Assembly: GCA_017164015.1 (NCBI GenBank)
Contig: CP071065.1
Location: forward strand, 3,479,918 to 3,511,917
DNA from: Nostoc sp. UHCC 0702
GTDB lineage: Bacteria > Cyanobacteriota > Cyanobacteriia > Cyanobacteriales > Nostocaceae
Reading direction: 5' to 3'
Length of the DNA: 32,000 nucleotides
The notes beneath the pieces were generated by a model. It did not search any database. It had not been told where the DNA came from and saw nothing but the letters and a program-made list of their open reading frames with translations. The position numbers and the translations under genes are program-made. The stretch's first letter is position 1. Each line of letters opens with the position of its first letter. This document shows, piece by piece, positions 1 through 32,000 of this stretch.

Positions 1-821
1 CCACTGGTATCTATTAATGCTTTTTGAGATAGGGCGATATCCTGAAAGTTTGTCACGCCCTCATAATTTAAATTCCACCCTTGACCATTAGCATTGAGAC
101 TGACTAAACCTCCTGCCACACTACCTAAATCAATGCGTCCGCCCTCAGCTTTTAGGGTTCCTCCTTCTGAGATAATCCCTCCTCCTACCAAGGCTAGGGT
201 ATTACCTGGTTTCACTTCCAGTCCGGTGGTGTTTCCTCTGGTGAAGGGTGAGAATATGGGACTCTCCAAACTGATGTTGTGTCCTTGACCTTGGAGGCGA
301 ATCGCTTGGGGATTCTGCCCAAATTGCAAGCCAATTGGCGCACTAATTGTTAATATAGGGGAAACTGAACTGTCAGTGGCGCTAAATTCTACACCATCAG
401 CAAATTTAAGGCTATTTGCCGTACTCGCCAAAAACGAGCCGCCAATATTAAGTTGAGCATTGGCACCAAAGTTAATGCCGCTGGGATTGATCAGAATGAA
501 ATTCGCACCGTAGTTATTTCTAATTAAGCCATCAATATTGGAAATTGACCCACCTGTCACTCGATTGATAATGTTAGTAATGTTGCTGCTGTTGTTGAAA
601 AAAGCCTCGCCATTGGTGGGAACAGAAAATTCTCGAAAGCTATGGAAAAGGTTGTTACCAACTTGTGCCCCTCCAGTAATTTCAAAGTTGTTGCCAGATT
701 GATTCACATTGCTAGGAAGGGTATTGTCTGGAGAAATTTGTGCCCGGGCTGGGGGGCTAGCTATTAGATAGCAGATAGTCGCAGTTATAGTAATTAAAAT
801 TTGGCCAGGGACTTGTTTCAT
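1..821 (-). CDS. Two-partner-secretion (TPS / haemagglutination-activity) domain exoprotein, N-terminal 273 codons; the ORF continues past the left edge
   Basis: Absent from the ORF track because there is no stop inside the window. Manual translation from the ATG (complement of 819-821) gives MKQVPGQILITITATICYLIASPPARAQISPDNTLPSNVNQSGNNFEITGGAQVGNNLFHSFREFSVPTNGEAFFNNSSNITNIINRVTGGSISNIDGLIRNNYGANFILINPSGINFGANAQLNIGGSFLAS... A signal peptide is followed by the NLFHSF..F and NPSGI.FG motifs that characterise FhaB/ShlA-type TPS domains. Confidence 0.85.
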   Translation of the reverse strand, partial: MKQVPGQILITITATICYLIASPPARAQISPDNTLPSNVNQSGNNFEITGGAQVGNNLFHSFREFSVPTNGEAFFNNSSNITNIINRVTGGSISNIDGLIRNNYGANFILINPSGINFGANAQLNIGGSFLASTANSLKFADGVEFSATDSSVSPILTISAPIGLQFGQNPQAIRLQGQGHNISLESPIFSPFTRGNTTGLEVKPGNTLALVGGGIISEGGTLKAEGGRIDLGSVAGGLVSLNANGQGWNLNYEGVTNFQDIALSQKALIDTS

Positions 822-962
822 TAGGAATCGGGAACAATTAATCCCACTGGAAAATTACTTAAGTATTTTTTAGTTTAATATAAGTAAATTCAACTAAAAA
901 TAATAATAAGATTGAGTCTGTATTCCAGCCTCGATTTTGGTCAAGAAAAGGAGTTAAGTAAT

Positions 963-1481
963 ATGAAGAAGTGGCAGTCTTGGGTAAATATGGGGACAAT
1001 GCCAATATTAACTCTGGGTGCTGTAGCTGCACTCTCTATGCCCAGCAGAGCTAGCAACGTACAAGTCACCTGCAAGAATAACGCCAGTACTCCAACGGTA
1101 ATTCTGACTTTGGTCAAAGATGGAATTGCCAAAGATTACCCGATTTTGAACTTTATCCCGGAATATTTCTCAGCGACCGATGCTGTGCAGAACTGTCAGA
1201 ATGCAGCTAAAAGTTTGCAAGCTGCCTATGATACGGGTAGTTCTAAATATTTGACGACTGACAAGCTTGGGGATCAACCTGTTGTCTGTGCGATCGCCCG
1301 CAGGGGTATCGGTTGCAATCATTACAGCGCTCAGGTTTTATTCAGTTTTAAGTCAACTGATAACCCCTCCCAAGCTTTATACGAAATGTTGGGTAGCGAT
1401 TTTAAGCAAGCCCAACCTCATGATGTGCGGACTATTAGCCGTACTTATACGGATACCAAACCTTCTTGGTGGCCCTTTTAA
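963..1481 (+). CDS. COP23-domain protein (circadian oscillating polypeptide family), secreted
   Basis: The ORF track starts this ORF at 912 on a TTG. The ATG at 963 is preceded by AAGGAG (949-954). It has a signal peptide (..LSMPSRA/SN). The conserved Cys pattern and the stretch YLTTDKLGDQPVVCAIARRGIGCNHYSAQVLFSFKSTDNPSQALYEML resemble COP23 family proteins as I remember them. No HMM was run. Confidence 0.65.
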   Translation: MKKWQSWVNMGTMPILTLGAVAALSMPSRASNVQVTCKNNASTPTVILTLVKDGIAKDYPILNFIPEYFSATDAVQNCQNAAKSLQAAYDTGSSKYLTTDKLGDQPVVCAIARRGIGCNHYSAQVLFSFKSTDNPSQALYEMLGSDFKQAQPHDVRTISRTYTDTKPSWWPF

Positions 1482-1487
1482 AGCGAC

Positions 1488-4466
1488 TCACTTGAAACAA
1501 GCGTTCTTAGCTTGTGCAGCAGCCTGGTAATCGGGTTTGAACTTCAAGGCTTCATCAAAAGCCGCGATCGCTCTAGTAGTTTGACGGAATTTACAGAGGC
1601 TCAACCCTAAATAATACCAGGTTTCAGCTTTTTGATTATTAGTTAGTTCGGGACGATCTAAAAGACGGTAAAATTGAGCGATCGCTTGATCGTCTCGCTT
1701 TAAGCCTTGCAGGGCGATGCCTTTACCCCGCAAAGCCACAAAGTACTTAGGATTATATTTTAATGACTGCTCATAGGCTGCTAAAGCTGCTTGGTAGTCT
1801 TGTTTTTGCAATAACACCTTAGCTTGATAGCTAAAAGCAATGGCTAATTCTTTGGCATTGCCATTTTGAGGTTCAACTTTTAAAAGCTCAATTGCTTGAT
1901 TCACAGCACTCAACGCTGTGTCTGGCTGTTTGAATGTTAGTAGGGCTTCGGTTTTATTAATCCAGAATACAGGATCATTTGAGTTGAGCATAATCGCTTG
2001 ATCAAAAGCCGCGATCGCTTCATTATATTGTTTGAGATTGTATAGAGCTTCCCCTCGGCAATTCCACGCATAAACAGCTTCTGGGTTAATGATAGTTGCT
2101 GTGGTGCAAGATTGTAGCATTTGCTTGTAGTCTTTCATGCGAGCTAGTGCATAGCCCCGGTTAGTCCAAGATTGATAGTAGTTGCTATCGATTTTTAAAA
2201 TGTTGTTGTATTTTGCGATCGCCTGTTGATATTCTCCTTGGTACAATAGCTCATTGCCTCGTTTAAAAATTATTTCTATTTGTAACCATTTAAAGACACT
2301 GAACCCTAAGACCATCAAGCTAGAACCACAAACCATCAAGCCAGCTATTGCCAACAATACCCAAAATCGTTGAATTCCTCTAGATTCAGCTGGGGCTATG
2401 GTATTGCTGTAATTCCAAGTATTAGGTGATGGAATCGGATTGTTATATAGGGTTGTTTCTGCTAATGAGGGTTGAAGTATTTTATCTAATTCCTGCTCTA
2501 CCCAATTTAGATCGAATACCGATTGATAAATGCGGTTTCCCAATTTCAAAAAGTCTTTTTGTTGCATTATCAATCCTAAATGCAATAGTTCTGCCTGTTC
2601 TGCACTGTGATCAATTGCAACTTCCCCCTGTTGCCAAACTTGTTTGTACAATTCCAACAGTGATAACGGGTCACATTGCTGATTGTGAATAATATTTTCT
2701 CTGATTTGTTGTAAATATTCAGCAGCAACTTGAGTTTGCCAATTATTAATCAAGCGGGTTTGTACTAACTGTTGCACTGTTGCGGCTTCTTGACCTGCGG
2801 CAATCATCACTTCTGATTCTGCAAGCAATTGACAAAGCTTGTGGGCGAGAATCGTTTGCCCATCTGTCCAAAACAACACTTCTGCTAGCACGACTTCTGG
2901 ACAATTAGCTTTTTCATCTAACTTGAATAATTTGATGGTCTTGGGGCTAAACAGTCTTAATCTGGCTGATTCTTGCTCTATCCAATAGCGATCAAATACT
3001 GATTGGTAAATACGGTTTCCCAATTTCAACAAGTCTTTTTCTTGCACTACCAATCCTAAATGCAATAGTTCTGCCTGTTCTGGACTGTGATCAACTAAAA
3101 CTTCCCCTTGTTGCCAAACAAGCTTGTACAATTCCAAGAGTGATAACGGGTCACATTGCTGATTGTGAATAATATTTTCTCTGATTTGTTGTAAATGCTC
3201 AGCGGCTACTTGAGTTTGCCAATTATTAATCAAGTGGGTTTCTACTAGCTGTTGCACTGTTGCGGCTTCTTGACCTGCGGCAATCATCACTTCTGATTCT
3301 GCAAGCAATTGACAAAGCTTTTGGGTTAGTATTAGTTGTCTATCTGTCCAAGACAACACTTCTGCCAGTACAACTTCCGGAGAATCGGCTTTTTCATCTA
3401 ATTTGAATAATTTGATGGTGTTGGGGCTAAACAGTCGGAAATGGGATAATTCTAATTCTATCCAATTGAGGTCGAATACCGATTGGTAAATGCGGTTTCC
3501 CAATTTCAATAAGTCTTTTTGTGGCACTACCAATCCTAGATGCAATAGTTCTGCCTGTTCTGGACTGTGATCAACTAAAACTTCCCCTTGTTGCCAAACA
3601 AGCTTGTACAATTCCAACAGTAATAATGGGTCACATTGCTGATTGTGAATAATATTTTCTCTGATTTGTTGTAAATACTCAGCAGCCACTTGAGTTTGCC
3701 AATTATTAATCAAGCGGGTTTGTACTAGCTGTTGCACTGTTGCAGCTTCTTGACCTGCGGTAATCATCACTTCTGATTCTGCAAGCAATTGACAAAGCTT
3801 TTGGGTTAGTATCGGTTGCCCATCTGTCCAAAACAACACTTCTGCCAGCACATCTTCCGGACAATTAGCTTTTTCATCTAACTTGAATAATTTGATGGTG
3901 CTGCGGCTAAACAGTCTTAACTTGGAAGATTTATGCTCTACCAATTTGGGAGCTAAAACCGATTGCTCAATGGAGTTTAAGGTTTTCAAATTGTTCTGCT
4001 GTGGCACTATCATTCCCAGGTGTAATTGTTCTGACTGCACTAAACTTTCATCCGTTGAGGCTTTTTCTTGTTGCCAGATGTGCTGCAATTCATATGGCAA
4101 AGCAAGATGCTCCAAAAAAAATTTAATTGTAGTAGGTTTCAACCAACCTTTAAGTACAGCTAATTCCCCAAAGCGAAGATTTTTCTGGGATTGTTCAGCG
4201 AGGATAGTTTTAATTTGGTGTTCATTTAACAGCCCAGCTGCTTCTAAATATTTACCCAAGGGTTGTTTTGGTTTCTCCTTCAGTAGAACTGTCCACTGAT
4301 AAGAGAAAAAATCAGCCGTTTTTTGTTTTAGCCATCCATGAGAGGCTAGAATTTCACCGAACCGCAACCCCTGAACTAGTGTTTGCTCTTTGAGGGCAAT
4401 TTCTACCTGTTCAGATGAAATCAGGTCAGCTTGTTGTAAAACTTTACCAAGCGGCTTCATAAACAA
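1488..4466 (-). CDS. Multidomain membrane protein: two MshEN/GspE-N-like segments, three 160-aa repeats of an ATPase-derived winged-helix/helical module, one TM helix, and a C-terminal TPR region
   Basis: 992-aa ORF. The N-terminus carries PLGKVLQQADLISSEQVEIALKEQ-TLVQG-LRFGEIL.. and PLGKYLEAAGLLNEHQIKTILAEQ-SQKNL-RFGELAVLKGWL... Three near-identical units contain WTDGQPILTQKLCQLL ... EQAELLHLGLVV ... NRIYQSVFD. There is one TM segment (RFWVLLAIAGLMVCGSSLMVLGFSVF), followed by about seven TPR-like repeats (..YQGEYQQAIAKYNNILKIDSNYYQSW..). Confidence 0.85.
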   Translation of the reverse strand: MFMKPLGKVLQQADLISSEQVEIALKEQTLVQGLRFGEILASHGWLKQKTADFFSYQWTVLLKEKPKQPLGKYLEAAGLLNEHQIKTILAEQSQKNLRFGELAVLKGWLKPTTIKFFLEHLALPYELQHIWQQEKASTDESLVQSEQLHLGMIVPQQNNLKTLNSIEQSVLAPKLVEHKSSKLRLFSRSTIKLFKLDEKANCPEDVLAEVLFWTDGQPILTQKLCQLLAESEVMITAGQEAATVQQLVQTRLINNWQTQVAAEYLQQIRENIIHNQQCDPLLLLELYKLVWQQGEVLVDHSPEQAELLHLGLVVPQKDLLKLGNRIYQSVFDLNWIELELSHFRLFSPNTIKLFKLDEKADSPEVVLAEVLSWTDRQLILTQKLCQLLAESEVMIAAGQEAATVQQLVETHLINNWQTQVAAEHLQQIRENIIHNQQCDPLSLLELYKLVWQQGEVLVDHSPEQAELLHLGLVVQEKDLLKLGNRIYQSVFDRYWIEQESARLRLFSPKTIKLFKLDEKANCPEVVLAEVLFWTDGQTILAHKLCQLLAESEVMIAAGQEAATVQQLVQTRLINNWQTQVAAEYLQQIRENIIHNQQCDPLSLLELYKQVWQQGEVAIDHSAEQAELLHLGLIMQQKDFLKLGNRIYQSVFDLNWVEQELDKILQPSLAETTLYNNPIPSPNTWNYSNTIAPAESRGIQRFWVLLAIAGLMVCGSSLMVLGFSVFKWLQIEIIFKRGNELLYQGEYQQAIAKYNNILKIDSNYYQSWTNRGYALARMKDYKQMLQSCTTATIINPEAVYAWNCRGEALYNLKQYNEAIAAFDQAIMLNSNDPVFWINKTEALLTFKQPDTALSAVNQAIELLKVEPQNGNAKELAIAFSYQAKVLLQKQDYQAALAAYEQSLKYNPKYFVALRGKGIALQGLKRDDQAIAQFYRLLDRPELTNNQKAETWYYLGLSLCKFRQTTRAIAAFDEALKFKPDYQAAAQAKNACFK
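2490..4040. repeat. Tandem 480-bp coding repeat, three full copies plus a degenerate partial fourth
   Basis: The string gattg[ag]taaat[ag]cggtttcccaatttcaa begins at 2521, 3001 and 3481, an exact 480-bp period. Positions 3061-3120 and 3541-3600 are identical at 60 of 60 bases. Confidence 0.9.
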
Positions 4467-4649
4467 AGCAAATATTAAACTATAAAAATAGTTAATTAGA
4501 TTAGTTTTTTATTTGATATTAGGCCATTATTCTACCATCCACGTAACATTTGTGACTATTATAAATTATTAATTAATACCAAGTGGTTATCTTAGTTTTC
4601 ACGGAATCTGGGAAACCTCGTTTCCATTCCTCTTGGCTTGTATGAGAGT

Positions 4650-4740
4650 TGATACAAATAGGCAGCTTTCGGTGCAGGGGTGCTTTCGGTGCAGGGGTGC
4701 TTTGGATTTATCAGTAATTAAGTGAAATGGTATCAGCCAG
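4650..4740. repeat. Dispersed ~90-bp element, copy A: conserved flanks around a GTGCAGGG-type STRR core
   Basis: It shares tgatacaaataggcagct and atcagtaatt[ag]agtgaaa[tc]ggtat with 15204-15300. The core here is ggtgcaggggtgctttc repeated twice. Confidence 0.7.
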
Positions 4741-4961
4741 AATTTAATGGGGATCAGGGTTAGGGGGTCTAAGGGTAAATCCTTGATCTTACTGGCGTTT
4801 TCGGTCAAAACCCTGTTTCGTTCTGCCTTTGGTTAATACAAGTTACATTCAGGCTTCAGGTTATCGATGGTACTCTAGTCAAATCTCAATAATAATCAAC
4901 AAAAATAATAAGTATAATTAGCTACTAAATCTATCTTTCAACTTGTGTTGGCGACAACTTG

Positions 4962-7900
4962 ATGCTGGAACTTTGGAAAGTCCTTCTTGCTTATAAACAG
5001 TTTGTGCCCCACGGTCATTGCTATCTTTGGAAACCAGATTTAGTAGGGCTGCATATCGTATCCGACTTTTTAATTGCACTTGCTTATTATTCAATTCCTG
5101 TGACGCTACTTTATTTTGTTCGCAAGCGACAAGATTTGCCATTCAACTGGATATTTCTACTGTTTGCTACATTTATTGTCACTTGTGGTACCACTCACCT
5201 GATGGAAATTTGGACGCTGTGGTATCCTACCTATTGGTTAAGTGGTTGTATCAAAGCTATTACAGCTTTAGTATCAGTGTATACGGGTATTACGTTGATA
5301 CAGTTGATACCAAAAATCCTTGCTTTGCCTAGTTCTGCACAATTGGAGGCAGCCAACCAAGAACTGGAGCGGGAAATCAAGGAACGTAAACGAGCAGAAG
5401 AAGCTTTGCGCCATAGCAAACAACGCTGGCAGTTAGCCATAGCAGGTACTAATGAGGCGATTTGGGATTGGGATATATCTACTAATGAAACCTTCCGGTC
5501 TGAGCGTTGGTTCAAAATGTTGGGATACGATCGCCACGAACTCGGCAATAGTGATGAAGAGTGGGGCAAACGCATTCATCCTGATGATTATGAACGGGTA
5601 AATGCTGCTCAAACAGCTTATCTACTGCGACAAGCCCTAGATTATAACACAGAATATCGGCTTTTGTGCAAGGATGGTAATTACCGATGGTTTAGATCGC
5701 GGGCAAAAGCTGTTTGGGATGAGCAAGGAAATCCAGTGCGATTGGTTGGTTCCCTAGGAGACGTGAGCGATCGCAAACAGGCAGAACTGGCACTACAAGA
5801 GCGAGAAGCCATGTTGCGGCGGATTGGGGATAATCTGCCCAATGGCGCAGTTTATCAAGTGATCCGCGAATTGGATGGGAGCGATCGCTTTTCCTATATG
5901 AGTGCGGGAATTGAAAGACTAACGCAAGTCAAAGCAGAAGATGCACTACTAGATGCGAGTTTGCTGTATCGCCAGTTTATCCCAGAGGATGTGCCACGCC
6001 TGGAAGCAGCAGTTGAGCAATCCCGACAAAACCTGTCAATATTTGATATCCAACTGCGAATCCAAACGCCCAGTGGTCAGTTGAAATGGTTTCATTTTCG
6101 TTCTACGCCACGCCGCTTGGAAGATAATCGCGTGGTTTGGGATGGGCTGGTGGTGGATGTCACCGCCCTCAAACTTACAGAATCAAGGCTACGCAAGAGT
6201 AAAGCCTTGTTAGAAGAATCTCAGCAAGTCGCCCGTGTTGGTAATTGGGAATTTGATCTTGCTAGTCAAAAAATTACTTGGTCGAAGCAACTTTTCCAGC
6301 TTTTTAACAGAGATCCAGAGCAATCAGAACCGACTTATCAGGAAAATCTACAACTGTATTACCCAGAAGATGCCGGAAAATTAGCCCAAGCCGTGGAACG
6401 GGCAATTTCAACAGGCGAATCCTACAAACTGATTTTGCGTGTGTCTCAACCTGACGGGTCTGTTATGTATACCGAGGGCATTGGACATGCTGAATTGAAC
6501 GCCGATGGCAAAGTGATTCGCCTTTATGGCACCGCCCAAGATGTTACTGAACGCCAAGCCGCACTCAATGAACTGCAAGAGGCCCAAGAAAAACTGCGTC
6601 GCAGTGAAACCCTACTAGCTACCGCTCAAAAGATTGCTCATATGGGTAGTTGGGAATGGAACTTAATCGAGCAAAAGCAAATTTGGTCAACGGAAACTTT
6701 CCGCATCTTTGGGCTAAATCCCGCGAAATCAGCACCGACACAGGCGGAATTTATGCAGCTGGTTCACCCAGACGATCGCCCAGCCTTACAGACTCATTTT
6801 GTCACAGCGATCGCTCAAGGAACTCCTTTCAATGTTGAGTATCACATTGTGCGACCAGATAATTCATTGCGGTATCTTGAGTCCAGAGCAGAGGTAGCTT
6901 ATGATACTCAAGGGCAAACAATTAGGTTATATGGAGCCATTCTAGATATTACAGAACGTAAACAAACCGAGTTAGAAATTACCAAGAGCCGCGACTTGCT
7001 AGAAGCTGTCTATAACGAATCTGCTGATGCGCTGTTTTTGGTAGATATAGAATCAGGACTGACAACAGACTGTAACAATCGGGCAGTGGAACTATTCGCA
7101 GCCTCTAGCAAAGCCGAACTGATTGGGATTGTCGGTCAGACTCTGCAAAAGGTGCAGTTTACCGATGATGAGCTAACCAGCATCACAGAAGAAGTTAAGC
7201 ACCAAGGTGTGTGGAGTCGAGAAATTGAATACGTCACCAAGCAGGGCAATTGCTTTTGGGGAAACATCGCAGTTAAACAAATTCAGGTTGTCGATCAATT
7301 GATGAATTTGGTGCGGGTTACGGATATCAGCGTCCGCAAGCGTGCCGAAGCAGAACGCCAACAAGTAGAAGCAGCCTTAGCTAAAAGTGAAGAACAACTC
7401 AGGCTAACGCTGGAATTTAACCAAATCGGTATTTGGGATTGGGATGTGCAAACGGGAGCAGTAATTTGGAACGACAATCACTTCCGCTTGCTAGGGTTAG
7501 AACCAGAAAACAAAGCAGTGAAATATCAACTATGGCGCGATGCTGTTCATCCAGAGGATATCGACCGAGTTGAACAAATGATTACCAACGCGCTGACTAA
7601 GCATACCAGTTATGATGCAGAATATCGAGTGATTCATCCTGATGGCAAAGTGCGCTGGCTGACTGGCAAAGGACGCAGTATTTACAACCAAGCAGGTAAA
7701 CCTGTACGCATGTTGGGTGTGTTGATTGATGTTAGCGATCGCGCTTTTGCAGAAGAAGCCTTGCGTTCAAGTGAAGCTCGATTCCAAGCATTTATGGACA
7801 ACAGCCCAGTACTAGCTTGGATCACTGATGCTAATGGACATGTACTTTACTTAAACCAAACTTACCTACGTACATTTAAATTACTACCAGACCGGGTGAT

Positions 7901-9524
7901 TGGGCAATCCATCTTTGACCTCTACCCGACTGAAATTGCTCAGCAGCATTTCGATAACATTCAAACAGTCATACAGACAAATCAGGTACTTGAGGTGATT
8001 GAGGTCGCTCCCCGACCAGATGATACCCTGGGTGAGTTCTTAGTATACAAATTCCCTATTCCCGGATTGTCTGCACAAAAGTTAGTCGGTAGGGTGGCGA
8101 TTGACATTACAGAACGCAAGACTCTGGAGCGAGAACTGGCTCACAAGCAACAGTTATTGGATGCGTTTATTACCAGCGCCCCTGTGGGGATGACTGTCCT
8201 CGATGAACAACTGCGTTACTCGTTGATTAATGAAGCATTAGCAGAAATTAATGGCATTCCCGCAAAGGCACATATTGGCAAGACCCAGTGGGAGATTGTC
8301 CCAGATCTCGCACCAAAGCAACAAGAGGTTTTGCGCCATGTTTTGACCACAGGTGAACCAATATTGGATTTTGAAATTAGCGGAGAAACTACAAAACTTC
8401 CCGGTGTGATGCGGACTTGGCTAGCTTCCTACTTTCCGATTCGCTCTGTTGAGGCTAAACCTGTGGGAGTTGGCATTGTGGTGTTGGAAATTAGCGATCG
8501 CAAACGCGCTGAACGCATGTTAGAACTGCAAGCAGTCATTACCCGTAATATGGCGGAGGGAATTTGTTTGGTTAGTGCTACTAATGACATGATTGTCTAC
8601 GCCAACCCCAAATTCGAGCAAATGTTTGGCTACGCTCCTGATGAGCTAATAGGGCAAGATGTGTCAATTCTCAACTATGGAGATGAAAATATTTCTCCTC
8701 AAGAGGTGAGTCAGACAATTAGAACTGCTGTCCTCCAACAGGGTGAAGCTACCTATGAAGTCCACAATGTGAAAAAAGATGGCACTCCCTTCTGGAGTAG
8801 CGCCACCACATGTGTTTTTGATCATCCTGAATATGGAAAAGTGCTTGTGGCTGTCCAACAAGATATCACCGAACAAAAACAAGCAGAAGAACAAATTAAA
8901 GCATCTCTCAAAGAAAAAGAAGTATTACTTAAAGAAATTCATCATCGCGTCAAAAACAACTTAGGAATTGTCAGCAGCTTATTGCAAATGCAGTGCAGAC
9001 GTATAAAAGATGCTCAAGCCACGGCAATTCTCCGTGATAGCCAAAACCGCATTGCCTCGATTTCCTTGGTTCATGAAAAACTCTACCGCTCTGAAGATTT
9101 AGCCAATATCGATTTTGCTCAATACATTCCAGATTTAACCACTCATTTATTTGATTCTTACAATGTTAGCTCTAACCAAATCAAGCTGAATATTCAAGTT
9201 GACGGTGCGAGTTTGGACATTGAAACCGCCATTCCTTGCGGTTTGATTATCAATGAACTAGTTTCCAATGCTTTGAAATACGCCTTTGTTGATGGTCGTG
9301 CAGGTGAAATACTGGTGAAGTTTTATCAATCAAGCGATCGCTCTTTAACGCTGATTGTTCGAGACAATGGCATTGGTCTACCTGGGGACTTTGATAGCAA
9401 AAAAGCTAAAACACTAGGTATCAGTCTGATCCAAGGATTAATCAAGCAGTTAAGGGGAAGCCTTGAGATTAACTGCCAGCAAGGAACAGAATTTAAAATT
9501 AATCTTCAAAAAGGCAAAGGATGA
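4962..9524 (+). CDS. Sensor histidine kinase: ETR1-like ethylene-binding membrane domain, about nine PAS/PAC domains, HisKA_2 and HATPase
   Basis: 1520-aa ORF (TTG at 4959, ATG at 4962). The N-terminus reads VSDFLIALAYYSIPVTLLYFVRKRQDLPFNWIFLLFATFIVTCGTTHLMEIWTLW, which matches the ethylene-receptor helices I-II including the Cys/His pair. PAS cores recur (WDWDISTNE.., WEFDLASQK.., WEWNLIEQK.., WDWDVQTGA.. and others). The H-box is EIHHRVKNNLGIVSSLLQMQ, the N-box is NELVSNALKYAF, and there are VRDNGIGLP and TLGISLIQ. Confidence 0.9.
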   Translation: MLELWKVLLAYKQFVPHGHCYLWKPDLVGLHIVSDFLIALAYYSIPVTLLYFVRKRQDLPFNWIFLLFATFIVTCGTTHLMEIWTLWYPTYWLSGCIKAITALVSVYTGITLIQLIPKILALPSSAQLEAANQELEREIKERKRAEEALRHSKQRWQLAIAGTNEAIWDWDISTNETFRSERWFKMLGYDRHELGNSDEEWGKRIHPDDYERVNAAQTAYLLRQALDYNTEYRLLCKDGNYRWFRSRAKAVWDEQGNPVRLVGSLGDVSDRKQAELALQEREAMLRRIGDNLPNGAVYQVIRELDGSDRFSYMSAGIERLTQVKAEDALLDASLLYRQFIPEDVPRLEAAVEQSRQNLSIFDIQLRIQTPSGQLKWFHFRSTPRRLEDNRVVWDGLVVDVTALKLTESRLRKSKALLEESQQVARVGNWEFDLASQKITWSKQLFQLFNRDPEQSEPTYQENLQLYYPEDAGKLAQAVERAISTGESYKLILRVSQPDGSVMYTEGIGHAELNADGKVIRLYGTAQDVTERQAALNELQEAQEKLRRSETLLATAQKIAHMGSWEWNLIEQKQIWSTETFRIFGLNPAKSAPTQAEFMQLVHPDDRPALQTHFVTAIAQGTPFNVEYHIVRPDNSLRYLESRAEVAYDTQGQTIRLYGAILDITERKQTELEITKSRDLLEAVYNESADALFLVDIESGLTTDCNNRAVELFAASSKAELIGIVGQTLQKVQFTDDELTSITEEVKHQGVWSREIEYVTKQGNCFWGNIAVKQIQVVDQLMNLVRVTDISVRKRAEAERQQVEAALAKSEEQLRLTLEFNQIGIWDWDVQTGAVIWNDNHFRLLGLEPENKAVKYQLWRDAVHPEDIDRVEQMITNALTKHTSYDAEYRVIHPDGKVRWLTGKGRSIYNQAGKPVRMLGVLIDVSDRAFAEEALRSSEARFQAFMDNSPVLAWITDANGHVLYLNQTYLRTFKLLPDRVIGQSIFDLYPTEIAQQHFDNIQTVIQTNQVLEVIEVAPRPDDTLGEFLVYKFPIPGLSAQKLVGRVAIDITERKTLERELAHKQQLLDAFITSAPVGMTVLDEQLRYSLINEALAEINGIPAKAHIGKTQWEIVPDLAPKQQEVLRHVLTTGEPILDFEISGETTKLPGVMRTWLASYFPIRSVEAKPVGVGIVVLEISDRKRAERMLELQAVITRNMAEGICLVSATNDMIVYANPKFEQMFGYAPDELIGQDVSILNYGDENISPQEVSQTIRTAVLQQGEATYEVHNVKKDGTPFWSSATTCVFDHPEYGKVLVAVQQDITEQKQAEEQIKASLKEKEVLLKEIHHRVKNNLGIVSSLLQMQCRRIKDAQATAILRDSQNRIASISLVHEKLYRSEDLANIDFAQYIPDLTTHLFDSYNVSSNQIKLNIQVDGASLDIETAIPCGLIINELVSNALKYAFVDGRAGEILVKFYQSSDRSLTLIVRDNGIGLPGDFDSKKAKTLGISLIQGLIKQLRGSLEINCQQGTEFKINLQKGKG

Positions 9525-11197
9525 CCACCATGAATATTTTATCACAGACACAGACAACAAAAACAATTAAAATTTTGATTGTTGAAGATGAGTTTATCCT
9601 TGCGGTCAATTTACAAGAAAGTTTAGAATCCCTTGGCTACTCTAGTATAGAAATTGTAGATACCGCAGAAGGGGCAATTGAGAAAGCAACTGAACTGCGT
9701 CCCAACTTGATTTTGATGGATATCCGGTTGCGGGGCGATATGGACGGTATCCAAGCCGCAGAACAAATCTGGAATCGTCTGCAAATTCCCATCATTTACG
9801 TCACCGGACACTCTGACAAAAGTACTGTAGAGCGGGCAACGCTGACATCACCTTTTGGTTACATCCTCAAACCTGTCAGAGAACAAGAACTCTACGTTGC
9901 CATTCAAACCACACTCACTCGCTACGAACGCGAGCAATTTTTGAGTAGTGTGCTTCGAGGAATGGGGGATGGGGTAATTGTCATAGATCCGCAGTTGCGT
10001 ATCAAGTTCCTAAATCCGGCAGCTGAAGCCCTCACAGGGTGGCGACATGATGAAGCAAAGAACCGCATGTTAGATCAGGTGATGAAACTCGTTGACGAAC
10101 AAACTCTGCTACCCGCAAACAATCCCCTGATATCAGCTTTAGTACAACAAACCACTGTATATCTAGGCAATCGTGTTTTATTGATCAACAGAAACGGCAC
10201 AACCATTCCTGTAGCTGATAGTGCTACTCCCTTGAGAAACCACGACGGTGAAATTACTGGTGCTGTGATGGTTTTTCGGGATGACACCCAACGCAGGTTA
10301 ATAGAAGAACGCAATCTGGCGGCAGAACATGCCCAACAACTAGAAATTCAAATGGCGGAACTTCAACGCCTCAACCAATTGAAAGAGGACTTTTTGAGAG
10401 CTACTTCTCATGAAATGCGAACGCCTTTATCAAATATCAAAATGGCAATTACTGTGCTGGAAACTATTCTCAATCAGCAGAGTATTTTGCCACCTGAGCC
10501 ACCTGATGCATCTTCATCGGTATCGCTTTACCTAAACATCTTACGTAATGAGTGTGAACGAGAGTTAGACTTAGTAGACGATTTGCTGAATATGCGATTT
10601 ATTGATGCAGGTGTTTATCCACTAGAATTAACTGCAATTCATCTGCAATTTTGGCTACCTCACATCACTGAAAGTTTTCAACAACGCCTAGAAGCTCGAC
10701 GGCAAACTTTAGAGGTTAGCGTTGATCTAGATTTACCACCTATAGTCACAGATTTGGCAATTTTGACTCGCGTCATCTCAGAATTACTCAACAATGCTTG
10801 CAAATACACACCGTCTGGGGAACAGATTACAGTCATAGCTAAACTCGCCTCGACTACAAACAGTCAAATTGATGTATCTCCTGATGCTCAAACTTCACGC
10901 GTGCAAATTACCATTAGTAATTCTGGGGTAGAAATCCCCATAAAAGAACAAACTCGCATCTTTGACTTGTTTTACCGGATTCCTGAAAGCACTATTAAAG
11001 AACAAAATCTGATTTTAGAGTTGTTTGACGAGATTGCTATAGGCAAACCAGGACAAAGTAATAGTGTAGGATTAGGGTTAGCCTTGGTGAAAAAGCTAGT
11101 GCAATATCTCCAAGGTGCGATCGCACTTAGTAGCAGTCAAGGTTGGACAAGATTCACAGTTGAGTTGCCATTAACTTTGGTGGACATTGACCATTGA
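9521..11197 (+). CDS. Hybrid kinase: N-terminal receiver (REC), PAS, HisKA and HATPase
   Basis: 558-aa ORF whose ATG overlaps the upstream stop (ATGA at 9521-9524). REC: KILIVEDEFILA..LILMDIRL..KP. PAS: LRGMGDGVIVIDPQLRIKFLNPAAEALTGW. H-box: SHEMRTPLSNI. N-box: ELLNNACKYTP. G2: GLGLALVKKLV. Confidence 0.9.
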   Translation: MTTMNILSQTQTTKTIKILIVEDEFILAVNLQESLESLGYSSIEIVDTAEGAIEKATELRPNLILMDIRLRGDMDGIQAAEQIWNRLQIPIIYVTGHSDKSTVERATLTSPFGYILKPVREQELYVAIQTTLTRYEREQFLSSVLRGMGDGVIVIDPQLRIKFLNPAAEALTGWRHDEAKNRMLDQVMKLVDEQTLLPANNPLISALVQQTTVYLGNRVLLINRNGTTIPVADSATPLRNHDGEITGAVMVFRDDTQRRLIEERNLAAEHAQQLEIQMAELQRLNQLKEDFLRATSHEMRTPLSNIKMAITVLETILNQQSILPPEPPDASSSVSLYLNILRNECERELDLVDDLLNMRFIDAGVYPLELTAIHLQFWLPHITESFQQRLEARRQTLEVSVDLDLPPIVTDLAILTRVISELLNNACKYTPSGEQITVIAKLASTTNSQIDVSPDAQTSRVQITISNSGVEIPIKEQTRIFDLFYRIPESTIKEQNLILELFDEIAIGKPGQSNSVGLGLALVKKLVQYLQGAIALSSSQGWTRFTVELPLTLVDIDH

Positions 11198-11250
11198 CCA
11201 TTGACCATTGACCATTGACCATTGACCATTGACCATTGACCATTGACCAT
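11185..11250. repeat. STRR heptamer array (CATTGAC, about 9.4 copies) between two convergent genes
   Basis: Read directly. The TGA stop of the hybrid kinase (11195-11197) lies inside the array, and the aroE stop follows immediately at 11251. Confidence 0.95.
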
Positions 11251-12132
11251 TCACTCTAAACCTAAATGATTTAGCAATGCTTGGCGCATCACCTCTTCAG
11301 GCACAGTTTGTTGCTGCAACCAGATTTTGAGGGCTGCTACTCCTTGCTGTACTAGCATTTCTAAGCCATCAATGGCAATTGCACCTTGTTTTTGGGCAAG
11401 TTGCAGAAATTGCGTTGGTTTAGGGACATATATTAAATCATAGGCGATCGCACCATCAGGCAAATTCTTAATTTCCTCTGCACTCAAAGGTGACTCGTCC
11501 ACTTTGGGATACATCCCAATAGGAGTTGTATTTACCAGCAAATTCGCATGGGTAATCAAATTTGGGAGATTGTTCCATGTATGAACTTGCAAATTCATAG
11601 CTATGGGTGAATTGTCCCAACTACGGCGAAATTCTTCTAACTTTTGCAAATTGCGCCCCACAACATGAATTTGTGCGAAACCAAGTTGGTGACAACCTGC
11701 TACAACAGCCCTAGCTGCACCACCATTACCTAAAATCACCGCTACCTTCTGACTCCAATCTTGTTGATATGTTGTTTGCAAAGGAGCGATAAATCCTTCT
11801 ATATCTGTGTTTGTACCTACCCATTGATGATTTTGGCGGCTGACAGTATTAACTGCGCCTATAGCTTGGGCGATGGGAGTAATTTCTGATAACAACGGCA
11901 TAATTGCCTGTTTGTGAGGAATTGTCACGCTAAAGCCCACAACCCCAACAGCAGCAAAACCTGCGATCGCAACTTCTAAATTTTCTGGTTCTATAGGAAA
12001 AGGAAGATAAACATAATCTAAACCCAATTGAGCGATCGCAGCATTATGCATCACCGGCGACAGCGAATGTTCTACCGGATGTCCAATAACGCCTAGCAGT
12101 TTACTTTTACCTGTAATTAATACTTTAGTCAT
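11251..12132 (-). CDS. aroE: Shikimate 5-dehydrogenase
   Basis: 293-aa ORF with LLGVIGHPVEHSLSPVMHNAA, SVTIPHKQ, NTD and the ILGNGGAARAV Rossmann motif typical of AroE. Confidence 0.9.
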   Translation of the reverse strand: MTKVLITGKSKLLGVIGHPVEHSLSPVMHNAAIAQLGLDYVYLPFPIEPENLEVAIAGFAAVGVVGFSVTIPHKQAIMPLLSEITPIAQAIGAVNTVSRQNHQWVGTNTDIEGFIAPLQTTYQQDWSQKVAVILGNGGAARAVVAGCHQLGFAQIHVVGRNLQKLEEFRRSWDNSPIAMNLQVHTWNNLPNLITHANLLVNTTPIGMYPKVDESPLSAEEIKNLPDGAIAYDLIYVPKPTQFLQLAQKQGAIAIDGLEMLVQQGVAALKIWLQQQTVPEEVMRQALLNHLGLE

Positions 12133-12247
12133 TTGTCAGTTGTCAGTTGTCAGTTGTCATTTGTCATTTGTCAGTAATTATTTTCTTTCCCTCCCCTGTT
12201 CCCCTGCTCCCCTGCTCCCCTGCTCCCCTGCTCCCCCGCCCCTCACC
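12133..12247. repeat. Composite STRR cassette: (TTGTCAG/TTGTCAT) x6 abutting the aroE start codon, a spacer, then (CCCCTGCT) x about 5
   Basis: Read directly. It has the same composition and order as the cassette at 22383-22578. Confidence 0.9.
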
Positions 12248-12288
12248 TAGCCTACAATTATTAAGGCTACTTAACATTTATTAGAATT

Positions 12289-13227
12289 ATGCAGGCAACT
12301 ACAGCCTCCTCTACAACCCCAATTCCCGGCAAATATTGGCAGTGGCGAGGGCATAAAATTTACTATGTGCGTGCGGGAGAGAAACAACCGCAACGTCCAC
12401 CCTTGCTATTTGTGCATGGGTTTGGTGCTTCCACAGACCACTGGCGCAAGAATATCACAGGATTGTGTCAAGATTTTGAAGTATTTGCGATCGACCTTTT
12501 GGGCTTCGGACGTTCAGCAAAACCCAAATTGCAGTATACTGGCGATTTGTGGCGTGACCAACTTCATGATTTTATCAGTGAAGTCATTGGTCAAAAAGCC
12601 GTGTTAGCAGGTAACTCCCTTGGTGGTTATGCTTGCTTGTGTGTTGCTTGTCAACGTCCTGACAGTGTGGCTGGTGTAGTGTTACTCAATAGCGCCGGGC
12701 CGTTTAGTGATACTCAATCTATATCAGAACCAGAAACTTTAAAGTCACAAATTCAGCCTAAACAACAACCCTCTGCTTTAGAAAAACTATTGGGTTATGG
12801 TGCTAGGTGGATTTTTCAACAACCTTTAGCCCAGTTTTTATTATTTCAATACTTGCGGCAAGGTTGGGTAATTCGCCAAACTTTAGAAAAGGTTTATCTT
12901 GATAAAAGTGCAGTCACCGACCAATTAATAGAAGAAATTGCTCGTCCTGCTTATGATCCTGGTGCATTGGATGTGTTTTTATCAATCTTTAGTAATCCTC
13001 AAGGGGAAAAAAATGATGTGCTACTCAAGCAATTAACTCGTCCTTTATTGCTCTTATGGGGAGAAGCTGATCCTTGGATGAATACTAGAGAACGTTCCCA
13101 AAAGTTTCGTCAATATTATCCTGAACTTACAGAACATTTTCTCAGGGCGGGTCATTGTCCCCATGACGAAGTACCACAACAAGTAAATCCACTTTTACGT
13201 GATTGGGTTTTATCTATTTCCCAGTGA
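12289..13227 (+). CDS. Alpha/beta-fold hydrolase
   Basis: 312-aa ORF with the oxyanion region LLFVHGFGAS, nucleophile elbow GNSLGG, acid GEADPW and His in GHCPHDE. Confidence 0.85.
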   Translation: MQATTASSTTPIPGKYWQWRGHKIYYVRAGEKQPQRPPLLFVHGFGASTDHWRKNITGLCQDFEVFAIDLLGFGRSAKPKLQYTGDLWRDQLHDFISEVIGQKAVLAGNSLGGYACLCVACQRPDSVAGVVLLNSAGPFSDTQSISEPETLKSQIQPKQQPSALEKLLGYGARWIFQQPLAQFLLFQYLRQGWVIRQTLEKVYLDKSAVTDQLIEEIARPAYDPGALDVFLSIFSNPQGEKNDVLLKQLTRPLLLLWGEADPWMNTRERSQKFRQYYPELTEHFLRAGHCPHDEVPQQVNPLLRDWVLSISQ

Positions 13228-13253
13228 TCTAAAATTCGCTGTCTATTCAAGTT

Positions 13254-13287
13254 AATGGTAGAGAATATGATTCTTTACCATTTTTTA
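13254..13287 (+). terminator. Putative intrinsic terminator of the hydrolase gene
   Basis: Stem aatggtagagaat / attctttaccatt (12 of 13 pairs, loop atg) runs into a T tract (13281-13286). The stem is AT-rich. Confidence 0.55.
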
Positions 13288-13329
13288 TCTTAATTTTGCA
13301 TCTTTAGTATTATCTGCAATAATTTATGT

Positions 13330-13953
13330 ATGAGCAAATATAAAATCTTAAAACCTGACCAAAGCTATACTTTCAGCCAGTATTTTTCCCTAACTAATCC
13401 GACACCAGAGATTCTAGCTGAGTTTGAATACAGCTATGAGCGTACAAATTTGGATTTGTCTCAGTATCCTGATGAAATAAATTATTTGGAGTTTTTGCAA
13501 GGATATTTAAAACGTAATATTAGGCTTTTTAATCCTGTAGCAGAAATATCAATTCGAGAATTTATGATTGCTCCTATTCTTACTGAAATATGCGACCAAA
13601 CAAAGGCTCAACTATATAGTGAGTATCCCCTGAATGTAAATGATCAGCTCAAAGGTAGTTTAGATTATTACTTGCATAAGTCTAATTCACTATTAGTTAT
13701 TGAAGCAAAACAATCAGATATCAGAAGGGGATTTACACAGCTAGCAGTAGAATTAATAGCTCTGGATAAATTCTTAGATAATCAATCACTTATTTTATAT
13801 GGGGCAGTGACTAACGGGGATGATTGGAAATTTGGTACACTTCATAGAGAACAGAAGGTAGTTACAGAAGATATTAAACTTTATCGCGTTCCTGAAGGTT
13901 TAGAAGATTTAATCAGAGTACTAGTGGGCATTCTTTCAACATCAACATATTAA
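13330..13953 (+). CDS. PD-(D/E)xK nuclease-fold protein resembling the type I restriction HsdR N-terminal domain
   Basis: 207-aa ORF with GSLDYYL ... LLVIEAKQ ... GFTQ ... YGAVTNGDDWKF. This is the D / E-x-K / Q / TNG..W.F arrangement of the HSDR_N family as I remember it. Confidence 0.6.
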   Translation: MSKYKILKPDQSYTFSQYFSLTNPTPEILAEFEYSYERTNLDLSQYPDEINYLEFLQGYLKRNIRLFNPVAEISIREFMIAPILTEICDQTKAQLYSEYPLNVNDQLKGSLDYYLHKSNSLLVIEAKQSDIRRGFTQLAVELIALDKFLDNQSLILYGAVTNGDDWKFGTLHREQKVVTEDIKLYRVPEGLEDLIRVLVGILSTSTY

Positions 13954-14666
13954 TGGGCATGATGTGACTTAATTTGTTGTTCTATTTGGTCACTAATAAT
14001 CTCGGTTCCCATACCCGATTGGTCAAGATTAACCCTAATAAAATTTGTCTTGTCTTTTTCTGTAAATTTTTTATCATTATTGGAGTCTTTGTTAATTTTG
14101 AGAAAAAGTGCATTTTGACTGGCAACAACAACCCAATTGATGATTTGACTATTATTTGGCGTAATTTGTTGGAGATTCTTGCCTGATAAATCAGAAAAAT
14201 AGCCAATAATTGCATCTTCTGAGTTGAGTTTTTTGTCTTGGTTGGTATCCTGGTCAATAATTCTATACAACCAAAATTTTGTAGGCGGTTTATTTGCTGT
14301 TTTTGTTTCTAATAAATCAAAAGAATTAATAATTGCCTTTTTATTTAATAACAGATTATTTACACCATCTTGTTTATGATAAAATATGATATTATGCAAA
14401 GATTTGTTGTCTCTTTCGTAAGACTTCAAACGATTTAAATTACCTTCTTTTTCTTGAGAAGAATCTGTGACATAAACTGGTATCATCAAATAATCTGATT
14501 GTTCTTTAATGATTAATTCACCATAGTCAACATTTGGTTCTGTCTTTTGGTTTTCAGCAGCCTTGACTTGCTCTTTGTTTCTGGTAGTAGCTGGCTCACA
14601 AGACAAACAAAGCCCAGCTATGATCATAGCTGTAGATATTCTCTTCAAAACTCTATCATTCTTCAT
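13950..14666 (-). CDS. Exported (possibly lipid-anchored) Asn/Lys-rich protein with two EF-hand-like loops
   Basis: 238-aa ORF. The N-terminus is MKNDRVLKRISTAMIIAGLCLSCEP, a hydrophobic segment ending in Cys residues. Loops DTNQDKKLNSED and DSNNDKKFTEKD are present. Its stop overlaps the stop of the convergent gene (13950-13953). Confidence 0.6.
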   Translation of the reverse strand: MKNDRVLKRISTAMIIAGLCLSCEPATTRNKEQVKAAENQKTEPNVDYGELIIKEQSDYLMIPVYVTDSSQEKEGNLNRLKSYERDNKSLHNIIFYHKQDGVNNLLLNKKAIINSFDLLETKTANKPPTKFWLYRIIDQDTNQDKKLNSEDAIIGYFSDLSGKNLQQITPNNSQIINWVVVASQNALFLKINKDSNNDKKFTEKDKTNFIRVNLDQSGMGTEIISDQIEQQIKSHHAH

Positions 14667-14785
14667 TAAGTTGTCCCAGCAGTATATATTGCTGTCCTAT
14701 TTTATTCGCTGTTGGAAAATCAGCAAGACAGCGATACTTTTCATATCAAGTTCGGCTAATTACTTACGATATAGTCGGTTTGCTT

Positions 14786-14857
14786 GGTAATAGGTAATAG
14801 GTAATGGGTAATAGGTAATACTCAAAACCAATTACCAATTACCAATTCCCAATTACC
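14786..14857. repeat. Inverted pair of heptamer arrays, (GGTAATA) x5 then (CCAATTA) x4
   Basis: Read directly. The arms are complementary at 6 of every 7 positions, which gives a long imperfect hairpin. Confidence 0.85.
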
Positions 14858-14924
14858 GACCTCCACAGATATCATAAGTGTTTAAACGGACATGATATCA
14901 TAGGTGTGTGAATTACTCATTTAA

Positions 14925-15105
14925 GAAAGCATTCAGCTGTTTGCTTGCGGAAAACACCAAAATTAGTGTGCGTTCTACTGAAATGAGTAAGCATTCAAGC
15001 TTTTTGCTTGCGGAAAACACCAAAATGAGAAAGCAATCAAGCATTATTAGTAAGCAAACAGCTTAAATGATAAAGTTTTCGTGTATTTCGAGTAAGCAAT
15101 ATAGC
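14925..15105. repeat. Five copies of a ~14-17-nt motif (TGAGWAAGCAWTCAAGC-like) spaced 62, 42, 21 and 42 bp apart
   Basis: AAGCA cores begin at 14927, 14989, 15031, 15052 and 15094. Copies 1 and 2 are each followed by ttgcttgcggaaaacaccaaaat. Confidence 0.7.
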
Positions 15106-15203
15106 GTTTTTGGTGCTGATGAGGTATCGCTAGCTGATGTAGGTTGGGTGAAGCGAAGCGCAACCCAACAAAATCCTGACCTAATAGCGTTTTATTTTAA
15201 TTT

Positions 15204-15300
15204 TGATACAAATAGGCAGCTATAGAGCAGGGGTGCAGGGGTGCAAGGGTGCAGGGGAGCAAAGACTTGTATCAGTAATTGAGTGAAACGGTATGAACCG
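15204..15300. repeat. Dispersed ~90-bp element, copy B
   Basis: Same flanks as 4650-4740. The core here is (G[TA]GCA[GA]GG) x5. Confidence 0.7.
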
Positions 15301-15328
15301 TATTGGTTTATAAATAGCTTCTAAAATT

Positions 15329-15360
15329 AAAAAACCTGGTGCAGATTGACCAGGTTTTTT
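15329..15360. terminator. Bidirectional intrinsic terminator-like hairpin
   Basis: aaaaaacctggt-gcagattg-accaggtttttt. The 6-bp GC-containing stem can be extended by A6/T6 pairing, and there is a U tract on either strand. Confidence 0.6.
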
Positions 15361-15753
15361 AAAATTTACAGGATTCAAATTGGTTAACTTGTAATTCAGG
15401 AGTTTTACAGCTAAGGTGGACATAACAACTAGCAAACTCAGCATTTTCTGTTTTTCCGCTTTGGGATTTGGCTTAGCCTTGTATACTTCCCTTTTCTATA
15501 TATACTTGGCTTTTTACCACTTAACTATTGTTATGCTGAAACTTGCTTGGGCTGCTGACGGGAGACACCTTGTCATTTGCCCGTTTACTTTGGTTGTGGT
15601 TTGTTTGGTGTCCTACTATTTAAGTTATCACTCAATTGGTAATTATCAAACCTCAGTTTACTAAACTTGACGTTTTGTAGAACTTTGCAATATATAGGAC
15701 TCATATTTGATTTTTTAACAAAACTTAGTACACCTTTATTCCTTCTTCCCAGT

Positions 15754-15846
15754 CCCCAGCGATGCACTGAGCTTGTCGAAGTGTCCCCAGCGATGCACTG
15801 AGCTTGTCGAAGTGTCCCCAGCGATGCACTGAGCTTGTCGAAGTGT
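15754..15846. repeat. 31-bp unit ccccagcgatgcactgagcttgtcgaagtgt in three exact tandem copies, embedded in CCCCAGT heptamers
   Basis: Units start at 15754, 15785 and 15816. A further copy lies inside the S8 peptidase ORF at 21642-21672. Confidence 0.9.
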
Positions 15847-15880
15847 CCCCAGTCCCCAGCTATATCATCACCTCCTGAGA

Positions 15881-17428
15881 CTAGTAAAGTGCCGTCGCGG
15901 CTAATGGCAATTTTTCTAATGCTTTAATTTCGCTGCTTTTGGCTTGAGTTTCGCTTTTGTTGGCTTGGTGATAGAGAATGAAAGTTCCTATGCCCAATGC
16001 CATAGAAACCAGCAACCCGATACATACTGCAACTAAAAGATATCTTTGGAATTTAGCAGTTTGTTTTTCTTGTGCTAGTAGTGCTTCTACTTCTTTAACC
16101 CGTGCTGCCTCTAATGCCGTTTGCACTTCGCGCTGTTCGCATTGTTGACTAGCGGCTAAAAATTGATAATCCAAATTGCTGAGACTTTTGCCCTGGGCCC
16201 AGTTTTGAGTATCTTTAAGGGCTTTTCCTCGCAACAGACGCGATTCGTCTTCATAGCCTGATGCTACCCATGCATTGAATGTTTGCGAGTAAGGGCGGAG
16301 ATTATCTAACTGCCTGATTACCCATTCAGCATTGAAAACACTTTCATAGATGGGATTTTTAATTTTGAGATAGCCGTTGTATTTCTCGACTAAACCAGAT
16401 AACAATAGTTCTGTCTGTTCTCGACTATCATCAGTGGGTACACCAGATGTCTGATTTGACTGTGCTTGCAGTATTTGTTGATAAAGTCCTAGCAGGTGTC
16501 CGGCTCGGTGTTCGTGGAAAAGTAGGCGATCTCTGATGGTGCGGAGGTGTTCGGGTTCATCTTGAGATTCCCAATGTAGGATAATGCGGGACTTCACCAA
16601 TTGCTCTATCCAAAACCCCTCAGCACCAGGGGGTATGGTAATCATTTCCGTAGAACTTTCTAGGGCAACCCGCACAACTAATTGGCAGAGTTTCTGTGTG
16701 AGAAACGGTTGTCCTCCTGTCCAGCGCATAATTTCTTGCAAGATTGCTCTGGGTTGGCTGATGATTTGCTCTAAGCCTTTGAGCAGGGGCGTGGCTTCAT
16801 GGAGTTGAAAGCCATATAATTCAATGGCTTGTCCGATATTAAACGGTGTTCTGAGTTTATCAGTTATTAAATCAGATGGACTGACTACGCCAAATAGTGC
16901 AAAACCCAGACGGCTGAAATCTGAGTTATATGCCTGCTGGTTATAGCAATGACGAATCCAAGCAAAAAAGTCGTTGACGGGAAAGTTTAAACTTAGTAAG
17001 CTATCTATCTCATCAATAAAGATGAATATGCGATCGCTCTCTAGTTCTTTTAGTAATACCTGTTCCACGAATTGATGCAATCGTTGCACAGGGGCAAGTT
17101 CTGCTTGTTGCTCCCACCATTGTTTAAAGTTGACTCGCTCCTCTAAGTTGAACTCATAAAACAAACTGACAATAATACCTTTGTACCATTGCACAGGTGT
17201 AGTTGACTCACTGCCCAATCGCGTCACATCTATGTAAACACAGGCATAGCCTTCTTTTTCTAGGCGATGCCTGGTTCGTTGTAGTAGGGATGACTTGCCC
17301 ATCTGGCGGCTGTTTAAGACGTAACAAAAATTCCCGCCTTTTAGCTCAGCATAAAGTTGTTCGTCTGCTTGACGGACGACGTAATTAGGATCATCACCTC
17401 CAAGACTGCCGCCAACTTGATATCTCAT
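15881..17428 (-). CDS. AAA-like / STAND-type P-loop ATPase with a C-terminal coiled coil and a single TM anchor
   Basis: 515-aa ORF with YQVGGSL...YVVRQADEQLY, Walker A NSRQMGKSSL, Walker B IFIFIDEIDS, RTPFNIG and WTGGQPFLTQKLCQLV. The C-terminal hydrophobic segment is YLLVAVCIGLLVSMALGIGTFILY. Confidence 0.85.
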   Translation of the reverse strand: MRYQVGGSLGGDDPNYVVRQADEQLYAELKGGNFCYVLNSRQMGKSSLLQRTRHRLEKEGYACVYIDVTRLGSESTTPVQWYKGIIVSLFYEFNLEERVNFKQWWEQQAELAPVQRLHQFVEQVLLKELESDRIFIFIDEIDSLLSLNFPVNDFFAWIRHCYNQQAYNSDFSRLGFALFGVVSPSDLITDKLRTPFNIGQAIELYGFQLHEATPLLKGLEQIISQPRAILQEIMRWTGGQPFLTQKLCQLVVRVALESSTEMITIPPGAEGFWIEQLVKSRIILHWESQDEPEHLRTIRDRLLFHEHRAGHLLGLYQQILQAQSNQTSGVPTDDSREQTELLLSGLVEKYNGYLKIKNPIYESVFNAEWVIRQLDNLRPYSQTFNAWVASGYEDESRLLRGKALKDTQNWAQGKSLSNLDYQFLAASQQCEQREVQTALEAARVKEVEALLAQEKQTAKFQRYLLVAVCIGLLVSMALGIGTFILYHQANKSETQAKSSEIKALEKLPLAATALY

Positions 17429-17876
17429 GTCAAAATGTTTGATGAAAAATGGCGGAGATTTACCAAATTATATTTTGGCATATAAGTATTTTTTTTCGGT
17501 GTTCTGGAGCCAGTTTTTTTTCTTTGTTTAAAAGGTAAAAATTACATTATGTAAACACTTGTATTTTATTAAACTTTTATAAAAATTATACTTTTTGTTA
17601 GTTCATTTTTACGGCATTTAGGCAATTTACAGTCACTATTTCGCACCTGATGATTAAAATTGCGGTTTATTTTGCACACAAACAAAGTGTGGCGAATCAG
17701 GCTGCAAAATCTTAATTTTATATTAGTACTGCTAGGCAAAAAGAGTTTGTTTAGCTGAACAAGTATCTGGCTCTAATAGTTGCACAGTCAGGGTTCCCTT
17801 GATTGAGTACAACTAGCGTGGGGCTTTAGTCGTTGCGGCAACATGCTCCCATATCAGATCAATCAGACTGATGAGG

Positions 17877-17924
17877 TTAACTGTCTTAACTGTCTTAACT
17901 GTCTTAACTGTCTTAACTGTCTTA
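17877..17924. repeat. Nonamer tandem repeat (TTAACTGTC, about 5 copies)
   Basis: Read directly. It generates the spurious CLNCLN and RQLRQL ORFs on the two strands. Confidence 0.9.
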
Positions 17925-18082
17925 TTTTTTTAGAATTTTTTTTGATTAAGTATCTAATTAGGTATTGCTTTTTATATATATCTTTTGATAGACTATATTC
18001 AATTGTAAAAATTGGTAAATATAGCCAGTATCCATAAATTAATCTTGTAATTTCCAGAATCAACCTTCTGGAAATACAGCTT

Positions 18083-18104
18083 AAAAAAAACCTCTGGATA
18101 GAGG
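18083..18104 (-). terminator. Possible intrinsic terminator downstream of the HTH-ATPase gene
   Basis: The minus strand reads CCTCT-atcc-AGAGG followed by T8. The stem is only 5 bp, about 165 nt after the stop. Confidence 0.4.
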
Positions 18105-18265
18105 CTAAATTTCATGAAAAATTAGGTAAATTAATTTCTATTAGAGAAAAATCTAGAAGAATTAATTTCTACCAGATTTGAGCATAGCTAAATATAGCAC
18201 CCAGCAAATAAACAGACTATGCAGGAGCAAAAAAGCAGATAAAAGGGGTTTCAAACTTCTATTGA

Positions 18266-19690
18266 TTAATGGCTATCCATCGATAATTGTTTTGCAAAAT
18301 AAACACGGTAAAGTTGGCACCGTGGTTTGATGCGATCGCCTTCATAGGCTATCAATCCCAGGCTATCGAGCTGATAAACCTGAATGGGATCAAGATAGAT
18401 ACTTTGTTTTGTTGTTACAACCTGAGTGTATGCTTCCAACAAGCTGGGGTTTTCTTGCAGCTGTGTCCAGTATCGCCATAGATGCTGTCGATAGATCCCA
18501 CCGTTAGCGCTCGCTTCTTGTAAGAGTTCTTCTAAGGTCATACCTTGACAAGTGAGATAATACAGAGCAATCCGAATCAGTGCTGGATGTCCACCCACGA
18601 GAGACATCAATTTGCTCGCCTCTTTACGAGACTTCCATTTCAGTTCGTGCTGACGAGCTAATTCTTCTACCTGTTGGAGAGTAAAATCGCTCAGACGCAA
18701 TGGTAATCCAATGTTGAACGGAGAGCGGTTGATATCGAAAGTCAAATGAACTTCTGTAGAGTAAACAATCACTAGCCTGAGTTTCTGCCAGTTACTATCT
18801 TGATGTCCTTCCTCATGCCACGATCGCAACAAAGGAAAAAACTCTTGAGCAATTTGGGGATATTCAAAAAAGCGGTCAACTCGCTCTAACACAACGACTA
18901 TTGGACGTTGGATTTGTTTGAGTAAGTAATTTTTCAAGTAGAAACTACAGCTGAACTTACTGCCAATTTCTTCATCCCAGTAGGCATCTAGTTGGGGATC
19001 AATGCCTAATTCTGTAGCTAGTCGCCAGCAAAAACTACGGAAAAATTGGTCTAAATTACTCAGACAGAAGGCATCGATTTGGTGGCAATCTAATTTGATC
19101 GTGTAATATTCCTGTTGGTGGGCAAAAGCTAACAGCCGCAGCACCAGAGAGCTTTTACCCATTTCTCTGGGAGCATGAATGCGAATCACAGAACCTGGTT
19201 GAGTTATTTCCTGATAGACAAGCTCCTCAATGGGTGGACGTTTGATATAAAGGGGAGAATCTAGGGGAACAGGGCCATCTGGGTATGAGCAATAAAACTC
19301 CAAATTTCTGGGCTGTTGTCTACTCAAAGAGCTTTTAACTATTGATGTCAACGGATATATCGGTTTGTCGTGGGAGTCCAAACTTGAATACAAGGCTTGA
19401 GCGGTTTGATTGTCTTCTACAGTCTCAATGCTATAGTCTTCTTCAGATAATTCCAGACCAAAAGCGTTAAAGCATAGTTTGAGCGTTCGCCGATCCACAC
19501 TTACACTCGAATACCATAACCGATTCAAGGTTTTTGTGGATATGTTCATGCGATCGCTTAACTCGTCTAAGCTGAAGCGATGGCCCTTGTTCTGCTTGAT
19601 CTCTACAGCCCGAATTGCCCTCTGTAAGCGCTTCAGACCCACAGAAGTTAACAAAACTCCCCGTTTACGCGTGGTTTTTGCTTGTTTCAT
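18266..19690 (-). CDS. HTH-fused AAA-like ATPase (AAA_35-type) with a deviant Walker B
   Basis: The ORF is open to 19894 (542 aa), but the ATG at 19690 has AGGTGA 4 nt upstream and starts at MKQAKTTRKRGVLLTSVGLKRLQ. It carries the HTH-like segment FSLDELSDRMNISTKTLNRLW, then DSPLYIKRPPIEE, Walker A HAPREMGKSSL, Walker B position VVVLERVD, RSPFNIG and VGGHPALI. Confidence 0.8.
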   Translation of the reverse strand: MKQAKTTRKRGVLLTSVGLKRLQRAIRAVEIKQNKGHRFSLDELSDRMNISTKTLNRLWYSSVSVDRRTLKLCFNAFGLELSEEDYSIETVEDNQTAQALYSSLDSHDKPIYPLTSIVKSSLSRQQPRNLEFYCSYPDGPVPLDSPLYIKRPPIEELVYQEITQPGSVIRIHAPREMGKSSLVLRLLAFAHQQEYYTIKLDCHQIDAFCLSNLDQFFRSFCWRLATELGIDPQLDAYWDEEIGSKFSCSFYLKNYLLKQIQRPIVVVLERVDRFFEYPQIAQEFFPLLRSWHEEGHQDSNWQKLRLVIVYSTEVHLTFDINRSPFNIGLPLRLSDFTLQQVEELARQHELKWKSRKEASKLMSLVGGHPALIRIALYYLTCQGMTLEELLQEASANGGIYRQHLWRYWTQLQENPSLLEAYTQVVTTKQSIYLDPIQVYQLDSLGLIAYEGDRIKPRCQLYRVYFAKQLSMDSH

Positions 19691-20120
19691 CTCGTCACCT
19701 AATTTAACTGAGGACACCTTTGACTTTTTGTCTCTGGAGCTATCCCGATCGCCAATTACGCCAAATATGGGATTACCTTGGTTATTTGGTAACAATGCAC
19801 TAGAGCAAAGCTTTTCCATTATGCTGGTGTATTTTTTGTTAGCGCTTTTGTTAACGATACATTTTAAAATACATTCTGGAGCTTGATCAAGCAAGGCTTA
19901 TTCAGTAATATTACGGTTTTTTTAATAATTCAAAATAAATTTTCCTACTTTTCTTACTTTTCTTACTTCAGTAGGCAGAGGAACACACCTTTAGGACTGG
20001 GAACTGAGAACTGGGAATATCTAAACTGCGAAGACTAAATTTGTGCATTAGCTTGACTCTTGTGGAATGGGCGTCTCGCCCGTCCGTTATTGGCGGGCCG
20101 GACAGCCCTTGTCACGCTAC

Positions 20121-20161
20121 TGTCAGATCCCCGACTTCTTCAAGAAGTCGGGGATCTGACA
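20121..20161. repeat. Perfect 41-nt palindrome (19-bp stem, 3-nt loop) 16 nt downstream of the S8 peptidase stop
   Basis: tgtcagatccccgacttct-tca-agaagtcggggatctgaca. No U tract follows on either strand. Confidence 0.85.
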
Positions 20162-20176
20162 ATAGCCTCCGCGCCT

Positions 20177-22363
20177 TCATCGTCTTTGCTTCACCGCTTG
20201 CACTGCTGCATCTGCGTTCACAAGTCCTTTACCAAAGAAGTACTGCTGTCCTTTGACTGAAGAAGATACTGCACCTTTGCGCCGCTGTGAACGATATACC
20301 CTGGCATCTTCGTCAGAGATATTTAGCCATTCATAACTAGCTGTAGATTTGAGGATACTAACTAAACGTTCTCTGCGAATTTGTTTATTTTCGCCTTTCA
20401 TTAATGCCACTACCCCGGCTACGGCTGGCGCAGAGAAAGATGTACCCTGCACCCACCAATATTTGCCGCGTTGATCTAGCACTGAAGACCAACGAGAGTT
20501 AGGGTTAGGTATTCCTTGCCAAAAAGCATCTAGCCAAGTACCGCCTGTGGTGGGAATTCCACCTATAAATCCTGGTGTGTCAAAATCTCCTCCTGGCGCA
20601 ACTAAATCTAATCCTTTGCCGTAGTTACTATAAGGAGCGCGATTCCCTACAATATTAGTTGCACCAACAGCAACCACTCCCGGATAAGCAGCGGGATAGG
20701 CTACTTGGTTGGAGTTTTCGTTACCAGCAGAAGCGACAATTACCAGTTTCGGGTTGGCTTTGAGGACATCAGCGATCGCTTCTTCTTCTCCTTGACTAGG
20801 GAGAGTACTACCCAAGCTGAGATTAATGATATCAGCACCGCGATCGCTAGCATAGCCAATAGCCTCAATATAAGCAGAAGGGCTATAACTACCATTTAAT
20901 CCAAACAGCCGCACAGGTAAAATTTGAGCATTGGGAGCTACACCCACTAATCCTTGCCCATTTTGGGATTTAGCTGCAATTACACCACTCACCCAAGTAC
21001 CATGAAATTCTCCCCCGACTTTGTAAGTCCGAAAAACGTAACGTAAAACATCAGCAATTTGCTTTACAGAATAATCTGGCTTGTTTTGCTTAACTTCCAA
21101 CGCCTCTTCGGGGTATTGCTGCACTAGTTCGGCATCAGATAGTTTGAAAGTATCTTGAAATCTGGCTTTGAGGATGGCGAGTTCGTCACGACTAATGCGC
21201 GTATCGCCATCACCGATTTCACAGGGTTCGAGACTATTACCACCACTAGAAAAATCCCAGCCGTGAATTTCAGTTGGGCATTTGTCAGCAGCTTTAACGG
21301 TGTACAAACTACCAGCCAAATCAGGATGATCCCATTGAATCAAGCTGTCTAAAACTGCTACAACTACACCACGTCCGCCGTTACTATGTTTCCAGGCATC
21401 AGTGACGCGAATATCTGTACGGGATACAGTAGACTTTGTACCCGCAGTCGGTTGTTGCAGGCAGTTTTGCAGTGATTCCCAACTAGATATCGGCTGTGAC
21501 AAACATTGTTTTAAAGGTTCACTGTCCAAATGCCACGCGAATCCTAGTAATGGGGATTGGGTATTAGGTAATGGGGATTGGGTATTGGGTATTGGGGATT
21601 GGGTATTAAGAAAACTCTTGCCCCAGTCCCCAGTCCCTAGTCCCCAGCGATGCACTGAGCTTGTCGAAGTGTCCCCAGCCCCTAGTCCCCAGTCCTTTTT
21701 ACTAACTGATTGGATAAAGTTGGGAGCAGCAGAAGTGACTCCTTTAACGTTGTATAGTTGGTTAGCGACATTGAGAATTTGTGTTCCAGCCGCTGCTGTG
21801 GACTTTACTAGATAGCGATCGCGATTGAAGCGCAACGGACGTACAATTGCCAAATTATTCTGCTGTAAAATAGCTTGTCTTTGACTTTGTGAAACTTTGG
21901 GTTCAAAGCTCACAATAATTTCATTGGGCAAAACAATAACTTCTTTGGTTTCCTGGCGAGTTAGTACTGGTAGGGTATTTTCCACATAAGGTTGTTGTTG
22001 AATGCGCTGCTGAATAGTTGCGGCAATATCGGGAACTTGAGATGGCAGACTGACAACAGCATAGTTTTCACCCAAAGGACTAACTGTAGGTGAATTACCG
22101 CCTCGAACACCACCTTTGAGTGATTCTTGGAGTTGCAGATAAAAAGGTTGAGCCGCAATACCACGAGTACCAATCTTCTTAAAAGAGACAGCGATCGCAT
22201 CCTGCCTTTGATTTAGAGGAATACGTTGTCCTTTATAAATGTAAAATAAATCACTGCCTTCTTGACTTTGAGCAACCGCTGTCACTTGCGGTGGAATGCA
22301 GAACATACCCAACCCAGACCAAATACAAGCAGTTAGCAAAATACCAGATGTGATGCGTTTCAT
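20177..22363 (-). CDS. Secreted S8 (subtilisin-family) serine peptidase with an N-terminal pro-region
   Basis: 728-aa ORF. Signal peptide: MKRITSGILLTACIWSGLGMFCIPPQVTAVA. Catalytic Asp in VVVAVLDSLIQWDHPDL, His in EFHGTWVSGVIAA, Asn in ASAGNEN and Ser in GTSFSAPAVAGVVAL. Confidence 0.9.
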   Translation of the reverse strand: MKRITSGILLTACIWSGLGMFCIPPQVTAVAQSQEGSDLFYIYKGQRIPLNQRQDAIAVSFKKIGTRGIAAQPFYLQLQESLKGGVRGGNSPTVSPLGENYAVVSLPSQVPDIAATIQQRIQQQPYVENTLPVLTRQETKEVIVLPNEIIVSFEPKVSQSQRQAILQQNNLAIVRPLRFNRDRYLVKSTAAAGTQILNVANQLYNVKGVTSAAPNFIQSVSKKDWGLGAGDTSTSSVHRWGLGTGDWGKSFLNTQSPIPNTQSPLPNTQSPLLGFAWHLDSEPLKQCLSQPISSWESLQNCLQQPTAGTKSTVSRTDIRVTDAWKHSNGGRGVVVAVLDSLIQWDHPDLAGSLYTVKAADKCPTEIHGWDFSSGGNSLEPCEIGDGDTRISRDELAILKARFQDTFKLSDAELVQQYPEEALEVKQNKPDYSVKQIADVLRYVFRTYKVGGEFHGTWVSGVIAAKSQNGQGLVGVAPNAQILPVRLFGLNGSYSPSAYIEAIGYASDRGADIINLSLGSTLPSQGEEEAIADVLKANPKLVIVASAGNENSNQVAYPAAYPGVVAVGATNIVGNRAPYSNYGKGLDLVAPGGDFDTPGFIGGIPTTGGTWLDAFWQGIPNPNSRWSSVLDQRGKYWWVQGTSFSAPAVAGVVALMKGENKQIRRERLVSILKSTASYEWLNISDEDARVYRSQRRKGAVSSSVKGQQYFFGKGLVNADAAVQAVKQRR
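21552..21695. repeat. Intergenic-type repeats lying in frame inside the S8 ORF: a 21-bp unit x3, CCCCAGT heptamers, and one copy of the 31-bp element
   Basis: On the minus strand this encodes WGLGAGDTSTSSVHRWGLGTGDWGKSFLNTQSPIPNTQSPLPNTQSPLL. Positions 21642-21672 are identical to the 31-mer at 15754-15846. Confidence 0.85.
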
Positions 22364-22382
22364 AAATTTTGACTCTACTTTT

Positions 22383-22578
22383 AGTTGTTAGTTGTCAGTT
22401 GTTAGTTGTCAGTGGTCAGTTGTTAGTTGTTAGTTGTCAGTTGTCAGTTGTCAGTTGTTAGTTGTTAGTTGTTAGTTGTCAGTTGTCAGTTGTCAGTTGT
22501 TAGTTGTCAGTTGTTAATACTCTCACCTTTCCCCCCCTGCTCCCCTGCTCCCCTGCTCCCCTGCTCCCCTGCTCCCCC
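22383..22578. repeat. Composite STRR cassette: (TTGTCAG/TTGTTAG) x about 19, a spacer, then (CCCCTGCT) x about 6
   Basis: Read directly. It fills almost the entire 224-nt gap between the small secreted-protein gene and the S8 gene. Confidence 0.9.
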
Positions 22579-22587
22579 GCTACCTAC

Positions 22588-22896
22588 TCAGCTTCCCCAA
22601 TCAACGTAAATGCAGCCCATTGCAGAGGTTGAGGATATGTCTGCATTGTCGCTATGGTCGCCCAAAACCCACGGCTTACTTACCTTGTGTGATTTGAATT
22701 GCCTCTCCTCTGCAAAGTAATCAATAAAACTCCCTGACACAGCAGAATTTTGGTTTATTTGATTATTCGCTGTTTGTGCCGACACCTGTGGTAGCGAGAA
22801 AAGTACTGAAAAATTCTGCGGCAATGTTGGTACAAATGTAGCCAGAAAAGCACTCAAAGCAATTACAATCATTTTGCGAAAACGCATAGTTATCAT
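22588..22896 (-). CDS. Small secreted protein of unknown function
   Basis: The ORF track starts this ORF at a TTG (22926) that overlaps the CHAT gene. The ATGs at 22896 and 22887 give MITMRFRKMIVIALSAFLATFVPTLPQNFSVLFSLPQVSA/QT, which is a signal peptide. It begins 17 nt after the CHAT stop. Confidence 0.55.
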   Translation of the reverse strand: MITMRFRKMIVIALSAFLATFVPTLPQNFSVLFSLPQVSAQTANNQINQNSAVSGSFIDYFAEERQFKSHKVSKPWVLGDHSDNADISSTSAMGCIYVDWGS

Positions 22897-22912
22897 CTCA
22901 ACTTCTCTGGAA

Positions 22913-24379
22913 CTACGAAACACCAATCAAGGTAAAAGCTGCCCAATCTCTAAGATTAGGGTATTTTTTCCTAGTTGCTAGCATCGCATGACGTAAAGCA
23001 GAAGCCTTATCTGGATTTTCACTTAATTTTTGATAAAACTCTGTCATTAATAACACTGTTGATTTATCAGATACATCCCACAAAGAGCCAACTATGCTAG
23101 GAACCCCTGCGACAAAGAAAGAGCGCGACAAGCCTATCACCCCATCTCCTGTGATTTTGCCTAATGCTGTATCATTAGCGCTGAGTACAACTAACTCTGC
23201 TTTTAGATTTAAGTTCAAAATTTCTTCATAAGTCAGCAAACTGTCACCCCCTTGCTCAGGAGCTAATACCAGTGCGCCTAATGTCTGCGTTCCCTGAATA
23301 TGATTGCAGACTCCTTGAGTTGCCAAGTGAATTATTCTCGCTTCCCGCATTCGCTGCACGACTGCTGTCTCAGTTGCAGCATTACCTGTCAATGCTTGGG
23401 TATGCAAAATCTCTGCAATGGCTTTTGCTTCTTGTTCAGCCCCTGGTAAAGGTGATAGTTTTCGGGGTGTTTCTCCTGGTTTACATGCAATGCTGGGCAT
23501 AGTAGGATTACCAACAATTAAAACATCTTTAGCGATACCTTGAATCCGCTGTTTTTGTTGGTATAGTAAGTCCAAGACTTGGATAGAGGGTGCAATATTA
23601 ATAGTGTGTTTTTCAATTAAATATTTGCCATTTCTATCCTGCAAGGCGGCAAAGGGAACTAAGAATAATTCACCTTGAGGAATGAAAATCACATGTTCTT
23701 GTGAATTTTTTGGCAAAATCTTGGCGATGGGTGCAATTAAAATTTCATGTAGCTGCTGTAGTTGTTCTTTTGGACTAGCTTGTTGTCCTGATGCGTCTGG
23801 TTTGATGGGAAATATTCCTTTATGATCATTGCTGCTGACACCCATTTTTTCACGACTTCTGAGAATAAAATCACTCAAAGATAAATTAAATTTCTGCCAT
23901 AGGGGTTTTAAGTCAACGCGCTGAAAATCAACTTCACCCGTTGGTCTAATTACCCAAATATATAGTTCTGAATCACGGTTTATTTGTTGATTATTTTGGT
24001 TAATTTCGTCGGTGACAATGGTATACTGTACTAATGTAGCTTTTTGTTGTTTAGCGATTTGTTTGATTTGGTCAATATTAGGTGGGTTGGCTGAAGTTTG
24101 ACCAATTTGGTTGGACAATAAATTCACAAAAGCACGAGCGCGGATACGTTCGGAAAATTCCAGTGCTGCTGAGGTTCGATTTTGTTCAGCTAGAGTTTTT
24201 AGTATTTGATTATAAGTCTGATTTTGATTGGTGGTGACATTGTTATTTGAAGTTTGTGCTAAAACTTTATTATCTGGCAAGTCAATGAATGATATCCAAT
24301 TTTTATTAGTAAACTGAGAAAATATAGAGATGGTAGTCGAAATCATCAAGAATATCATGAATTGAGGGATTATTTTCAC
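22913..24379 (-). CDS. CHAT-domain (caspase-fold) protein with both catalytic positions substituted; N-terminal signal or anchor
   Basis: 488-aa ORF with a GTG start preceded by GGAG. The CHAT C-terminal half reads ..IIHLATQGV..LTYEEILNLNLKAELVVLSANDTALG..GDGVIGLSRSFFVAGVPSIVGSLWDVSD..LMTEFYQKL..ALRHAML..WAAFTLIGV. The expected ATHG and LSAC motifs read ATQG and LSAN. Confidence 0.85.
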   Translation of the reverse strand: MKIIPQFMIFLMISTTISIFSQFTNKNWISFIDLPDNKVLAQTSNNNVTTNQNQTYNQILKTLAEQNRTSAALEFSERIRARAFVNLLSNQIGQTSANPPNIDQIKQIAKQQKATLVQYTIVTDEINQNNQQINRDSELYIWVIRPTGEVDFQRVDLKPLWQKFNLSLSDFILRSREKMGVSSNDHKGIFPIKPDASGQQASPKEQLQQLHEILIAPIAKILPKNSQEHVIFIPQGELFLVPFAALQDRNGKYLIEKHTINIAPSIQVLDLLYQQKQRIQGIAKDVLIVGNPTMPSIACKPGETPRKLSPLPGAEQEAKAIAEILHTQALTGNAATETAVVQRMREARIIHLATQGVCNHIQGTQTLGALVLAPEQGGDSLLTYEEILNLNLKAELVVLSANDTALGKITGDGVIGLSRSFFVAGVPSIVGSLWDVSDKSTVLLMTEFYQKLSENPDKASALRHAMLATRKKYPNLRDWAAFTLIGVS

Positions 24380-24454
24380 AGCCTACTCCATAATTGTGAT
24401 GTTTTTAATAAACTTGCACTATTAGTTATTTAGGCAAATTTCGAGCTTTACTGC

Positions 24455-24535
24455 TTAATGTTGTCCAGAGACGACTTGCATAGAGACAAAAATACCAGCA
24501 GCAGCTAAAATTAGCGATCGCATCATATGTTTCAT
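24455..24535 (-). CDS. Candidate 26-aa hydrophobic peptide ORF upstream of the CHAT gene
   Basis: Manual translation gives MKHMMRSLILAAAGIFVSMQVVSGQH, with AAGGA about 10 nt upstream of the ATG. It is below the ORF-track size cut-off and has no other support. Confidence 0.25.
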   Translation of the reverse strand: MKHMMRSLILAAAGIFVSMQVVSGQH

Positions 24536-24611
24536 AAGATTTGTCCTTGTTTAGGGATAGTTCAGAAGTTATTTATTGTCCAACCAGGTGATAGTCAACT
24601 GGTAACTCACA

Positions 24612-24648
24612 GACATATATCTTCAGGCGGTGAGAGGATATGTAAAAA
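24612..24648. repeat. 37-nt conserved hairpin motif, copy A
   Basis: gacatatatct-tcaggcggt-gagaggatatgtaaaaa. The 11-nt and 17-nt flanks are identical to those at 28431-28467. Confidence 0.7.
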
Positions 24649-24777
24649 CTGGACAAAAATCTTGTCAATCAGGGTAATTTAGCATATAAAGACGGCAGAT
24701 GATTGTGCAGGCGATCGCCTGCACACCTTTCCTAAAAGCTATACAATAAAAAATAAATTTACATTCATGTTCTGTTT

Positions 24778-25533
24778 ATGGCAACCCAACTCGGTGAAGC
24801 AAAATCACTAACTGAACCAGTAATCTCTTGGGAAGCGTTGCCCGACGATTTTCAATTAGAGGATGAACCAGTGGAGAATATCGGACAGCCAATTTTGGCT
24901 GGTGCTTTGCGTGAAAGTTTAGAAATCAGTGGTTTCATCCAATCCCAGATGTTAATAGCTTCCAATTTTGGTCTTTGTGCAACTGTTAACGGGCAATTTA
25001 TAGTTAAAGCACCTGACTGGCTTTACGTACCGTCGGTTAATCAAGTTGTGGAAAATCGTAAAAGTTATACACCAAATTTAGAAGGTGATATTCCGGCAAT
25101 TGTGATAGAGTTTCTCTCCGACACCGAGGGCGGAGAATATTCAGTCAAGCGCACTTATCCACCAGGAAAATGGTTTTTCTACGAGCAAATTTTGCAGATA
25201 CCCATTTATGCAATTTTTGACCCAGATGGCGGTTTATTAGAATTTTATCAATTAGAAAATAAACGCTATGAATTAAAACAACCCAATGAAAATGGTCGTC
25301 ATTGGGTTGAGGCAATGAACTTATTTCTAGGAACTTGGCAAGGTACTAAAGAATCCCGAACTGGTTATTGGTTGCGGTGGTGGGATGAAGCTGGTAATTT
25401 CTTACCTTGGGCTGTGGAACAGATTGAACAAGAACGCCAACGTGCTGAACAAGAACGCCAGCAAAAAGAACGACTGATTGCTTATTTGCAATCTCAAGGT
25501 ATTGACCCGAATAATTTACCTTCTTTGGAGTAG
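24778..25533 (+). CDS. Uma2-family (DUF820) putative endonuclease
   Basis: 251-aa ORF with ..KAPDWLYVP.., ..PAIVIEFLSDT..E...K...Y...IPIYAIFDP.. and the C-terminal WLRWWDEAGNFLPW plus a Glu/Arg/Gln-rich tail. This arrangement is typical of the cyanobacterial Uma2 family as I remember it. Confidence 0.75.
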   Translation: MATQLGEAKSLTEPVISWEALPDDFQLEDEPVENIGQPILAGALRESLEISGFIQSQMLIASNFGLCATVNGQFIVKAPDWLYVPSVNQVVENRKSYTPNLEGDIPAIVIEFLSDTEGGEYSVKRTYPPGKWFFYEQILQIPIYAIFDPDGGLLEFYQLENKRYELKQPNENGRHWVEAMNLFLGTWQGTKESRTGYWLRWWDEAGNFLPWAVEQIEQERQRAEQERQQKERLIAYLQSQGIDPNNLPSLE

Positions 25534-25623
25534 AAAAGTACAAAATTAATCAACTTACTTTAAGTAAATGGGCATAAATAAATATAGTAAGTAGATGGGT
25601 ATAAATAAATATAATATGGACTG

Positions 25624-25689
25624 TCCGAAGCGAGGAGGAACGACGAAGCAATCCCAGTCCACAGCGATTGCTTCGTTCCTCGCTTCGGA
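25624..25689. repeat. Long imperfect hairpin (MITE-like) between two convergent genes
   Basis: The arm tccgaagcgaggaggaacgacgaagcaatc pairs with gattgcttcgttcctcgcttcgga, leaving two small bulges. Confidence 0.8.
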
Positions 25690-25717
25690 GATATTACATT
25701 TAATTAAGCCTACCTAC

Positions 25718-26455
25718 TTAGTCAAGTTCAATATTAAATTGAGCTTGATGGCGTTGTTGATTTAACCACATAGCATACAAATTTGCAGCAATTTCTTGAT
25801 GAAGCTTCTCATCTAATTGTGGTTGAATAATCTCTTCAACCAAAATCAAATGTATTCCCTGAGCAGTCACAATAGGTTTTAAAAGCTGTGGCGGCTGAAC
25901 AGCAAATACAGCAGCAGAAATTTCAGGATTCAAATCTGGATGATGCACTATTCCTTGATATCCGCCTTTGCGTCGTAATTCTACATCCTGAATATATTGA
26001 TGAGCCACATCAAAAAAACTCCTCTCACCTTCCTTAATGCTATAAAAAAGTTCCCAGGCTAAATCTTCATCATCTAACATCACTTTGTACATCACTACAC
26101 CAATATAATCGAGTTGATGCTCATAAAAGTATGCTTCAATTTGATCTGCAAACAGATGAGCAGCTAACTTAGCTGAAAGCAGATTTGTATATACAATTTC
26201 TTCAAAATTTTCTAGAGAAAGATGATATTTTGTCAACCATGTCCAAGTATCTTCAGCATTTAAGAGTTTATTCACTAACCGCGTTTTATCTGCTGCTTTT
26301 TGAAGTTCTTCTGTTGCTATTGTGATACCTGCTTCAATAGCGTTTGTTTGAATAATTTTGCGTGTGATAATCTGCTCAATTATCTCAGGTATTTTACAGG
26401 ATATTTTGCATCAGGTGAAAATATCCTCATTAATAATATTGATAGCTGGCAACAT
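25718..26455 (-). pseudogene. Parvulin-type peptidyl-prolyl isomerase interrupted by an in-frame TGA at codon 15
   Basis: The ORF track gives 25718-26275 starting at a GTG. The same frame stays protein-like upstream (CKISCKIPEIIEQIITRKIIQTNAIEAGITIATEELQKAADKTRL) back to a TGA at 26411-26413, and 14 more sense codons reach an ATG at 26455 (MLPAINIINEDIFT). The rotamase motif reads KGGYQGIV...ISAAVF....LKPIVTAQGIHLILVEE. Confidence 0.6.
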
Positions 26456-26478
26456 GATATTGTTTATCGAAAATTTTA

Positions 26479-27087
26479 TTAATGAATTTCTAATTGCAAG
26501 AAGCGAGTTGGTATTTTTTCACTTTCATCTGGCAAATTATCAGCTTTGAGATCACCAATAAAAATTTGCGAATTATTGGGTTGTTCAGGTAAGTTATCTG
26601 AGGTATTACTGGGTTTGGCTTTTGTCGATAATCCCATTTGTTTGAGTAAGCGTTTGATGTGACCGTCGCTTACTTTCACTCCCAATTCTTTTGCTAAATG
26701 CTTGCCTAACCAGTTTGCTGTCCACCGCCGAAAACTATAACCATAATCGCGGGGGTCTTTACTAACAAGTTCTTGCAAATGTTCTAAATATTCTTCATTG
26801 ACGGCTTTGGGACGACCAATTGGTGATGATTGCCATTGATGTGCCATGCCACTACGGGCAATGTGTATCCAATGTCTGGCTGTAGCCGGACAGCATTTCA
26901 CCATGTGACAAATTTGTGTTTGTGATTTTCCTTCATCTGCCAACAACATAATTTGAATCCGCTGGCGATATGTTTCACTTAAGTCTTGCTCAAGAGTTTT
27001 TAACAATAGTTGGCGTTGAAATGATGTCAACAATTTACCATTGTTATTTTTTATTGATTTGTTGTTTTGCAATTGTTCGTAATGCAT
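26479..27087 (-). CDS. Stand-alone HTH / winged-helix protein homologous to the N-terminal DNA-binding half of IS630-type transposases (no DDE domain)
   Basis: 202-aa ORF with RQRIQIMLLADEGKSQTQICHMVKCCPATARHWI, ..GRPKAV.. and DYGYSFRRWTANWLGKHLAKELGVKVSDGHIKRLLKQMGLS. No catalytic-domain ORF or terminal inverted repeats are found nearby. Confidence 0.7.
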   Translation of the reverse strand: MHYEQLQNNKSIKNNNGKLLTSFQRQLLLKTLEQDLSETYRQRIQIMLLADEGKSQTQICHMVKCCPATARHWIHIARSGMAHQWQSSPIGRPKAVNEEYLEHLQELVSKDPRDYGYSFRRWTANWLGKHLAKELGVKVSDGHIKRLLKQMGLSTKAKPSNTSDNLPEQPNNSQIFIGDLKADNLPDESEKIPTRFLQLEIH

Positions 27088-27196
27088 ATTTAGATAATTT
27101 GTCTATTAAGGTTTAGGGAAATTCCAGGTAGTTATTATTTGTCATGATTTTTAATTGATGAAGTCAAGCGATCGCGCTGGTCAAACAATACAATGA

Positions 27197-28228
27197 TTAA
27201 TTAGGATTTTGACTCACTGGAGGAGTCAGCCCTGTGATAATGTAGAAGCAATGAGCATACTCTGTAGCGTCTTTTAATGTCCATTGACCTGTAAATGGTC
27301 GCACCCTACCACCGGCAGACTTCACAACAACGTCATAGGTTCCGGGTTTGAGAACATATCGTCCTAAAGGGCCTTTAGCTGGACATCGCTTTGGTGCTGT
27401 GTCAACATATTTTTGACAGTCTTTGCAAGGTTGTAATTCTTCAAACCGGGGCTGGGAACCGCTAAATACAATTTGCATCGGTTCTGGTGAGTCGTTGCGG
27501 ATGAACACAACAGTAGAACCTGTGGCGGTTCTGCCTGTGGGGCTTGGTGGGGATATTTCCCCAGCACTGTCGGTTTTAGCTGCTGCTAAGGTGACTGTTG
27601 CTAGGGCAGTTTTGATTTTCGGTACTAAACTGTGTTTTGGATAGTTTTGCAGAAAGTTTTCGTATACAGCGATCGCTTGATTATATTGGGCGTTTTTAGC
27701 GTAAGCTTGACCACAGGCTTGATAGTAATATGGTAAGTTTTTCTTGGGTTCGGGTAGCAGTTGATTTTGCAGAATTAAATTAAATCGGTCACAAACTGAA
27801 GGCTGGACAATTTTGTCAGGCTGTGACTGCTGCAACAAACTAAAAGTTTTTTGACGAACCACAGGCAGCAGTGGACTATTATTATAACTTTCAATGAATT
27901 TGGTATATGATTCCATTGCTGTGGTTAAATTGCTCTGGTTTTGTGCGTCAACTCCTGTTTGAAAGACTTCACATTCGGCTTTTTGGGCTTTAGCACGGGC
28001 AATTTCAGTTTCATCTAATGTTGGGCTGTCAACAATGTTGTTAAATAAGTTGATTGCTGTTTGACAATTTGCTTGTTTGTAAGCAGCTTCTGCTCGATTG
28101 AAAGTATTTCTATCGTTTCCACATTGAGACAAGATACTGCCTACAAATAGCACACCTAATATCATTAATCCAAATTTGGTATATTTTCCAAGGCGATCGC
28201 TATGTGAGTAATGATTAGAATTAGACAT
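27197..28228 (-). CDS. Membrane-anchored protein with TPR-like helical repeats and a Cys-containing C-terminal domain
   Basis: The ATG at 28228 has a perfect AAGGAG 7 nt upstream; the track start at 28249 is a TTG inside a MITE end. The anchor is FGLMILGVLFVGSILS. TPR-like stretches include YKQANCQTAINLFNNIV and YAKNAQYNQAIAVYENFLQNYP. The C-terminal part has CKDC...RCP. Confidence 0.7.
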   Translation of the reverse strand: MSNSNHYSHSDRLGKYTKFGLMILGVLFVGSILSQCGNDRNTFNRAEAAYKQANCQTAINLFNNIVDSPTLDETEIARAKAQKAECEVFQTGVDAQNQSNLTTAMESYTKFIESYNNSPLLPVVRQKTFSLLQQSQPDKIVQPSVCDRFNLILQNQLLPEPKKNLPYYYQACGQAYAKNAQYNQAIAVYENFLQNYPKHSLVPKIKTALATVTLAAAKTDSAGEISPPSPTGRTATGSTVVFIRNDSPEPMQIVFSGSQPRFEELQPCKDCQKYVDTAPKRCPAKGPLGRYVLKPGTYDVVVKSAGGRVRPFTGQWTLKDATEYAHCFYIITGLTPPVSQNPN

Positions 28229-28247
28229 GATGAACTCCTTATAGATC

Positions 28248-28394
28248 AACGTGAGTTCGATGAACCTCTCCCTCCCAGCCTCCCTCTCCTAAAAGGCGAG
28301 GGAGGAGAAACGAAAAAATCACGGTTTTACTCCCCTCTCAAGGTAGGAGAGGGGCCGGGGGAGAGGTCAAAACAGCGCTTGTCGAACTCACGTT
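28248..28394. mobile_element. 147-bp MITE-like element with 14-bp terminal inverted repeats
   Basis: The ends aacgtgagttcgat and gtcgaactcacgtt match at 13 of 14 positions. Internal hairpins are cctccctc..gagggagg and cccctctc..gagagggg. There is no coding capacity. Confidence 0.7.
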
Positions 28395-28430
28395 AAATCA
28401 AGTGCTGATACTGGGATGGTTGCTAACACT

Positions 28431-28467
28431 GACATATATCTCCCAGATGGGAGAGGATATGTAAAAA
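28431..28467. repeat. 37-nt conserved hairpin motif, copy B
   Basis: gacatatatct-cccagatgg-gagaggatatgtaaaaa. Confidence 0.7.
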
Positions 28468-28593
28468 TTAGGTTTTTACATACCCCCCAGCGCTTGAAGA
28501 TATATAAGAATTAGTTCTGAAGCGGTTGTGAGAAATGATGCAGCGTTTATCTAAGTTACCTATAGCGGTTCTCACTTTGTTGCAATGCAGTCG

Positions 28594-28664
28594 GAACCCC
28601 ACCCCCAGCCCCTCCCCGTTCACGGGGAGGGGAGGCAAAGCGTAGCTTTGGCGGGGTGGGGTTC
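28594..28664. repeat. GC-rich multibranch hairpin element
   Basis: A 12-bp outer stem gaaccccacccc / ggggtggggttc encloses two inner hairpins, cccctcccc-gttcac-ggggagggg and caaagc-gta-gctttg. Confidence 0.75.
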
Positions 28665-29028
28665 TTCAGGTTTAAGTCATCAAGCGGACATGATATAGGA
28701 TTTATGCTGAAAGTGAAAAGTCAACTTTTTTACCTATTTTTGCTGTTATAGCGTTTTTGAACTGGCAGTAATCTTATACAAATCTCGCACCTGCCCAATT
28801 TACCGCCAAGAAATAAATTTCTTGGCTCAAAGCTGAAGTAAGCTAAAGCTAACTAAATATAAATTTCAGTCCGTTTTAGCGGACTTTAGCTATAAGCCTT
28901 GAACTTAAGTTCAAGGCGTACTCAGGGGAAGAAGCAAGATCTAAAAAATCATTATTACCCAACTTAGTCAGGGAGCTGAGGTAAGTGTCTCGACGGTTCT
29001 CAAAGTCAAAAACTCAAATATCAGTTAG

Positions 29029-32000
29029 CATGAAATTGCTTTGCTGGTCAATGACAGCAGCAATGGCATTAGGGTTACTGGTAAGCATTCCAAGGGAAGT
29101 GACAGGACAATCTCAGCCGCCACTGTCAGCACAACAGTCAGCAGAGTTGGAGGAAGCCAAGCGACTGAATCAACAAGTCGTTCAGTTGTATGGGGAAGGT
29201 AAATACAGTCAAGCCATCCCCCTAGCAGAACGCGCCTTGGCAATAACAGAGAAAGTACTGGGTGCATATCATCCTGATGTGGCTACTAGCCTGAACAGTT
29301 TGGCTGTACTGTACCGAGAACAGGGAAGCTATGAAAAAGCTGAACCTCTGTATCTACGTTCGCTGGCAATTAGAGAGAAAGTACTGGGTGCATATCATCC
29401 TGATGTCGCCAATAGCTTGAACAATTTGGCTCTACTTTACAATGCACAGGGAAGCTATGAAAAAGCTGAACCTCTGTATCTGCGATCTCTGGCAATAAAA
29501 GAGAAAGTACTGGGTAAAGAACATCCCTCTGTCGCCACTAGCCTCAGCAATTTGGCTGTACTATACCTAGAACAGGGAAGCTATGAAAAAGCTGAACCGC
29601 TGTTTGTGCGCTCTCTGGCAATAACAGAGAAAGTACTGGGTAAAGAACATCCCTCTGTCGCCACTAGCCTCAGCAATTTGGCAGCACTTTACCAAAAACA
29701 GGGAAGCTATGAAAAAGCTGAACCGCTGTTTGTGCGCTCTCTGGCAATTTTTGAGAAAGTACTGGGTGCATATCATCCTGATGTCGCCACTAGCCTCAGC
29801 AATTTGGCAGCACTTTACCAAGCACAGGGAAGCTATGAAAAAGCTGAACCGCTGTTTGTGCGATCTTTGGCAATAAAAGAGAAAGTACTGGGTGCATATC
29901 ATCCCTCTGTCGCCATTAGCCTCAACAATTTGGCAGCACTTTACCAAGAACAGGGAAGTTATGAAAAAGCTGAACCTCTGTATCTGCGCTCTCTGGCAAT
30001 TTTTGAGAAAGTACTGGGTGCATATCATCCTGATGTCGCCACTAGTCTCAACAATTTGGCAACACTTTACAATGCACAGGGAAGCTATGAAAAAGCTGAA
30101 CCGCTGTTTGTGCGATCTTTGGCAATAAAAGAGAAAGTACTGGGTGCATATCATCCTGATGTCGCCACTAGCCTCAACAATTTGGCAGAACTTTACCATG
30201 CACAGGGAAGCTATGAAAAAGCTGAATCTCTGTATCTGCGCTCTTTGGCGATTAGGGAGAAAGTACTGGGTGCATATCATCCTGATGTCGCCACTAGTCT
30301 CAACAATTTGGCAACACTTTACAATGCACAGGGAAGCTATGAAAAAGCTGAACCGCTGTTTGTGCGATCTTTGGCAATAAAAGAGAAAGTACTGGGTGCA
30401 TATCATCCTGATGTCGCCACTAGTCTCAACAATTTGGCAGTACTTTACGATGGACAGGGAAGCTATGAAAAAGCTGAATCTCTGTATCTGCGCTCTTTGG
30501 CGATTAGGGAGAAAGTACTGGGTGCATATCATCCTGATGTTGCCATTAGCCTCAACAATTTGGCTATGCTATACCTAAAACAAGGAAGCTATGAAAAAGC
30601 TGAACCGCTGTTTGTGCAATCTGTGGCAATAAAAGAGAAAGTACTGGGTGCATATCATCCCTCTGTCGCCACTAGCCTCAACAATTTGGCAGCACTTTAC
30701 CAAAAACAGGGAAGCTATGAAAAAGCTGAACCGCTGTTTGTGCGATCTCTGGCGATTAGAGAGAAAGTACTGGGTGCATATCATCCTGATGTCGCAGAAA
30801 GCCTGAACAATTTAGCACGACTTTACCAAGAACAGGGAAGCTATGAAAAAGCTGAACCGCTGTTTTTGCGATCGCTGGCAATAACAGAGAAAGTACTGGG
30901 TGCATATCATCCCTCTGTCGCCACTAGTCTCAACAATTTGGCAGAACTTTACCGAGAACAGGGAAGCTATAAAAAAGCAGAACCGCTGTTTTTGCGATCG
31001 CTGGCAATTTATGAGAAAGTACTGGATAAAAAACATCCTGATGTTGCCACTAGCCTCAGCAATTTGGTATCACTGTATTGGGCGCAAGGTGATATGATTC
31101 GTACTACTGACTTTCTCAGCCGTGAGCTAGAAGTTGAAAAGCATAATTTGCCACTCATCTTTGCTGTTGGTTCAGAACAGAGAAAACAAAACTATGCTAA
31201 AATCTTTACATCGTCAACCAACCTTGCTGTTTCTCTCGCCTTCCAAAAAGCTGCCAAGAATCCCACAGTATCACGCCTGGCACTAACAACAGTATTACGC
31301 CGTAAAGGGCTGGTACTAGATGCCGTTGCCGACAACATACAAACGCTACGCAGTCAACTAGCACAGAAGCCAGAAACGAAAAAATTATTAGATGAATGGT
31401 TGAATGTACTGCAACAGTTATCAACACTGGTATACAGGGGACAGGGAAAGCTAACACCTGAACAATATCAAGCGCAATTTAAACAACTAGAAGCAGAGAA
31501 AGAACGCCTAGAAGATGCTATCAGCCGTCTTAATGCTGAGTTCCGCACCACCACCCAACCAGCAGAGTTAGCAGCTATCCAAACTAAGATACCACTAGAT
31601 GCAGCTTTGGTAGAAATTGTGTTGTATAAACCATTTAATCCCAAAGCCAAATCAACTGAAAAATACGGCAAACCGCGTTATGCTGCGGCGGTGCTGCGTT
31701 CTTCTGGTGAACCAAAGTGGATAGACTTAGGTGATGCTGCGGCTATTGACAAGTCTGTGACGAATCTGCGAGAAGCTTTAGCAAACAAATCTCCTTTAGA
31801 AACGAATCAGGAGAACAAAAATAATGCTATTAAAGAAAATGATAACCGAGAAAGCGATCGCTCAATCTTCAAAGTTGAGCCTGTTAGCGATATCGCATCT
31901 GTGCAAAAACTCGCGCGGACATTAGATCAGCAAGTCATGGCACCCATTCGCCCACTGTTGGGTGATGCGCGTCATCTATTGCTTTCACCCGATGCACAGT
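29029..32000 (+). CDS. Signal-peptide TPR-repeat protein leading into a CHAT domain; the ORF continues past the right edge
   Basis: Absent from the ORF track because there is no stop inside the window. Manual translation gives MKLLCWSMTAAMALGLLVSIPREVTGQ..., then about 15 units of 42 aa (LAxLYxxQGSYEKAEPL[YF][LV]RSLAIxEKVLGAYHPDVATSLNN), then a helical linker. The last residues (..LLGDARHLLLSPDAQ) resemble the start of a CHAT domain. Confidence 0.85.
29236..31065. repeat. 126-bp tandem coding repeat (about 14.5 units) with a 252-bp higher-order duplication
   Basis: Read directly. The block around 30050-30300 recurs at about 30300-30550. The repeat creates long stop-free antisense frames. Confidence 0.9.

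Follow-up and report, generated by a model that had tools for sequence, protein, structure and literature searches.

A conserved cyanobacterial membrane-protein architecture joins three tandem lid-winged-helix modules to c-di-GMP-type motifs instead of an ATPase, and its gene adjoins a secretion and protease cluster, not the ATPases that carry the same module. We analyzed this gene in a stretch of 32,000 nucleotides from Nostoc sp. UHCC 0702, referred to here as the window. The open reading frame comprises 992 codons from a TTG and occupies positions 1488..4466 of the minus strand; translation probably begins instead at the ATG at 4460, which yields MKPLGK... and matches the orthologues. From N- to C-terminus, the 992-aa protein consists of two MshEN sites, a partial module, three lid-winged-helix modules, a transmembrane (TM) helix, and a TPR domain, an order that corrects the blanket annotation "tetratricopeptide repeat protein". 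Pfam searches detected no NTPase domain on this ORF, while its 515-aa and 542-aa neighbours do match AAA_35; the original prediction of a protein without an NTPase domain, its modules detached from any P-loop, therefore holds. PADLOC assigned neither the 992-aa protein nor the ATPases to any defence-system model.

The N-terminus scored 69.2 bits against NF053729 (cut-off 38) in two stretches, corresponding to MshEN-type c-di-GMP motif pair 1 (aa 3-57; 4296..4460, minus strand) and pair 2 (aa 68-122; 4101..4265, minus strand). The MshEN domain is defined by two tandem 24-residue motifs, [RKPN]hGxxhhxx[GAS]hhxxxxhxxxhxx[QNKRYWST], separated by a 5-residue spacer (PMC5013675). Reading of the sequence demonstrated that each pair is built from two 24-residue motifs, with the spacers TLVQG in pair 1 and SQKNL in pair 2. 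This arrangement, present twice, is shared with the receptors MshE of V. cholerae and PilF of T. thermophilus (PMC5013675): pair 2 is colinear with residues 7-65 of V. cholerae MshE (5htl), and pair 1 aligns weakly to the PilF c-di-GMP domains 6f8l and 8pfa. In contrast to MshE and PilF, the first motif of each pair in the 992-aa protein opens with Pro, not Arg; motif I of pair 1 also departs from the relaxed PMC5013675 consensus at two more positions, and the c-di-GMP sites are putative. Pair 1 contains many invariant columns among 20 orthologues, and the N-terminal region is the most constrained part of the protein (omega 0.09-0.22). The c-di-GMP input is not universal in the family, because a Scytonema/Fischerella clade lacks the MshEN region entirely. 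The domain context also differs from that of known receptors: in MshE and PilB the MshEN domain precedes a secretion ATPase, whereas in the 992-aa protein it precedes ATPase-less lid-winged-helix modules, a TM helix, and TPRs.

The MshEN region is followed by a degenerate partial module (aa 128-178; 3933..4085, minus strand; i-E 1e-8 to 5e-12), equivalent to unit positions 108-158 with the wing and the C-terminal helices, and then by three full units on the same strand: unit 1 (aa 181-340; 3447..3926), unit 2 (aa 341-500; 2967..3446), and unit 3 (aa 501-660; 2487..2966). Each unit aligned colinearly with residues ~200-381 of the 515-aa AAA_35 ATPase encoded at 15881-17428 (BLASTP E 7e-25, 4e-24, and 2e-22; 32-37% identity). 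In that ATPase, the homologous module (aa 219-372; 16313..16774, minus strand) comes after the Walker A/B domain, with a C-terminal TM helix at aa 464-482, ~90 residues further on. When units were analyzed in isolation, 37 of 59 matched Pfam AAA_35 (PF14516; best E 1.4e-7). Agreement with the 542-aa canonical AAA_35 protein was marginal, hhalign placing unit positions 29-153 onto its residues 428-535 at E 0.0025, and the unit HMM gave no match to it. An AF2 model of a single unit (pLDDT 93) showed five helices and a winged helix. Weak Foldseek matches of the unit model included RuvB, the archaeal ATPases 2qen and 2fna, NLR NB-ARC/NACHT domains, and winged-helix regulators, and sequence searches of the PDB returned nothing significant for either ATPase (515 aa or 542 aa) or for the unit profile. 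By homology, then, the unit is the C-terminal helical lid plus winged helix of AAA_35, an assignment that leans mainly on sequence because Foldseek against the PDB gave no match at E <= 0.001. These BLASTP, Pfam, hhalign, and AF2 results agree with the proposals that the units are colinear with the post-P-loop half of the 515-aa ATPase and represent the post-Walker-B helical and winged-helix region of a STAND-like ATPase.

AAA_35 (PF14516) comprises STAND/ORC-like cyanobacterial ATPases, and the unit is homologous to the lid and winged helix of the WTGGQPFLTQKLC subfamily, of which the 515-aa protein is an example. That subfamily likewise includes proteins with tandem arrays of 2-6 modules and with C-terminal TM helices, and among the best 150 representatives, at least two modules follow the P-loop in 63 of the 97 P-loop-bearing proteins. 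What distinguishes the 992-aa protein is that it has no P-loop NTPase domain, that MshEN motifs stand in the N-terminal position, and that the nucleotide-facing GxP is no longer invariant in orphan units. This GxP (GGQP), which stands where the lid begins, is present in all P-loop-adjacent modules (26/26), whereas orphan units retain the G in 93 of 197 cases (47%) and the P in 146 of 197 (74%). Within the 992-aa protein, only unit 1 keeps G-Q-P; the position reads R-Q-L in unit 2 and G-Q-T in unit 3.

Beyond the modules, a single TM helix lies at ~aa 700-724 (2295..2369, minus strand), where the hydropathy scan peaked at 2.27 (703-721) and the full-length model also has a helix; the scan found one TM helix in most, not all, relatives checked. 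The TPR domain (~aa 730-990; 1497..2279, minus strand; pLDDT ~90) contains tandem 34-residue TPR motifs in four stretches within aa 730-985 (Pfam TPR_1 4e-26, TPR_2 3.5e-25). An MshEN-like N-terminus combined with a C-terminal TM helix and TPRs had been anticipated, and NF053729, Pfam, and hydropathy all agree with it. Topology and signal peptides were read by eye and by hydropathy. The TPR domain is predicted to be periplasmic, as deduced from the cytoplasmic MshEN region and from the OmpA-ended variant P0095; variant relatives retain the MshEN-module-TM cassette but terminate in OmpA or other domains. The full-length model (pTM 0.35) consists of separate domains joined by low-confidence linkers, confident inter-domain or inter-unit packing is absent from it, and the partial module is predicted to be disordered or of low confidence (pLDDT <50 across aa 123-194); this model carries no information on the arrangement of the units. 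The overall anatomy indicates a single-pass inner-membrane protein with independently folded modules, like beads on a string.

At the DNA level, the three full units form a regular tandem array. The pattern GATTGRTAAATRCGGTTTCCCAATTTCAA starts exactly at 2521, 3001, and 3481, with 0 occurrences expected from shuffles, and Tandem Repeats Finder reported 2489-3972 with a period of 480, 3.1 copies, 88% matches, and 0% indels. The originally described 480-bp (160-aa) period, the 60/60 base identity between 3061-3120 and 3541-3600, and the degenerate partial copy ahead of the full units were all recovered. The further suggestion that the module had been triplicated very recently, with near identity between copies, was not. 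Unit-to-unit identity is 88.5-91.5% at the nucleotide level and 84-88% at the amino acid level, identity is confined to patches (longest identical runs 78, 72, and 50 nt), and synonymous divergence is appreciable (dS 0.22-0.30; omega 0.25-0.28). Orthologues with three units, 46-85% identical, extend from Nostoc to Hydrococcus and Pleurocapsa-like cyanobacteria. Units inside one protein resemble each other more than they resemble their positional counterparts in other species, which indicates concerted evolution of an old array, with gene conversion keeping its copies homogeneous. Of 80 species loci, three full units occur in 30, two in eight, and one in 42; copy number apparently drifts between 1 and 3 through unequal recombination.

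The gene neighbourhood places this protein at the cell envelope. Its conserved immediate neighbour is a COP23 gene with a signal peptide (963..1481, plus strand; Pfam COP23 8.9e-16). Next to it, the 5' part of a TPS-domain (TpsA-like) exoprotein gene, also with a signal peptide, leaves the window (1..821, minus strand); this gene is the first of a conserved TPS - TpsB - TPR-CHAT block. The family was found at at least 80 species loci in Nostocales, Pleurocapsales, and relatives. Among the 80 loci, COP23 is adjacent in 64; TPS is present in 61, ShlB in 59, and CHAT in 55, with all four present in 51, and about one fifth lack the cluster, partly owing to contig ends. The genes do not form one simple operon, because COP23 lies on the opposite strand. 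All four neighbour proteins have signal-peptide-like N-termini when read by eye, and the CHAT proteins retain the HLATHG and LSACET motifs. A literature search found neither the 992-aa architecture nor the gene cluster described, in line with the earlier statement that no role for this architecture was known.

Gene neighbourhood and domain logic tentatively suggest that the 992-aa protein could be a c-di-GMP-sensing single-pass scaffold signalling to the envelope cluster, a reading to which we give a little less than an even chance. The MshEN region would fill the place of the P-loop domain in relatives built as [P-loop]-[module]n-TM, which suggests that the protein may be the same scaffold placed under c-di-GMP control. 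It would be the sole cytoplasm-facing product of a cluster of exported proteins, namely COP23, the TpsA-like exoprotein, the TpsB transporter, and the TPR-CHAT caspase-like protease. The cytoplasmic c-di-GMP level would most likely be relayed through the membrane to the TPR domain in the periplasm, and the exoprotein's secretion or processing would be under the control of that domain, an inside-out mode of signalling like that of LapD/LapG; the modules would serve in oligomerisation or docking and would not sense nucleotide state. A stronger version, which we regard as rather unlikely, is that a c-di-GMP-binding MshEN module has taken over from the P-loop NTPase the role of nucleotide switch driving a STAND-type lid/winged-helix array. 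The family would then be a hitherto unrecognised class of transmembrane c-di-GMP receptor in cyanobacteria of filamentous and colonial habit, controlling from the cytoplasmic side a caspase-like CHAT protease in the periplasm and a surface protein exported by two-partner secretion.

The LapD/LapG system of Pseudomonas combines a cytoplasmic c-di-GMP receptor, a membrane span, and a periplasmic output with nearby genes that encode a cysteine protease of the periplasm and a large surface protein that is secreted. The logic proposed for the 992-aa protein and its cluster is the same, as an analogy and not as membership. LapD carries HAMP and degenerate GGDEF-EAL domains and a LapG-binding periplasmic domain between two TM helices, whereas the 992-aa protein has a single TM helix, and Pfam found no HAMP, GGDEF, or EAL on its ORF. 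There is no homology to LapD/LapG and no LapG-type protease; the cluster instead has a CHAT protease and a type Vb, not a type I, secreted substrate.

The orphan modules could alternatively act in trans, as adaptors, scaffolds, or decoys that dock onto or poison AAA_35 oligomers, for example those of the two ATPases in the window, as the original prediction proposed; we consider this improbable. The 32-37% identity between the units and the module of the 515-aa ATPase, the high conservation of the helix LTQKLCQL in orphan units, and the membrane anchor present in both proteins are consistent with such docking, and inactive or decoy domain copies are a described theme of cyanobacterial conflict systems (PMC7159879). 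Genomic context does not support it, however. No AAA_35 P-loop domain was detected by tblastn at any of the 80 orthologous loci in the fetched flanks (up to 10 kb per side), and in the window the 515-aa ATPase lies 11.4 kb off, past unrelated histidine kinase, shikimate dehydrogenase, and hydrolase genes. The missed HMM match and marginal profile comparison to the 542-aa ATPase also argue against docking, and both the neighbours (COP23, TPS exoprotein, TpsB, and CHAT) and the domain fusions indicate the cell envelope. Inactive STAND NTPases (iSTANDs) of the vWA-MoxR ternary systems share with the 992-aa protein the use of a non-catalytic STAND-module derivative in multicellular cyanobacteria (PMC7159879). 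iSTANDs retain an NTPase fold whose motifs are dead, and they operate together with MoxR-vWA (PMC7159879), whereas the 992-aa protein has no NTPase fold by Pfam or in the full-length model, and only the post-NTPase module has been kept and multiplied. In the gene tables made for five loci, we noticed no MoxR or vWA gene.

About equally doubtful is the reading that the array lacks a function of its own, being either a largely structural spacer of variable length or what is left of a decaying ATPase gene, and that only the MshEN and TPR regions work. The variable copy number, the decay and predicted disorder of the first copy, the relaxed GxP, and the lack of confident inter-unit packing in the full-length model would all fit a spacer or remnant. 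Selection on the units argues otherwise. The omega of full units against orthologues is 0.17-0.30, equal to that of the TPR domain, and together with the omega of 0.25-0.28 between units this shows purifying selection on each copy. At least one full unit is kept in 80 of 80 loci and in every TPR-region-bearing homologue of the protein set, and the unit residues W33, T34, L40, Y107, N144, Y147, F151, and W155 are invariant or almost so.

Winged-helix domains of ORC/Cdc6-type AAA+ proteins bind DNA, and the 992-aa protein could by the same token be a membrane-tethered, c-di-GMP-responsive factor with several DNA-binding heads, either a ToxR/CadC-like transcription factor or a nucleoid anchor. 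The winged helix at the end of each unit and weak structural matches to the DNA-binding domains of CRP/FNR, NtcA, and MarR point in this direction, but the matches to transcription factors have TM-scores of only 0.2-0.25 and E >1, and the winged helix of STAND/AAA+ proteins usually makes intramolecular or oligomer contacts. DNA binding is highly unlikely in our estimation, because the units are acidic (pI 4.8-5.0; 20-23 D+E against 12-13 K+R); the putative recognition helix PEQAELLHLGL likewise contains no basic residues.

Finally, identical stretches of up to 78 nt between copies and a 98%-identical database protein of only 679 aa (P0006) might suggest that faulty assembly produced the triplication, or that it arose very recently in this strain alone. 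This reading has a negligible probability and is refuted to the extent that public assemblies allow. P0006 derives from an independent metagenome contig (L001) that matches the window colinearly at 98.6% identity across 3.2 kb and likewise carries 480 bp x 3.1 copies; three units also occur in Nostoc sp. NIES-4103, whose genome is colinear along the entire gene at 88%, and in 29 other species; and with differences at 41-55 of 480 positions, the copies are distinct enough for assemblers to resolve. We rejected P0006 as a case of copy-number polymorphism or collapse: the L001 DNA holds 3.1 copies, and indels shorten the ORF.

Cyanobacteria have many c-di-GMP synthases and hydrolases and very few known receptors (PMC12448109, PMC10124867), and c-di-GMP binding by Nostoc and Synechocystis MshEN domains has been reported as untested (PMC12448109). 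With two well-conserved MshEN sites and an occurrence at 80 or more species loci, the family described here is a concrete c-di-GMP receptor candidate, for which the adjacent COP23/TPS/TpsB/CHAT envelope cluster provides a direct experimental read-out. A STAND-like lid-winged-helix module can evidently be kept, multiplied, and selected without its NTPase, and the orphan modules thus constitute a natural experiment on what this module does apart from sensing nucleotide state.

The 992-codon open reading frame at 1488–4466 (minus strand), the second largest in the window, opens with TTG, and its orthologues start at an ATG two codons downstream. Tandem Repeats Finder reported a single array within it, at 2489–3972, which has a period of 480, runs to 3.1 copies at 88% matches and is free of indels. 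The 29-nt pattern described in the original prediction recurs exactly at 2521, 3001 and 3481, with no occurrence expected by chance, and positions 3061–3120 and 3541–3600 are identical. Units 1, 2 and 3 occupy residues 181–340, 341–500 and 501–660 of the 992-aa protein and share 88.5–91.5% pairwise identity as DNA and 84–88% as protein; the claim of near identity is thus reduced to roughly 90%, the sole correction to the observation. The decayed partial copy was also recovered, at residues 128–178 (window 3933–4085), and corresponds to unit positions 108–158 (i-E 1e-8 to 5e-12). Each unit is colinear with residues ~200–381 of the 515-aa ATPase encoded at 15881–17428 on the minus strand (BLASTP E 7e-25, 4e-24 and 2e-22; 32–37% identity), and, as had been stated, the 992-aa protein has no Pfam match to an NTPase domain. 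These results confirm that the frame carries three copies of a module homologous to part of the ATPase.

The nearest database protein, P0006, is 98% identical to the 992-aa protein and only 679 aa long. The contig encoding it, L001, comes from a separate ENA assembly; it matches the window at 98.6% identity (3.2 kb, three small gaps) and carries the array at 480 bp × 3.1 copies, as in the window; the short P0006 frame therefore stems from indels. The genome of Nostoc sp. NIES-4103 is colinear with the window over the whole gene at 88% identity. Within the reach of public assemblies, the full array in L001 and this colinearity refute an assembly artefact as the origin of the triplication.

To characterize the module, we compared it with Pfam AAA_35. 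The model matches residues 11–285 of the 515-aa ATPase, is matched in full (1e-144) by a second, 542-aa ATPase of the window, and was matched by 37 of 59 isolated units (best E 1.4e-7); the unit profile in turn aligned to residues 428–535 of the 542-aa protein, the end of the AAA_35 model (E 0.0025). An AlphaFold2 model of the unit, built from an alignment of 59 diverse units (pLDDT 93, pTM 0.86), shows five helices followed by a helix-strand-helix-hairpin winged helix and two short helices. Foldseek returned no PDB match to this model at E <= 0.001, and sequence search of the PDB detected no solved relative of the module; the weak top Foldseek matches were RuvB, the archaeal Walker ATPases 2qen and 2fna, plant and animal NLR NB-ARC/NACHT domains, and winged-helix regulators. 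The fold model, the weak structural matches and the homology to AAA_35 support the reading of the unit as a putative lid plus winged helix, the part of AAA+/STAND proteins that comes after the P-loop.

When 1.84 billion cluster representatives were searched with a profile, the module was found in 5625 proteins at E <= 1e-3 and in 1645 at E <= 1e-30. Among the best 150 representatives, a sample skewed to multi-copy proteins, 97 carry a GK[ST][ST] P-loop ahead of their first module, 23 an MshEN N-terminus, and 30 neither, some of these being fragments. Two to six modules are present in 63 of the 97 P-loop proteins; arrays are therefore general in this AAA_35 subfamily, and the P-loop-less proteins form one branch of it. 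All 26 P-loop-adjacent modules examined share the motif WTGGQPFLTQKLC without variation. Across 197 orphan units, that is, modules without a P-loop, G36 is kept in 93, Q37 in 185 and P38 in 146, with W33, T34 and L40 essentially invariant; in the window, GQP is kept by unit 1 only. In STAND NTPases the GxP motif contacts the nucleotide; if the same holds by analogy here, its relaxation in orphan units would fit modules that no longer sense nucleotide but still keep their fold.

Three metagenomic AAA_35 ATPases of 1310–1550 aa (P0089, P0121 and P0122) have five or six modules at a spacing of ~220 aa, so that their repeat unit, the module and ~70 extra residues, exceeds the window's 160-aa unit in length. 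The 515-aa ATPase is tail-anchored: its module is followed by a coiled-coil-like stretch, a lone TM helix (residues 464–482) and ~30 further residues. Directly 3' of its stop codon, at 15752–15852, lies a perfect 31-bp × 3.3 direct repeat (GTCCCCAGCGATGCACTGAGCTTGTCGAAGT).

We then surveyed the gene neighbourhood at 80 orthologous loci, with up to 10 kb of flank on each side, several shortened by contig ends. A COP23 gene is directly adjacent in 64 of the 80 loci, and a TPS-domain exoprotein (61), a ShlB/POTRA TpsB transporter (59) and a TPR-CHAT protein (55) recur nearby, all four occurring together in 51. The order is no different in the window, where COP23 lies at 963–1481 (plus strand) and the TPS gene starts at 821 and runs off the end; in some Nostoc species the block is inverted and lies on the opposite side of the orthologue. 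All four conserved neighbours have signal-peptide-like starts (read by eye), and the CHAT proteins retain the caspase-type motifs HLATHG and LSACET. The 992-aa family thus has a conserved envelope gene neighbourhood. The upstream side is variable, with a PAS kinase, an MCP, an RR-GGDEF-EAL protein or Amt. In the window this side holds a divergent 1521-aa sensor kinase (4959–9524, plus strand) with an N-terminal domain resembling that of ethylene receptors (ETR1_N), multiple PAS domains and HisKA_2, also present in NIES-4103 and absent from more distant orthologous loci.

The proposed link to the ATPases of the window found no support in the gene neighbourhood. The 515-aa ATPase gene lies 11.4 kb from the 992-aa gene, separated from it by two sensor kinases, a shikimate dehydrogenase and a hydrolase, and tblastn found no AAA_35 P-loop of either type in the 80 loci, where the partners are the four envelope-associated genes. 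That the modules serve as trans-acting adaptors or decoys for AAA_35 ATPases is accordingly without contextual support, and we consider it unlikely.

The 542-aa canonical AAA_35 ATPase, which has a long N-terminal extension, belongs to a separate cluster at 18266–24379 (minus strand) with an S8 subtilase (728 aa), a 112-aa ORF and a CHAT protein (488 aa). Together they resemble a conflict or signalling cassette built on an ATPase and a protease, and appear to have no connection with the 992-aa gene. At 28985–32000 (plus strand), an ORF of >1005 aa with a signal-peptide-like start runs off the window end; it contains a 126-bp × 14.6 tandem array (29238–31074, 86% matches) encoding 42-aa TPR_12-type repeats, and its last part in the window resembles the start of a CHAT domain. 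The ORF listed at 29567–30532 (minus strand) lies antisense to it and is probably spurious. Many tandem arrays with units of seven, eight or nine nucleotides lie between genes, at 11185–11251, 12128–12236, 14786–14857, 17877–17924 and 22383–22581 (for example CATTGAC × 9.6 and AGTTGTC × 19); heterocystous cyanobacteria typically have short tandemly repeated sequences of this kind.

The MshEN-like N-terminus, TM helix and TPR C-terminus assigned to the 992-aa protein were all borne out. NCBIfam NF053729 ('c-di-GMP-binding domain, MshE-related') matches the N-terminus twice, scoring 69 bits where the cut-off is 38, and each segment consists of two 24-residue motifs with a five-residue spacer, the defined MshEN arrangement (PMC5013675). 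Segment 2 is colinear with residues 7–65 of V. cholerae MshE (5htl), and both segments align weakly with the PilF c-di-GMP domains. A single hydrophobic helix spans about residues 700–724, and TPRs occupy residues 730–985. In the full-length model the domains are well folded and their mutual arrangement is without confidence (pTM 0.35), with low-confidence stretches at 123–194, where the partial copy lies, in the linkers between units and at 666–724. Among homologues, P0095 keeps the MshEN-module-TM cassette and ends in an OmpA-like domain, and P0090–92 keep it and end in other non-TPR regions, which argues for an extracytoplasmic C-terminus. In a Scytonema/Fischerella clade the MshEN region is missing.

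We propose that the 992-aa protein adopts an N-in, C-out topology and may act as a cytoplasmic c-di-GMP sensor, whose periplasmic TPR domain would act on the TPS/TpsB/CHAT/COP23 system. The protein would then stand to the envelope cluster as LapD stands to LapG and LapA, and the modules would be oligomerisation or docking elements. The order P-loop–(module)n–TM, which includes the 515-aa ATPase, parallels MshEN–(module)n–TM–TPR, suggesting that one nucleotide-binding input may have been swapped for another. A role as a membrane-tethered DNA-binding factor, with the winged helices contacting DNA, is made less likely by the low pI of the units (4.8–5.0).

Homology searches retrieved ~90 cyanobacterial orthologues, annotated just as 'tetratricopeptide repeat protein'. 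At 80 species-level loci from GTDB genomes, the protein has three units in 30, two in 8 and one in 42; one metagenomic protein has four. The window's units are as similar to each other as stated for the array, compared with 75–84% protein identity to the NIES-4103 units; in CENA67, units within the protein are 95% identical, and positional signal among units is gone beyond the closest relatives. The original prediction of a very recent triplication is contradicted by these signs of concerted evolution and by synonymous divergence: dS is 0.22–0.30 between the window's units, 0.31 for the flanks against NIES-4103, and 0.55–0.77 for the flanks against Aulosira and Calothrix, which have three units as well. 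Uninterrupted matches of 78 and 72 nt between units are longer than evenly spaced differences would predict (P about 0.02 and 0.005). Greater likeness within than across species, the dS values and the patchy differences are the signature of an old array, its similarity maintained through gene conversion and unequal crossing-over, rather than of a single recent triplication. Omega is 0.25–0.28 between the window's units and 0.17–0.30 for units against orthologues, similar to the TPR domain, with the strongest constraint in the MshEN region (0.09–0.22). By these estimates each unit is under purifying selection, which disfavours the array as a passive spacer.

Several relatives differ in location or composition. 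In Nostoc carneum NIES-2107, a three-unit orthologue and the COP23-TPS-TpsB-CHAT block lie on a 554-kb plasmid (plasmid1, L033), not the chromosome. Scytonema tolypothrichoides scaffold JXCA02000022.1 encodes two paralogues about 15 kb apart (L017 and L054), one without MshEN, with three units and adjoining COP23-TPS-TpsB-CHAT, the other with two units and an MshEN region. In Brasilonema, proteins of 635 aa with MshEN and two units end where the TPR region begins, and a separate protein has three units and TPRs. These arrangements suggest that this clade has seen a split of the gene or subfunctionalisation.

Every domain type is already known, as are the family, as a 'TPR protein' in databases, and the MshE-related motif in NCBIfam. 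In the literature searched, we found no description of a lid/winged-helix array that lacks an NTPase, of such an array fused to MshEN, or of its linkage with a COP23-TPS-TpsB-CHAT cluster. The nearest described concept is iSTAND, which differs in keeping a dead NTPase fold and working with MoxR-vWA (PMC7159879). Cyanobacterial c-di-GMP receptors are scarce, and the MshEN domains of cyanobacteria have been reported as untested (PMC12448109, PMC10124867); it is mainly these two points that give the 992-aa family its interest.

What the first reader, a model, noticed from the sequence alone, without database searches (positions are those of the whole stretch)
15881..24535. Candidate multi-gene system: two divergent AAA-like/STAND ATPases next to an exported dead-CHAT, small-protein and subtilase operon
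Seen in sequence: all of these genes lie on the minus strand, in this order.
- A possible 26-aa peptide ORF (24455-24535).
- The dead CHAT gene (22913-24379).
- A ~100-aa secreted protein gene starting 17 nt later (22588-22896).
- A 224-nt gap that is pure STRR.
- A secreted S8 peptidase gene (20177-22363).
- An HTH-fused AAA-like ATPase gene (18266-19690).
- A membrane-anchored AAA-like ATPase gene (15881-17428).

The same 32 kb also holds a TPR-CHAT gene, a TPS exoprotein gene and the triplicated ATPase-arm protein.

Established knowledge: in multicellular bacteria, STAND-type NTPases, CHAT/caspase-like peptidases, TPR arrays and other peptidases repeatedly co-occur in NTP-dependent conflict and programmed-cell-death-type systems.

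Inference: this could be such a module. Two features are unusual: the protease components all carry export signals, and the CHAT member is catalytically dead. Gene linkage alone does not prove a functional connection.
Basis: inference. Interest (0 to 1): 0.68.

Follow-up and report, generated by a model that had tools for sequence, protein, structure and literature searches.

The report
Decayed exported CHAT/subtilase cassette beside unrelated ATPases
The proposed seven-gene system is really two unrelated gene modules brought together by a genome rearrangement and each damaged by a deletion; the protease half is what is left of a previously undescribed exported "dead protease + live protease + subtilase" cassette found widely in filamentous cyanobacteria.

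Summary
The ORFs and domain calls are real: a CHAT with its dyad lost (His→Gln, Cys→Asn), an intact S8 subtilase, two AAA_35 ATPases and an STRR-filled gap.

Three listed components are not what they seemed.
- The ~100-aa "secreted protein" is the stump of a ~2,070-aa exported WD40–TPR–CHAT gene with an intact dyad. About 5.9 kb is missing relative to Nostoc sp. NIES-4103, and the 3' end is read out of frame.
- The "membrane-anchored ATPase" is a truncated AAA_35–TM–WD40 gene (~1.9 kb deleted).
- The 26-aa ORF is not conserved.

The ATPase link fails. An AAA_35 profile found nothing in 69 CHAT/S8 loci. Five ATPase contexts with 10-kb flanks carry no CHAT or S8. In NIES-4103 the two blocks lie ~5.8 Mb apart.

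The protease link holds and is larger than proposed. Short signal-peptide-bearing dead CHATs form one clade across Nostocales. In 24 of 36 evaluable loci by the script's 800-nt criterion (26 counting two split partner genes), a long live TPR/WD40-CHAT follows directly on the same strand; an S8 orthologue follows in 11. An intact copy sits on Nostoc punctiforme plasmid pNPUN01.

The suggested mechanism, a dead paralogue regulating the live exported CHAT with S8 as a processing protease, is inference only.

The parts
22913..24379 (-). Exported pseudo-CHAT (488 aa). It has an N-terminal hydrophobic signal-like segment, no TPR, and both dyad residues replaced (Q355, N402 in 488-aa numbering).
   Evidence: Pfam CHAT E 1.2e-71. 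Dyad columns in 120 homologues. It belongs to one clade of short dead CHATs in the NJ tree. AlphaFold model with pLDDT 78.8 and pTM 0.83; best PDB matches are Csx29 TPR-CHAT, separase and periplasmic DdvA. dN/dS is 0.33 against the NIES-4103 orthologue.
22588..22926 (-). Deletion stump of an exported WD40-TPR-CHAT gene with an intact dyad. It consists of a signal peptide and ~76 native codons, ~43 nt of unaligned filler (about 22650-22692), then the native 3' end read out of frame.
   Evidence: blastn against NIES-4103: window 25562-22693 matches L002 8732-11669, then window 22649-22566 matches L002 17580-17666. Junction alignment and frames. The intact 2,069-aa protein has 'HLATHG' and 'LSACDTG'. 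A 93%-identical relative still carries a >1,813-aa gene at this position.
22383..22581 (.). STRR spacer (heptamer x19, then octamer x6) between the stump and S8. Synteny with NIES-4103 ends at about 22566.
20177..22363 (-). Exported S8 subtilase (728 aa) with an intact catalytic triad, a conserved Cys-rich insert between Asp and His, and an STRR-derived in-frame linker (about residues 240-275; DNA 21547-21647).
   Evidence: Pfam. Alignment of 9 orthologues with D339/H454/N548/S642 invariant. Orthologues sit next to CHAT genes in many Nostocales. It falls below the NCBIfam cut-offs for mycosin and every other named subfamily.
19987..20186 (.). Rearrangement junction between the protease block and the ATPase block. 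It is filled with short tandem repeats.
   Evidence: S8 homology to CENA67 ends at window 20186. ATPase-block homology to NIES-4103 begins at window 19987. Repeats at 19940-19968 and 19996-20017.
18266..19690 (-). HTH-AAA_35 protein (474 aa from the ATG at 19690), with Walker A 'GKS'. It belongs to an abundant multi-paralogue Nostocales family.
   Evidence: Pfam AAA_35 E 1.3e-144. 1,720 homologues, several named XRE-family HTH regulator. The orthologue in NIES-4103 is 87% identical and lies at 2.39-2.41 Mb.
15881..17428 (-). Truncated AAA_35-TM-(WD40) gene. The AAA_35 domain, coiled coil and single TM helix remain. The ~14-blade WD40 part is deleted, with the junction at about 15920/15921, and the reading frame is lost.
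   Evidence: blastn: window 18286-15920 matches L066 11640-13994, then window 15921-15865 matches L066 15902-15958. Intact 1,253-aa orthologue sequence. The window sequence shows 'SSEIKAL' joined out of frame to the last blade, 'KIAISRDGTLLVSGGDD'. Full-length partners of 1,215-1,253 aa follow HTH-AAA_35 in three genomes.
24455..24535 (-). 26-codon ORF in the spacer upstream of the dead CHAT. Probably not a gene.
   Evidence: In NIES-4103 it has a 3-nt and a 10-nt indel that change length and C-terminus. Its identity is the same as the flanking non-coding DNA, 88%.
28985..31999 (+). Context: a signal-peptide-bearing TPR_12 x15 protein that runs off the window. Its NIES-4103 orthologue is a 1,266-aa live TPR-CHAT, a possible alternative partner for the orphaned dead CHAT.

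Best explanation
The region holds two independent modules, placed side by side by a lineage-specific rearrangement and each damaged by a deletion inside a WD40-repeat gene.

Module 1 (22566-24379 plus S8 at 20177-22363) is what remains of an exported protease cassette conserved in Nostocales. The cassette consists of a short signal-peptide-bearing CHAT paralogue without a working His-Cys dyad, then, usually within 0-25 nt, a long signal-peptide-bearing TPR- or WD40-CHAT with an intact dyad, and often an exported S8 subtilase. In this genome the live CHAT gene has been reduced to a 100-codon frameshifted stump. The cassette has therefore lost its cysteine-protease activity and keeps only the pseudo-protease and the subtilase.

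Module 2 (15881-19690) is a separately conserved pair, HTH-AAA_35 plus AAA_35-TM-WD40. Its second member has lost its WD40 part, which is predicted to lie outside the cytoplasm.

How the intact cassette would work is inferred, not shown. All three proteins are exported to the periplasm or beyond. The dead paralogue binds the live CHAT protease or its substrates as a non-catalytic regulator, either a cFLIP-like dominant-negative or activating partner or a decoy. The S8 peptidase processes or is processed by the CHAT proteins. The ATPases take no part.
For: Shown:
- Deletion stumps are defined by collinear DNA alignment to NIES-4103. A nearer relative still has the large gene.
- Dead CHATs form one clade, separate from the long live forms. 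72 of the top 120 homologues lack the dyad, and their N-termini look like signal peptides.
- By the script's 800-nt criterion, 24 of 36 evaluable dead-CHAT genes have a same-strand CHAT directly downstream, 15 of them within 60 nt. That becomes 26 and 17 when two partners split by frameshifts are counted. S8 lies downstream in 11.
- An intact cassette is annotated on N. punctiforme pNPUN01, NPUN_RS34195 to RS34215.
- Partner domains are TPR_12 or WD40 plus CHAT.
- No AAA_35 occurs in any CHAT/S8 locus, with positive controls recovered. No CHAT or S8 occurs in the five ATPase contexts with 10-kb flanks. The blocks are 5.8 Mb apart in NIES-4103.
- The S8/ATPase junction is absent from CENA67.

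Supporting the inferred mechanism:
- Very short or overlapping intergenic distances are typical of co-translated partners.
- Within the dead clade some lineages keep His and others keep Cys, so catalysis was lost repeatedly while the protein was retained.
- More than 100 positions are invariant among 20 dead members.
- The one solved periplasmic TPR-CHAT, DdvA, is a dimer whose partner is proposed to complete the active site (PMC11506125).
- Inactive caspase-fold domains have been proposed as dominant-negative or decoy elements in bacterial conflict systems (PMC7159879).
Against: - No experiment or expression data exist for any member. Export is inferred from N-terminal sequence only; the window's own dead CHAT has an unusually long stretch between the hydrophobic core and the 'VLA-QT' site.
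- About 10 of the 36 evaluable dead CHATs are solitary, for example the S/C group in L039, L042, L043 and L046, so the pairing is not obligatory.
- S8 accompanies only about a third of pairs and stands alone in Allocoleopsis.
- The NJ tree has no support values.
- A dN/dS of 0.33 is only moderate constraint, and it averages two lineages.
- The heterodimer idea could not be tested because no multimer prediction tool was available.
- Only two close relatives define the rearrangement.
Confidence: 0.68

Rival explanations
1. One reading: the two AAA_35/STAND-like ATPases and the dead-CHAT/small-protein/S8 operon form one NTP-dependent conflict or programmed-cell-death system.
For: All genes are co-oriented within 8.6 kb. 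STAND NTPases and caspase-fold peptidases do co-occur in published bacterial conflict systems (PMC7159879).
Against: No AAA_35 occurs in 69 CHAT/S8 loci. No CHAT or S8 occurs in the five ATPase contexts with 10-kb flanks. The blocks are 5.8 Mb apart in the nearest complete genome. The junction lies in a 200-bp repeat patch absent from CENA67. The proteases are exported whereas the ATPase domains are cytoplasmic. Two of the proposed components are truncated. PADLOC gave no hit below E 0.001 for the CHAT or either ATPase.
Confidence: 0.04
2. The dead CHAT and S8 in this window are still a working pair. After its cognate partner was lost, the pseudo-protease now serves another exported live TPR-CHAT encoded nearby (28985-31999) or elsewhere in the genome.
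For: Both ORFs are intact, and the S8 triad is intact. The dead CHAT shows dN/dS 0.33. A live signal-peptide TPR-CHAT lies 4.6 kb away and is conserved in NIES-4103. Nostocales genomes carry many paralogous live TPR-CHATs in the same islands. Solitary dead CHATs exist in other genomes.
Against: In CENA67 the dead CHAT itself has been reduced to an ~80-codon stub next to the same S8. This suggests the dead paralogue becomes dispensable once the partner is gone. The deletion is recent, since a 93%-identical relative keeps the large gene, so intact ORFs say little about current selection.
Confidence: 0.2
3. The dead CHATs are merely decaying tandem duplicates of neighbouring live CHAT genes and have no function of their own. 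The apparent pairing only reflects local duplication.
For: The dyad positions are highly variable (Q, S, T, I, Y, N, M, W / N, G, D, S, C). The islands are rich in CHAT paralogues, fragments and pseudogenes.
Against: Dead CHATs from different genera are closer to each other (55-65% identity) than to their own neighbours (~50%) and form one clade. They keep full length, signal-like N-termini and more than 100 invariant residues. Gene order and spacing are conserved from Nostoc to Calothrix, Rivularia, Fischerella and Mastigocoleus.
Confidence: 0.06
4. The two deletions are assembly artefacts caused by collapse of WD40 repeats, and the strain actually has full-length genes.
For: Both deletions involve highly repetitive WD40-coding DNA.
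Against: The first deletion also removes non-repetitive TPR and CHAT sequence and ends in unique DNA. The source contig is 8.59 Mb, chromosome scale. CENA67 shows an independent, larger deletion at the same locus.
Confidence: 0.04

Closest known systems
TPR-CHAT proteases: Csx29/Craspase of type III-E CRISPR, and separase
   Same: Same fold. Pfam CHAT E 1.2e-71, and the best Foldseek matches are Csx29 and separase (E 5e-14 to 1e-8). The partners in intact cassettes combine TPR or WD40 arrays with a C-terminal CHAT.
   Different: The window protein lacks both catalytic residues and has no TPR. It carries a signal-like N-terminus, whereas Csx29 and separase are cytoplasmic or nuclear. No CRISPR or Cas7-11 is nearby. 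The NCBIfam Csx29 model scores 14.7 bits against a 300-bit cut-off.
DdvA, the periplasmic TPR-CHAT anti-sigma factor of Myxococcus xanthus (PDB 8ROT; PMC11506125)
   Same: It is the only solved extracytoplasmic TPR-CHAT and a structural match to the model. It is dimeric, with each active site facing the partner protomer, which is a precedent for CHAT-CHAT pairing outside the cytoplasm.
   Different: DdvA keeps the His-Cys dyad, is membrane-anchored with a cytoplasmic anti-sigma domain, and pairs with an ECF sigma factor. None of these is present here.
Pseudo-protease regulators of caspase-fold enzymes (cFLIP with caspase-8), and the inactive caspase effector domains of bacterial VMAP ternary systems (Kaur et al. 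2020, PMC7159879)
   Same: In each case a catalytically dead paralogue is retained alongside active relatives. It has been proposed to act as a dominant-negative partner, activating partner or decoy.
   Different: Those are cytoplasmic and NTPase-coupled, or eukaryotic. Here the pair is exported, encoded as two adjacent genes, and not linked to any NTPase. The analogy rests on my knowledge of cFLIP and on inference, not on a test.
EACC2-caspase-CHASE2 / DUF1822 neighbourhoods (Kaur et al. 2021, PMC8195603)
   Same: In N. punctiforme pNPUN01 and Nodularia NIES-3585, DUF1822, CHAT and CHASE2 genes lie immediately upstream of the TPR-CHAT / dead-CHAT / S8 genes.
   Different: No DUF1822, CHASE2 or DUF928 gene is in this window. 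The dead-CHAT/live-CHAT/S8 trio is not part of the published description.
AAA_35 (PF14516) proteins of cyanobacteria
   Same: Both ATPases match the family above threshold and keep Walker A 'GKS'. The HTH-AAA_35 plus AAA_35-TM-WD40 gene pair recurs in NIES-4103, N. minutum NIES-26 and Scytonema PRP1.
   Different: The second member here is truncated after the TM helix. No function or solved structure was found for the family (the literature search was uninformative).

Membership tests
CHAT peptidase (Pfam PF12770, MEROPS clan CD) | Sequence match to the CHAT domain above the gathering score | tested here: met
   242 bits against a 24-bit cut-off, covering profile positions 2-288 of 289.
CHAT peptidase (Pfam PF12770, MEROPS clan CD) | Catalytic His-Cys dyad | tested here: not met
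   His is replaced by Gln ('HLATQG') and Cys by Asn ('LSANDT'), whereas 48 live homologues have 'HLATHG' and 'LSACDTG'. It has the fold but is a predicted pseudo-enzyme.
CHAT peptidase (Pfam PF12770, MEROPS clan CD) | Caspase/separase-type fold | tested here: met
   AlphaFold pTM 0.83. Foldseek probability 1.00 to Csx29, separase, DdvA and SAVED-CHAT.
Subtilase (Peptidase_S8) | Domain match plus Asp-His-Ser triad and oxyanion Asn | tested here: met
   176.8 bits. D339, H454, S642 and N548 are invariant in 9 orthologues.
Type VII secretion mycosin, PatA/PatG, CspBA and other named S8 subfamilies (NCBIfam) | Score above the curated cut-off | tested here: not met
   The best is mycosin, 139 bits against 278.75. 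All others are far below their cut-offs.
AAA_35 ATPase (PF14516) | Domain match above the gathering score, and a Walker A P-loop | tested here: met
   481.5 and 99.7 bits against a 27-bit cut-off. 'MGKSSL' is present in both sequences.
NTPase-coupled conflict / PCD system (STAND or AAA+ NTPase with peptidase effectors; Kaur et al. 2020) | Conserved operonic linkage, or fusion, of the NTPase with the effector peptidases across genomes | tested here: not met
   Zero AAA_35 hits in 69 CHAT/S8 loci, with controls recovered. Zero CHAT or S8 genes in five ATPase contexts with 10-kb flanks. The blocks are 5.8 Mb apart in NIES-4103.
Known anti-phage defence systems (PADLOC-DB v2) | Match of the component proteins to defence-system models | tested here: not met
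   No hit below E 0.001 for the dead CHAT or either ATPase; the one listed match, mads_8, has E 0.0099. S8 matches only a generic 'subtilase' model.
Type III-E CRISPR Craspase (Csx29) | NCBIfam Csx29 model above its cut-off, with neighbouring Cas7-11/CRISPR | tested here: not met
   14.7 bits against 300. No cas genes among the window ORFs, and no Rfam match.
Nostocales exported dead-CHAT / live-CHAT / S8 cassette (defined in this report) | A short dead CHAT of the monophyletic clade, followed on the same strand by a long live TPR/WD40-CHAT | tested here: not met
   The dead CHAT is present and belongs to the clade. The live partner is reduced to a frameshifted stump. The window is a degraded copy.
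Nostocales exported dead-CHAT / live-CHAT / S8 cassette (defined in this report) | An S8 orthologue downstream | tested here: met
   The window S8 is 55-76% identical to the cassette S8 genes aligned and 91% identical to the CENA67 S8. Intact reference copy.
Nostocales exported dead-CHAT / live-CHAT / S8 cassette (defined in this report) | Export of all three proteins | not testable with these tools
   N-terminal hydrophobic segments followed by A-x-A/'LAQT'-type sites are seen by eye. No signal-peptide predictor or localisation data were available.

The most novel reading that the evidence does not exclude
Heterocyst-forming cyanobacteria have an undescribed extracytoplasmic caspase-fold protease module. 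In it an anciently derived, exported pseudo-CHAT is the regulatory partner (activator, inhibitor or substrate decoy) of an exported TPR/WD40-CHAT protease, with an S8 subtilase completing a periplasmic proteolytic cascade. It would be a bacterial, extracellular counterpart of the cFLIP/caspase-8 arrangement, often plasmid-borne and adjacent to CHASE2 sensor genes. It is directly testable in Nostoc punctiforme (pNPUN01, NPUN_RS34195 to RS34215).
Probability: 0.3. Interest if true: 0.7.

Novelty: new variant of a known kind. Interest (0 to 1): 0.42.

Why it matters
For this window the result is mostly corrective. The proposed ATPase-protease system does not exist as a unit, and two of its "components" are gene wrecks, so it should not be carried forward as a candidate defence system.

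The by-product is more useful. There is a monophyletic family of exported CHAT pseudo-proteases, tightly coupled to live exported TPR/WD40-CHAT genes and often to one particular S8 subtilase, across Nostocales. It shows repeated independent loss of either catalytic residue.

CHAT proteases are known from cytoplasmic settings (Craspase, SAVED-CHAT, separase) and from one periplasmic anti-sigma factor. What the many secreted TPR-CHAT proteins of multicellular cyanobacteria do is unknown. A conserved dead partner gives a concrete handle on their regulation, and an intact copy lies on a plasmid of a genetically tractable model strain.

The locus also shows how quickly these islands decay. Three close relatives carry three different states of the same cassette.

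Tried and rejected
- PADLOC scan of the five proteins of the finding plus Uma2 and the 992-aa TPR protein: no hit below E 0.001 for the CHAT or either ATPase, and only a generic subtilase model for S8.
- Rfam gathering scan of the whole window: no matches.
- Promoter and terminator consensus scan of 14600-24900: counts no higher than in shuffles (21 against 23.2; 10 against 8.4). It says nothing about operon structure.
- The 26-aa ORF as a leader or precursor peptide: rejected because of indels in the nearest relative.
- S8 as mycosin, PatA/G, dentilisin or CspBA: all far below the curated cut-offs.
- PDB sequence search for AAA_35: only spurious RecA hits.
- Literature searches:
  - CHAT + cyanobacteria + subtilase; inactive or secreted CHAT; and exoproteomes of Anabaena and Nostoc found no description of the dead/live CHAT pair or of these proteins in exoproteomes.
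  - The 'AAA_35/PF14516' search returned only irrelevant accession-like matches.
- Look-up of P0004 failed because the exact sequence was not on record; this was solved through the plasmid collection. P0002's contig gave a gene table but no DNA.
- The single HTH hit near an S8 locus (L022) was checked. It is an HTH-NB-ARC/NACHT protein 6 kb away in one genome, not AAA_35.
- I considered that window 28391-28249 matching L066 9577-9712 meant the whole protease block was inserted upstream of the ATPase. I rejected this because that stretch is also native to the CHAT-block synteny with NIES-4103 and CENA67, so it is a short dispersed element.

Full report
**1. What is in the sequence**

Pfam confirms the domain calls:
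- CHAT at 22913-24379 (E 1.2e-71);
- Peptidase_S8 at 20177-22363 (E 7.9e-52);
- AAA_35 at 18266-19894 (E 1.3e-144; the ATG at 19690 matches the start of homologues);
- a more divergent AAA_35 at 15881-17428 (E 1.9e-28).

The CHAT protein reads 'IIHLATQG' and 'VVLSANDTA' where active relatives read 'HLATHG' and 'LSACDTG', so both dyad residues are gone. The S8 protein keeps D339, H454, N548 and S642, which are invariant in nine orthologues. The 22383-22581 spacer is a heptamer x19 plus an octamer x6, typical Nostocales STRR.

**2. The "small secreted protein" is a gene stump**

The dead CHAT has thousands of homologues. I scanned one genome per species with an alignment of dead members and ran tblastn and phmmer on the 65 loci.

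- The first ~73 residues of the window's ~100-aa ORF match the beginning of a very large gene that follows the dead CHAT in Nostoc sp. NIES-4103 (L002), Scytonema sp. PRP1 (L001) and two other Nostoc (L003, L004).
- DNA alignment to NIES-4103, whose dead CHAT is 82% identical, is collinear from window 32000 down to 22693. It then jumps from L002 11669 to 17580 and continues to window 22566.
- The skipped 5.9 kb is the interior of a 2,069-aa ORF. That ORF encodes a signal peptide, WD40 repeats filling most of the protein (15 Pfam WD40 stretches), a TPR-like segment recognised by eye in the translation, and a C-terminal CHAT domain with an intact dyad.
- At the junction the window ORF reads the old 3' end in a different frame: 'DNADISSTSAMGCIYVDWGS*' instead of 'TMQTYPQPLQWAAFTLIGEAE*'.
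- A metagenomic relative with a 93%-identical dead CHAT still has a >1,813-aa gene in this position.

The deletion is therefore recent, and the ORF is a pseudogene remnant rather than a component.

**3. The "membrane-anchored ATPase" is also truncated**

The NIES-4103 orthologue of the HTH-AAA_35 protein (87% identity) is followed about 0.9 kb downstream by a 1,253-aa AAA_35 protein. That protein has one TM helix and ~14 WD40 blades after it.

The window is collinear with this locus from 19987 to 15920. It then skips 1.9 kb and resumes for 57 nt. The window sequence joins 'SSEIKAL' out of frame to the last blade, 'KIAISRDGTLLVSGGDD', and stops 11 codons later. A perfect 31-bp x3.3 repeat follows.

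**4. The 26-aa ORF**

In NIES-4103 this ORF carries a 3-nt and a 10-nt indel, and it is no better conserved than the rest of the spacer. I do not count it as a gene.

**5. Are the ATPases linked to the proteases?**

They are not.
- An AAA_35 profile, built from 120 homologues plus the window's second ATPase, finds nothing at E<1e-3 in the 65 CHAT loci, three further S8 loci or the N. punctiforme plasmid locus. It recovers all 11 AAA_35 genes in the seven ATPase loci.
- Conversely, five HTH-AAA_35 contexts with 10-kb flanks (NIES-4103, N. minutum NIES-26, N. punctiforme, Scytonema PRP1, Stigonema ocellatum) contain no CHAT or S8.
- In three of those five, the HTH-AAA_35 gene is followed by a 1,215-1,253-aa AAA_35-WD40 gene. 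The two ATPases therefore form their own conserved pair.
- In NIES-4103 the ATPase pair is at 2.39-2.41 Mb and the dead CHAT at 8.21-8.23 Mb of the same chromosome.
- In Scytonema PRP1 and Stigonema the two modules are on different contigs.
- In Nostoc sp. CENA67 (S8 91% identical) S8 is followed by a TPR gene, Uma2, a TPR-CHAT and a C14 peptidase.
- The window's S8/ATPase junction falls in a 200-bp patch of short repeats, 19987-20186.

**6. What the protease half is**

Among the 120 best homologues of the dead CHAT, 72 lack the His-Cys dyad. These are 400-530 aa long, have no TPR, and begin with a hydrophobic, signal-peptide-like segment ending in 'VLAQT'- or 'VQA'-type sites. The next-best hits are long TPR-CHAT proteins with 'HLATHG' and 'LSACDTG'.

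In an NJ tree of 94 CHAT modules, all short dead forms fall in one clade, separate from the long live forms (no support values). Inside that clade some lineages keep His (H/N, H/S, H/G) and others keep Cys (M/C, Y/C, N/C, S/C, Q/C). The ancestor therefore probably had both residues, and catalysis was lost several times while the protein was kept. Twenty diverse dead members share more than 100 invariant positions. The window copy shows dN/dS 0.33 against NIES-4103.

Gene order is conserved.
- By the script's criterion, 24 of 36 dead-CHAT genes with at least 1.5 kb of downstream sequence have a same-strand CHAT gene within 800 nt, 15 of them within 60 nt or overlapping.
- Counting L001 and L004, where the large partner is split by a frameshift, these become 26 and 17.
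- Wherever the partner's dyad could be read, it is His/Cys.
- The partners carry TPR_12 arrays or WD40 arrays plus CHAT, and their N-termini look like signal peptides.
- An orthologue of the window's S8 (55-76% identity) lies downstream in 11 of the 36 loci, directly after the live CHAT where gene order is clear.
- It also appears next to CHAT genes in L010, L026 (fused to TPR), L028, L060 and Nodularia.
- In Allocoleopsis the S8 stands alone.

An intact, annotated copy lies on the conjugative plasmid pNPUN01 of Nostoc punctiforme PCC 73102:
- a TPR-CHAT (NPUN_RS34195, live);
- a short CHAT (RS34200, Q/N, 67% identical to the window's);
- 22 nt later, a 2,172-aa WD40-CHAT (RS38035, live);
- S8 (RS34210);
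- another CHAT gene.

DUF1822, CHAT and CHASE2 genes lie upstream. That neighbourhood type was described by Kaur et al. 2021 (PMC8195603).

**7. State of the cassette in three close relatives**

- NIES-4103 has the dead CHAT and the live WD40-TPR-CHAT, but no S8 within 3.8 kb.
- The window has the dead CHAT, a stump of the live gene, and S8.
- CENA67 has only an ~80-codon stub of the dead CHAT directly before S8.

The island is evidently unstable in this clade. The window copy has lost the only catalytically competent CHAT of the cassette.

**8. Structure**

An AlphaFold model of the dead CHAT (pLDDT 78.8, pTM 0.83) matches Csx29 TPR-CHAT, separase, the periplasmic TPR-CHAT of the anti-sigma factor DdvA, and SAVED-CHAT. 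The fold is kept. The loops just after the two former catalytic positions are the least confident parts.

DdvA is the only solved extracytoplasmic TPR-CHAT. It is a dimer in which each active site faces the other protomer (PMC11506125).

**9. Mechanism (inferred)**

The intact cassette most likely exports three proteins. The live TPR/WD40-CHAT is the cysteine protease, and its repeat arrays select substrates. The dead paralogue corresponds to the C-terminal ~440 residues of a live protein plus a signal peptide. It would bind the live enzyme or its substrates without cutting, as a regulator or decoy. S8 would be a processing protease.

Three things support this: the tight translational-coupling-like spacing, the long retention of a non-catalytic protein, and the DdvA precedent for CHAT-CHAT contacts. 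Kaur et al. 2020 (PMC7159879) made a similar proposal for inactive caspase domains.

None of this has been tested, and a quarter to a third of dead CHATs are solitary. For the window itself, the cassette is probably non-functional in its original sense. Alternatively, the dead CHAT may now act with another live TPR-CHAT, such as the gene at 28985-31999.

**10. Novelty and score**

I found no paper describing the dead/live exported CHAT pair or its S8 partner. It is a new variant of known kinds: TPR-CHAT proteases, and pseudo-protease partners.

The finding as submitted, an ATPase-protease conflict system, is not supported, and the local copy is degraded, so I score it moderately. The family-level pattern is the part worth following up.

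Noticed in passing
window 21547-21647 (S8 codons ~240-275): STRR heptamers (GTATTGG x8.7, CCCCAGT x3.9) lie inside the S8 coding sequence. They are translated in frame as 'WGLGAGD...WGLGTGDWG...NTQSPIPNTQSPLPNTQSPL' and replace a variable linker between the N-terminal domain and the catalytic domain. The Nostoc CMAA1605 orthologue (L016) has a similar but shorter version.
   Followed up: partly
window 15752-15859: A perfect 31-bp x3.3 tandem repeat, followed by GTCCCCA x2, lies immediately after the truncated AAA_35 gene. It sits at the place where homology to the NIES-4103 WD40 gene ends.
   Followed up: no
L066 12486-16247; L068 12443-16114; L071 13106-16753: Full-length AAA_35-TM-WD40 proteins have the ATPase before a single TM helix and ~14 WD40 blades after it. 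This predicts an extracytoplasmic beta-propeller on a cytoplasmic P-loop ATPase, always paired with an HTH-AAA_35 gene. It is an unusual architecture and no literature on it was found.
   Followed up: partly
window 1488-4466 (-): A 992-aa ORF contains a 480-bp unit repeated 3.1 times at 88% identity (2489-3972), followed by C-terminal TPRs. The N-terminal 700 residues match no Pfam family at E<0.001.
   Followed up: no
window 4959-11197 (+): A 1,521-aa histidine kinase has an ethylene-receptor-like ETR1_N domain, six PAS domains and HisKA_2. It overlaps by 4 nt a hybrid receiver-PAS-HisKA kinase. It is not a TPS exoprotein.
   Followed up: no
window 24778-25533 (+); L073 1735-2532 and 7138-7725; L075 12632-13261: Uma2-family (putative restriction endonuclease-like) genes repeatedly sit on the opposite strand beside the dead-CHAT or S8 genes in the window, NIES-4103, CENA67 and Nodularia.
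   Followed up: no
L073 10915-13182; L075 17571-19847: In CENA67 and Nodularia NIES-3585 the order S8, Uma2, TPR-CHAT is followed by a Peptidase_C14 (orthocaspase)-DUF4384 gene. The islands therefore combine three protease families.
   Followed up: no
L076 (N. punctiforme pNPUN01 109927-135195); plasmid hits H2-H15: Many dead/live CHAT and S8 genes are on large conjugative or mobilizable plasmids of Nostoc, Tolypothrix, Microchaete, Calothrix, Aulosira and Anabaena. This suggests the cassette is accessory and horizontally mobile.
   Followed up: partly
window 28249-28391 vs L066 9577-9712; window 20025-20096 vs L002 1636-1706: Short (70-140 nt) stretches, 85% identical, are shared between otherwise unrelated intergenic positions of the window and NIES-4103. 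They are probably small dispersed elements near rearrangement points.
   Followed up: partly
window 27190-28179: The body of the 350-aa TPR gene (27197-28249) is present in the window and CENA67 but absent from the otherwise collinear NIES-4103 locus. Conversely, the HTH_32 and PPIC genes (25718-27087) are absent from CENA67.
   Followed up: partly
L022 19606-21317: Calothrix sp. NIES-4101 has an HTH-NB-ARC/NACHT (STAND) gene 6 kb downstream of its dead-CHAT/live-CHAT/S8 cassette. Its HTH resembles that of the window's HTH-AAA_35. This is a single case and was not seen elsewhere.
   Followed up: partly
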